DNA from: Chlorokybus atmophyticus
Taxonomy: Eukaryota > Plantae > Mesostigma and Chlorokybus algae
Assembly (NCBI GenBank): GCA_009103225.1
Contig: RHPI01000818.1
Coordinates: 408,906 to 472,905, forward strand
DNA: 64,000 nt
Direction: 5' to 3'
Positions within the stretch are counted from its first letter, which is position 1. Each line of letters starts with the position of its first letter. The notes beneath the pieces are model-generated. The model ran no database searches. It saw only the letters and a program-made list of their open reading frames with translations, and was not told where the DNA came from. Shown here piece after piece: positions 1 through 64,000 of this stretch. A program made the position numbers and the translations under genes.

Positions 1-790
1 TAACGGCTATTTTGTTATTTCCCACTATTCTAAGTTTAAATCCATCGCTCATATTATTGCTAATTGCAGTTTTACCTTTGCATATTCAAGCAGGGATTTC
101 AGAAATACTAGATGACTACGTACACAATGAAGTTACTAGAATGGTTTCAATTCTTTTAGCTAGACTTTTTATCTTAAAAATAATCAAGTACGCTTTTATT
201 TTATTTCGAATCTAATAAATAAATCTAATTGTAATCCGTAGATTACCTAACGATTATTTTACCAGCTTTTTGAAAGAGAATCGTTTTAGAGTAAACTCAA
301 AATTTAGAAAAGAACCTTTTCGCTAAGGAATAGGGTAGAATATAAGAGATCCTAGACATAACAGCTCGGTGGTCATCGGCTAATTGAGAATAATTATCGA
401 TACCTTTAGTAAGAGCCGGATATGTAAATAGAGTTACCCCAATGACCGCACTGCGCCTGCTCTTTAATGAGATAAAAAGGGCAATAAATGCAAAGTATCG
501 TTGTAAAATTGTAAAGAATAAAAAAGATCTTCTTATTGTTAAAACAAACTATTATTTTAAGGGGAGCAGCAACTACGAATGTGACATCCACGGTAACGGA
601 ACCTTCATAGTACCGTACTTCAATAAAAGAGATACTTTTTACTAATAGAAGAAGGTAAAGTGGATTTGCTTAAAAACGGCTGCATACTTAAAATTATGAA
701 CATTCTTTATATTCTTTTTATTACTAGATTATTTTCTTGACTACGGGAAGGATAGGTATTTATATAGTCAAAATTGATAAGATAGAGTAC
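1..790. other. Organelle-like AT-rich insertion (NUMT), possibly extending to about 1425
   Basis: Sharp compositional contrast with downstream DNA, and it contains sdh4. Positions 790-1425 carry shared short motifs (CCATTTGTTGG, AATAGCTGCT, (TACTT)n). Confidence 0.65.
3..215 (+). pseudogene. sdh4: Mitochondrial succinate dehydrogenase subunit 4, 5'-truncated by the window edge, within a NUMT
   Basis: TAILLFP...LHIQAGISEILDDYVHNEVTR...RLFILKIIKY matches the H-x2-G-x2-EI-x2-D-Y/H-VH-x-E-x-TR pattern of plant-lineage mitochondrial Sdh4. AT-rich and intronless. Confidence 0.8.
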
Positions 791-2174
791 ACCATTTGTG
801 AAACCTTGCAATTGTGCACCCCTGCATGCAATGCAGCCCCGGGCCACTCCGGGCTGTAGCAAGCAGTGCGGGGGCTGCATGCATGCATGCCATGCATGCA
901 GCGCTGCTGCAGGCTGCCCCAGACTGGGGTTTACTTTACTTTACTTTACTCTACTTAACGGTCACTATAGTGCACTTTACTTTACTATCCTACACGTCTG
1001 CATCCCTGTGTAGCCGGCGATGTCTGTAATAGTCGCAGATAAAATCTCTCTTTTTAACTCATTTGTTGGTAATCAATAGCTGCTGCGCTCCTCCCTTCCT
1101 CTCTTCGCATTTTCCTATTTCCCTACTTTCGGATGCATACCTGGCTGCATCCAGTGCAGACCATCAGCTGCGGCCGCTGCAATGTAATCTAAAAAAAACA
1201 AAGAGCAAGTAAGAGCAAACTAAAACGATGTAAGAGAATTAAGGGAGACCATTTGTTGGAGAAATCGCCAGATTATAGAAAAAGCTGGTAAGCTGGTTTG
1301 CCTGCAGACAACAATCTTCTTCACCTTCCTAATCGAAAGATTATAGAGAGATAGATTACCACTCCCCCCATCACTGCAGACCAGCAAATTACCACCGATC
1401 GCAAATCAATCTAAAATTCTGGTAGGCAGCATTGTGTGCTCGTGCTATGCCACAAACGGGCGGTGAAAGTCGCACACCACTTGTTCTCTCGAAAGCGCCA
1501 CAAGGTAAGCACATTATGCACAATTACTGCCCATGCCCTCAATGCTCTAGCCAATCGGTCGCATTTAGGGCCTGCTTAGATACACAAGCCTCTGCGACCA
1601 CCAATCTGGCGTTGGTATGGCCACTCGCCAACAAACTAATGATGCAGAGCGTGGAGAAGTGCTTCCGGTTCCCCAAAGGTGTAATGTGCCGATGCAGCTT
1701 GCCAGGCAAGCATGCAACCATTGCAGACGCAAGCCTCAACTCAGTCAGGCGCTGTGCAAGTCTCTGGTGCTACCTGCGGTTTCCTCTCCGTGCGAGGCAT
1801 AGAGGTACATACACAAATTTTGTGTTGCCAGAACGCGTCGTACATGCAAGCATCAGGTTTACGTACGGATGTTGCAAGCAAAGTGGCTGTTTGTCCAGGT
1901 GTCATTCGAGTCAGGCGCTGACAAGGGGAGCAATGGCGAACAGGGTAGTTGGAGTACACTTGCCACAAGCTGATCAGTTCAAGTTGTATCATGCTATCAT
2001 TGCAAGACAGTCACTGCTATCATCAAGCTTTTTGTATGCCGTGTTGCTTGTTTTGTGCGCACGGTTACATTCACACACTTGCACTCTACAGCTTTACATG
2101 CCACGTAGCGCTCAGTGTCAAACTGACGTTCATCTTGAACTCTCAATCCTGGTGTTTGTCCAAGAGTTCATATG

Positions 2175-2597
2175 TGTTGAAGGACTAGCATGCATATGTA
2201 GCTGAGGCAAGCATGGATACACACGGACAGAGCTACCGCCACCAGAGCATACACAAGTCACATCACATTCATCTATTACAAGTTGTCCGCTGGTTCTTAT
2301 ACCAGCCAGTTACACACACGTCTACGTTTGCAAGCACTGCGTAAGCTCTACTCAGCCTTTTGACGCGCTCTAAGCTGCGTTGTCTTCCTTACAACTAGAG
2401 CTTTCAACAAGCTCTTACACGCCTGATATGAGTAAGTATACGCGGAGATACGAAGCAGTTAGTAAGGCTCCAGTCTGGAGTCCGGAGTCTGGTCCGACGA
2501 TGCCATCTTGCTAAGTCCGGACCTAGTGCTCGTCCTTACGACCTTTTACTCCTGTGTGGAGGGTCGATGCTGATCGTATGTAGGAATACTCTCAACA
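2175..2597 (-). repeat. 3' LTR of the copia element (LTR family 1)
   Basis: Direct repeat of 6674-7097 with TG...CA ends. Confidence 0.95.
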
Positions 2598-2639
2598 CTC
2601 CCACGCGAGCAGCTTGACCTCCAATGCTTGCTCCTGTAG

Positions 2640-5600
2640 TCAAACACAGATGCCAAGTCCTGCACAACAAGTCTTGAACTTGAGTGGTGACAATAGCTTT
2701 GTCATGAAGTCCGCCAGCATGCGTTCGGTGTTGCAGTACTGGAACTCCACCTCCTTTCTTGTAACTCTGTCACGCACAAAGTGATGCATGACATCAATGT
2801 GCTTCGTCCTTGCCGAGGCGATAGGATGCTTCAACAACTTAATGGCTCCTTGATTGTCACAGTTGATGACGATGCGCGCCATGGGGTGCTATAAGTCTGC
2901 CATGAGCTTGCGAAGCCAGAGTGCCTCTTTCGCTGCTGCTGCCGCTGCCATGTACTCAGCCTCTGATGTAGATGCTGCTGTTGTTGGCTACAGCCTGCTG
3001 TTCCAGCTCACCACGCCTCCATTCAGCTTGAAGACGTAGCCTGTAGTGGACCTCCTGCAGTTGAGGTCACCAGCAAAGTCCGAGTCGCAGTAGCCCTCCA
3101 ACTCAGTGCTCCCGCTCCAAAACTTGATGCCAACTGTTGCGCTCCCAGCAACATAGCGTAATACTCCCTTTGCTGCTCTCCAGTGCTCCATGCTCGGTGC
3201 AGACATGTAGCGAGCAAGTACTCCCACAGCATGTGCAACATCGGGACGTGTGCACACTGCCAGATAGAGCATGCTACCTACCAGCTCACCATATGGATAC
3301 AGAGCCTTGTCGAGTACGTCCTCATCCTTTGCCTTGATGAGGGCAGTGCCAAGTGCCAACGGTGTGGTCTTGGTCTTCGCTGCAGTGAGCCCGAACTTGA
3401 TGACGAGTCTGCTCACCATCTGCTCCTGACTGATCTTGATTGTGCGAGCAGCCCTGTCGCGCTCAATCACCATGCCAAGAAACCACTTGGCCTCTCAAAG
3501 ATCACGAACTGAGAATGCTTCCTGTAGTGCAACTTTCATCTCCTGCAGGTGGTGCACCTGCCTGGCGGTGATGATGATATCATCAACATACACGAGCAGC
3601 CAGACCTTGTTGTCTGCATGGATGAAGAGCCCAGGGTCTGCAGAGGATGCGGTGAAGCCAAGTGCCTCCAGCTCCTTGGTGAGCTTGATGTGCCACATAC
3701 GCGGTGCCTGTCGCAGCCCGTACAGTGCCTTGATCAGCTTGCACGTTGTGCCTCTCTCCCCTTCTTCATATCCAGGTGGTTGCTCGATGAAGATCTCCTC
3801 CTCCAGCTCTACGTAGAGGAAGGCAGTCTTCACGTCGAGGTGATGCAGCTCTAGGTCTTCAGCAGCAACCATAGCTAGCAGTGCACGGAAGGTGGTATGC
3901 TTACTTGCAGGTGCAAACACTTCGTTGAAGTCCACACCTTCCTGCTGCAAGAAGCCCTTTGCCACCAGTCTTGCCTTGTAGCGCTCAATGTTGCCCTGAC
4001 CATCACGCTTCACCTTGAAGACCCATTTCACTGGAATGGTCTTTACTCCTTGCGGTAACTGCTCCAGTGACCAAGTATTATTGGCATGGAGTGACGCAAT
4101 CTCCTCGTCCATAGCACGCTGCCATTGCTCCGCATTTGGTGCTAACAATGCCTCCTCGTAGGTGCTTGGCTCCTCATTTTACACACTGGCGACGTGTGCC
4201 TTATATGTATGTAGGAAGTCAGGTGCCTTTCTCTCCCTCACTGGGTATCTCCGAGCTGCGTGCTCCTGCTGCAGGTGCGGCTCCTTCTGGCCTGCTACAA
4301 CTGAGTCTCGCTCACCCTTGTTGTTGATGACTGCCTCGCCCTCAGCCTCCACTGTCTTGGGATGCTCCTGTGGCTGTACTTCATCGTCATCTCCCGGAAA
4401 GAAGCCTGCTTATGGTTGTGATAATCCCTCATGGAAAACCACCTCTGCTCACGATATTCTTCTGAGTGTCCTCGAGCAAGATCCTGTAAGCCTTGGAACC
4501 CGGTTCATAGCCAACGAAGATGCCCTTCTTGCTGACCGGCTCCAGCTTGTGCCTGAGCTGTTTAGGCACTAGTGCATATGCCGTGCATCCAAACACACGC
4601 ATACCACTTACATCTGGTGCGGCTCCATAGAAGTGCTCCCACGGAGTCTTCTGCTCTGAGCTCACCGGAGACCTGTTGCGGATGTAGTTGGCAGTGAGTA
4701 CCGCCTCCTTCCACAGACTGTCTTCCATCTTTGTGTCGTTGAGCATGGCTCGAACACGCTCCAAGAGTGTCCTGTTGAGGCGTTCAGCTGCTCCATTCTA
4801 CTGCGGGGTGTAGGGTGCCGTTGTCTCGTGGCGTATGCCCTTGCTGGCGAAGAACTCCTTCAACTCCTTGTTGATGTACTCCCCTCCTCGATCACTCCTC
4901 ATTGCCTTCATCTTGTTGCCAGACTGGGTCTCCAACAAGGCCACAACTGTGCGCACAGCTCCAGCAACTTCTGACTTGAGCGTCAATGGAAAAATGATGG
5001 ACAGCTTGCTGTAGTCGTCGAGGAATGTAGCAAAGTACCTGGCCCCTCCCTTCGCCACAATGCGCATAGGGCCACAGACATCCATGTGCACAAGCTCGCA
5101 AGGATGCTGACTGCTTGAAGAGAATGATGGGAATGGCATAGCATGCTGCTTTGCAACTAGGCATGGTTCACAAAGTGCACCTGATGCATTCTTGAGTTCT
5201 TCTGTGCTGAGATGGATGCCCTTAACCATCTTCTCAGCGACAAGGCGAGTGAGGTTGACGTAGCTGAGATGCCCGAACCTTCGATGCCACAATGTTGGCG
5301 ACTCCTTGTCCTTTACCACCATGGCTTGGATGTCAATGTCCTGAGGGTGCTGCTCCACGTGGTAGAGCCCTCCCGGATCAGCGATTTCAACCATTTGCAC
5401 GACCCCATCAAGGATGACTGTGCAGCCACCTTTCCGAAATAGGATCTCCGCGCCTAAGCGCTCCGCAACCCTCACAGAGAATAGACTCGCAATAGCCTTG
5501 GGAACATGCAGGACGTTGCGTAACAACACCTCGCGTAGTGTGTTACCAACCTTGCACTGGAGTCGTACGTTGCCAACTCCCTCAGCCACAAGTACTTCGC

Positions 5601-6546
5601 CACCGAAGCCCGCCACTTTGATTGTGGACGTCAGCTTCCTGTAGCCCTCCATCACCTCCTTGTTTGGTGTGAGATGACGATCGCAGCCAGAGTCTACCAC
5701 CCAGAAAGCTGTGCCCGCCCTCGAACTGGATGCAATGAAGGCGACATGTTTCTTCTTGTGTTGGTGCTCGTTGCCGCTGTTGCTGGTGCTTGCTCTAGGT
5801 TGACCCTGTTGTTTCTTCCTACAGTCCTTCACAATGTGCCCCTTCCAACCACACCAGTGGCATGTGAGGTCTTTGTGACGAGGATTGCCTGGCTTGTTGC
5901 CCTTGTTCTTCTCTTCATGGTTGCTCTTCTTCCCGTGCTTGTTGGTGTAGAAGGCCACGGCATCAGCTTGCTCGTCCTTCTTCATCACCCTCTGCTCCAC
6001 GGTGAGCAGCTTCGGTAGTACATCGTCCAGCGTCAGCTCCGATGACGATGTCTCCTGCAGTGTTGCAACGACCTCGTACTCTGCTGGTAGCCCTGCAACA
6101 ACAGCCAGCACAACCTCCGTCTCCCCCATGTCGTGGCCGACGTTAATAAGGTCCGCCCACAGCTCTCTCGCGCGTGCAACATACTTTGTGATGGGTTCTG
6201 CTGCCTTCTTCCTGAGTGCGCTCAGCTGCTTGCGTAGCTGCAACTTTCTGGCGTTGTTCTTGGCTCTGAAAACGGCTGATAGCTTTTCTCAAGCTTGTCT
6301 ACCATCTTCACATGCAGTGAGCATGGGAAAGTGTTGCGGTTTGCAGTTCAACACAAGCAAAGAGTGTGCTTCTGCTGAATGCTCTGACCACACAGTGTTC
6401 GCTCCTGGTATTGGTGGTGGTGCCTTCGGATCAACATACTTCCACACCTTCTTGTGGATGAGCAAGGCCTTCATTTCCACGCACCATGTGTTGTAGTTGT
6501 CGGTGTGCAGCTTTGCAGTCTGCCCCTTATCGTAGGTCGTCTCCAT
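2640..6546 (-). pseudogene. Copia gag-pol polyprotein, broken by stops and frameshifts
   Basis: Zn knuckle CHWCGWKGHIVKDC, protease WVVDSGC, integrase HMDVCGP/RSDRGGEY, RT YKARLVAKG and LLVYVDD, RNase H CDSDFAGD/RTKHID. Split over at least 6 ORFs, with a CAG>TAG-type stop at 4798-4800. Confidence 0.95.
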
Positions 6547-6673
6547 CTTTGTCGAGCCTGCCTTTCTTGCAGTTGACACCCAAGGCTCTGCTACCAACAA
6601 GCTACCGTAGTGTAGAACTACTATGCACACAAGCTGGTCTCACACTCCTCAAGTGTAGTGTGGGCCCATAACC

Positions 6674-7097
6674 TGTTGAAGGACTAGCATGCATATGTAG
6701 CTGAGGCAAGCATGGATACACACGGACAGAGCTACCGCCACCAGAGCATACACAAGTCACATCACATTCATCTATTACAAGTTGTCCGCTGGTTCTTATA
6801 CCAGCCAGTTACACGCACGTCTACGTTTGCAAGCACTGCGTAAGCTCTACTCAGCCTTTTGACGCGCTCTAAGCTGCGTTGTCTTCCTTGCAACTAGAGC
6901 TTTCCAACAAGCTCTTACACGCCTAATATAAGTAAGTATACGCGGAGATACGAAGCAGTTAGTAAGGCTTAAGCCTGGAGTCCGGAGTCTGGTCCGACGA
7001 TGCCATCTTGTTAAGTCCGGACCTAGTGCTCGTCCTTACGACCTTCTACTCCTGTGTGGAGGGTCGATGCTGATCGTATGTAGGAATACTCTCAACA
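6674..7097 (-). repeat. 5' LTR of the copia element (LTR family 1)
   Basis: Direct repeat of 2175-2597, adjacent to the PBS at 6661-6673. Confidence 0.95.
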
Positions 7098-8149
7098 ATA
7101 TGTGGTTTGTTGCTCAAGCTGAATATTGCTTGATGTTGTGTTGTGTCACGCATCCATAAATTTTTCTTAGGACATGAGACAGATAGCTGTTATCAGCAGT
7201 GCGCACTCTCGCAGTTGTTGCGCACAGTACCATGATGCGCACATTTCCGTTTCGCATTGTTTGTACATTGAGTGCTTGCTTGTGATATAGATATGTGAGC
7301 TTCAGCACCGCAGACGGGAATGTGCACAAGCCTGAGCACTAAGTACATACCCCTCTCGCATTTTTTGTACACATGCTGACATGCTTGCACGCAAGCTCCG
7401 TGTTGTCGTGTATTGAGATGCAAGTTACAACATGTTTTCATGAAATGCCATTGGAATATTAAAATAGAAGCACGTGTTGTGTACCTTCCTATTAGCATGT
7501 ATGCATGCATGTGTACAAAGGATGTAGGGTGGATAATTCACATGCAAGTCATATGTATGCGTGCATGCACGCACGCATACATGCTACTTCTAATGTGAGC
7601 ATGAGGTATAATGTAAACCCATGCTCGCAAACCATCACTGCATGATGCATTGCTTAGCAACTAACACTGCACATGTGTACAATAAATGCAACATGCATAG
7701 CGCACATGCATAAGCTTTTCAGATGTGCATGCATGTTGCATCTTCAAAGTCAAGCCACAAGCACACCCAAGCTAACCAGCATGCGCATTCCAACAGCCAT
7801 GCACAATTGTATTTTGCATTTTGTGTACTCTTGCCATGACCGACTTCATATAAATGACCACCGGGCTCACTTCAGCACTATCTTAACTGTGAATACTACT
7901 ACTTCTTACCCTAGTTGTACAATGCGGATACGGCATTGAATGCGTTTGACTTACAATGCGTGAAAGTGCGTATTAGACTACCATGCGGCCCAATTCGGCT
8001 ACTATTTATGAGCTTTATCAATAGCAAATGAGGAGCTCTGATGCCCTATTGTGTTCGTGCGTGCAGCTGTTGTTTCATGCAATTGATGTGCGCACGTGTT
8101 ACACATGTCATTGAACACCATGCATACAATGAAGTGTCCGTATCACACT

Positions 8150-10440
8150 GCACTATCTTACTCTACTACTCTGCGCGCTTGACATCAGAAATAATGCAAC
8201 TCGGTTTCAACTGCCAACATGTTGTTGCCATCCTCCTCGCTTGCAGCCCAATCATTCGCATCGTCCGTCTCACTGGCCTGCGAAGCATCACTCTCCAAGG
8301 TCTGCGCATCCCACGCAGCAAACTCCTCCTTATAACCGAGGGTGGACCACTTGTTAATTAGGCGAATATTGCTGAATACCCACACCAAGGCGCGCGCTCG
8401 CTCAGGCATCAAACGGTTGCGCTTCTTGCTACGTATGTGATCATAAGTCCTCTAGGCACGCTCACATGAAGAGGCATTGGTAAACTGTGCTAACACTTTC
8501 ATTGCCACGCGATGTAGCTGTGAGGCAGCGCTCCTTAATTGCAGCCACCATTGGTGGGCGGGCATGCTGCTTGCCGAGGCCTTTGCAACGACCATCCCAT
8601 GCCCTTAACTTGGTACTGCGCCAGTTGCAGGCTCAACTCCACGCGATCCTCTTCACTTGGCAGCAACTTCTCATAGATTTTAAAAAACCCTTACATGACA
8701 TCCGCTTGCACATGATCCTCCAGCTGAAATTTTGGGTCGAGAACATACCTAGCAAACAACAAGTCGTTTGCATTATCCGCCACCGCTTTTTTCTAAAAGT
8801 ATAAGTAATGAGTTGACGAGGCAGAATGGAAGCCACCAGCGTGTCTCGTGCTGCCATCACCTTATGCATGAGCTTTCCTGCAACATGAGAGGACATGCTG
8901 GCTATGTATGCAATTAGGTGCGAGGTGCTGATCATGATGCAATGTGATATGCTATGTTGTGCAGCACTTACCCGTGAGTGGCTTGTTGCTGTCCACGAAG
9001 CGTAGCAGCTGCATCAGCGGCTCTATTGCTGACACACATAGTTCCACCTTCTTCCAAAACTAAATAGACACCACCACCTCGCGTGCCAATGCAGCTCCCT
9101 CGCGATGCCGCGACGAGCCTATGCAGCCTACTCAACATCAAGAACAGTCTTTTCCAAGCTGCTCCTCACCTCCAACACTCTTTGCAGCATGATAAATGCG
9201 GAGGCAAAGCGCGTTTCTACAGGCTTCAACAATGTGCGATTTATCTTCGTTCTGCGCTCACATTGTATAATGTTGGGCACTACCTATGACATGCAATTAT
9301 TCCAACAAGCCAGCAGCAACATACACGTCACAATGCTTGCCTGTTCAAAGCCAGACCCTTGTAATGATTGGATGTGAATGTCACCAGGTGCTTGGCTTTC
9401 TTGATGACATTGGCAAAGTACGCCATCTTGCCTATGTTAGCCAGCAACAGATCGATGCAGTGCGCCGCGCATGCACCCCATGTGATGTGCTTGTATCCGG
9501 TGGTAAGGATGGAACCAGCAGCAACACAGACACTTGCACTATTGGTAACAATCTGCACTACATGCTCAACTCCCACCTGCATCATATCATGACATTTACT
9601 AATTTAGCATGCAATTGCATGCAATAGCTTCAAGCACCATAGCACAAACAAGCACATGCTTGCATGCACTTTTCACTTACCTTAATGGCCACTTCAATCT
9701 GTACCACATACTCGGCATCTCTGCAGTTCTCCATGTTTATTGTATAAAAAATTACAGCGCCACTAGGCTCAACTTGCAATACATTAAGCAATGGACGACT
9801 ATTTACATCAATCCATCCATCGGTGGTGATAGTATAACCAATCCGAGCCACATGGGTGCGAAACTCTGCTAGCTGACCATCCACATTTGCTTTGTCGTTG
9901 TGAAGCAACTTTGTGCGCAGCTTCTGATACGTGGGTGGTGTATATGTTGGACTATATCGTGCTACAGACTTCAACGTCTTCTCGAAATGCTTGCTGAGTG
10001 ATGGATTGAAAGGCAAACCGTCTGCAAAAAACATGCGCGCCACATCGGCATCTACTTGTGCCTTTTCTCAACGATTAAACAATTCAATGATGTGCGCACG
10101 CTGAGTGTTGTTGTTGCCACTCCCTGCTCCCTTACTCAAGTTGATAACAGTGCTGCCACCCACCATAGCAAAAGACACGTTTCTTCCTTACTGCACACAT
10201 TGCATCTGCTGATGCCTGTCTAATCTTCTTGAAATGAGCCCTTATCTCATCAGGTATGAGCTTGCAAGCGGCTACCCCAACACCAAGTTTTCCTGCTAGA
10301 TGTGCCCTAATGCGTGTGGTCCCCGCAACAAAGACCTTCTTGCAGTGCATGCATTTGACTTTTTGATGGTTGGGATTTGAGCAGCTTGCTGTGTTGAGCA
10401 AACTCATATGTTTCCACTCTTCTGACTTGTTGCTCGCCAT
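8150..10440 (-). pseudogene. hAT-superfamily transposase relic (BED finger, DUF659-like core, C-terminal dimerisation region)
   Basis: BED finger W...CMHCKK...RIRAHL, TITTDGWID, CAAHCIDLLL, and ALVWVFSNIRL near the end. Introns and multiple stops. TIRs not found. Confidence 0.85.
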
Positions 10441-11884
10441 GGCCTACATCATTAGCATGACATACCTCGATACCGTGCCAAGTGCAGCATTCATCTCCGT
10501 CAACTACTATGCATGTATGTGAGGGCAGTCAACAACAACAAGCAGTCACTTACAACAACGCTACCAACATGTTGCAGATAGTTACAGTCGCACGCATGAT
10601 GGCCCACCTGCCCTATAGTAAGCCCTTTACTCATATTCTTGCTGCTCCGCCGCCTCCTCCTCCTCCTCCTCCGACGCCGCCGCCGCCGCCGCCGTTGCCG
10701 CCGCCGCCGCAAAGCCAAAATCACGCCAAGGCCCTGAGAACGGCGGGAAAACAAGAAATTCTAATAAGAATATGTATAACATAAAACCCAACCCTGAATG
10801 TGCGCATTTGGGCGCATGCAGTGCGTTTAGCGTTAAGTACGGTATAATACTTGTATTAAAATCTGGGGGGCGGCGCATTGTACAGCTAGGCTAATGACAA
10901 CACACTCACCACCGACCCTGTTAGCCACGCACGCATACAAGCACGCTTATCACCTGAACGCAGCATGTTGGCAGGTGGTTAATGTCAAACACAATCCTCA
11001 GCAATCGCAGCAGCAGCCAAACACAGTCAACGACAGCCAGTGTGTACCGTACTGCTGTAAATTATTAGTCATGACGGCCTTCTGAACCTTTGGTTTGTTT
11101 TTCGTCACTGGCCCCAGTAGCCGTCACTTTGCGTTAATCTGGTTTGTAAGTATTTGTCAACAGCACGGGGAAATGCGTGGTACTGTACGGTACATGCAAT
11201 ATTTTTATTATAATGCAATGAATACAGTAATAGGCAGGGTAGTTTTCATGCAAACCCTAACTTAGAGTTTGCCGTTGTTTGTCGCGACTGCTGAACTATA
11301 TAGGTATTTGTTTTTTGTCACTCCCACTTAGGCAATTTATATAAAAGAAGAGTCTAATACTCGTCCGTGAGGCTCGTTCTGTGCCTCACATTTGCTGTGC
11401 AATATATCGCGTATTTTTAACTGCACTACTTTGTAGCTCGTGCTGGGGTTAGAAATTCTTTGATAATATATGAATATTCGGGCTGCTCTGACATGTATTT
11501 CCTTCCTTTCTAACTGACATTGACGGTAGCAGTGAGAGCTACCGCAATACATGTCAGAGCAGGGGAGGGGGGCATGGGTGTGTCAGAAGGAGAAATCTGG
11601 CGTGAAGCAGTGGTTGTGTGTATTTGTATTGTGTGCTTAGGTGTGTGGTTGCATAATTGCCGTAATTGCCTGTTATATTGACACTGAAAAAGACAACAAA
11701 ACAAGCAATTGCGCATGCTTGGGTCTTTATAAATGAATAACATTAAAGTATACAAGGGCCCGAGGGCCGAGATAATTGTAGTGAAAACGTGCAAATTATA
11801 AAGAGTCTAAACACAAGTAAAATTCCAACTTGGTTGTAACGGGAAGGTACATTAAATTACCACAATCCGACCATAAAAGCACCA

Positions 11885-11955
11885 AGTCTGTTATGGTCGA
11901 GTGGGCTGTGACATTGGTCATTGGAGCTTGAGACCCGGGTTCAATTCCTGCCTTG
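11885..11955 (+). ncRNA. tRNA-derived (SINE-head-like) sequence with Pol III A and B boxes
   Basis: A box TGGTCGAGTGG (11894-11904) and B box GGTTCAATTCC (11938-11948) at tRNA-like spacing. No intact cloverleaf. Confidence 0.45.
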
Positions 11956-12257
11956 CACACGAATTCCGCGGTCGTTGTTTCTCGATCCAGTAACATCGTA
12001 AATAGTCATGGGTGTCATCATCAATGGGTCGCGACTTGCCTAATGGCAGTCGCGCCGGCGTTAGTCGGCGCGGCAGGACGCGACCTGTTTGTCGATGCGA
12101 CCTGTGGGGCCGGCAGCAGCGTGCTACGCGCACGTAGATCGGTATGGGCCCAAATTGGCCGGTCCTTGGGTGGTGGGGCCGGTGACCGACCCCTGGGATG
12201 ATTCTCCAGCTCATGGGAGCCAGCGGCCGAGGACGTCAGCGTTCTTAAGTGGGGGAA

Positions 12258-12355
12258 TGTAACGGGACGGTATATTGAAATCCCACAAATCGACCATAAA
12301 AGCACTAAGTCTTTTATGGTCGAATTGTGGTAATTTCATGTATTTTCCCGTTACA
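12258..12355. repeat. Imperfect ~98-bp palindrome; its left arm is also copied from 11835 to about 11900
   Basis: TGTAACGGGA...TCGACCATAAAAG-cactaagt-CTTTTATGGTCGA...TCCCGTTACA. Confidence 0.8.
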
Positions 12356-13255
12356 TTAGTAGTACTCACCAAAGGCATCACGAGCTTATGGTTTAGGAGT
12401 AGAGCTAACATGGGTGTCCGTGGGAGAGGTGGGAGGAAACAGTGTTGGAGGAAACAGTGTTGGAGGGTTGACCTGATGTCACAAGTGCCAATTTGAAGCA
12501 AAGCCATCAAACCGCTGATTGGAGGGTGGATGCCGAGCAGCAGCAGCAGCAGCATGAGGCGAGGAATGGTATGACGTATCTGGTAGGAATGTAAAGGAGG
12601 CCTCTGGGAGGGCTGGAGACGAACAGAAGAGCGAGTAGCAGCAACACGAGTAACACGAGTAAAGCATGTGCGCGTACGCGTGCGGCTAAAGACAAAAAAA
12701 GTAGTTAATAAAAGTAAATAGCAGCAGCAATGGCAACGATGCACGTGCGCGCATGCGTACATGTGTCGACTCACATGGGAATAGAAGTTCCTCGAGCGTG
12801 TGATTGCAGTGCTGGGAGCAAAACAATGGCACAGACCCTGCAGCACACCGCCTGACGTTCAAAGACCATAAATGGTTCGTGCCGCCGGACCGGGATTATC
12901 CCCTGCTAAATGAAATTGACGGACCATATATGGTCCATTTTCCATCAACAGTCGGAGCATGTATGGTCCAGATTTCACGCCATAGGTCCCCATGTCCCTT
13001 GGTACGCACCAATCAAAGTCCGGCCGATTGCTGTTGCGTTAGGACCAAGTATGGTTTGGCCAGCGGACTAGGGACCAAGTCGTATCATCAACAGATTCAG
13101 ACATTACAAACCCGGCCTGCGGACCTTGGACCGAATTGGAATGCAATTGCAGCGAAAGTTGAGTCTTCTATAGTGGGGGGCACCGGCCACCCGGGACTTG
13201 CGGCGCACGAGGCCGCGTTGAACCCCGCGGCGTTAGTGAAATGATTAGGCAAGAA

Positions 13256-13330
13256 CACGCATTGGGTCGGGTTCGACCTCATGACCTTTAGAGCACAAAG
13301 ACGACGCCTCAACCACTAAGCCACAAGTGC
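13256..13330 (-). ncRNA. Second tRNA-derived sequence with Pol III boxes
   Basis: Minus-strand A box TGGCTTAGTGG (13323-13313) and B-box-like GAGGTCGAACCC (13280-13269). Confidence 0.45.
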
Positions 13331-13379
13331 ACGTATTGGTAGGGACATTTGAGTTCTTAGGTTATAAACTTTATGACAA

Positions 13380-13800
13380 TGTGCCGACAGCCGCTTGACA
13401 ACTGTCGGTCGGCGGCGGTAATTGCTGATAGACAGTCGGCGATTATCACTACAATAGGCTTATAAATGCATACCTTTGGTAGGCCCATTGACTGCGCCTA
13501 TACATTTATAAGCAGTTATGAATTTTACCAATATCAGTATACGGACGATGAATGGCATAGGGACAGCCGCAACTCGGCGGCTGTCAACTATCAATCGTCT
13601 ATTACATTAATCTGAAACGCAATGAACAACACCAGTGTGTCCGTACCCAAGCACCGCACAACGGCTGTCAATACGCCGGTATATCCATCTAAGCTCTTTT
13701 AACGATATAGTTAGTAACCTTGCTATGGGTTCAACCGCTAAACGACAAGTTGTCATTCAAAAATGCCCGACATTGGGGCAAATTTGCGGCTGTCAACGAA
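13380..13800. repeat. GACAGCCG/CGGCTGTC motif array, left cluster
   Basis: Several copies in both orientations. The same motif recurs at 24080-24600. Confidence 0.6.
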
Positions 13801-14244
13801 ACTAGCGGTGCGGCTGTTTGGGCGACAGATCGAACGGCCGATACCTATTGACGCCTAACCAATGAGAGGCAGGCAGGCCGCGCAGCCTGGGAGTCGCGGG
13901 TGCCGTATGTAACTGGGCCGTCGTGCGTGGTGCGCGTGTGATGTGTCTGGGTGCACTATGCCGGCCGGCCCAGTCACAACAAATCTCGCCGAATGATACG
14001 CGACGCGCGGCTTTGCAGCACAGCATATGGCGTCACTTGATCATATATCGTATGATGTGCTAGCATACGACATCATATGTCGCGATATGCTCAACAGCAT
14101 ATGTTGGATATCACACATATGGTATCCTGCGTGGAATGCGCTGCAGTTCAGGTCAATCAAACATGATTTTCGGTTCCGTCATATCAACTGAGGTTATCCG
14201 TCACATTTTAACTGAACTCTGCCAATCAAACACTTACGACATGC

Positions 14245-14390
14245 CATGCGACATCGCACCATATCGTTCCATATTATAACATGTGTTGTCACAACCGAAA
14301 TATGCCGGCATATGATGTCATATGACGTAATATGGCGCGGCGTCGCTGGACATCGTGAGTTCCCTGTGCAACATGTTAACAGAGATTCAG
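14245..14390 (+). repeat. Inverted repeat arm, partner at 16770-16930, flanking the RING gene
   Basis: CATGCGACA...CATATGATGTCATA...GGACAT(C/T)GTGAGTTCCCTGTGC...CATGTTAACA is present as reverse complement at 16770-16930. Confidence 0.75.
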
Positions 14391-14501
14391 TCAAACTGTG
14401 GTTCGTGCGTAATGTGTCCTGCGTATGATGGGATATCATACGCGCCCGGGCGATATGATCGATGACTACCACGGCCCGGAAACCAAGTCGCATGCAAGCT
14501 C

Positions 14502-16750
14502 TTGGACAGCAGTGACGCCAAGATTGTCGAGCTTAGCGGCCGCGTTGTTCGTTTGTGCATTGCGTCGTCTTCTTTCTCAGCGTCCATGGCGGGTTCTCGG
14601 CGTGTTGCCACCTTCGGAAATTACTTCGTCCGTTGCATCTATGGCTGCAACCTCACGGGCCTACAAAAAGGCTGGATCGCCAGAGTGGGAGTGCAAAATT
14701 TCAGGTCTCACCTTACTAGCAGTGTTCACAAGGACGCCTTCAATGCATTAACACGCCAACAGCAAGACGACTTGCTGAAGTACTGGTTGGATCTGGTGAG
14801 TCCTGCATGGTAGCATGCATTGTGCATGTTTGAATAGTAAACTGTTCCATAGCTTGAGAGTTTAACAATCCCAATGTCACTGTCAATTTACTTTGAGTGC
14901 ATGTTGTTGTTTGCATGATGGCACATGGGATGGACTTATGTGGGATTGTAATCATCTATGTACTTGTTGCCACTTAGGGTCGGGCTGCAGTGGCACGACA
15001 CAACTTCAATCCTACTGTGGGTGCCTTTATGCCAGTTGCTGGAACGTGGCCTTTGCAGCAACCAACCCCCCTGCCACCGTCGCTGCATGATGTTCTGCAC
15101 CCTGTCGAAATCTTATACGATCCTAATCTTATTGAAGACTCCAATGCCAGTGCCTTGACGGTGCCCACAGGTATGTGAGTGCTTCGTGGTGACAGTAACG
15201 GTTTCATTGAATGCATGTATCCCAACAGGTCTTCGTGTGACTCCGTCTAAGCGCCGTAGGAACTTGTCTATGGCGCCTGATACTGATACTCCCACCACAT
15301 CTTATGTCACTGACGCTGAAACAGGTGATTAATGTCATCGTTGCAGAGGTTCCCACCTGATCCGTGAACTATATGAACGCAGAGGAAGCAATGCCGCGGT
15401 TGCCAACTCACCAATTTACACCTGAGCTTATGCGTGCTACTATCGACACCTTCAGTGGCCACCTGACTCGTGAAGTACAAAACAACGCTCGTCTACAAAA
15501 CGAAAGTAAGGGAAATTGTGGCATTGTTTTGACACACACCAATGATGGCATTGTTGGCAGATTTCAAACTAGTTGACGAGAACACAGTCCTTCGCAAGCG
15601 TAACCTGAAACAAGCAGAGCAGCTACGCCGCAACCAGACACAGTCTGATCCCCAGATCGCTGCAAAGCTGTTGAAAATGATCTGTGAAATCAATGGTCTG
15701 CGTGCAGGCCATGCTGCTGCAGAACAACGCTCTGCTGACCTGGAGCGTGCATTACACGAAGAGCGTGCTGAGCACGTTAAAATGACAGAAAGTGTCAAAA
15801 ACGCAGACGCAGCAAGCATCGTGGGTTGACGCAAGCAGCTGACAGAAGTTCAGCGCAGGGCCACACAGTTGCAGCAACACAATGAGCGTAATGATGCAAG
15901 ATTGGCGCGCCTGCAATGCCAGATTGGAGAAGCCAACCAGACAATTGCTGCACAAAAAAAGAAGGTGTGTGTTGCTGCACTGTTAGATTTTCCAGCAACT
16001 GACTTTCTGTTGTAGATCTCAGAGTTGACAAGCGTCCTGCGTCTTCAAACGGCAAACTGGCGATTTCGTGAGCGTGTTCCACCCAATGGCGTGCAGTTCG
16101 AGAGCTTCCAGCAGGAATTGGAAGTCACCAGAAAGGAGTTGGACAGCTTGGCAAAATACATGTTGAAAGAGATCGACCTTGACGGACAGGTACTGAACAA
16201 TTACAATTATGACAATTATCAACAAATGCAACACTTTGGTGTTCATTGGTTGGTGTGCCAGGTATCGCTCCTCAATCGCAGAGATGTTAAAAGGCAGCTG
16301 CAACTGCAACTATACCAAACACTCTGGGAGAAGCTTTGTACCTACCTCTGCACAGTTGCCCCGTTGCTGCGTGAAGCAGCAACAACCGAAGAAATGCAGC
16401 AACATGTGCGCCAGGACTACAAGGGCAAGCGCGTGGTAGACAGTGAAGACAACACATGCGGGATCTGTTGCGAGCAGAAGCCAGTGGAAGTGTTGTTACC
16501 AATGCCATGTTGCGGAGCTACACTGTGCCGTCAGTGCTTGAAGAAGCTGCGCACAGGATCTCACCCTCAAGTTGAGTGTCCTTTCTGCCGCCGCTTTCAA
16601 CTTATTTTTATGCAGCGCCCACCACGTGGTGCAGAGCTCCCCGATTTCCCTGTATATGAACTCAGCAGCAGTGACGATGATGAGGATGTTGACACACACA
16701 ATACCGGTGCTGCTGGCGCTGGGCCTTCGCAGCCACCCCCCCCTGAGTAG
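14502..16750 (+). pseudogene. Multi-exon gene: C2H2-like finger, coiled coil, RING finger, acidic SIM-like tail
   Basis: CIYGC...HLTSSVH, a long coiled-coil segment with one in-frame TGA at about 15827, CGICC...PCCGATLCRQC...CPFC, and VYELSSSDDDED. GT-AG introns. Confidence 0.7.
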
Positions 16751-16769
16751 ACCTGTATCATGGAACCCG

Positions 16770-16930
16770 TTTAGCTCGTGTGTTAACATGACGCACAGGG
16801 AACTCACAATGTCCATTGACGTCGCGCGACATTCTGCCATATCTTGCTATATGACATCATATGTTGGCATATCAATCGCTGTGACACCATATGTTATGAT
16901 ATGGAATGGTATGGGGCAGTGTCGCATGAC
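16770..16930 (-). repeat. Inverted repeat arm, partner of 14245-14390
   Basis: Reverse-complement similarity to 14245-14390. Confidence 0.75.
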
Positions 16931-17050
16931 GAGTTCTTGCATACGTAGCATACGTACATTTATGAAGCTCACCACCAATATGCACCCATTGATTATATCG
17001 ACACCAAAGCATGGTGTCACACAAACTGTCCAACACACATGGTGACCTAC

Positions 17051-17416
17051 TCAAACAACAGCTAGTTTCACTCTTCTCTTTTTCTTATTGCCAAAACCGC
17101 TACCACTACGTCGGCGCGCCCAAAATGCTTTGAACCTCGCTGGGTTGCCTTCATCCATATTGTAACCTTTGCACCCTCGAGAGTCGTATTGGGCGATATA
17201 CATAGCTTCTAACCAATCTATTCGCGCCTTGCAATGTCCTTTATCTAATACTTCCAACTGCACTTGCTCTTCAAAAGGTTTACTGCTATCTAAGTCAGGC
17301 AACATTTTCTTAGGCGGGTGTCTACGATGTTCCTTATAACGTCGACCTGGGTGGTTACTTTGACCGATATATACTTTCTGTGTTGCCACATGCGTCAACT
17401 TGTAGATAAACTTCAC
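17051..17416 (-). CDS. GIY-YIG endonuclease domain, probably the last exon of a gene starting near 18.7 kb
   Basis: FIYKL...KVYIGQS...RRYKEH...LEAMYIAQYDS...GYN. Starts just after an AG acceptor rather than an ATG. Confidence 0.85.
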   Translation of the reverse strand: MKFIYKLTHVATQKVYIGQSNHPGRRYKEHRRHPPKKMLPDLDSSKPFEEQVQLEVLDKGHCKARIDWLEAMYIAQYDSRGCKGYNMDEGNPARFKAFWARRRSGSGFGNKKKRRVKLAVV

Positions 17417-17779
17417 ACCTGTGTTTATGGGTTGCGCACGTTTTTTGAGTTACGTGCAGAGGCGCGAATGTTGGTGTTGGCATTGATGCTGTTTCTTGCT
17501 GCCAAGGATCGCAGGATCATCTGGACCTCATCGTTTACCTGCAAAGAACAATGGTACCATGAATGATGCAGTACACATCCGAGATTGATGTTGAATATGG
17601 AACATATATGCGTAGCGAAGTAGAAGCAAGGAAACAGACCACGGGTACAGGATATGAACAAAGGGAGCCAATGCAACAACAGAAGTGTAACAAAAGATGG
17701 AGCGACTGCATGGGTTCTGGCTTGATGTGCCCATTGTTGTTGAACTCTGCTACGCAACCATAGCATTCTCACGCATCGC

Positions 17780-18563
17780 GACTAATCTTGGCAAGCACAG
17801 TAATCCCATCATCAACTTGGATAACCACACACCTCATTGGCAGCAACATTTGCTACTGGAGCTTCCCTTGGGTCTGCTTTGTTGATTTGCTCAATGATTT
17901 TTTCTGCCTTTCCTTGCGACATGAAACGCGCTGTCTCCCAGTTGCAAACTTTGCGAATGTGAACCAGCTCGAACACCTGTGAAACATCTGTTAACTACAG
18001 GTATTTGGCCAATGACCCAGTGTCACATTGATACATACCTGATTAGCGTAAATTGGCTCTGCATTATCAGGAAGCTCCGGGTTGTCCTTGCGCATCAGAG
18101 TGTCCCACAGCTTGTAAGCTACTTGGCGCTTCAGGTCATCAGCAATGTCGATGCCGAGCTTCCTGAGGTAGTAGATGCATGTTCCTACACATACTTGCAT
18201 CAGTTAACACATGCACCACAGTGTGTCAGTGTACATTTTCCGCTTCTCACCAGTTGCAATAGAGTCCCCATGGTTTATGCGAAACTCTTGAGCTCTCTCT
18301 TTGGCAGGGCGAATTAACTTATCGGCCTCTGGCTTGGTGAATAGCCCCTCAAGCTTGTCGGGAGTGATTCCTGCTGAGTCACATGCTACCAGTTGTTTCG
18401 CTGTCAGCGGACGACCAGGCGCATCACCTCCAGAGCTACTGGTACGTAGACTCTTAGAGCCAGGTTCGTCATTGGAAATTTGAGCGTGGAGCCTCTCGAA
18501 CAGGTCTTTTCCGTTAAAGTCCATGCTGTCAACCAGGTGCATTGTCAATGTAACGCTCGCCAA
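17780..18563 (-). pseudogene. Upstream exons with about 3 copies of a TxKQ...G...(L)T/SxxxAxxLI-like helical motif
   Basis: LTAKQLVACDSAGIT...FTKPEADKLI; YYLRKLGIDIADDLKRQVAYKLWDTL; FMSQGKAEKIIEQI. Confidence 0.4.
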
Positions 18564-18959
18564 CTAATGACTCACAGGTTCGAGATCAAACAGAGGCCAA
18601 CTGAGCCACGTTGTTACCTGTGTCTGGCTGAGGTGACAGTTTCCGACGATGGGCAGGTGTCTGAGGCAGGTGATGCGACAGGCATGTATGCACAGTGCCC
18701 TGCGACTTGATGTTTCAACTGGTGTACATTTACAGCAGCGCTAGATATATTGCCAATGTATATCTGCGTGGCAAGGAAAAGGGTCTGTGTCGGCAGAACA
18801 CCACGTGCTAAGCCATGCCGCCATGCGATTGGTCAGAAGAGTTGATGGGATGGAGGAGATGATTGCATACAAAGCATGGTTGGATGACGGGTGATACGGC
18901 AATCAACTGAATGTGCCATGTCATCAAACCGTACATGCGTACAGTGTGGTCATGAGATG

Positions 18960-19270
18960 CAGTTCATCTTACGCGATATGGTTCCATATCGTCGAACATG
19001 GAACCATATAACGCAATGTTTTGCAACATCGTTCATTCATGCACAAACATCATGCGATATCCGTTGATATCAAACAACGTTGCGCAACAGCGTACTATGA
19101 AGCCTAAAGCAATATCGTCCAACTTGGCAGCATGTAGTGCAATGTTGTGCAACATCGATCTAACATGCTCAAACACTCGCGATATGCGTCGATATCAAAC
19201 AACGTTGCGCAACATCGTATCATATCGCCAAATGATGCAACATTTGTCACACCATTGCGCAACACTAACT
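18960..19270. repeat. Degenerate tandem array (CAACATCG / GATATC / GTTGCGCAAC) downstream of the helicase
   Basis: Recurrent GATATCAAACAACGTTGCGCAACA units. Confidence 0.6.
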
Positions 19271-19290
19271 GGACTTACCAATTATCAACG

Positions 19291-22200
19291 TCAATCCCCA
19301 GGAACGGGCGTCATCTTTTCAGGGCGCGGTAAACGCGTCAACCGTAAATAGGCCCTGTTTGTCACGCGCGACAACGCCACATACCACAATCCAGGAGCAA
19401 AAGCTTCCTGCATGTGGACAACAGTAGTTGATTGCAGCGTCGCACCGTGACACTTGTGCACTGTCATTGCATACGCTAGCTGCAAAGGAAACACAGCTTT
19501 GTAGTACGTTTTGCCTTGAAACGTTGCTGTTTGCTGTATTGTTCGGCGCATCCACATGGAGTCTGCCAAATGGTCAAGTGTAACTTGTATACTGCTCACA
19601 TTACCTTTGTAGTATCTAAACTGCGTCACTGTTCCAAAGACCCATTGGCTACACCATCTTGCAGTGAAACGTTTTCTAAAACCAACACCTTTGCTCCCTT
19701 GGCGACTGAAGGTAATAAGTTGAACTTGGGCTTGTGAATCCGGTCGTATAGCTCGGGCACGTTCACTGCATTAGAAGTAATTTGTATTGGCACAATGGTA
19801 TCGGCTGCAAAACGTTGTCTCACAATCATGCTGTTGAAAGCCAGTGTGTCTTGTACATGTGAACACAATATGGTTGCATCACTTGGTAACTGTTGTAAGT
19901 ACTCCGAAGTGACCAGACAGCCACCTAATGCATCTGCTATCTCTGTTGAACTGGGTATGCCAGAACGAATCTGAATCATGTATTCAGCAAACAGAGGGTC
20001 TGAAGCATGACGCATTGAAAATGTTGCCTACGTAATGGCCACCTCTGTGATGCAGAAATATGGCATTTGTGGCAAACCTGCGATGTGTCTTGGACTTTGT
20101 GTCCACAAACTGCTGGCAGTTGCTTGTGGTCACCAACCAATACAACGCCGATTGTTTGTAGAAATTCTGGTCCATGAACTTGCTGTAAGCGCAGCATCAC
20201 CAAGTCAAACAACCGCGATGTCATCATGGAAAACTCGTCAATAATAAATACTCGACAATGATGTAACAGTTTGTAAGCATCATCCATAGCAGTTACAAAC
20301 CGGAGTTGCTGACCGTTGACAGGTATTGCGAAGTTGGAATGTACAGTTGAAGCTGATGAGCTGAGCCGCAAAGCCGCAGCGCCAGTTGTAGCACTGAGTA
20401 AAACAGGTATCCCAGCAACGCGCAACTTGTGAGTGATGAATTTGGTCAAAAATGTTTTGCCTGTTCCCGGACAACCAGATATCACATGTAAACCAACCGG
20501 TGTTGCAATGATACTACTTGCGGTGCGTTCTTGCTGGCTGGTCAAAGAGAGATTGTTCGCAAACGCAAACTCCTCAACATTCAATGTACCTTGAAACATT
20601 GGCGCCGATACATCTGAGTCCGTTGTCACAGTTGAAGCTGGAGATGAGATGCAGGATTGGATGATGAAGCTGTTGGATACTGCGTAGTAGGTTCTGGTGC
20701 AGTTTGACTGTCTGTCGGACCAGCTGCAGCTATAGACAAGGCATTAATAGCATTATCAGTGGTCTGCATCATGGCATTCATCATATGGTGAATCTTAACA
20801 TCATTGTATAGATGACGTTCGGCATAGCGCGTGACATGTGTCAACAAACTGCGGTTTGTGTTGTTAATGAAACCCCGCAACACACATTCTTCATAGTAAG
20901 TGCGTGATTGGTTGTTCAAAGAAATCAAATCAACTTCAGAGCGAAAAGTAACCCGCTGAAGAAGTAAATTGAAACAAAACCCTTCAGCTGTGTACAGGAT
21001 GGTAATCCGTGAATCTGATGATGCGCGGGACAGCTAACTCATAAACGAATGCATTCAGTCTGTCTCTTTGAGTACGCACAGTGTTATGTGGCACAGAGTC
21101 TCCATCTCGGTGCATATACTGTCGAAAGTAGTTGTACATTGTGACTCTTTCTACCTCGTCAGGCCTGACACAATAACGATGAATGGGATGCACAATTACT
21201 GTCCGTGCACGACTGTTCACTATGCGAAAACGATTGTTAAGCAAACGCGTGTCAACATATGTTACATTGGACGACATTTGCATGATGGGAATATCTAAAC
21301 ATATCAAAGCAGCTTCAACTGGAGCAATGGGTTTGGACAAGTACATTGTGTTCAATATGCGCAATTCGTTAACAGTCAATCCTTGCAAACCGAGTGCATT
21401 GATGTCTAATGCATCATCAAAAGTGCCACAAGGTTCCATTTTAGTTGTGTACTTGACTAAATACTTGCTCCAATGACTGTCAGTGACTTGCAACACATTA
21501 CAATGAGCACCCCACTAATAAAAGCACTTGATGTGTGGGAACAACATTGCGGTCACAAGTGCGTGGTCTGTAATAATCGTACCTGCGCGTTTTCGTGTTG
21601 AACTGAGGTCGACGATCTGGTTGTACGGGATACGGAAAGCCCATGTCGCACTTGTTATCAAATGCTCTGCAGCCACTGCCAAAATCAGAACACTTGTGCG
21701 TTTGCTTGCGTACAACATATTCATAAAGGACTCGCAGTTTAGAATCAGTTGGTACAATTATTTGCTGATTTGCATGGTCAAAATCTCCGGGGATAAACGC
21801 AGTGATTTCACTGCAAACTCGTTTAATATCGTCGGGATGTAACCACAACATAACATGTGCATGCAAAGATCCACGGTGTTGTGTTTCATACCTGATAACA
21901 TAGTGCATCACACGTCCAAGGATATCCTTTTGCATGATATATTCTTCAAAGAAGGTGCTGAACCGATGATGAAACAAACGTGCGCACTCCACAGGGGCAT
22001 CGCGCCAACCAAGTTGCGTGGAGACATTGTGGAGAACATTCTGCAAATCAATGATCTTAGGGAATTTGGTACTAGACACTTCATCTGCAGTTATGGTGAC
22101 AAAGAGATGAGGCATACCCCAATGCTCAACCAGACACAGCAGCTCACTTAACTTTTGTCGATGCCAACTCGGAGATCCAATGATGTCACCAGGGACACGA

Positions 22201-23330
22201 AATTTTACAGCGTTTTTGATGGCATCATTGATTGTGGCAGTAGGTCGTTGTTTGAGGAACTTTTCAATATCAGCGTCCACAGCAACTTCGCGGCACTTTC
22301 TGACTGTAAGAAGTGATTGACGGATTTGGTACATCAACAGCAAATAAGGCTTGTACAATGTGAAAACTGAGAACGATTGTGTAAGACGGAACTTGACATA
22401 GTCTGACAGTCTGCTGTACACGTTACCATCAAAGAACCCACGATTGTGCGGAAACAACATGGGAAACAGAGCAGACTCAACAGTTAAACCAGGAATATTG
22501 TACACACCACCTGTATCCATGTGTATCAAAAGAGGAACACAAGGCTCACGCAGCGACATATGTCCAACGCGCAACATGGTGTCCACTGTGACTTCAACTG
22601 TGCTGCGCGAAGGAAATGGCAACAAGGTGGTTAAAACGTATGTGTATGCTGATTCACCAGCAATGTTCAAAGGATTACGATCCTGTGCACGAGACACAAT
22701 GCTACGAATAGTAGATGAACCGACAGTGGGGATGCCGTCAGAACCAAATGGTTGTTCTGCCAAGGTCTGATATTTCTGAACCAGAGTGTTGGACGATAAT
22801 AGCTCGCTCAACAACTCCAGCAACAAGATGGCATGTTGGTTCTGATGTGTAAACTCATCCCAAGTGATAAACGGACCGTTAATCATATTCAACTGCTGAA
22901 TTTGGCCCGAAGTGAAACTGTATGAGTTATATAAGTCGCAAAGCGCCATGGACGTGTTAACAAGGGACAACATCTGCACTACCATTGGATGTATCTCCAA
23001 CAACTTGCGAATGTACACTGCGCTGTGTAATACAATGTAACTGGAACGCTCCGACCCGTGACTACATCGATGGCATTGGTAGTAATCACTATCACACTTG
23101 GTATAATTGGACATAAAAACATTAGCCAAATCATATGGTGCAACGGTGGATACTGATCGTCGATACATTGGAAGATAAGTAGCAGCAGCAGTAAAACTGT
23201 ACATGCCCGCACAAAGAACAACATTGCATTCGCGTGACAAACTTACGTTGTGCATCTTGCCAACAGGAAAGCAAATCATTGCAGTCGTCCCACAATTCGC
23301 AATGCTGAGACAAATCGCAATGTTGCTCAT
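19291..23330 (-). pseudogene. Helitron-type RepHel (HUH Rep + PIF1-family helicase), frameshifted
   Basis: Rep motifs LFVTITADE, YETQHRGSLHAH and KYLVKYTTK. Helicase motifs GCPGTGKT, IIDEFSM, GDHKQLPAV, FPLQLAYAMTVHK and YVALSRV. Split over 6 ORFs. Confidence 0.93.
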
Positions 23331-23469
23331 AAGTCATAGCGGATGACGAAACAACACACCAGGAACATATCAACCGCCCTGGCATTTGTCGCCATCCAAA
23401 AGAACCATCTCGGCACAGTCTTGAGGGCGTGCAAAGGTGCAAATCCACATGCACAATATCTCTGATGTG

Positions 23470-23570
23470 TAGTAAAATTTTGCGATATGATTACATATGC
23501 GGCGATATGGTGCAACATGGTGTTATATGATTACATGTGCGGCGATATGGTGCAACATGGTGCCATGTGA
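23470..23570. repeat. Tandem ~40-bp repeat upstream of Rep
   Basis: ATATGATTACAT(A/G)TGCGGCGATATGGTGCAACATGGTG, 2+ copies. Confidence 0.8.
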
Positions 23571-24079
23571 TTAGCAAATGCTATTAAGTGTTTCAAAACT
23601 TAATAATCAACGTAACGTTCACGCCACGGTACGTGCTGCGATTCTTAGTAAATAATGCCGAGGTTACGACCATCAAAATAATGCTAACCTGAATTACCTT
23701 AACATTAAGATTCAACTAAACGAAAAATCGCATCGTTAGGCCACCATTTGGTCACGCATGAGATTGATCAAATGGGATCGCAACGGTGACAACAGCCAGT
23801 TGCTCAAAAAGGCAGCAAAATGGCCAATCATTGCAAAGATGCGTAAAAAAATGCTGAAAAATAACTCAGCGGCAACCGCTTACCAACGGCGACCCAAATT
23901 GCTAGGGATTTGGTGCAATTGCGGCACAGTTAGTGGTTAAAACGGCCGCATTTTTGGCGGTACGAGGTCGGGGCAGGCCCCATACCCTAAAGACATGCCG
24001 CCACTACTCACCCTTGTTCTAACTAATCCACTCTACCCTTTAACGCTAATTGATTACACGCTATAGTTACTGCGTCATC

Positions 24080-24600
24080 AAACATGGTCAACAGCCGAAT
24101 CAGTGTATTTGGTCGGGCTGTCGATAAATGTGTGGCCGCAAAAGGTGTCATGGGCTTTGAGTGACTAAGGCTATAAACTTATATTGGATTCGTTGTTGCT
24201 TGCGCTTTGGTACAAACCGACACACACATTATCAATACAACTTACACAACATATATGTAATGTCTGTCGTATGACAGTCACTATGTATCATAATTATACA
24301 AACATGAAGTTATTACCTTAATGACATACGCGCTTTGGATCGATTAAAGTGTTCTATCGACATGTAAATGCAATTTACGCCGTTATTTGCCTATCTAATG
24401 TGCGTTGATGAATATATATAACAAAATCTTATACGTGTACAAATAAGTATATTATGTTGATAACTTAAACAAGCAATCCTGACGTATTGAATGTAGGCAC
24501 AGCCGCATTACATGGACAGCCATTGATTAAGGGGCTTAAGTGTGATTTATTGACAGCCCGGTTGTCAACTTGACAGCCGCCGACCATTTGCGGCTGTCTA
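24080..24600. repeat. GACAGCCG/CGGCTGTC motif array, right cluster
   Basis: Same motif as 13380-13800. Both clusters also share a GAGT..TAAGG(C/T)TATAAACTT-like segment. Confidence 0.6.
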
Positions 24601-25011
24601 TGTGTCGCAAAATGTCCACCGACAATCGGTGCGGCCTGCTATTAAACATAACATGTACTGTTGTACAATTATACAATTGCGTCGCTGCATGCATGCATGC
24701 AGTCCATCTCAATCAATCGAAATCGATTAGTAATTGGCCGGCTGTTCTTCGAATCCTCTAATCGATCTCTCTTCTCCATAATAGATTTCGATTAGAAGCT
24801 AATCCAAATCCATTACCTAATCGTTAAAGTACTCTCTATTGAAGATCATCAATAGCTGCTACGGGAGGAGAATATTAATTAACTCTTACCAAGTGCATCG
24901 ATTTTTACAAGCCGTTTAACATGTAGGCAGCATAGCAGCTATTGATTACCAGTAGCACGCTATGCTGCTGGTTGCAGCCGCTAATCGATTCTCTGTACAT
25001 TACCTGCCGCT

Positions 25012-25044
25012 ACATAACTTATGTTACTGTAACATAAGTTATGT
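25012..25044. repeat. Perfect 16-bp-arm hairpin followed by CTAG|T
   Basis: ACATAACTTATGTTAC-T-GTAACATAAGTTATGT, then CTAG at 25047-25050. Confidence 0.85.
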
Positions 25045-26859
25045 GCCTAGTCATGACAAAGCGTTTATGGTTAGGTACGAACCATGCAAAGTCACCGGTC
25101 CAAACCGTATCGTATAAGGCGCTGCACGGTCCGCCATAGCAGGACCCCAGGGCCACGGCACCGCACTGGTCCTTGTGCAAGAACCAGCGTCATGTACTAA
25201 TCCGTGCCGCATCATATCTGGTGCGGCACGGACCATGCGAGGTGCAAAACTGCGCGCCAAGCATTGAGGCCCAAAAAGAACCATGGATGGTCCGGGCCCC
25301 GCGGACCAGGTACTCGTTGTCCGCGGGGCACGGACCATGTATGGCCCGCGGGGTCCGTGGAAAGGCCATGCATGGTCCTTGAACATCAAGCCGTGTGCAG
25401 CTGAAGGAGAACACAAAAAAGATGGCTTGGAGGAAGCACGCGATGGGGGAGGTGCAGAAGGCAGTGAAGGATTAGGAGCAGAAGGAGGAGCTACCGAAGG
25501 AGGAGGAGCAGAAGGACACACAGGAACGTACAAATGATGAGGAGACGTAGCAGAGTTGCATGGCGAGTGAGGGGATTGCATGCTTGAAGGGATATGAGCA
25601 GGCGGAGGCATTGTGAGATGAGAAGGAGCAGGAGTAGGTGGTGGTGGAGGCCACACCGAAAGCCCAACACTGACAGAGGGGGGAGGCGGGAAGGGAAACA
25701 TGTGCTGCTGACCAGCAGAAGCGTAGTTTGTTGTGTGGTTGCCGCCGTCAGCGTAGTCGTCACCAACAAACGATCTGCCTGTACACAAATAGAAAGACAT
25801 TACAAGCGAATCACAATAATAAAATATATACTCTTTTTGAGATATAATATACCCTTTAAAGAATATATGTATTATGTGGTAGTAAGACATCAGAGGCAAA
25901 GACTCACCCAAAGTCCCTTAAGGATGCATGGGTGCAAAGGTGAGTATGAAGCAGGGGAGGTAGGGAAGGGAGACGGTTGTTGCCAATGAGGCGAAGGGGG
26001 AGCATGCACACGTTTAAAGGGCTGCATCGATGGGCAATATGTACTTGACAAGGCAAACAAGTTACAAACATAGTAGACTGATAACAATATCAATGAACAA
26101 AGACTAGCAGTTATCTTGAGCTGGTGGCAATGTGACATTTGGCAACACGGCAGACAATGGAGTCGCGATCCACGAGTGCGGGTGACAACATATTGATGGG
26201 GCTGCAACACCGGTTGTTGCATCCACGATCGCCGCAAAAGAAACAGCACCACTGCCGTCTACCAACAAACACACATTAGCATGCTGAATGTTGCACTATT
26301 TAGAATGCATATTGCAACATATAAACCTGGTGGGAGGGACTCTGGAGCTCTGGAGCGGACAAGTGATGTCCCCGTGCTGGTAAGCAAAGAAGCCGATGCA
26401 GGCTGATGATGAAAGTTGGAAGGAGTGGGTGCCTTCAAGGCTAAGTTAGCAGCTGGTACACTTGGCTTCGTGACCCAGCTACGGTGTCATCATCATCGCT
26501 GTCAGCGTTGTTTTCGCAGTCTTTTTTTTTTATCCAATGCAGGATCCGCATACCATCAATGAGGATCTACATCTTCGGTGTTGGTGCTGGTGCTGATAGC
26601 TTGCTACATCATCTTATCTCTGTAGTCACCTTGGCCGAAAAGAACCCTGTTCACCAGGGTTTTCGCCTTCAACACCTGTATTGCCGACCGCCTGCGAGAC
26701 AAGCAAATGAAAAGCAAACGGGGCAAAGCAACAACTGAACATGCAACAAGCAGCAACAGAGCCTTGAGGGGCGAGTGTATAAATGCCACATATGCGGACA
26801 GGGGCTGTAAACCATGCGGTTCCTGCAATGTTGCGATGACACGAATAAAACATAAAACA

Positions 26860-28130
26860 GAAGTTACGTTTTGTAGGTGAGCATGGACATGACGAAGCGG
26901 TGTTCAGTGTATGCCACGACCTCCGTAGCAGTAAAACCCTGCTTGATCATGATACTGGTGACAGTACCATGCCCAGCTTCATCAATGGTTGTGTGGGGAA
27001 TCATGCATTTATTTGTAATACGTGGAACAACTTCACCAATTCTGTTTTCCCCCATGCATTGAGCTTTCAACCTACAAGCACAAAGAACAAACAATCAGCA
27101 CATAAGTAATTACTATGTATGTTTATAAACAACACACGACAAACAATATGTGTCCACTTACTCAGCAACAAAGCCGCCACTGAGATGCATCTTTGCACTA
27201 ACCAGGAACTAAGGCTTGCTCACCTCGGCTTGCATGCGCATCACTTTGTACATTTGCACTTGGTGAACCACGCGACGTCTTTAAAATTAGCAAATACCAC
27301 TTGCGTCTTGCACTGCACGTTAGGACGTGCCATTAACACTTGATGGTTTTTTGTTGGGTCTGCTGGGCCGGTACCGTAAGCACATGCCAGGATGCTTGAG
27401 GTTGACAAACCTGATACCAACATCAAACATTTATGGTGAAAAGAGCAAGTTGATGACACAGCAATAGAAAGCCACAACAATAACATAATCTAGCACTAAC
27501 ATACTTAGCGTGAGCTCTTCGTCAAGAAGACGATAGAGGAATTGACGGCCCCCACCGCTAAAAGCCACCAACAAATAGTAGGCGACTTGTCATTAAAGAT
27601 GTCCGCATTGGTGTCGGCAGCCAACCAGTACTCGCATTCATGTATAATGCTCTTGGAGATAATAAGCTGCCAATGCTGCATTTGCTCAGCAAGACCTTGA
27701 TTAGCAGACTGCTCAACCTTACGATTGCCAACATTCAGAAAGAGAAGAAATATCGGATCAGAGCGGATTTTCAGCACAGGGTATGTTGTCCCGTTGATAA
27801 TGTTCTAGTTGACTGTGAATCTCCGCAAACCACAGCAACCAAGTTTGCATATGCAGTCACACAATACACATACATACACCTTTCCCTTGCAATAGTGGAC
27901 AAGTGCATTCGCGTAGGTCTTCAAAGTGCCAATCCTTAACAAGCTGAAACCATCGACACGCTCCGAACTGCAAGTGCATGGCAAAGTTAGTGCATTATTA
28001 TACAACACAAGCCAGGCAACAATCCGTGCCATAATTAGGTTCAGAAGTATGGGTTGAGGTCTTTCTTATGTGTAAAACTTGGTTCACCAGTCAGCAGAAT
28101 ATCCAATTCTTGAATGATCGCTGCTTGATC
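26860..28130 (-). pseudogene. Crypton-like tyrosine recombinase relic, multi-exon
   Basis: KDLNPYF...RVDGFSLLRIGTLKTYANALVHY (core-binding-like), MGENRIG..., and IMIKQG...YTEHRFVMSMLTY resembling the TGHRS-x5-Y catalytic end. Degenerate. Confidence 0.5.
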
Positions 28131-31100
28131 ACTTGTCACGGGACGACTTGATAACGCCACAATGGCCACGAAACACACTTCGTGCTTTTGTCGCCTAGTG
28201 TTTCGTTACATCACTGCTTGATCGCTGCTTACGATACCTAACAGCATAAGGAAGTCATTAATTATCAACACAACAATTAAATACACTTACGGCTTACATG
28301 TTGGAGCGCCCAACCACACCGCAATTGATTGCCTTTGTGTTCTTGGCTACTTTACCAACCCTTTAATAGGCTAGTTTTTCAGCAGACAGCATACGCAAAG
28401 CCTTAGACGAGCTGGCATTGGATGTACAAGCAGAAGCAGCAAGGCTTGCGCTCGCGTTTGGGCTTTTGAGCAGGCACGGATGCAACAGGTGCATAACGTT
28501 CAGACGTCGCAGCAGCAGATGAAGCACGACCACCCGCAGATTCTATTGGTAACTGTGTCGCACATGCTGATAGATATGGAACATCTGCAGTAAGTGGTTG
28601 TACTTGCAGGTGTTGGGGTGGAAGTTGCGGGGGGTGGGTTGACGGATGGGATGCAAGAACATAAGGCCGAGGAGGCTGGTTAGAAGATGAAGGGTGCTGA
28701 CTGCGAGGGCCTGAAGGGAATGTGGGATGGGAAACATAGCCAGAACTTGCCTGGTTGACACGCGCTGTAAGCACACCAACTGCAACTTGCGAGATACATA
28801 TTTGGCAATCAAAGCAAACAGGAATGCAACTGACAATGATGCTAAGTTATCGACCTAACAATTGTTGTGAACAGCAGGAAGTTCGGCTAAAAGTAGTTGA
28901 GAGAAAGGAGCCCTCCCGGGAGAGTCCAACCCCAAAGCAAGCTGTGTAAGCAGGCAAATTTCATCAAGCTTCTCTTTTTCGTTTTGAATGACACTTTGTA
29001 ATAGATACAGGTGTTACACACCAACAGCAAACAGAAATACAAGCTTGGTAAGAGTGTGAGATGTACATGTAGAGAAAGACATGTAGAGAACCAGATGGCA
29101 GATGGCAGGTTGGCTTGCACAGTAGGGTCTCGAAAAGGATTAAGACCGCGATTGAAACCATTGGGCAAAATACACGTATTGTCATTGGGTTTTTAAATAT
29201 GAAATAAAGTAGGAAAGAACTAAAAGGCATGTAAACAGCAAGCAAGCAAGCAACCACATCATAAGCAATCGGCCGGGCAAGCAGATGCAGAAGCAAACAA
29301 GTATACCAGTTACTCCAAAAATAATAAGTTGAAAGCCAGCCAACATACACAAGTCACACCAGACAACGTATACAGACAACAAGCCAACAAGCAAGCAACT
29401 AGACATAGAATTAAATAAAGTCCAAATTAGCAAGCAGAGGTAGAAACAAGTGAATAATAAGCAATTAAGTGGAATTTACATTGAAAAGGTCGACCCAAAA
29501 GTTGCCAGAGGGACGATAAGGGGAACTAGGAAGAGGAAGGCCGAAGGCAGGAACGTTGTCGGTATCCGCCGGAGCATCGCCGTTCGTTATTATAGCTCAT
29601 GGGACGTCATGGTTCATGCAGCCATGCCGACTGCCCCAAACAACACCACTGCCTACTCAAACTCCTCAAAAAGTGCAACAGGAGATCAAGTAACAGGCTA
29701 GCCCATCCCCACCCCGATCACTCAAGGGGACGTACCAGGTCAAGGGGCAAGAGCAAGCATTACCTGCGCCCTTTCCCCCACGTCGCCCCCGCCGTTGCTG
29801 ATGCTGCCACCAAAATCGTAGCAGTAGTTGGCTGCAAACCTGCTCGGGGTAGAACGGCGGTCAACATGAAAACTTTAAATGCATAACAAAAGCTGTTAGA
29901 GCAGAGAAACGAATTGTGAAAGGTAATTAGTGTTTGGAATAAACTGGAACCAAACGCTCACGTGCAAATAAACGCTGTACATAAACCGCCATGCACCATA
30001 GTTAATGCATTGGCTAAACCTAACTCATTTGCTATGCCTAACCACACTCGTCGTGCTTATCGTTTAAAATTCAGCGGCAATTGTGCACGTTGCACTTTGC
30101 CCGCGCAGAGTCAAACGGTACGCATCACATGACGCGTCACTCGGTTTAGGGTTGTGGGTACCGAGATGGTGCCCGGCGCTGAATGAGTGATTAAGCTGCG
30201 TGGCCCAATTATAAGACAGTGAAGAAAGACCATGCGCGAGGGCTGTCCAATGAAGGACGGCATCGAGGTGTTGCATCGATGAACGCTAAACGACAATGTG
30301 ATTGAGACAATGTTGGTTATTGATTAATGTTAACGGCATAATAAAGCAGGTAGCCACGAGTCTTACCACAAAAAATGACTGTGTTACTGGGGAAGATGCC
30401 CTGCTGTGGCTATCACCAGCATATGGTAGTTGCATAATTCACCGAATGGTGGTTGATATGTTCAGTTATCACTGCATGCTAGGTGGATAAGATTAGTGAC
30501 AAGGGTATAAAAACGGCTCAACGGCTCAGTTGTAAGCGGCCGAGGAGTCCGCCTCGTCTACAAGCATACTTAATACAAAAATGATCTCCGACTTGTGGAC
30601 AACTTAATGCATGGGGGCTTGTCCTAACGTGCGCAGGCACCAACAGTCGTGGGAGAGACGCGGGAGTGACTGCGCCACTACCGGTCACCCACCGGCTTCT
30701 CACAGGACGACTAAAGACTCGTACGATATCGCCCTCGAGCCGATTTAATTTGCCGGATAATAGCCTCTCCCTCCGCTCGACGCGTAAAAAAGGCTCTTGG
30801 GTAATGTCCTCTACGCACATTGTGTAGCAGTACGGTGTGCTGGGTAGGCAGCTACCCAGTACACCGTGTCTGGGCGGGCGGATACACGGGGGGGGGAGTG
30901 ATAGCAGCCTTCACGCAGTCGTTGCCAGCTGGCGTTGGCCGTGTGCCTTCGCCATGCATAGTACTCGTCGTCGCTAACGTCGCTAACGTCGCTAACGACG
31001 AGGATGCCGTCATGCAGTACAGTGTCATGCCAGCGGCTACAGCCTCCTGCGTCATCACCTACCAGCTTCTGCTTTGAATCTGCTGCTGTGTTGTCAGTCC

Positions 31101-32290
31101 AGCACCCGCTGCTGCTAACAGATGGTTACATCAGGCCCCTACCTAGCCCTCTGATGTAAGTATAAATTGCTTGCTGCCAATCAGCCTGGCCTGGCCGGAA
31201 TGTGAACACGCATTGGCATATGCACTGATATGATATGCTGCACAGTGCTTGCCCAAGTCGCACCGCTGATTACAGTGCAAGGCCGCCGCACTTGGTGTAA
31301 CGCCTCCGTTTTCTGCCTGCCAGCAACAGTAGCACCAGCAAGTTACCGTTTACATTACCGTTTACATTCTGTAATCAGCGTACAGAATGCGTGACCAGTC
31401 CCATCGTGCTGGGCGGCGGCGGTGAGGAGAAAGCGGAGGACGAGGAGGTGGTGGTTTCAAGGGGTTGTGAGGTTTGTTGTCTTGCTCAGGCTGCGTTGGA
31501 GCGGAACAAGCACTGGTGCAGGGCCTGCAGCTCCACTGTGCCTAGCAAAAACGACGTAGCAGGCAAGCTTGCCTAGAGACATGGCCGCCGACGAGCCTGT
31601 TGCCATGGGTTGGAGCGAGCTCCCCGCGGACAGCTTGGAGACCATTGCCTTGAAAGCTGGGCCACGCGCAGCAGCAGTCATGGCGTGTGTGTGCAAGTAA
31701 GTGCCAGCGGCTTGTGTGTACCGTACGGCTGGTCAGACGGAGTGAAAGGACGTCTAATATGTGATTTGAGCAGCCGGTAATCTCACAACTAGAAACCTGC
31801 ATGCTGTGTGGGATCCGACGTATGGTCGTGTTGCTGCAGCCATGTGTGGAGGCTGTCGTCATGACTTGGCTGGAGTCCATGGTCGCAGTTACATGTGCTA
31901 GGAGTCCCATCCAAGCTGTTGTTATGCTGTATCGACACAGAATCAACTGCAATGGTTGCTTGATAGTGGTGTAATAGTAGTGCAGCCTCCTTGATGGCTA
32001 GTGTTGGCTCAGCATTCAACGGATGCATGTTCTGAACAGCCGGCTGGGAGGCGGATGGTTGGTTGGCTGACGTGTGATTGCTGAAGTTGCAGCTGATTGC
32101 TACAACAGCGCGTGCTGGACTGAACTAGTGACTGCCAGATGTTGTATACCGCCACTGAGGTCCTGCCATTGCTTGCAGGCATTGGGCTGCAGAATACAAG
32201 CAGCAAGAGGACGTCTGGCGTCGTTCTTGCGAGAGAGACTTTCCGCTTCATGCCGAGCTGAAGAAGCTGAACCCGGCAAGCTGGCGTGCG

Positions 32291-33439
32291 GTGTATTGCA
32301 GTGCCAGGGACTGGCCAAATGACCATAGCTTGCAGCGCGAACATCGTTTGCTGGAAAACTGCTGTTTGCCAGAGGTGTTTCCAATAATGGATCTGAGGCA
32401 GTACAGATCGGTGGGAGTATGTGTCTGTGGCGAGCGCGTGGTTTCATTGCTGCAAGGCCAGTTTGAGCTGGGTGCGCCAGTACGACACCTCTTCCATGTC
32501 TGGCAACTGGCTGACAACACTTGCACCTTCTTCATCCCTGACTCGGGCACTGTCATTCCGTCCTGTTGGCCTCATCCTCGTCCACAGCTGTATTGGGATG
32601 GCCAGCTGTTGCAGCTCAGTACCCTTGAGCCACTCCGGAACGGTTCAGTATCTCGATGGGACATTGTAAAGGGAAAATGCATGTCCTTGCAGTTATTTCC
32701 AAGGCTGTCCAACCTCCAAGTGTATGGGGACATGCTATGTGCTAGGTGCTCAACGGGGCTTGGTCTGTACAAGTTCCTTGATGGGACATGGCAGGTTAGT
32801 AGCAGATGGCCTGCGGACCGAGTGACACGGTGGTTGCATGGACGTTGCTGCCTGGCTCAAAATGGAGCTGCATTGGAGCTGGCGTGGGTATCTGGTCGTA
32901 GGCTTCGCGTGCATGATGTGACGCACAACCTGGACTTTGATGATGACGAACGTGTTGAAGACTACACCAATAGCACGGGCGACTTAGGCCTGCTGCTGAC
33001 CACGCATTTCGTTCAAAAGTTGGTGCTGTTGCCTACCGCTGTTGTCGTTGTGTTGATATGTCGGAAACTGACTCGAATGCGAAGCAGCGCACGAGTTCTT
33101 GTGCACTCGAGGCCCTCGTTGGGATGCATCGCCGACATCTCCGTGCCAGAAATAGGCAGCTGGACTATTGATGTAGCGAGTGGAAGTGCTGAGCTCGCAA
33201 TCTTGTATGAGGTTCGGGTGGCAGCTGAACAAGGCCTGCTGCTATGTAATACGATTACCGGCAAGGTGAGATGGCTTTGGTTCGACTCACAAGCGAAAGT
33301 CAAGGTGTCACCTGTAGCCCAGCGTCTTTGCTTTAGTGCTGGTCATGAATACAACCTGTACCAAGTTGCATTGCAAGTCGGTTCTGTTATTATGCAAGAC
33401 ACAGTGAGTTTGAATACTTTTGTAGTTTGCACGGTGTAA
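32291..33439 (+). CDS. Long intronless ORF of unknown function (beta-rich), with a possible degenerate F-box upstream at about 32130
   Basis: 382-codon open frame. Upstream LPDVVYRH*...ACRHW is only weakly F-box-like. Confidence 0.4.
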   Translation: MYCSARDWPNDHSLQREHRLLENCCLPEVFPIMDLRQYRSVGVCVCGERVVSLLQGQFELGAPVRHLFHVWQLADNTCTFFIPDSGTVIPSCWPHPRPQLYWDGQLLQLSTLEPLRNGSVSRWDIVKGKCMSLQLFPRLSNLQVYGDMLCARCSTGLGLYKFLDGTWQVSSRWPADRVTRWLHGRCCLAQNGAALELAWVSGRRLRVHDVTHNLDFDDDERVEDYTNSTGDLGLLLTTHFVQKLVLLPTAVVVVLICRKLTRMRSSARVLVHSRPSLGCIADISVPEIGSWTIDVASGSAELAILYEVRVAAEQGLLLCNTITGKVRWLWFDSQAKVKVSPVAQRLCFSAGHEYNLYQVALQVGSVIMQDTVSLNTFVVCTV

Positions 33440-35046
33440 ACACAGCGTAGGTTCACAGTCCATTGTACTATCTTGAATGCAACGCATGTGACGACATTAT
33501 GTATCTGCAAACATGTGAATGTGGAAGATTGAAATACATCGTGATTGAACTTCTTGTCTATATGCGGATTAACATGCATGCTGAGAAATCAATTATCATC
33601 CGGTGAGACTACTACTTCATAAGCAAGTGCCAGAGTGTCAAGCAAGCGCGCATAGGATCCCAAAGTAGTCCACATGATGCCATGCTATGCCATATTTCAC
33701 ATGTGGGTTATTATTCCGGGAAGGTTTGCCGTGAACGTGCTCACGCATTAGGGCTGGCCCAAGCCCTTGGTGTGTTGTGCTATGCTATGCACACGTGCAG
33801 TTACAGCTGCGTGGCAGGTATTACAACAACTGCGAGTTGTTGAGGGGACTAGGGGTAGTGGAGTGGGCTAGCATAGGCACATAGCCTGGTGGTGTAATAG
33901 AATGCTACTAGCATTCTAGCCATCAGCACATACAGTGTATGTGCTGATGGCTGCGGGCATGCGCACTGATCATCAGTGGCATGCAGTAACAGAGTGCGCA
34001 TATCCACTTTGATCATGTATGTCCGAGCACCCCGTACACACCAACATCATCACTTACCCACATCCATAGTCAAGCAACATGCTTCACATAAAAACATTCA
34101 TAGCCGAGCCCTTCGAGCCAACCCCACCCTCAACCCCATGATCACCTATCACAGTGTTGCTCTACTTGACTTGAGTTAGGCAAACACATATACGCATGCA
34201 CACGTTGCATCATTGACGATCATGGCTGCCGTTGTAACTGCCGTTACCATTGTACAAAGTACGATAACACACTTGGCAAGGCCTGCAGGCAAAAATACTC
34301 AACACAGGCCGGCCTTACACAAGGACATAAGACCAGCAGCAAGGCCATATGGCGGCGCTGTCAATGTCCACAGGACACACAGCACTGCACTCCGCCCCGC
34401 CCACCCCCTTCCCTCCCCTGCTCTATTGCTGCTGTGGACCTGCGTAGTTGAAGAGGGACTGATAGTACCCTCTGTTGCAACATGTTGGTTGGTCGTGTGT
34501 GCTACCTGCTCAAAATCACATCCCTACCTGCCCACTATCCCGCCTAAATTTGCACATAGCACACTAGTGCACTTAGTTGCAGCCCCTAGTGTAATGGAGT
34601 TGGTCTTCGTGGTTGTTGTCTTGCTGCTTTTATGCATGGCCGTGTGCATGAATGTGTGCATATGCTTTGCCGTGGTGCTATGCTGGTGCGTGCTTGTGGG
34701 AACTGTGAAAGCATTGGGTGAGTCGCATGCTAGCTGAGCGCGCCCGTCTTAGGCATGCGCGGTGAGGCTGAGATTGTGTGAATGTAAACTTTAGTGTTTG
34801 ACTTTTCCTGCAGTGTGTGCACATGCTTGCGTGTGCTCATGTTTGCTTGTGATTTTTGTTTGCGGGCCCTGTTGCCATGTGCATGAAATACCCGATCTTA
34901 TACCATATGCATGTACATGCATATGCACGAGCTCGTTAGGCAATACTGGTACGATTGCATGTATGCGCCCGGTAATACACTCGTTGATGTGTCAATCAAC
35001 TGACATCATCATTGACCTTATAATAAAAGCAATTGAACTTTAACAA

Positions 35047-36080
35047 TGTAAAGGAGGGGTGCTACGGCCCCCTCAAATCCTCTACGCCAACATCGCCGGC
35101 AGGCAGGCCATCGACACCGCCGCCGCCAGGGGCAATTGCCGGAGCAGAAGATCCCCTGGCTATGGCGGCCGCTGCGTTAGCAGTGTCGCCATACAGCTGG
35201 TATCGACACCAGACTCATGTCTCGTGTTGATATCAGTGTTACAGATATGTCAACCACCCTCGCATGCCAGTCCTCCTCGAGCATGCCTACATCCAGCCCC
35301 AAGCCCGAGCTACCAGCATGAAGACCGCGCGCGCCCCAGCCTACTGCTACTTCATACTTCATGTAGCATATAGCTAGGGCTACTCTACAGACCACTCTGT
35401 ATGAACCGCGCGTAGCTGATCAGTTAGGAATCTGTTATCAGCTCATGTGCTATATCGAGTCTTAGAGGATTTTCGTAGTGGCATACGGCATCGATGTGAC
35501 CGTTGGCCTAGTGCCCGCGTGGCACTGCACAGTTATAGTTTGACATATATAAGTAGGAAGTCATGTCACTAGACTTGTTGGTGACATTGTGAATGAGTAC
35601 TAAGAGTAGAGACTCCGACTTTAAGAGCTTGTGAAGCAACTTGAACTGGAAGCACACCGTGCCGGTTCTCAAGAACTGCCTTACTGCGTGAGACACAGTG
35701 TATGCTCTTGTGCGCTATGTTTGTCGTTGCTGTGAGCTTAGCGGTGGTGTGTTTGCTGCATCAGTTAGGACATAGCATCTCTGAGCTGCTTGTTCATTCA
35801 CCTCACTTAACAGTGTAACACATCATCCACTCACGCAAAAAAATGTGTATACAGCACTACCTATCGTAGTGGCTTGTTTACTCATAGTGTCACCCTTTTT
35901 GCTCAAGTGAGTGCGTCGCATTCTGCATCAGATAGTGCAGTCTGTATCCGGGGATACATCTCTGTGCATTCGTAATCACTGTTATCACATAGTGCGCAAA
36001 CAAGCACTAGTGTGGTGAGTGGTAGCAGCATCAAAACAGACAATATAGCACAAACACTCTACCCTGCATACACTGTCACA
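35047..36080 (+). repeat. Candidate ~1-kb LTR (TG...CA) of a Gypsy-like element
   Basis: TGTAAAGG...GTCACA ends, upstream of gag/protease remnants. No second copy in the window. Confidence 0.3.
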
Positions 36081-36115
36081 TGTGGACTAGCTGTATGAGC
36101 AGGCCCACCCCGTTC

Positions 36116-36505
36116 TGTTGAAGATATTCCTACATCCAGGCGGACGGTCAGCTTTCCCTCTGTATAGGAATGACCGCGAGAAGGCTCTAGGCGAGGACTC
36201 GAGTCCGGAGTCTGGCGACTTCCGGGCTTGCACGAGAATCGTCATAACTCGGTGATTACTGCACCGATTTAGGCGTTCAAGAGCTCAGTAAATAGCCCTT
36301 AAAAGTAGCTACAAGATGTATTTTATAACGCAGCAATCAAGTAAGTGTAGCGAACGTGGTAGCTTCTAAAGTAGACAGGTGTATTCTTGGCGGGTATAAA
36401 ACCCGCGGACATGATGGCAATAGATGGTCTTGGTCTTGTTGTTGCAGCCTCTTGGCGTTGATGTTGGGTGGCGTGCACACATGTGCATGTGTAGGTTTTT
36501 CAACG
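36116..36505 (+). repeat. Copia solo LTR (family 2-like)
   Basis: TGTTGAAGATATTCCTACATCC start shared with 49992, GGCGGGTATAAAACCCGCGG TATA region. No matching TSD. Confidence 0.75.
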
Positions 36506-36835
36506 TATCTCAATAATGCCTTCTTGTCAATGTAGCATTGTTGCTTGTCGCAACAGGGCAGTGCGAAGTTGTTGTTCTCCGACTGAGCCTGCTCCATCCC
36601 GTTGTGTACACTCCTGTGGTGTGAGGTAGCCTCTTCCTGGATCCCGTTGATCGTCCGGCAAGTCTTCCAACAAGGTGGGTAGCAGCGGGGGGATCACCCC
36701 CCTGGTTTGTTGGGCCAGCGCCAGCGCCTGGTCAATGTTGGGCTCAACGATGAAAGGTGTCGTGCTGGACGATAAGCCAGTAATTGTCGGTTGAAGAACG
36801 GAAGCGCGAGCAGCAGCAAGGGCTGGCGCACTGCT
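36506..36835 (-). repeat. Inverted, diverged copy of 37535-37860
   Basis: Reverse complement aligns over about 330 bp, e.g. TGTTGCGACAAGCAAC(A/C)ATGCTACATTGACAAGAAGGCAT. Confidence 0.85.
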
Positions 36836-37199
36836 GTCACCGACTCTACTACAGTAAGTCGCACCGGTCCCGCTTCAGCTACAGGAACACATGTGTCAGC
36901 GAGCGTTGAGACCACTCTCGCGCCACTAATCGGCACTATCGCAACCACTACCAGCACCATCGTCGAGTCCGCTGCCACTGCAGCGACGCGCGCAGCCACG
37001 TTGCCCGCCCTTGACGCCACTCAGGCTGTCCCGCGAGGTCAGCAAGCTGAGCGCGTATGGGAGACCATCATGCGTGGAGCAGATCCCACAACCATTGCTT
37101 TTGGGCGAGAAAGAGAGCGCACCACGCGCAGTGATCACGTTTTCCCCCCGCCTGAATCACTCGGCCAGAGCACATCCACATGCAACTGGAGGATGAAGT

Positions 37200-39300
37200 C
37201 CTCGCCGGCACGGCGCCTCCCATGCGAGACCGCGTCCTTGTAACACAGCACCTGCGGTGCTGGAGTTTGCCCCGCAGCTGTTTTGGACTTCGCACGACAA
37301 TATGTAGACCGCGCCACGTCAGCCCGCACAAGTCCGTAACGAGCCTTTTGAGCCAGTCCGCTGAACACGTATTGAGACCGGCAACCCAATGTGCAGCAGC
37401 ACATCAGCGATGCAACTGGCATTCTTTTGGGTACTAACGAAGCACTAAAGACCCTCACTCGGCTTCATGAGCGCTATGCCGCTCTGAAAAAGCGTTCACC
37501 TGGCAGCAGGACCAAACTGCAGCCATCAACGCACGAGCGCAAGCCCTTGCCGCTGCTTGCGCTTCCGTTCTTGAACTTACAATCACTAGCCAATCGTCCA
37601 GCACGACAGCTCGCGCCGTTGAAACCGACATTGACCAAGCGAGGGCGCTGGCCCAACAAACCAAAGGGGTGATCGCCCCGCTGCTACCCGCCTTGGTGGA
37701 AGATTTGCCCGACGATTAACGTGATCCAGGAAGAGGCTACCTTACACCACAAGGGTGTACACAACAGGATGGAGCAGGTTGGTTGGAGAACAGCAAGTTT
37801 GCACCGCACTGTTGCGACAAGCAACCATGCTACATTGACAAGAAGGCATCGGCCTGAGACAGATGATGGGAATGCGAGAAGGTGGCAATACATCGCGAGC
37901 AAGAATAGTGACTTGGCTAGTCACCAATCACCTTGCAGTCCTTTTGTCCGTTTGTTCGCATTCGGCACCAGATTGCCATGGCTTGACGCCTTCTTTCGCT
38001 CGCTCCGGCAAGCCTATTACGAGGTGGCCTCAACAGCCACTGACACCTTTGAAAGAGCTCAAGAGACCATACTGAGGTTGCCAGGAGTGGAAGCAGCGCG
38101 ACAACGCAAACGCATCGCAGCTGCTTATATGCAGCATGTTCAACAGCCAGAGATCTACCTCACTGTGCGTGCATGAGCAACAACGGTGCTAATAGTGGGG
38201 GTGGTCAATGGCAGATGGGACGCCTACATGGCAGGGATTTTGAGGGCTCCCACCATCACTTGTGACATAAGAGCGCGGCTCCTACGTGCAGCCCATGCCT
38301 TAAAACCATCGCTGGGGTGATGTGGTCAATCTAACAGCCACATAGGAAGGTACACTAGTCAGGAAAGCGGCTCATGCTGTACGCTGGACTTATGTGGAAG
38401 AACAGGCTGCACGGAAGGCAGGCTTACAAACACCTGGTCCTCCAGGGGGTTTCCCCCACAGCCACTGGCCACGCCGCCAGGTATGACCCCGGCCACACAG
38501 AGGCGCAATCCCCCTGCGCCGCAACCAGGGCAGCCACAGGCAGCACCGCCAGCACCCAGGCTGCAGTGGGTATACCAACAGCCAAGACCATGATAGTTCG
38601 GGCCAGGCCGCGGACAGGGAGGTTTTCAAGACCCAGCCGGTCGAGGGGTGCTTGCTGCATTGCTCGACACCATCGGAGGAGACTGCAGCATCAGTCACCC
38701 CACCCAGACGCTACCGGCGGTTCAAGCGTCTGCGCATCAACGCCAATGCAGCCATGATCGCCAATAAAGGCAAGCATGTTACCATCAATGATCGAGCACC
38801 CAGGCGCGTGATGCTTGACTCTGGAGCTCAGCTTGTCATCATCGGCAGTTTCCTCGCACGCGACCTCGACATCACCAGCGCTCAGCTGATGCCCTGCCCA
38901 TATGTGCTCGACACAGCAACCGCGGCGGCCGCGACAAGGTGATTGGCATCATGAAGCAGGCCCTCTGCATTCGCTTGACAGGGTTGACCCTTCCCACAGC
39001 ACCGAGATCATTCAGAACTGTGTAGTCACCGATGTGGGATTCCTCAACCTGCTGTTGGGAAAGGACTTCAACTTTCTCTTGTTGGCATGGGGCTGGATTG
39101 CTGGACAGAGAAGGCATGGTTTCGTCCCCATTGGGATGAGGAGGATGGAGAGGTTCAAATACCTGCCTCTCGAGCTTGTGGCCCGCACTCGCTCTCACCA
39201 AAGGTTAGCTGCAACAGCTGCCTATCTATTGGTTGGCTTCGACAACCACTGTGAGATAAGCGGCAGAGGCCACCCACAACCATGACCGGAACTCTCCTAT
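37200..39300 (+). pseudogene. Gypsy-like gag and aspartic protease remnants
   Basis: WLDAFFRSLRQAY (gag-like), RVMLDSGAQLVIIG (retropepsin), LLLGKDF. Many frameshifts, no RT seen. Confidence 0.6.
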
Positions 39301-39822
39301 CCCATACTATAAGTCTCAGATGGATGCTACTGAAGAAGTGGCCCAATAGAAACCATCGGAACGCCGTTGGCGCGCACAAGCGGTCGCACATTTACTATTG
39401 ATCAGACCACGGCTCACTGCACGGTTCCCTCTCTACAAGGACCAAGCTGCAGTCCATGAGCAATACCAGGTGGCCACTGGAGTAGTGGGGTTCCACGTGT
39501 GTTGCCGACAACAAGGCATCATCGTGTTGGGACTGTTTGGAGGTATAGGTAGTGGCCTCGCCGCTGTTCTCAACACCGACGCGACGGTCACCAAGTACCC
39601 CTACTGTGACCCTTATCCACACGCATATATTGCCCCAAGCCACCACTTGCGCCGCATACACGAGTGCTACCCGCAATAGTTGCCACTATTAGCACTGCAA
39701 GGCACTCTGACGGCACTGGCACAGGACATCCGCTTAATCATTGCGGATCACCTCCTGGTTGTGAGCAACATCGACTTGCTGATAGCAGGATGGGAGTTTT
39801 AAGGCTACTCCAGAGCAGGCAG

Positions 39823-40065
39823 TGTTAAAAGTATTCCTACATATGATCAGCATCGACCCTCCACACTGGAGTAAAAGGTCATAAGGACGAGCACTAGGTC
39901 CAGACTTAGCAAGACGGCACCGTCGGACCAGATTCCGGACTCTGTACTAGAGCCTTATCAACGACTTCGTGTCTCCGCGTATACTTACTCATATTGAGCG
40001 TGTGAGAGCTAATTAGAAGGCTCTAGTTGTAAGGAAGAATGCACAGCTTAGAGCGCATGAAAAGG
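39823..40065 (+). repeat. 5' part of a family-1 copia LTR, interrupted by a family-2 element
   Basis: Similar to the reverse complement of the right-hand part of 2175-2597 and to 49575 onward. Confidence 0.85.
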
Positions 40066-41372
40066 TGTGAAGGATATTCTTGTATCCGGTCAGCTTGCCC
40101 TGTGGATAAAAATAGCCGCGAGAAGATTCAGGCGCGAAAAGGTGCCGGTCGAGAAAGGTCCAGGCGAGGACTTCAGTCGAAAACGTTCCAGGCGCGGAAT
40201 TGAGTCCAGAGTCTGGAGACTTCCAGGCGCTATAGAAGAAACGTTGTAGCTCTGAGGTTACATCATTGTATGGCGCGTCTCATAGCTTGTTGGAAAGCTC
40301 TTGAAAGTAGCTACGTGGTGCAACTTAAAGCGCAGGAATCTGTTGAGTGTAAAAGTCGTGGTGACTTCTAGAGTAGACAGGTGCAGAACTGGCGGGTATA
40401 AAAGCCCGCAGTGTGACTTTGTTGTAATCCTTAGAAAGCCTATTTGGATCAGCCTTGTGTGTATGCTCTGGTAGAGTGTGTGTGCTTGTGCTTGCACCAA
40501 CTCCATGCATGATCAGTAGTGTTCAAATCTCAATAGGTTATGGGCCCACACTACACTGGTCTAGCAAGTGTCTAAAGGCGTGATAACGGCAGTAGGCTAG
40601 GCAAGGAGTTCTAGCTGAGTCTTGTGAGGTTGGGTTGAGTCCTGGAAGATGGCAACCAACTACGACAAGGTGACCGTGGAGCCTTTGGACATGGACAACT
40701 ACAACACATGGCGCGCATGAAGATGTTGCTGGTGCACAAAGACCTATGGGAGTACGTGGATACGGAGGAAGCAGATCCCATGAGGCAGAGCATGGTGTGG
40801 AAGCAACAAAGTGGGAGAGCGCTTGCCTTGATCGGCCTTAATGTGAAGGACCATCACTTGGTGTTGATGGACGGCTGCAAGACGGCACGAGAAGCTTGGG
40901 AGAAGTTGACATCGCACTTCAAGGCGAAGAATAGCGCGAGGAAGGTGCAGCTGAAGACAGAGCTTGCTGGGTTGAAGAAGCAAGGAGCAGCGGAGATTAT
41001 TACCAAGTATGTGTCCCGTGCACGAGAGTTGCAAAAGGACCTCAAGGTGTTGGCTATGAGGTGAAAGAGTCCGAGTTGGTGTGGCAAGTATTGTCTGGGT
41101 TGCCTGAAGACTATGACACGGTAATCACAGTCTTGGAGGGCTTGGAGGCAGAACCCACGGTGGACGAGGTGGTTCCAAGATTGCTGCAGGTGGAGTCAAG
41201 GCTGGTGAAGAAGCTTGAGGAAGGCCCGGAGGCGACGGCTTTCTCAGCGACTTCAGGAAAAGGTGCTGATTGTTTTCAGCATGGGTGTGGGCGTTTCAGT
41301 GGTGATGGTGGCGGTGGTAGTGGTAGTGGAGCGTAAAAAAATGACAGGGTCCGCTACTGTTGCGGGAAGCTG
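40066..41372 (+). mobile_element. Truncated family-2 copia: 5' LTR (40066-40535), PBS, gag (ATG at 40649)
   Basis: PBS GGTTATGGGCCCA at 40536. Gag DNYNTW...MKMLLVHKDLWEYV. Ends within the Zn knuckle (RYCCGKL). Confidence 0.88.
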
Positions 41373-42432
41373 CCCGCAATAGTAGCGGACCCTGCACCGG
41401 TAATTCTGGACCCCCCAAGTTTCTGAAAATTCAGCGCATTTGCCCTGAATACTCATCTGTTTTAAGTGTGAACTCGCCACTTGCGTGGCTGCAGAGGTCG
41501 CTGTTACGATTGCTGATTATGTAGGCCAAATGCCCTGGATACAAGCAATGAATATTCACACGTTTTTGTCATGAATAATTGTAGTTGTCCATCTCGCACA
41601 CAACCTCCTACATGTGAGTAGTTATTCACTCGCAACAGAACTGTATATTCAGTCTTCTTAGGTATACATGGTCCTAGACTTGTACCATGGCACCAAGTAA
41701 TTATTCATACTTTGTGTGCGTGAATATTTACAGCGCCTGCTCTCACACTAGGTCCTCCTTATAGGTAATTATTCACACGCATATTGGCTTAATGTTCACA
41801 CATACTAAAGCTGTTTCAACAGCACATGTACCATACTAGCGAGTAATTATTCATACGATTTGTGATTGAATAATACAGCATATCTGCTCTCACACATAGT
41901 CCTATATATGAGTGGTTATTCACCCATAGTATGGTTGAACAATCACTGCTGCCTTTGGTTGATTTTTCACGCGAATTATAATTGAATAATATAGCAATTC
42001 TGCTCACACACATAGTCCTACATGTAAGTGGTTATTCACTCACAGTTTGGTTGAATAATCACTGCATCTTGCTATCGTCAACAGCTGTGACATAGCATAG
42101 CTGCGACATAGCACATACCAATCAGTCCAGCCGGTGAATTTGGACAGCAATGTCAGATGAATGGCAGCTGACTCAAACAACAAATTCACTGATGTCTACA
42201 ATGTATCTCTGCTACCTACTTCTTGCTGCCTCAACCACGCCCACCGCGCCCACCCCGGCTGCCCTTCCCACGGCCCCTCCCGCACTGTGTGGTTGTGCCT
42301 TCCTTTACTGGCTCCCTCACCTTGATACTCTTCAGCAACCCAACAGGTAAAAGTAGCAACAAATCCGGCTCGCACTTTGCGCATACATCAACCACATATG
42401 AACCCAGCTGACTTGCACAATGTTGAAACTGT

Positions 42433-44720
42433 TCATGCAATCGCATGCACACAAACGCGTTCACCTTTCAAGTGGGTCACTTGCACTCCAACCCCATCAC
42501 GCTTGAAGCTGATTGGCAGAGGCACAACCTCTTCTTCCCCTGGTCCGGGACGTCTGGTCTTAGTGATGGGAAGACTGCGGCTGAACTGGACCACCATGTT
42601 GCCCTCTCCAATCTTCTTGCCATGAATTTTGTTGACAGGATCGATGTCGCTTACGTGCGCCTCCCCTACTGGTTCTTTGCGCCCGTTAATGAACAATTGG
42701 ACTTCACTGCCAACCTTCATCGTCGGTGCGGTGTCGTCCTTGTCGCTCAGCTCTTCCTGCGCATGCAAGTGACAAACACATCAAGACATACACACATACA
42801 CAGATGTGATCTCTCATACAGCGCTTGCGAAGCGACACGCCTTCTGCGAGTCGTTGTCGCTGTTGTTGGGGCTGTCCCCCTCGCTATCCGGGGCGCTGTC
42901 CTTGGCGCCATCTTCACCGCTGTTCTTGCTTTTATCTGTCTCAAGCATTTTTGAATACGTTGGCTCATCCTGCGCGACAAGATGACACGACGTGTTAACA
43001 AGCTTACAACCGTCACGCAACGAATGCGTGCCTGCCGCAGGTGACAGTTTGTGTGCAGCCAGAAGAACGCAAGAAGCCCATAAGATCAAGTCAAGACATG
43101 GTGCTTTCATACCTCCTTTTGCTTGCCGCTTCTTCTCCAACACCGTCTCTTGCTTGCCAGTCGAGTGGCCTGCCTCCTGAGACTTGTAGGGAGCCGGTAT
43201 CGACCGAACAGTTTTGTTTGTTTTCTTTTTGGGGGGGCTTGACACCTCATCCTCCTGCCAACAGCATGAAGTCAGATGGTGAGCCACAACTCAGTGCACT
43301 GCCGCTCTATCAAGTCCAATGCTGCGTACCTCACCAGACACTTTGCGCTTCCCTGAGCTGCTGTCACGCACATCAGCACCCTGCTTGGCACGTGCCTGAA
43401 CACAACAGTCATGAACGATCATGAACACATGTTTAGCAAAGAACAAGCAGGAGCGGCATCTAACATGTGAACCAGTAGCGGGAGAACTTGAGGGTTGTGG
43501 TGCAATGCCTTCCTTGTTACCTGTCGCATACACAAGGCACCAATCACAAAAGCCTGCATACACACACAGTACTCCAGCAGCTGCCTGCGCGCGCAAGACG
43601 CGGCTCACGCTGCGAGGTGCCACTTCTGTCGTCGCTGGCGTCGCTGGCGGGATGTGAACGCGTGGGCGCCGTGCAATTACAAGGGGTCATTATACACACC
43701 ACACAACCTGCATACATAAGGCACCATCAAACACAAAGCATCGTTCTCAACACGACATTGACAAAGCCAACTTTGTGCAAACTATAGGTCACCCTATAAG
43801 GTGGCATCCTCGTCGTCGCTGGCAGATTGCACTTCTTTTGACTTCTTGGGCTTCTTCTTGTTGGCTTTCTATTAAGCACATGGCAAAGGCACTCAAGACA
43901 TGCACATCGCACAAACACCTTAGTCACTACATGACACACACCTTGTTGTTCTTGTCGCTAGGCCCTCCCTGGCGCCTTGGCACAAAGCCCCCCGCGAAAG
44001 CCTTCTCCATCATCTCCTTGTAACGCTTCCGACTCGTTTCTTTCTGCTTCTCTTTGTGCTTGGGGTTGCTGTATCCCTTTTTGTTGCCCAGATACTGTTG
44101 AATCTTCAAACGCGCCTACCCACCAATGCAGAAATTGTGAAGGCCAACACATGCAAAGCAAACTCCTCCCAGCTCAGACAATGCTGCCATATTGCATGAC
44201 GGCTCATGTAACTGTGGGAAATTGCCAACCATTTGATAGGAGAGCTCTGGATTCAGCAGATGCCAGCATTTGGTTGCAAGAGCGAACTTGAATGGGTCCG
44301 GCTTCGTTTGAGTCTTCCCCGGCATCATGCGACAGTACTCGTAGCAAATCCGGCCTTTGTCGGCCAGCTTGGTGACCTTGCGACGATCACGGGCATGATG
44401 CTTTTCACGCCAATGTAGGATCTTCAGTGCCTGCTTAGTTTACATTGGTGCACTAGTACAACATGGGACGAAACAGACTTTGGCAGCAAGGTCTGACATT
44501 GATTGCGGATGCTTGATGCATAAGCTCACTTTTAAGCAGACCATTGCCGTGGTCTCAAGATCACGCAGGTGAACAGTCGCCTCACTGGTTTCCCACTCAT
44601 GCTGCAGCTGCTCATCAGAAGGACCACCAGCATTTTTCCCCCATGTCTCTTCGTCCAAATTCTCCCATCGTTCGCTGCAGTTGCTGGACCGCCCACCCGA
44701 CGTGGTGCCTGACATGATGA
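42433..44720 (-). pseudogene. TnpA/Tnp1-like (En/Spm ORF2-like) gene, multi-exon; 5' exons may extend to about 47300
   Basis: C-terminal VGSEVQLFING...VGEAHVSDIDPVNKIHGKKIGEGNMVVQF resembles the En/Spm Tnp1 C-terminal domain. Basic and acidic low-complexity exons upstream. Confidence 0.5.
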
Positions 44721-44908
44721 TGCCCTCCTGTAGATAGATCAAGCTTGCTTTACAAGTCAGTTGCAACCGCAACCCTAATCAACCTCAAGTCTTGGTTGAC
44801 TCAAGTGACTGCAGGTTGTAAGCCATGTGGACTTGCTTGTTGACTTGTCACAGCAAGCAAGTCATGTACCTTGCAAAAGAATTGTCCTCAAGCTGCTTGC
44901 ACAAAGGC

Positions 44909-45493
44909 GTGCTTGTGAACTTGTCAAACAGGCACCTAGCAAGCCAAACACCTAGTACCTTGTAGAGTAGAAGCTTCTTCAGCTTCTTTCCAGCTGAACA
45001 CGAGAAAGGTAAGCCTAACAGCAAGCTAGCGGGCAAATGGCATGTGCATGCACAATATGTGCTTGTGAACTTGTCAAACAGGCACCCAGCAAGCCAAAAA
45101 CCCAATACCTTGTAGAGTAGAAGCTGCTTCAGCTTCTTTCCAGCTGAACACGACAAAGGTAAGCCGAACAGCAAGCTAGCAGGCAAATGGCATGTGCATG
45201 CACAAACATGTGCTTGTGAACTTGTCAAACATGCACACTGCAAGCCAAACACCCAGTACCTTGTAGAGTAGAAGCTGCTTCAGCTTCTTTCCAGCTAAAC
45301 ACGACAAAGGTAAGCCTAACAGCAAGCTAGCAGGCAAATAGCATGTGCATGCACAAACATGTGCTTGTGAACTTGTCAAACAGGCACACTGCAAGCCAAA
45401 CACCCAGTACCTTGTAGAGTAGAAGCTGCTTCAGCTTCTTTCCAGCAAAACACGACAAAGGTAAGCCTAACAGCAAGCTAGCAGGCAAATGGC
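44909..45493. repeat. Tandem repeat, 4 x 150-151 bp
   Basis: GTGCTTGTGAACTTGTCAAAC recurs at 44909, 45059, 45210 and 45361. Confidence 0.93.
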
Positions 45494-46529
45494 AGTCCAG
45501 AATGCTAGCGGCACAACACCATGCTGCATTTGCTAATTGCAACAAAGTGACCCAGCATGCAACCACCAGAAGAGCAGTGCGACAAGACAGCTGACAACGC
45601 TCGCTCACCTCGCCACAGCGCCGCCGCCGCCAACACAACCAGCAAGTACGCCGGTGCTGTGGGACAATCAGTGCAATTCCCGGTGCGGAAATCCCTGCAA
45701 TCAATGGAATGCAGTGATCATTCGGAATTTCCACATCAGCAATTGTGCTGGTCGGACACCAGTCGCGTCTTCGCTTGCTCCGACCACAATAGGCCGCACG
45801 AGCAATTGCCGCGGAAATTGCCTTTTGTCGAAACTTTGATTGCCAAAATGACCTCTATGTTTATTGGTCTATACAAACCAAGCGAAATTACATTCTCTAT
45901 TTCCGATGAAATCGTCCATGTCCGAGGACGGTGTCTGTGTGGCTTACCCCAAACTATAAGTAACCCTAACCCAAACATCCAATGCATGCTGGTAGTTGTG
46001 CTGCAACAATGGACGCCCCTGTACCCATGCGCACCATGAATGATGCTCTAACGCAGGCGCTGGTTGACTCTGACCTGCTGCCGATTCTCCAAGTGTGGAT
46101 GTTGCAGTTGCTTGTTCAATTGCCTTTGGTGATATGAGTGGATCGTGTGCAATTGTGCAAAGGCAACGAAACAGCAATGGCAAAGGCCACATGGTAGATA
46201 TCAGTAGCTTAAAAGCAACCACCACAACAGTATTCACATCCAGAACTGTAAATACCACAAACCAATTGCACAACAACAACTACACAACTATACAACTACT
46301 CGCACATGACTACCTATCTACTGCTGCTGCATGCAAGCATAAACTATAGGCCGTGTGGAAGGATGACGCTCAGACCCCTTGTGTAGATTGCGTCATGGTC
46401 ATAGCATAGCCATTAAGGCAAAGCGGCTTGCGCTCAAAACTGTTGGAACACAAAATAACCATGCAAGCAGCCAACACTGGCAAACCCCCACACAACTGAC
46501 AGGCGAACACACGCGCGCGCGCACACACG

Positions 46530-47075
46530 CAAGGGAGGACACTGAGGGCTTGCAATCAGCTGCCCCAGCAGCTCACCAACTCACACAAAAAGCACACACA
46601 GGACACTAAGGGCTTGCATGTCGCCCCAGTGCCTCACCAACTCATACACATGCACATTCATGCGACATGCACATATTTGTCCGGCGTTGTCCACTGCAGC
46701 TATGTCATCAACAGAGTCACAAAAACATTCACCCAGTCCACACCACAGGGCCGGTTTGAGGTCTTACAGACCGCCCCAGCTCCTCACCAACACATTCATA
46801 AAAAAACAAAACCACAAGGCAGGACACTGAGGTCTTACAGACCGCCCCAGCGACTCACCAGCACACATGCACAGAAACACAAACACAAGGCAGGTCACTG
46901 AGGTCTTACAGACCGCCCCAGTGACTCACCAACAGAATCACAGAAACAAAACCACAAGGCAGGTCACTGAGGGCTTACATGCCGCCCCAGTGAATCACTA
47001 ACACATGCAAAAAACGGAAACCACAAGGCAGGACACTGAGGGCTTACATGCCGCCCAAGTGAATGACCAGCACAC
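46530..47075. repeat. Minisatellite, ~70-bp unit, about 7 copies
   Basis: CACAAGGCAGG(A/T)CACTGAGG(T/G)CTTACA...GCCCCAG..ACTCACCA core plus an A/C-rich variable part. Confidence 0.88.
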
Positions 47076-47319
47076 ATACACACACGCACGCGCACAAACA
47101 AAACATGCAGGCAGACAGGCTTGCACGTATCTGCCTAAGTAGCTCTGCATCAACCAAGGATGGCTGCCGCCGTCGCTGCCAACCTCAAGCACCTCGCCGC
47201 CGACCACGCCGCCCACAACCTTATAACCAAAGACGCTGCCGCGGCCGACCAAGACAACCTCGCCGCCGACCACAACAACCTCCCCGCCACCAACCTTGCA
47301 AACTACAACAACTTACAAA

Positions 47320-47580
47320 AACATTAGGGTTAGGGATGCCGGCTATGGCGTCAAAGGTGATAGCCCATCACTGATGGACCATCACTGATGGCACTGACAT
47401 CATGTCAGTCCTGCACACTTCAGGTACGGTCTAACCATCACGCCAATCCTGACATCCATCAAGCCAGCGTGACAAGACACTCAATGCCCTATATAGAATG
47501 CGTGACGCGCGCTACAGTCCCTGGTGTACATTGTGACGATTACGCTTATGAGTTAGGGTTTGCTTAGGGTTTTGGTAGAT
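47320..47580. promoter_or_regulatory. Putative bidirectional promoter with telo-box-like motifs, between the TnpA-like (-) and OTU (+) genes
   Basis: TTAGGGTTAGGG at about 47325 and TTAGGGTTT twice at about 47555-47572. GCG-rich leaders on both sides. Confidence 0.45.
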
Positions 47581-48329
47581 CGAGCAGACAACTTGCAACT
47601 AGCAAGGCTGGGCGGCAAGGGCGGCGTTGTGGGCGAGGTCGGCGGCGGCGTTGGCTTCATTGCTGAAGTGCAAGTGTTGTGTTTTCGCTTGGTTGTTGTA
47701 GTTACTTCATTGGGTCCGAGAACCCTGGCGAGGTGTTTTTTTGCAGCTTCGGGTGGGCTTGCTGGAGGGTTTTGGCACTGCTTCCAACAAGGTGCAGCAC
47801 ATGCCGTGCTTGTCTTTGTTTGCATGCATGCCCGCTTGAGCATTTCGCTAACTATCAAAAGTGCATGTTGTCTATGTTGTTAGCCACCACTTGATGCTAA
47901 TCAGAGGGGCGGCCTCGTGCGTAAGACCACCTCTTGCTCAGTTTACAAGCTGTTTTATTTGAGCATGCACTCTTGTTAGCCACCACTTGATGCTAACCAG
48001 AGGGGCGGCCTCGTGCGTAAGACCACCTCTTGCTCAGCTTCCAAGCTGTTTTATTTGAGCATGCAGTTATCATTGTGGCTGAGGCTAAAGTGTGCATGCT
48101 CAGGCTTGTCTGCATGCTTAAATAGGCAGCCGTGTGTGTGTGTGCATGCTCAAGTGCTCATGTTGCTCGACTATGTGTGCTTGTTTTTGGCTGTGAGGCT
48201 TTCCTCAGGTCGTTTATCATGTCCAAACGAAAGCTCGTTCCCCTTGGCCAGTTTAAGCCTGCAGGTAATAAGTAATGTATTCGATGTTCAGCATGATTAT
48301 TGTTAACATGTGGTAACACTGGTCATGCA

Positions 48330-49574
48330 CACAGACAAGAAGCACAAGGGTCCAACGCACAAGAAGGAACCTACTAAGAAGGAAGCTGTCCTGCGGAAAC
48401 CCTGCAAGAAATCAAGTAATGTAGCGCTGTTCCAGCTGACTGTACTAACGCATGCTCATTGCGGTTGTTTGCCACCATTGTTGCAATAACACTGTCTATT
48501 GCAGACCTGATTGACACCACAAAGGCTCAGTTGCTGGAGGGGTCCAATAATTGGCGGAAACTAAGGGAGGAGGAGAAGGCTGGGAAGGCGAAAATGTCCA
48601 CAGAATACAGTTGGGATGTCGTGGTTTAAGTAATGCAGAAGAACATGAATGAAGATCCTCGCTTGCTTGAGCTCGACAAGAACTTGCAGATTTGCCTACG
48701 GAAGTTCGTGGAGGACCAGCTCAGGCTTTGTGATCCGGAGGCAGCTGCTAGGGGTATGGACCTCGGGCATTTTGGCCTTGAAGATGTTGTTACCGATAAT
48801 GACATCCATGAAGAAACGAAGACAAAGTGGGGAAAGAATTCTCTGACTGGAGGAAAGCGAAGGCAAAGAGCAAGAACCTCTTGTCATGGGGTGAGCTGGT
48901 GGTCTTTATCAAGAAAGCGCTGTGCAAACCAGACTTGGCTTCCCTCAATCGAGAATGGAGGCTCAAGCTACGGCAGTATGTGGAGGAAGAGCTAAGGCTA
49001 TGTGATCCAGAGGCAGCTGCTATGGGCATCGACATCGGGGAATACGGTCTTGACCACGAAGTAGAGGCGCCTAAGCAGCAAGTGGAGGCCCAAGCCAAGC
49101 AGCAAGCCAACGCGGAGGCCAAGCAGCAAGTGGAGGCCCAAGCCAAGCAGCAAGCCGACGCGGAGGCCAAGCAGCAAGCGGAGGATGAAGCCAAGCAGCA
49201 AGCGGATGCTGAGTCCAAGCAGCAAGCCGAGGCGGAGGCCCAGCAGAAAGCTGAGGCGGAGGCCAAGCACAAAGCTGAGGCCCCACCCAAGTCCCAGACT
49301 GCACAAAAGCAGAAAGGGCCTCGACCTGAAGCCGGTATCTCTGCTTCTGCTGTTAAACCAGAAGACGGTCTACCTCCAGCAAAAACGGAGGGCGAGTTAG
49401 AGCTGGTTGGGCTGTTGCACCGGCTTCGGCTTTTCAATGCCTATGCAGATGGGAATTGCTTTAATGCCTGCCTTGCCCAGTCGCGCCCTCACGTGAACTG
49501 CGTGCTTGACATGCGCGAACGCAGCGGACAACGGGTCTTTCTGGCGAAGCATTGTGCTGGACAATGGCAAACAG
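48330..49574 (+). pseudogene. OTU-protease gene of element A (paralog of 61264-63725), cut by an LTR insertion
   Basis: LRLFNAYADGNCFNACLAQSRP, AEAKQQ repeats, two copies of an N-terminal helical repeat. After a frameshift it reads FWRSIVLDNGK up to the LTR. Confidence 0.85.
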
Positions 49575-50405
49575 TGTTGAGAGTATTCCTACATACGATC
49601 AGCATCGACCCTCCACACATGAGTAACAGGTCGTAAGGACGAGCACTAGGTCCGGACTTAGCAAGATGGCATCGTCGGACCAGACTCCGGACTCCAGACT
49701 GGAGCCTTACTAATTGCTTCGTATCTCCGCGTATACTTACTCATATTAGGCGTGTAAGAGCTTGTTGAAAAGCTCTAGTTGTAAGGAAGACAACACAGCT
49801 TAGAGCGCGTCAAAAGGCTGAGTATAGCTTACGCAGTGACTGCAAACGTAGACGTGTATGTAACTGGCTGGTATAAGAACCAGCGGACAACTTGTAATAG
49901 ATGAATGTGATGTGACTTGTGTATGCTGTGGTGGCGGTAGCTCTGTCCGTGTGTATCCATGCTTGCCTCAGCTACATATGCATGCTAGTCCTGTTGAAGA
50001 TATTCCTACATCCGGTCAGCCTGCCCTGCATACAAGAGAGAAGAGAAGGGACCTCGATGGGAGGACCTCGAAGACTCCGGACATGAAGGTCCTGGCGCGG
50101 ACTACAGAGAAGGGTCCTAGGAGAATCGTCATATCTCCTAGGATACTCACTCTTATAGGACGTGGCATAGCTTGTTACAAAGCTTATCAAGTTAGCTACG
50201 TGGCACATCTTACAGCGTAGGATATGGTTCAGTATATCGGACGCTGTTGCATGTAGACCAGCAGTGTGTACAAACTGTGTACTGACTGGCGGGTATATAA
50301 CCCCGCGGTCTGTTGGTAATAAATCGGGAAGTGTGTTGCCTTCTCCTGTGTGTCATTGCTTGCCCTCTTTACTTGCATGCTTGCTTCTCAACGAGTCCTT
50401 CAACA
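49575..50405 (+). repeat. Family-1 copia 5' LTR (49575-49991 plus 50399-50405), followed by a PBS and a short leader to about 50452
   Basis: Reverse complement of the 2175-2597 LTR. AGTTATGGGCCCA at 50406. Confidence 0.92.
49992..50393 (+). repeat. Family-2 solo LTR nested inside the family-1 LTR
   Basis: TGTTGA...TCAACG flanked by TSD AGTCC (49987-49991 and 50394-50398). Confidence 0.9.
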
Positions 50406-50454
50406 AGTTATGGGCCCATACTACGCTTGAGGAGTGTGAGACTAGCACAGGGCT

Positions 50455-50830
50455 TTTTACGCGCGGACCAGTCGTACGCGGCCCGTAGACCACGTCTGAT
50501 ACGTTGTAGCGTACCAGTGCCGCGACTGGTCCGGCATGATCGGACCACTGGTGGTCCGGCCCCGGAGCCCGCCGATATGGTCCGAATGACCGGACCAGGG
50601 CTGGTGGCGTGTCCCGCGGCTTGTAGACCGGTACAGCACTGGTCAGCACGCGGCCTGAGCAGTAGGACCAAGGCTGGTCGCATGCCCTGCGGCCTATGAG
50701 CCAGGGCAGCACTGGTACAGAATGCATGTACTGTACGGACCAATTATGTCCTCACAAGCGGGACCAAGCTGCACTGGTACGGTTGCAAGCGGCCCTCTAT
50801 AGACCATGCATGGTTCCGAAACCGAAACAG
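50455..50830. repeat. GGACC/GGTCC-rich array resembling the subterminal region of the CACAC element
   Basis: Dense GGACC/GGTCC and GACCATGCATGG. No terminus visible. Confidence 0.55.
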
Positions 50831-51033
50831 CACTCAACAACTCAACAGCTCTTTTAGATTATTGATATATTATGATAACCAACGGTGAAGAATGACGTCG
50901 AAAGCATACGACACATCTCACCTGGTCCGTTGCTCCCAAGGTCACGTGCGCCAATGCTAAACGAGTAGCAGGCACTGGGCATGCATGGTCCCCTGTCCAT
51001 TTGCTAGGGTTTTGGGCTTGCGCTGTTGTCTCA

Positions 51034-51065
<32 letters not shown>

Positions 51066-52067
51066 GGCGAAAACCTTTGGAACAGCTGGTTTCGTGGGTA
51101 CTACGCATGCACCCAGCATGGCGGACCGAAAGCAGCTGATATTGCTGAAAGACTCCACCAGTCTATCGGACTCAAGCTACCTGCAGTCAACCTTGCAGCT
51201 TTGCGCAAGCGGAAGCAGCGTTCCAAGTTGGTTGTCAACGCAACGCAAGGTTTCCTACGTCAGAAGGACTTGGAGTTGAATCAAAGAGAGCAAGCTCTTG
51301 CCCGCAGAGAAGCTGAGGTGTCCCAAATTTTGGCTGATAGCGGCCTCGCTGGTGACAACGCGTCCCCCATAGAGGTGGATGGGCAGGCAGACCCCTCACT
51401 CAGGTAACATCCTTGCCCCCACTAGCTAGCTTTCAAGCCTCATTGCGACACAGCCAGCACAGATTTCTTGACAGCAATTGTTAAGCGCCTAATATGACTC
51501 CCTGCAGGCCAGCTTCAGCAACTCAGCCTGCTGCTTACCCCCCTGCAACCGCTTGCCAGCCATCCACTTCGCATTCCCCTCTGTCACCGGCTGCTGAAGC
51601 TGGAGGTGGCTCATTCGCCGACGAGTCATCTGATCATGTGGAGAGCCAGCACCGGTAATTTTAGGACCCCCCGAGTCCTGATTATTCACGCCATCTCGTC
51701 TGAATATTGATGACTTGATCCGTTTCACGCCTTTTGTCCGTGAATATCCAATGGTTATTGTACTTTCTGTCCCATCCCTGCCAAAAAAAACAGCGTTCTT
51801 CACCCGCAAGACGCATTCATATTCAACGTACATACCACTGAACCTCGTTTCAACCCGTACACTTTGCGTTTCAAACTGAGTATTTCGTGCATATTTAATG
51901 TCAGTCAAGTTGTACTTGATGAACGATATGGTACAATGAATTGTCAGTGCCCAAACAGCAGAATAATCACCCAGCGTGTGTGGTGTTGGCTACGACTTGC
52001 CGCGAAAACCCTGAGTCCTAAATACCATTGCATAGTCACCGTCATATTCAGGGAACATCTAGCATGA

Positions 52068-52225
52068 AATACACCAAGTCCCAAGTGCCATCGAACATTC
52101 AACACCACTTGACAAAACTGCCGATGTGAAATTACACCAAGTGCCAAGTGCCATTGAAAGTTCAACACCACTTGGCAAAACTGCCGCTGTGAAATTACAC
52201 TAAGTCCCAAGTGCCATTGGAAAGG
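52068..52225. repeat. Subterminal tandem repeat, ~63 bp x 2.3
   Basis: CCAAGTGCCAT.GAA..TTCAACACCACTTG.CAAAACTGCCG.TGTGAAATTACAC. Confidence 0.85.
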
Positions 52226-52353
52226 CAAGCATGCTAATGGCATGCATTCTAAATTCTATTAAGCACAAAGTTAGCTTGGGCTACTATTACACAGCTGGCC
52301 AATGAACCTGTGCTTTTGACTACAATTTAGCTATGTACCAACCGCCTGCTACT

Positions 52354-53620
52354 TCACATCCGCCGTGACGTTTGCTGTGCTGGCATGCTGTCCATGAGTG
52401 TTCGCAGTCGTCTCCTTAAGCTGTCTGCCTCTTTTGGACGAAACCAATCCTTTTGCATCTGCGTTGCACACACCCACACCATCTGGTTGCTCAACACATG
52501 TCAACCTACACGACTTTGCACTAAGGCAGCTGCCATATGGAGTACATTCCAATGCATGAGCTGTACCTGCTGAAATATCGGGGCGTTTTGCTCAATTGGA
52601 CCAGCTTGTATCCCATCTATAAACTTGTCAAGGTAAACCATGACAAACAGCCCGCACGCAACTCCATCCCTCTGCTGAGGGACCTGCACGAACACGCTAT
52701 GTCAATGCGGGCGAACCAAACGTATGTGCATCTACATAGGGATTGTGCCGGGAGAGGGCGTGACCTCATCACCAGGCCAAAACAACATGTCCTCCCTGTG
52801 GATCAAGTAGCGGGACGTTTGCGGGAGAGAAGCGCTGTTGCGACTCACTTCCATGCTTCCTGCCCCACATATAGTTTAGATAAGCGCGCATTGGTCCGTC
52901 GACGTTGCGATGTAGACCAAGGGAGTCGAGATGGACGATCAAGGGCGGCGTGTTGCTTCCAAGTTCCCCTCCAGGATTGCACACCAGCAGCAGACTCCAG
53001 TGAGTCCTGTGGCATGCAGACTTCAAAGTGAGTCCATGCGAGCAAGTACAGCAGCACTGCAGTGCGAGAACTTGGCTTCACTCTCACCGGCTGTCTGGGT
53101 TGACAATTGCTGCCAGCAAGTTCTTGGAAAACGGATCGTTCTCCCACCTATCTATCCTGTGATTGCCACTGTGCCAGTTATGTTGTTCATGGCAGTGCAC
53201 AATCTTGGTGTAGAAGTGCGGGTTGAACAGCCTCACGTGAATGCCTTCAGCTCTGCCCACGACCTCCTCTTCCTTATATCTGCGCGTGCGTGACACATAC
53301 ATGACACAGCTGCACAACACCAACAACGCAAGGCTCATACTTGCAAAAGAAGTGGAGCACGGTGCCGTTGAGCTCCTGTCTGCCGTCCAGGAACTTTCTG
53401 TCCGCTTCAAACACTGGCACCGCATCACGTGCATTTGCACTAGGGTAAATAAACAGGGGCACAGGTGTTGACGCCTCAACTTCAGCACCCGGCCCGTCCA
53501 GCACCATGATGTCATCATCGCTGTCCACGAGGTCCACAACTGCTGCAGCCGTCGTGGTTCCCTGACTTGGGTGCTGGCGACGTTCCCCGTTGGCATCCTC
53601 ATCATCAAGTTCCATCGGGA
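52354..53620 (-). CDS. Ulp1/SENP (peptidase C48) domain exons, C-terminal part of the transposase fusion
   Basis: LFNPHFYTKI, HWSLLLVC (His), HLDSL (Asp), PQQRDGVACGLF (Cys), WFRPKEA. SIM-like VVDLVDSDDD. One donor site near 52795 looks non-canonical. Confidence 0.88.
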
Positions 53621-53709
53621 CTGGCTCTGCAGCGTAAAAAGGTAGGATTATGCAATAAGCGCCGCAACGCAAACCAAGAAGCGCCAGCACGTTGCTGCTT
53701 ACCACTCAT

Positions 53710-54252
53710 ATCTTCATCCCCGCACTCTTGAACAAAGCTTTTACCCACGCTCTCAGTCGGTGGTTGTGAAACCCAACCGCTGCTGCCCGGCAGAGAACGA
53801 CGCGCGAGGCTATCCCTTGGAAGCTGTGCCGGAGCCCCACCTTCTTCGTACGCAGCGCATTGCGAGCATGTGACCGAAAAGATGTTACCAACAGCATGAC
53901 GTTGACAGAGGCTGTTTGGGCATGTCGCGCATACTTGTCGAGCTGGTTCATTGCATATGTGCACATGGCACCTGCGTTCCAGTGATCATTTTAGAACTTG
54001 TCGACTTCAGACACCATGCATTCACTGGATACTGAAGCTTACTTGTGCCTTGGGCATTCCCAATGGTCATCTTCCACAGGTGGTACAGTGACGCAGCGTG
54101 CGTGGTAGCTCTTCCAGCAGCCTTCTGCATCACAGCCGAATATGCTACCGCCATCCTTGCAGACAAAGCAATAGTCTTCGTGTTCACGATTCTCCAATGC
54201 ATCCAGCTCTAGCCCCGGTCTCATCCTGCAAACCAAGGTCAGGTGCCCAGAT
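53710..54252 (-). CDS. PHD finger plus adjacent Cys/His cluster (NSD/ASHR3-like tandem)
   Basis: DYCFVCKDGGSIFGCDAEGCWKSYHARC...WECPRHKC..HIC...CATCPNSLCQRH...CSQC. Confidence 0.9.
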
Positions 54253-54303
54253 CTGCAGTCACACAACAGTAGGTATATGCAGCATCACAATAGCAAAGAG
54301 TAC

Positions 54304-57300
54304 CTCATGTACTCAAAATGCCAGTCACGGCGTGTGGTTCACGACACCTCGCTCGAAGCACTGTTTGTTTCGCTGTGGTCACCCTGCACCATGTGCATGT
54401 ACACAAGATGGTTGTATGTGATGCCAAGACCCGGGAACTATGAGGACACCCAGATTCTCACAAACAAATCTGCTCTCACCGGAGTGTCGCGGTGCACACC
54501 TCGGCGCATGAGGCTTCGCCTGTCTTTGACAAGCGCTACTGTTATTCTGGTGTCATACGGGTCAATACCCTCAAACCACTGGCCCTTGACCTGCCAGCAA
54601 GGACATGTATCACCCAATCTCACTCTACCATCAACTCGCAAAAACCGCTGCAACACACCTACTTACTAGGTTGCAATCAAGGTAGGTTTGTTCTGCAAAG
54701 CGGGGCTTGTCTTTCCTCATGATTGCAAAGCCTCCCATGTGCTGCACCTGGTTGCTCATGTACCACCTCGCTCTGAGGAGCTGGTGCTCCCAACCGGCTA
54801 CCACGACAACATCAAAAGACTGCACCCTGCCATACCAGTGGACCTTCTTGGTTGGGTCATTTGAGTCACGCCCAACGGTAAACACTCCGCAGTCCATAGT
54901 GCGGAGCTTCTTCTCAGTGTCCTCCGCTCTGAACTGGCCAATGTCCTTGTAGCGCGCTCTGTAGTACCTCATGATGTACTTTGGAAAAATGGGACCACTC
55001 AACAGCTCCATCTCGTGTTGAGTAAGCTCCCTATCAGGTCCACGCCAATGATGCAGCTCAGTCATGTGCTCCATGTCACTGGTCACGAGATTCCCTTGTG
55101 CTTGGGCCCTTTCGCGTGTCTTCCGCCGTTTTTGAACAGCCCGACTGAATTCTCTGTTTACCAACCCATTGTGGACTCATAATATGCAGGGGACATTGCG
55201 TACCAAACAACGATTGCTAAAGCAACTTACTCTTTTAGCTGCCTGTACTCATCGTCATTTTCGGCCAACCACCACTCCAGCTCCTGCCTGATCTTGCTAT
55301 CTTTCTCACACTCAACACGGTGTCTGCGCCCGCAGAGGACATAGTCATCATCATCTCGCTCCTTGCCCGATCGCAGACTGATGCCGACGAAAAGCCTCTT
55401 CAAGGTGTCCATGTAAGTGTTCAACATGAGCTGGATGGAGTATCTACAGACATAACTTGCATTTAACACAAGTCAAAGAACGAGAGTACGAAACAGGTTG
55501 CATGCAACTTTTAGTTGGCCCAGACTTGCCTTTTGCAGATGCTTGCTTCCACATGCTGCCTGGCAAAAATCATGCGCTTTACCCACTGCATAAATCGTTC
55601 GTCGGCCCACTCCCAGTGATCACGCACCGGACCAAGCCACATGCATTGCCCTGGTAGATGGCCAAGGAGGTGCAGCATCATTGTGAGCGAAGTCCGCGGG
55701 AAGAACAGCTCCACCTCAGACTGTGCCTCATGCACCAGCACCTGCGATGAATAATGCAAGTCATGCAACATGTAGAAGCTAAGCACACACATGGAAGGTA
55801 TGGTTAAAGCCCTAACCTGCAGTTCTTCAAGGTGTGACTGACTTCACTTCCAATGCAGTCAGCCGCTGATAGATGTCGCAGAGTTTGAGGATTGTTTTTT
55901 TCTGATCTTCTCCAATGTCATGAGCAGAGCGCAGCACGTTCTGGAAAATCACGGACCACAAGTTGTGCTTGTCGTGCGATTTCATCGAGCCTGTGTGCTC
56001 ACTACATCAGATTGTTAAGTAGACACAATGTGCAATGCAAGGACACTGAGTTGACTTGCACGCAGTTGAGAACCATGGTGGTTGTCTCACCTAAATGCTT
56101 GGTGAAAGATTGCAGCTTAGAGCCGAAAGTGCTTGGAACCCTCACGCCTGAGAGTAATTGCTCAACCAGCCCTGCATCCGTGATTGCCCATGGAGCCTGA
56201 GGTTTGACCTTAACTGCAACTTCCTTTCCGTCTTTCGTCATCTCTGTCTGCAACGCATCATCACAAAGTCACACGAGTTGGCAGGCAGTCATCACAAGTG
56301 TCGCATAAGCCTGCAATACCTGTAGCCAGAGTTCTGGCATACGACCTTGCTGCTTCAGATCTTCTCGAGTCTCATTGCTGTCGCGCATTCCAGCAAGCAG
56401 ATTGGCCAAATTGGTTGCGAGATTGGCAAAAATGTCCATAGGGCCAATCACATGACCTTTTACAAATTTCTGTAAAGGCATCCAATAGGGAAGGTCGTGA
56501 AAACGGCCAAGGATAGGCCAAGGATTCCGGAGGACTTTGAAGGATGTTTCTTGGAGTGAAGTGGTCGCTTGCTGTTGCGGGATGTCATGGCGTACCTGAT
56601 CACATGGCATCCATTGGTGAAGCTTGATTGACATAGCTACGTTCAGCTATGTCAATTGATTGGTTGCTCACCGGTACACACTTTCTGCAGTCCGCATGGG
56701 AGGTGGAGGTCTGTGTTCTGGTTGGGGCCAACGCTCATCAACTCGGTAGGGATGGTCATCTGGTAAGTACCGGCGGTAGCCTTGATAAATCACCTTTTTG
56801 AGGAGTTCCACATGTTCTCCACTGCACTCGCATTTGGAACAGCCAAAGATGGCTCCATGAGCCATCTGCATGGCTGCTTTTGCCAGAGCTGCGCAACCAT
56901 CATTACATGTTTCAGAGAAGGCAAACATGGTTGCCATACCAGTCATATAGTACATTCATAGACACTGATGGCCAACAATTGCTGCTTGCGTACCTGGGTA
57001 ATCATGGATTACAATCTCCAAGATAGATCAGCACCGGAAAACTTCGTCGCGGTGGCTGTCATATATGTCGATGCCTACAACAAACACCAGCAGCTGAGAT
57101 GCCCTACACATTCCAGTCCAGAGCAGTTTACGAGCATGTCTAATGTATCGAGAGCTGGCTTGTTCAAACTACATTGAAACCATACCTTCCCAAAGGGTTC
57201 CCAACTGGTCAATGATTGGCTTGAGATAGGCCTGTAGATTCTCTGGCTGTTTGGGACCAGGTATCACCGCAGCTAGAAAGGTAGTGTCGGTCTTGTGCAT

Positions 57301-59107
57301 TTTGGCAATGGGCAGGTTCAGCACAGAGATTGTGACAAGCCAAAATTCATAATTCCCTGCAAGTCCACACAAACACCTCAATCAATGCCAACTGTGAATT
57401 TACACACTGCAATGACAGCACAGGTAAAAGGCACAATCACTACCTTTTTGCGGATCTTTGAAAGGGCTCATCCCGTCAATAAACATTGCCAGCCGCACAT
57501 TACGCGGTTCTTTGATAAACCGGATGTAGCGTTCTTCTGTATGCTTGAACATTGGCGAGTCTGACAGCAGCAACCACATAAATAATAGTAAACATGTAAG
57601 AATTCAGGCTGCATTGGGCATCAACTTGTCAATCCACACTGCCATATACATACCGTGTATGGATCGTATAACCCCATCCTCACTGCGATTGGTGTGCGCT
57701 GTCATCTCCATAGCGACACTAGGCTTTAGGTAAAGAGACCTCAGAGCAGCAGGCACGTCAAAGTAACGTGCAATCTTCCAAGGAACTTGTCGACCTCCAA
57801 TGTTGCGGTGGCGAGGAGCCTTGCAGACTGCAGGCCATAGGAAGTTTGCATGCGGACAGGTGATCCCATGACAACTCAATCACAGAAGAAATGCTACAAT
57901 AGCTGACCTTTGCAGAATTTCCTGTTGGCATGTCGGCCATAATACACCATGTGGTCACAACAACAGGCGTCATAAGCATGGAAGCCCATGTTGAGGCTTG
58001 CAAGGCATTTCAGTAGCTCTTGCATGCTGCCTGGCATCTGATTCTCCTTGGGCAAAACAACATCACGCACCAACCTGGCACACAAAGTCAAGTTCAATTG
58101 GAAATTGAACATTAATGTCTTTGCAGAATGTGTTTTGTATATATAATTTTGCAAACCTCTTATCCACCAACCTTAGCAGTTTGTTCATGAAGTTGAAGGG
58201 TATTCGATGTAGCTGAGCGAGAACCAATAGCAGCATGGAAATGCCCAAAGGGGTTGTACGAGAGCCGGCAACAATAGGGTTGCTTGCATTGTCCAACAGC
58301 GCAGCATTCACCTTGTCAAGCAGCATTGCCTCGTCATCACCATGAGTGTTATACTGCTGCGACTCCACATCGGTATCGGAGTCTTGGTCTACGCCATCAC
58401 CATCACCATCAACTTGCTCCGCATATACTTGATTAGCGGTTGAGGGGGAGTGCGCTGGCATATCATGCTCGTTCGGAACTGTGTATTCTGGAGTTCTGGC
58501 ACCTTGATGTCCTCGCGATACAGGATGCTCACTTCCAGAGAATGCTGGGTGCAATTCGCTCTGTTCCCCATGATCACACGGATGACATCCTGCCAACGCG
58601 AATAAATGCACTGGCACATGGACAATGACGTAAGCAATCAACTTGCAACTAAATTAGGTCGTACCTGCTGGGCGCATGTGATGTGCAACATTGACATGAG
58701 ATGCCACACTCGTTTGCGATGGCGTGGCTGGGTGCAGTTGTTCAGCAGCGTAGTTCCATGCATGAAGTGTTTCGATGTGATGGACAGCATCATCTGAAGC
58801 AGGCAAGCTTGGTAATCAGACAGCCTGTGGATGAAGTACACCAACTCAGGAAGATTACTCTTGTACCTGACAGCATGTGCGAGGATGCAGCAGCAATAAC
58901 AACGTCAGCCTCTTCAAGTTCATCGGGTTCGAGAAGATTACGGTATTGCGGTTCAACAGCTTTAGGAGTGCCCATCCACATCCTTGTGCCATGGTACTCA
59001 TGGTTTTTGGCCCTAGTGATGTGCTTGTGTGTGAACACTTTGCTCCCTTGGCAATCTTCGCAGAAACACCTGCGATTGTAGCTCATGCTACAAAGATGTT
59101 TAGTCAA
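54304..59107 (-). pseudogene. En/Spm (CACTA) TnpD/Tnp2-type transposase, multi-exon, with nonsense codons
   Basis: N-terminal CFCEDC...HGE, RNVRLAMFIDGMSPF (D), LNLP...IPGPKQP, IHDYP (D), CSKC, LFFP...HLLGHL...LGPV...WADERFM (E), and DUF4216-like WYGRV...RARWY. In-frame TGA at 57030-57028 and 54341-54339. Confidence 0.93.
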
Positions 59108-59149
59108 CTATTATCCTGACATACAACCAAACTATCTAGAGCCCTTACC

Positions 59150-59345
59150 TGATACCGCCGCCGCCGCCGCTGATACCGCCTTCGCCGCCGCTCTAGCATC
59201 GCTGTTGTAGAATTAGGGTTTAAAACCGTCAATCCTAAATTGAAAGCTAGATCCAGTATAAGCCGCGGCTTCAATCCGGATGTGCTCCGTAATTTGCGTA
59301 CGTGCTCCAGTTTTTCTTCCGTGAAGTGCATCAGCTACTAGGGTT
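59150..59345. promoter_or_regulatory. Putative bidirectional promoter between the transposase (-) and methyltransferase (+) genes
   Basis: TTAGGGTTT at about 59215 and CTAGGGTTT at about 59340. (GCG)n leader followed by a GTAAG donor on the minus strand. Confidence 0.5.
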
Positions 59346-61043
59346 TGAATGGTAGGTTGCGTGGCGGCAGTATGCGCGGCGTCAAGGTGTGCAGTTTCTG
59401 CAGAGCATACTTGGTTAGAAACGGCAACTTGAAACGGCTGCAACAGCATGAAGAGAAGTGCAAGCTGTACAGTGAGCAGTATGGCTTCTATGAAGCCTGC
59501 TGGCACCATAAGGCCCGGGGAGATAACGTGAGGCAGTGCAGGCTTCTAGCAAAATGCATGAAGCCAGACTTCTTTGTCGAGGAATGCACTTGCCTGCAAT
59601 GCTCGCTCTCCAAATTTGAGTGGGACGGCGAGCCCATGGATCACCTGCCTTGGACCCGGCCTGGAGCATATCAGGATGGGCAGGAGTGTGATGTGGTGCG
59701 ACGTCAGCTCGCGCGCAACGGTCGCGGCAAGTCCACAGTCCAAGATGATCACAACAACAAAGTGAGTTGAACTGTCCTGTCCTGGCGCACAAACAGCGCT
59801 CTCATACGTAAGCAACTCACTCTTCAATGTTGAAGGGGAATGTAGCAGTACTTGATGCAGTTGACGATACCGCGATAATAACTGCGTGGCGAAAGGAGAT
59901 TGTTGACGAGGGGCAGTTTTTGGTAGCAAGCCGCGTCGTGGTATACTGGCCTGGAATGAGCACCTGGTATGCAGGCCGCATCATCACTTTCAATGCCAAC
60001 ACAGGTACATGTGTCCAAATAATGCAGAGTATGTGATGTACGTGCGCGTGTTCACGCAAGCACTGGCTCAGTAAAACATGTGGCTCAGGAAAACATACCA
60101 TCAAGTACGACGATTACGATGAGGATCCGCGGATGCACCACATCTTGTTGAAAAACTTGAACATCGCAGCTGTGCGTGAGGGTTACAACATGCAAGATGT
60201 CGTTGCAGTGATGGTTCGAGTTGGTGGTCAAAGCTGTCTGAGACTGCAAGACTTGCCTGGTCGCGAGCTCGATCGTTGGCCCAGGCCACCACCCCTTCTC
60301 GTAACTCGCACACCATGCGACTCAAGCGGTAGACGTTACAGGCCACGCGCATTTGATCTCTTTTGTGGTGCCGGTGGCGTTGCTATGGGTTTGTACAGGG
60401 CTGGGTTTGATGTTGAGGGTATAGACATTAAGCCACAGCCGGCATACCCATTCAAGTTCTGCCATATGAATGCAATGGACGCTGATCTGTCAGCATACGA
60501 TGCAGTGTGGGCAAGTCCTCCATGCCAAGCTCTTAGTGGAGCCATTCCCACGACACAACGGTCCGCATACGGATATCGATGGGATCACGTCAACCTGATT
60601 GCCCCATAAGAGCCAAGTTGCAGTCAAGCGGCAAGGCATGGGTGATAGAGAATGTCGCAGGCGCGTCAGGACACATGACAACTCACCTGAAGCTGTGTGG
60701 CAGCATGTTCAAGTTGGATGTGTATCGCCATCGCATCTTCGAGACAAACCCTCCAGTGCGCTCAGACTTAGAATGCAACCACACTGGTTCTGCACTTGGA
60801 GAGCTGGCCACCCACCCGGAGCAGCGCCGGCAGTTGCTACCTGGGGAGAGGCAAATTTACCCGGTATACGGCCAAGCATCTTGCCGTGGTACGATTGCAG
60901 GGTGGCAGTCTGCCATGCAGGTGGAGTGGATGGATGCGGAATCGGAAATCAAGAATGCAATTCCACCTACTTACTCTGAACATGTAGGCAGGCTGTTGCT
61001 GGAAGCGATAGGTTTCAATGTCGATTACCCTCCTTTTTACTGA
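59345..61043 (+). pseudogene. Cys/His-rich region + Tudor-like domain + compact bacterial/phage-type C5 cytosine DNA methyltransferase, with one frameshift
   Basis: Motifs [48 protein letters not shown]. Tudor-like SRVVVYWPGMSTWYAGRI...GKHTIKYDD. Proposed exons 59345-59761, 59836-60004 and 60089-61043. 1-nt deletion in the C-run at 60602-60605. Confidence 0.9.
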
Positions 61044-61263
61044 GACACGTAGAGGACTTTGCAGTTGTAAGCTCTCTTGATTGCCACAGAGGTCTCATTT
61101 GTGATCACATCTGCAGAATGGTAAGGTTTCACTGAGGTTGCCGCTGCTGCTGCTCTTTGTGCTCGCGCCGCTGCTTCCGCTGCTCCTTCTCCTGCTGGCA
61201 CTGTTGCTTCCGCTGCTGCCGCTTCTGCTCACGCTCCTGAAAGAGTTGCTGCTTCAGCTGCTC

Positions 61264-63725
61264 CTACTGCTCGAGTGTTGGCTGCTGGCCTATTACTGCT
61301 CGCTCACGCTCATGTTGACGTTTCTTGGCCAGTTTCTTGCTTTGCCGCCGATCATCAATGTGTTCGCGTTTTTGCAACTTTAACATCTCCATGGAGTTTG
61401 CTTTGCGTGCGGAAAAATTCTCTCGATTGAGATGGTGCTTTTGCAAAGTCTCATTCAGCTCGTTTTCGTTTTGCTTGCAAGTGCGCACAAGCTCGTTAAA
61501 CTGGTCATCCCGCCAATCCTGGTTCAAAGGACCTTTCGCAACGCAATTGCGCACTCCTTTCCTAAGCCCCTTGAGAAAAAGCTGTAGTTTGAGGGCATCA
61601 TCCACCTGCAGCGCTGTCGCGTTGGCAACCATACACAGATGTTCGAACTGCGCGTGAAACTCCTCCACTTTGCGACCTGCCTGCCGCAGATGGCGCAGCT
61701 TCTTAAAAGCGCCGGCAGGGGTGTTGTCCATTTGCGCAGGAGCTCGGCTGCGAATACGACGGCGTTTGCGCTTCTTGCTTGTGGTGGCACGACGAGGAAC
61801 ACCAGAGGAAAGACTACTGGTTGATGTGCCAGATTCATTAGAAGAGCTCTCATTGCCCTGCATTCAGCAGAAGAGCTCTCATTGCCCTGCATTGCATCAA
61901 GCTCGGTGCCACATTGCGCAACTCCACACTTGCTCTTGCACGCAGACAGCATGACAGTGCTCACCTGTTTATCAGCTGGGCTCATGGGTTCCGCCTGATT
62001 CTGGACTTCCACCTCAACCTCTTGGTTGACCTGCTCCTGCCTGGCCTTGGCTTCAGCCAAAGCCTGCTCCTGCCTGGCCCTGGCTTCAGTCTCAGCCTGC
62101 TCCTGCCTGGCCCTGGCTTCAGTCTCAGCCTGCTCCTGCCTGGCCTTGGCTTCAGCATCAGCCTTGGTCTTCGCCTCGCCCGCCTGCCTGGCCGTGGCCT
62201 CAGCCTGCTCCTGCCTGGCCTTGGCCTGTGCTTGCTGCTTCAAGCTGGCCTCGACCTTCTTCATGCACTCTGGACCCATCCTCAGCTTTGGCTTTTGGAC
62301 CTTCGCGCTTGCCTGGGTCTCAACCTTGCCTTCTCCCTTGGCCTGGGCCTCAGCCTCTTGCACACACACAGCTTGCGACTGCACAGGGGGTCTACTTGAA
62401 GATGTAGGCGCCTGGAGTGGCGCCGATTTGGCACTGGGTGCTGATTGCGGAGGACCATCAGGGTACAGGCAGCGCAGGACTTCTGGTGGCATGTCACAGA
62501 GCTGCCATGAGAGCCTACCACTCGCATCGCCAAGAGACATGTAATGCGCGCAGGCCTTGCTCGCGTCTGTATTGCCAATAATCACATGGCCAGCCACTTT
62601 CTGAACATCCTCGCCGATCAGCACCACAAGCTTGATATACTGCAGCTTTCCTTTGTCATCAGGTTTATAATACCTCCCGTCATCCCCTTTGCTGAGTACC
62701 CCCTTGTCCTCCGCTTCTAGGATGTACTTGCAGTCACCAACCTCCTTGAGCTGCACGGTGCCAATGCGAATGCCCAGTGTGTGCGCCAGCAGCGCCAATT
62801 GCAGTTGATCCGCATAAACACCCTCATGACCGATCACTTTCTTCAGAGCAACAACAGCTGCATCACCTTCATCTTTTCCATTGAGAACCGTTGTTACCCG
62901 GAATTTCTTGGCGGCCTTCTTGTAGTCCTCGCCCATGTCACCAGAGGCCCCGTAGTTACGATATGTTCGTAACCAACGAACGTTGACCTGGTCAGCACAC
63001 ATCTTGCGCAACTTGGCAGCTTGATCTCTCGTATGCAGCTCTTTGCCGTTGTCCAGCACAATGCTTCGCCAGAAAGCCTCGTTGTTGATTGCGCCCACGC
63101 GTTCCAGGCACGCAGCGTTGACGGGAGGGCGCGACTGGGCAATGCAAGAGTAGAAGCAGTTGCCATCAGCATAGGCGTCAAAGAGCCGCAGCTTTGTCTC
63201 ATGCAGCAGCAGCCCAATCAGCTCCGCCTCATCGCCCGGTTGTGGAGGAGGTAGACCAGACTCCCAACGACCACCAGTAGATGCACGACCCGTTGATGTG
63301 CCCACTTCAGCTTCAGGTTCTCCGACAAAGTTCCCAAGGTCAATACTCGCAGCTGCTGCCTGCTTGTCACACAGCTTGCTGAGCTGCCGCCGCAAGAACT
63401 GATCCAACTTGACTCTCCATTCATGCGAGAGGGCGAGCAAATCAGCTTTCTCCAACCGCTGCTTGTATTTGACCACCAGCTCTTCCCATGTAGGGCAGTC
63501 TTCCTTTTCCTCTCTCCATACTTTTGCATAACCTACGCAAAGGGCCTTGAAATCATTGAAAACCTCTTCGTCGGTCTTGTTTGCCCGGATCTGCGGCTTC
63601 TTCACCTCTTTTCCTGGTTGCAATGACCGGTATGAGCACGAGTTGGTGTGAGAAAGTTTACACATTCCAAGAGTACCTGCACGCTGCTGCTGACCACTTG
63701 GCAAGACCTTCTGCTTTGGTGCCAT
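61264..63725 (-). CDS. OTU cysteine protease with AEAKARQEQ repeats, spliced to a retrotransposon Gag-like domain
   Basis: YADGNCFYSCI...YADQLQLALLAHTLG...AHYMS. Phase-0 intron 61964-61858 joins LRHLRQAGRKVEEFHAQFEHL...LFLKGLRKGVR. Confidence 0.82.
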
Positions 63726-63814
63726 TATGAACAACCTGTGTCGACACACACAGAGAAACTTACAAGCAGACACGAAGTGATCAAGTGAGCCAAGTTTGGA
63801 ACTGAGCAAGCAGG

Positions 63815-64000
63815 GGCCTTACGCACGAGGCTGCCCCATGAGGTCAGCATGAACAGAGGCGTGAATTGACAACATGCAAGACAAGGTTTGCTTGAGGTCA
63901 GCATGAGCATGCAGGGGCCTTACGCACGAGGCTGCCCCATGAGGTCAGCATGAGCATGCAGGGGCCTTACGCACGAGGCTGCCCCATGAGGTCAGCATGA
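63815..64000. repeat. ~47-bp tandem repeat, homologous in inverted orientation to the ~96-bp duplication at 47880-48065
   Basis: GCAGGGGCCTTACGCACGAGGCTGCCCCATGAGGTCAGCATGAGCAT units share GGGGC.GCCTCGTGCGTAAG with 47905 and 48001. Confidence 0.88.

Follow-up and report, generated by a model that had tools for sequence, protein, structure and literature searches.

A predicted gene that joins a putative histone reader to a compact C5-cytosine methyltransferase lies head-to-head with an En/Spm (CACTA) transposase gene in the window, the whole 64-kb stretch of Chlorokybus atmophyticus DNA analysed here, and the start codons of the two genes are only 285 bases apart (Table 1). The three-exon structure and the splicing of the methyltransferase gene are predictions, the splicing being deduced by comparison. 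The first in-frame ATG stands at 59372, position 59345, from which the sequence-only reading had started the gene, being a TTG. With both introns excised, a single frame runs open from this ATG to a run of four C at 60602-60605, where the frame breaks, and the ENV, RHR.FE and NAIPP motifs follow in another frame down to the stop codon. The introns and the motifs that had been described for a reader-plus-methyltransferase gene were recovered, and we regard the gene as real. Its Cys/His-rich N-terminus is probably zinc-binding; it has no family match in Pfam, PHROGs or NCBIfam, and its best Atlas match scored 0.88 (recognition 1630).

Table 1. Features of the methyltransferase gene and its neighbours in the window.
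Feature	Position	Strand	Evidence or remark
PHD/C5HCH and Ulp1-like (SUMO) protease gene, the third in the cassette, ends approximate	52371..54600	-	PHD_NSD E 3e-7, C5HCH E 7e-5, Peptidase_C48 E 3e-3
En/Spm (CACTA) transposase gene, intron-rich	54634..59087	-	Transposase_21 E 4e-10, DUF4218 E 1e-9
Spacer between the start codons of the divergent transposase and methyltransferase genes	59088..59371	.	
Methyltransferase gene, three exons (predicted): Cys/His-rich N-terminus, Tudor domain, compact C5-methyltransferase	59372..61043	+	
Exon 1: ATG and Cys/His-rich N-terminus, probably zinc-binding	59372..59761	+	covered by contigs in both runs, depth exon-like
Intron 1, GT..AG, 74 nt, in-frame stops	59762..59835	+	diverged copy type unaligned here
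Exon 2: first Tudor half; cage Trp 59947-59949, Tyr 59968-59970	59836..60004	+	alignment to 7DE9 residues 8-37
Intron 2, GT..AG, 84 nt, in-frame TGA at 60034-60036	60005..60088	+	excision gives ungapped Tudor register
Exon 3: second Tudor half, linker, compact C5-cytosine methyltransferase; stop 61041-61043	60089..61043	+	
Convergent gene, 33-nt repeat, Retrotrans_gag-like end (E 1e-5)	61267..63818	-	element membership uncertain

The catalytic domain carries motifs I (FxGxG-like), IV (PC), VI (ENV), VIII (RxR) and X in the standard order, with the catalytic Cys at 60523-60525 and Glu at 60648-60650, and it retains 43 of the 44 positions conserved in a family alignment of 150 sequences. By its motifs the enzyme belongs to the C5-cytosine methyltransferase family, and methylation of DNA at cytosine C5 is its predicted activity. 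The profile search that had been proposed as a check on the assignment gave a match of Pfam DNA_methylase to the N-terminal half (E 2.8e-5, 24.1 bits, over the cut-off of 22), and PHROG 363 matches both halves (E 3e-17 and 8e-4). All motifs of the PHROG 363 family (LCG.MF.L...RHR.FE, W, IPP.Y) are present together with its short variable region, the segment from motif VIII to motif X being 71 aa long in the window enzyme and 53-93 aa in the compact family (median 62, n=111). The phage or bacterial type assigned by the sequence-only reading was borne out by this family, which has 314 phage records, mostly from actinophages, the best 25 of these being 37-40% identical to the window enzyme. Unlike the window gene, PHROG 363 proteins of 200-240 aa are encoded by stand-alone phage or prokaryotic genes without reader domains or introns, and to our knowledge no member of the family has a solved structure or a measured specificity. 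The enzyme had also been set apart from the DNMT1, CMT, DRM and DNMT3 architectures, rightly so: Pfam gave no match to BAH, chromo, PWWP/ADD or UBA domains on any exon piece, and the standard motif order shows that the DRM rearrangement is absent.

The fold was modelled for a close homologue (P0180) rather than for the window protein, to which it is 50% identical over 209 core columns. The predicted fold (pLDDT 94) was compared with 48,161 chains, and its 19 best matches were all of the C5-cytosine methyltransferase family (Z 10.3-16.2; top match Z 16.2, rmsd 3.8, 212 residues aligned), the first match past these scoring 8.2; this is a fold that DNMT2-type RNA enzymes share. Identities in the structural alignments to DNMT1, MET1, ZMET2, DNMT3 and DIM2 were 14-18%, and among the matches listed, which were filled by the catalytic domain, there was no methyl-CpG-binding domain (MBD) fold. 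The best viral match was a Pithovirus methylase, and a Pithovirus-like orphan DNMT has been noted in Acanthamoeba (PMC12344493).

The halves of the Tudor domain in exons 2 and 3 join across intron 2 in exact, gap-free register with the Tudor domain of Arabidopsis RDM15/PDS5C (PDB 7DE9; PMC8184781). All five H3K4me1-binding residues of RDM15 (W616, Y623, Y641, D643 and D645, cage positions taken from PMC8184781) are identical, exon 3 contributing Tyr 60106-60108, Asp 60112-60114 and Asp 60118-60120, and E647 is replaced by D. The profile and structure matches are weak (7DE9 E 0.035; LBR_tudor E 0.076), and E-values of 0.03-0.08 are by themselves not significant; the register and the cage residues uphold the Tudor-like reader proposed earlier and refine it to a predicted reader of the RDM15/PDS5C type with an intact H3K4me1 site. 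In Arabidopsis this Tudor site promotes RNA-directed DNA methylation (RdDM) at a subset of targets, RDM15 being a separate RdDM adaptor, whereas the window reader sits on the chain of the enzyme itself (PMC8184781). Our search for longer homologues, a weak one, found no second Tudor-fused member and only two phage fusions.

The transposase was assigned to the TnpD type, defined by DDE, C(2)C and H(3-4)H motifs (PMC12730594), and reading of its translation identified D..D..E, C(2)C and H(3)H; an in-exon TGA at 57028-57030 immediately precedes the second catalytic Asp. The short stretch between the two divergent genes is probably a bidirectional promoter. It contains TAGGGTTT at 59214 and 59339, which we take to be telo-box-like. 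Motif search, self-BLAST and repeat finders revealed neither terminal inverted repeats nor a 3-bp target duplication within the 64-kb window, and the right end of the element may lie past 64000. The placement inside a CACTA element made by the sequence-only reading is likely, and the En/Spm transposase also accompanies the gene in a diverged copy type; as no ends were found, the cassette might instead be a segmental duplicate next to the element. Inverted matches between 47906-49574 and 63039-63985 were considered as element ends and rejected, as they represent a paralogous gene together with its upstream repeats, at 73-87% identity. The convergent gene to the right presumably also has an OTU-like protease motif (without a Pfam match), and its contig depth is only 7-34, mostly from the near-identical copy type. 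A contaminating contig from a phage or bacterium was rejected as the source on account of the spliceosomal introns, the plant-type Tudor domain and the contig joins to the transposase. The CpG observed/expected ratio of the element (0.53-0.77) resembles that of the rest of the window (0.55-1.03) and thus gives no footprint of self-methylation.

DNA transposons are normally targets of cytosine methylation, and in plants H3K4me1 and gene-body CG methylation coincide. The explanation that we favour, with middling confidence, is that the Tudor-C5-methyltransferase is a likely En/Spm cargo whose predicted docking on H3K4me1 and methylation of CG would render the copies of the element gene-body-like. 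The gene would travel as cargo of the head-to-head transposon in a cassette presumably bounded by the transposon ends; the Tudor domain of its predicted protein would bind nucleosomes marked with H3K4me1; the enzyme thus docked, if active, would methylate nearby cytosines, likely in CG; and copies of the element might thereby bear gene-body-like instead of silencing methylation, possibly to the benefit of the element. A CG preference is suggested by the MBD of related enzymes, a domain that is itself absent from the window enzyme. In Klebsormidium nitens, CG methylation lies on active gene bodies and silent elements bear CHG/CHH methylation; the DNMTs of retrotransposons act de novo on CG (PMC5890265).

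It is also conceivable, though unlikely, that the fusion serves self-restraint or competition and methylates transcribed, H3K4me1-marked copies or rival elements in order to damp them. CMT, a host fusion of a reader and a DNMT, acts in silencing. RDM15 couples H3K4me1 to silencing methylation through the same Tudor site (PMC8184781), and the rotifer chromodomain-N4CMT, again a host reader-DNMT fusion, works in silencing as well (PMC8885841). An element, however, gains little by silencing itself. Moreover, the cassette also contains the Ulp1-like protease and PHD gene, and such cargo is usually read as an anti-silencing or targeting aid.

Contigs of two public runs contain two types of copies, ~99% and ~88% identical to the window; being short, these contigs cannot count or place copies. 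At the C4 run, contigs of runs X1, X2 and X3 have one extra base, other copies have the intact frame, and the frameshift is private to the window copy. Contigs of X3 covered little of the window, and those of X5 none. Decay and sequencing error had both been offered for the missing C; decay of the window copy is likelier than a broken family, because its transposase also carries an in-exon stop, and the C may also have been lost in the assembly. The window copy is probably defunct, in a family of which other members are intact. The diverged type spans 52371 to ~61200 in both runs, that is, the Ulp1/PHD-transposase-methyltransferase cassette, with unlike sequence beyond, and the methyltransferase that had been placed in a transposon is found with the En/Spm transposase in this copy type too. 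This type keeps the open frame, the cage and catalytic residues and the exon alignment, while its introns and intergenic DNA drift, and its transposase likewise has kept exons and diverged introns. It has lost 17 bases (not a multiple of 3) inside intron 2 and 18 bases in frame in the linker, and 176 intergenic bases are swapped for 181 unlike bases, one X2 contig still joining both gene starts. Depth in intron 1 is 13 as against 27-71 in the adjoining bins, and diverged-type contigs have a loose end at 59778. Among 27 listed coding differences (the coding rows among 40 of 235 differences, with the two copy types mixed) 12 are silent, as compared to 22-28% expected (P 0.009-0.046), which gives a pN/pS of 0.36-0.48, in the direction of the dN/dS below 1 that had been proposed as a check; significance is lost (P 0.077) at a transition bias of 4 with two same-codon changes merged.

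These copies bear on two further explanations. The fusion might be a passenger, a short-lived non-functional chimera assembled by Pack-CACTA-style capture of gene pieces: the window copy is frameshifted, has the transposase stop and departs from the family consensus at 60354, 60465 and 60636, where the runs match the family, and the moves of fungal TET genes between DNA transposons were termed 'frequent but passive' (PMC12730594). This is improbable in view of types ~12% apart in which the reading frame, the two splice patterns and the cage and catalytic residues have been preserved while the introns have become too different to align, and in view of the excess of silent changes. Just as improbable is a domesticated host orphan DNMT beside an En/Spm element, the copy types being a segmental duplication or alleles. 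The element termini were not found in the window, the near-identical type extends into the left flank (50519-51651), and the gene has spliceosomal introns and a host-type Tudor domain; yet the diverged type shares just the three-gene block, with unlike flanks at 52371 and ~61200, it is 2-3 times deeper than the near-identical type in both runs (contig depth not being copy number), and the two start codons lie very close together.

N4CMT is a host gene of bdelloid rotifers that writes 4mC via a chromodomain fusion and acts on transposons. Like the window gene, it joins a foreign-type methyltransferase to a eukaryotic methyl-lysine reader (PMC8885841), whereas the window gene combines a C5 enzyme with a Tudor domain and probably lies on the transposon itself. 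Mobile-element C5 methyltransferases in an algal host are represented by SymbioLINE-Dnmt, SymbioDIRS-Dnmt3 and KnitGypsy-Dnmt3, which evolve under purifying selection and have been suggested to determine how the elements that carry them are methylated (de Mendoza et al. 2018, PMC5890265). These are Dnmt3-type enzymes of retrotransposons, in contrast to a separate, intron-containing gene for a PHROG 363 enzyme with its own histone reader in a likely cut-and-paste DNA transposon. Mariner-1_OLpv of the Organic Lake phycodnavirus, likewise a DNA transposon, also encodes a C5 methylase, but it resides in a virus and combines the methylase with an EcoRII-like nuclease in a restriction-modification-like manner, a reader domain not being described in the available portion of the report (Bao and Jurka 2013, PMC3627910). 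Fungal EnSpm, Plavaka, KDZ and other DNA transposons also have DNA-modifying cargo, with a proposed role in the escape from silencing, but their TET/JBP enzymes are erasers, while the window cargo would be a writer fused to a reader (PMC12730594). ChloroDNMT (PWWP) and virus-derived orphan DNMTs are similarly lineage-restricted and of green-algal or viral origin (Sarre et al. 2025, PMC12344493); ChloroDNMT, set apart here by its description, gained its reader independently, and orphan DNMTs are, in the text available, generally without companion domains, unlike the Tudor fusion. The words 'MBD', 'Tudor', 'CACTA' and 'EnSpm' are absent from the main text of that article. Our literature search, which had Repbase and the Aravind-lab DNMT surveys outside its scope, retrieved no earlier report of a Tudor-C5-methyltransferase fusion borne by a DNA transposon. 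Known En/Spm cargo enzymes erase methylation; cargo that both reads histones and writes methylation would reverse this pattern. Such a reader-writer element would be a compact, testable case of a mobile element tapping the host chromatin code, a 500-residue enzyme that directly links H3K4me1 and CG methylation would be a simple probe, and small reader-guided methyltransferases are also relevant to epigenome editing.

The nearest kin of the window enzyme is a clade with an MBD at the target-recognition position (defined here as P0025, P0177-P0185 and K. nitens GAQ92615.1). This placement of an MBD within the catalytic domain is a domain arrangement for which we found no description in the literature searched. 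The nine best single-domain scores (204-258 bits) all belong to MBD-insert proteins, compact proteins reaching at most 193 and fetched loci at most 171 bits. Two signatures, both picked after the alignment was viewed, point to the same clade: 18 of 300 proteins have the tail G-aromatic-x-V-D-Y-x-P, and these are members of the MBD-insert clade and the window enzyme; the helix after motif IV is present in 19 of 300, the window enzyme included. Neither the MBD nor the signatures were present in any of 432 family ORFs (418 phage, prokaryote and metagenome loci), and no MBD-insert member was among the loci kept (at most 80 each) from six viral scans, 51 of 64 metagenome parts and prokaryote genomes. 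As to monophyly with the clade, FastTree gave 0.907 for a 19-member group; IQ-TREE places the window enzyme in a wider group, made up of the MBD-insert clade and clade B and including three compact proteins, at only 83% UFBoot, with internal support of at most 46%. The window enzyme itself is without the MBD: the MBD profile of the clade matches 15 proteins and not the window domain, and its insert between motifs VIII and X is shorter than the 98-163 aa of the clade.

Since the nearest relatives are the MBD-insert clade, direct phage capture is unlikely. The phage-type origin proposed by the sequence-only reading stands for the family and not for the closest kin, as scores, signatures and the K. 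nitens member indicate. A direct phage or bacterial origin of the catalytic domain, already compact and separate from the MBD-insert clade, would fit the insert length, the core identity of 52-53% to some compact proteins, which equals the 47-54% to the MBD clade, and the weak inner tree support, but is hardly probable given the full-domain scores and the shared signatures missing from the locus ORFs. We rather infer a descent from the MBD-insert lineage, in which a reader of methylated DNA may have been exchanged for a histone reader of the host. More tentatively, and with considerable doubt, a phage-derived compact family may have been rebuilt in eukaryote-associated elements as a modular reader-writer, in the MBD clade as a single chain that both reads and writes at methylated CpG and in this En/Spm family by a Tudor domain in place of the MBD, in which case this would be the first active DNA transposon to write its own histone-guided 5mC and to pass as a gene body. 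Most MBD-insert relatives score below the cut-off of the Pfam DNA_methylase profile, with no match at E 0.1 for K. nitens GAQ92615.1, and surveys requiring E<1e-4 on this profile would therefore miss them.

The Tudor-methyltransferase gene is well supported as a real gene. It lies in eukaryotic DNA of about 50% GC, with mobile elements abundant throughout the window, and its two introns of 74 and 84 nt are each bounded by GT..AG. Intron removal leaves a single frame that opens with the ATG at 59372 and encodes a Cys/His-rich region, a Tudor-like stretch, a linker and motifs I-IV before it breaks at a run of four C (60602-60605); ENV, RHR.FE and NAIPP sit in the next frame, which ends at 61043. 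The N-terminal half matched Pfam DNA_methylase with 24.1 bits (cut-off 22), both halves matched PHROG 363, the compact phage/bacterial C5-methyltransferase family, and the domain retained 43 of 44 conserved positions when added to a 150-sequence family alignment. The introns, Tudor-like stretch and C5-methyltransferase motifs proposed in the sequence-only reading are borne out; the gene start proposed there gives way to the ATG at 59372.

The PDB search with exon 2 gave a single match (E 0.035), 7DE9, described as the Tudor of Arabidopsis RDM15 in complex with H3K4me1 (PMC8184781). An alignment that kept the intron placed exon 2 on chain residues 8-37 and exon 3 on residues 39-52; with the 28 intron codons taken out, the two parts join gap-free. 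By this register the RDM15 cage (W616, Y623, Y641) and the monomethyl-selecting acids D643 and D645 are all identical in the window's Tudor, E647 being replaced by D; none of the copy-to-copy differences listed falls in the two exon 2 cage codons. Despite the poor E-value, the register and the five of five functional residues support, at the sequence level, the Tudor identity and its splicing to the methyltransferase, as had been proposed earlier, and H3K4me1 binding is predicted.

Starting from the observed anatomy, motifs, cage, intact copies, linkage and kinship, we propose that the Tudor recruits the enzyme to H3K4me1 nucleosomes, near which the compact catalytic domain, with its little sequence-reading surface, would methylate short targets. 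The target may well be CG, since relatives carry a methyl-CpG-binding domain (MBD), and the element would acquire a methylation state resembling that of gene bodies. In Klebsormidium nitens, active gene bodies are reported to carry CG and silent elements CHG/CHH methylation, with CG methylated de novo by retrotransposon DNMTs (PMC5890265). We consider a functional, transposon-borne Tudor-methyltransferase family very probable, and the chances of the whole camouflage mechanism evenly poised. Self-restraint of the element as the purpose of the fusion appears unlikely beside such camouflage.

The combination of DNA-transposon carrier, phage-family writer and H3K4me1-type reader is new. Descriptions exist of retrotransposons carrying DNMTs (PMC5890265), a viral Mariner with a C5 methylase (PMC3627910), fungal En/Spm elements with TET genes (PMC12730594), orphan DNMTs, six of them given for K. 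nitens in a supplementary row, and PWWP-bearing ChloroDNMTs (PMC12344493), giant-virus DNMTs in Amoebidium (PMC11244446), fusions of readers with transposons in general (bioRxiv 2021.11.30.470311) and, as an opinion piece, methylases of transposons (PMC6338049). In the portions of the literature reached by full-text search, to which subscription papers and Repbase do not belong, we found no En/Spm-encoded C5 methyltransferase, no Tudor-DNMT fusion and no MBD-insert DNMT. The rotifer N4CMT is reportedly a further precedent.

The stretch was found in two of the six public runs listed, from two studies, both as assembled contigs, and no RNA run is on record. Each run holds two copy types, which over 60086-60605 show 7 differences in 520 bases and 61 differences plus 18 gaps, respectively. 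At the break, run X1 has a depth of 81.2, of which an inserted C accounts for 33.3 and a pair of contigs with the extra C in their loose ends for 48. In run X2, with a depth of 98.2, the inserted base is C at a depth of 36 and A at 30.7, and the other 31.5 comes from a pair of contigs whose ten loose letters match those of X1. Run X3 has the extra C at a depth of 3.7. Since the contigs of all three supply an extra base, the frame is open in each form listed. The sequence-only reading had left the missing C as decay or sequencing error. As both runs differ from the window, their data fit a private mutation as well as an assembly error; the window's copy has more likely decayed, because its transposase has an in-exon TGA (57028-57030) and because the runs have family-typical residues at 60354, 60465 and 60636 where the window's are atypical.

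In the diverged copy type, intron 1 does not align, 17 bases are absent inside intron 2, the linker misses 18 bases in frame, and the sequence between the transposase and methyltransferase starts is unlike the window's. From 40 of 235 differences, 35 inside the gene were classed, 8 as intronic and 27 as coding. Among these coding differences 12 of 27 were silent (expected 22-28%, P 0.009-0.046; 0.077 at worst when one doubly changed codon is merged), and pN/pS was 0.36-0.48. Taken alone this silent excess is weak evidence of selection, in agreement with the exon-intron contrast. A dead passenger, a description suggested by the broken window copy, is quite improbable beside the open frames of the other copies.

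The transposase gene is intron-rich and lies on the minus strand, with its start 285 bases away from the ATG of the methyltransferase. It matches Transposase_21 and DUF4218 and contains the DDE, C(2)C and H(3)H motifs, given as a mark of the En/Spm group (PMC12730594). The diverged copy type spans 52371 to about 61200 in both runs, with joints at introns, and then departs, and the transposase and methyltransferase starts of this type are linked on a single contig (X2 record 10); thus the three genes (PHD/C5HCH/Ulp1-like, transposase, methyltransferase) move as one block. The contig depth of the diverged type, 2-3 times that of the near-identical type, fits several copies and is not a copy number. 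The convergent gene at 61267-63818 mostly follows the near-identical type in depth. A search of the window for TIRs and target duplications was negative. Of the CACTA placement claimed earlier, the En/Spm transposase and the shared block stand, and the methyltransferase probably lies inside the transposon termini; a host gene merely adjoining the element is, beside the shared block, very unlikely. The host is probably a streptophyte alga, to judge by the plant-type Tudor, the telo-box-like motifs at gene starts and the single close relative with a name, a K. nitens protein.

Features in and around the transposon block and elsewhere in the window
Feature	Position (strand)	Remarks
Copia-like LTR retrotransposon	2175-7104	LTRs 96-99% identical
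LTRs related to those of the Copia-like element	39815-40065; 49568-49992	second cuts left OTU-like paralogue, 95% alike to 6680-7104
RING-finger ORF	16019-16747 (+)	long single frame; E 1e-4
GIY-YIG-like ORF	17051-17449 (-)	motifs by eye
Helitron-like Rep and helicase frames	19291-23333 (-)	motifs by eye
F-box/Elongin_A-like ORF	32162-33436 (+)	long single frame; E 4e-4
Paralogous gene pair, motif taken to be OTU-like protease	48200-49570 (+); 61267-63818 (-)	
Related tandem repeats	47877-48065; 63803-64000	precede each OTU-like paralogue
63-nt tandem repeat	52004-52228	just left of diverged copy type's end; could be subterminal
PHD/C5HCH/Ulp1-like gene		beyond transposase
Retrotrans_gag-like domain	61267-61863 (-)	E 1e-5; 3' end of convergent gene, no evident retroelement around

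The C-half search returned 1,660 representatives at E<=0.001 and 314 phage records, mostly from actinophages (37-40% identical in the top 25 rows). The top-scoring relatives were longer proteins in which the segment between motifs VIII and X contains an inserted MBD, recognized by Pfam in four of them (E 3e-8 to 0.02); their profile matches solved MBD1/2/3 and plant MBD5/6. This MBD-insert profile matched 15 of 288 proteins and gave no match to the window's methyltransferase domain. The window's domain scored 204-258 bits against the nine best MBD-clade proteins versus at most 193 against single-domain compact proteins and 171 against fetched loci; two tandem-duplicated phage-type proteins score high through summing of two domains. 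The window's domain and the MBD-insert clade have in common a C-terminal tail, present in 18 of 300 proteins, and a helix pattern, present in 19; MBD, tail and helix pattern occurred in none of 432 family ORFs from 418 phage, prokaryote and metagenome loci. FastTree gave 0.907 for a 19-member group (130 rows, after removal of two thirds of the short proteins and of nine that are tandem or fused), and IQ-TREE (58 rows) 83% for a wider group with inner nodes at most 46%; the trees point the same way without being firm, and core identity by itself fails to separate the compact and MBD-insert groups. The phage-type origin claimed earlier agrees with the phage records and PHROG 363 but not with the closest kin, as MBD-insert proteins outscore phage-type ones; direct phage capture is accordingly a doubtful origin and very improbable. 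The MBD-insert sister clade is apparently undescribed, a second finding.

The model of the homologue P0180 (pLDDT 94) had as its top 19 matches only C5-cytosine methyltransferase-family chains at 11-21% identity, so solved structures include no close relative and host DNMT families are distant. The best viral fold match, at E 3e-19 and 30% identity, was to a methylase from a Pithovirus, with the runner-up at 4e-10, and one member of a second clade, with a longer insert and no MBD-profile match, lies on a 245-kb contig, possibly of a giant virus; together these hint at giant viruses as carriers. This second clade (100% UFBoot) comprises P0029, P0035, P0037, P0052, P0059, P0081, P0118 and P0186-P0209.

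Members of the MBD-insert clade, in which the MBD occupies the target-recognition position of a compact C5 methyltransferase, are P0025, P0026, P0032, P0062, P0177-P0185 and P0290, most of them below the Pfam DNA_methylase threshold. One of its clusters includes K. nitens GAQ92615.1 (P0290), the remainder being unnamed ORFs on Logan, JGI or ENA contigs. The P0290 gene model looks fused or misassembled, with its MBD half duplicated and continuing into a protein of 145 aa that metagenome contigs encode as an ORF of its own ('HIT family hydrolase'). The family members P0027, P0028, P0030 and P0051 each contain a tandem pair of methyltransferase domains, and P0001 and P0002 are fused to a long phage-like C-terminal region.
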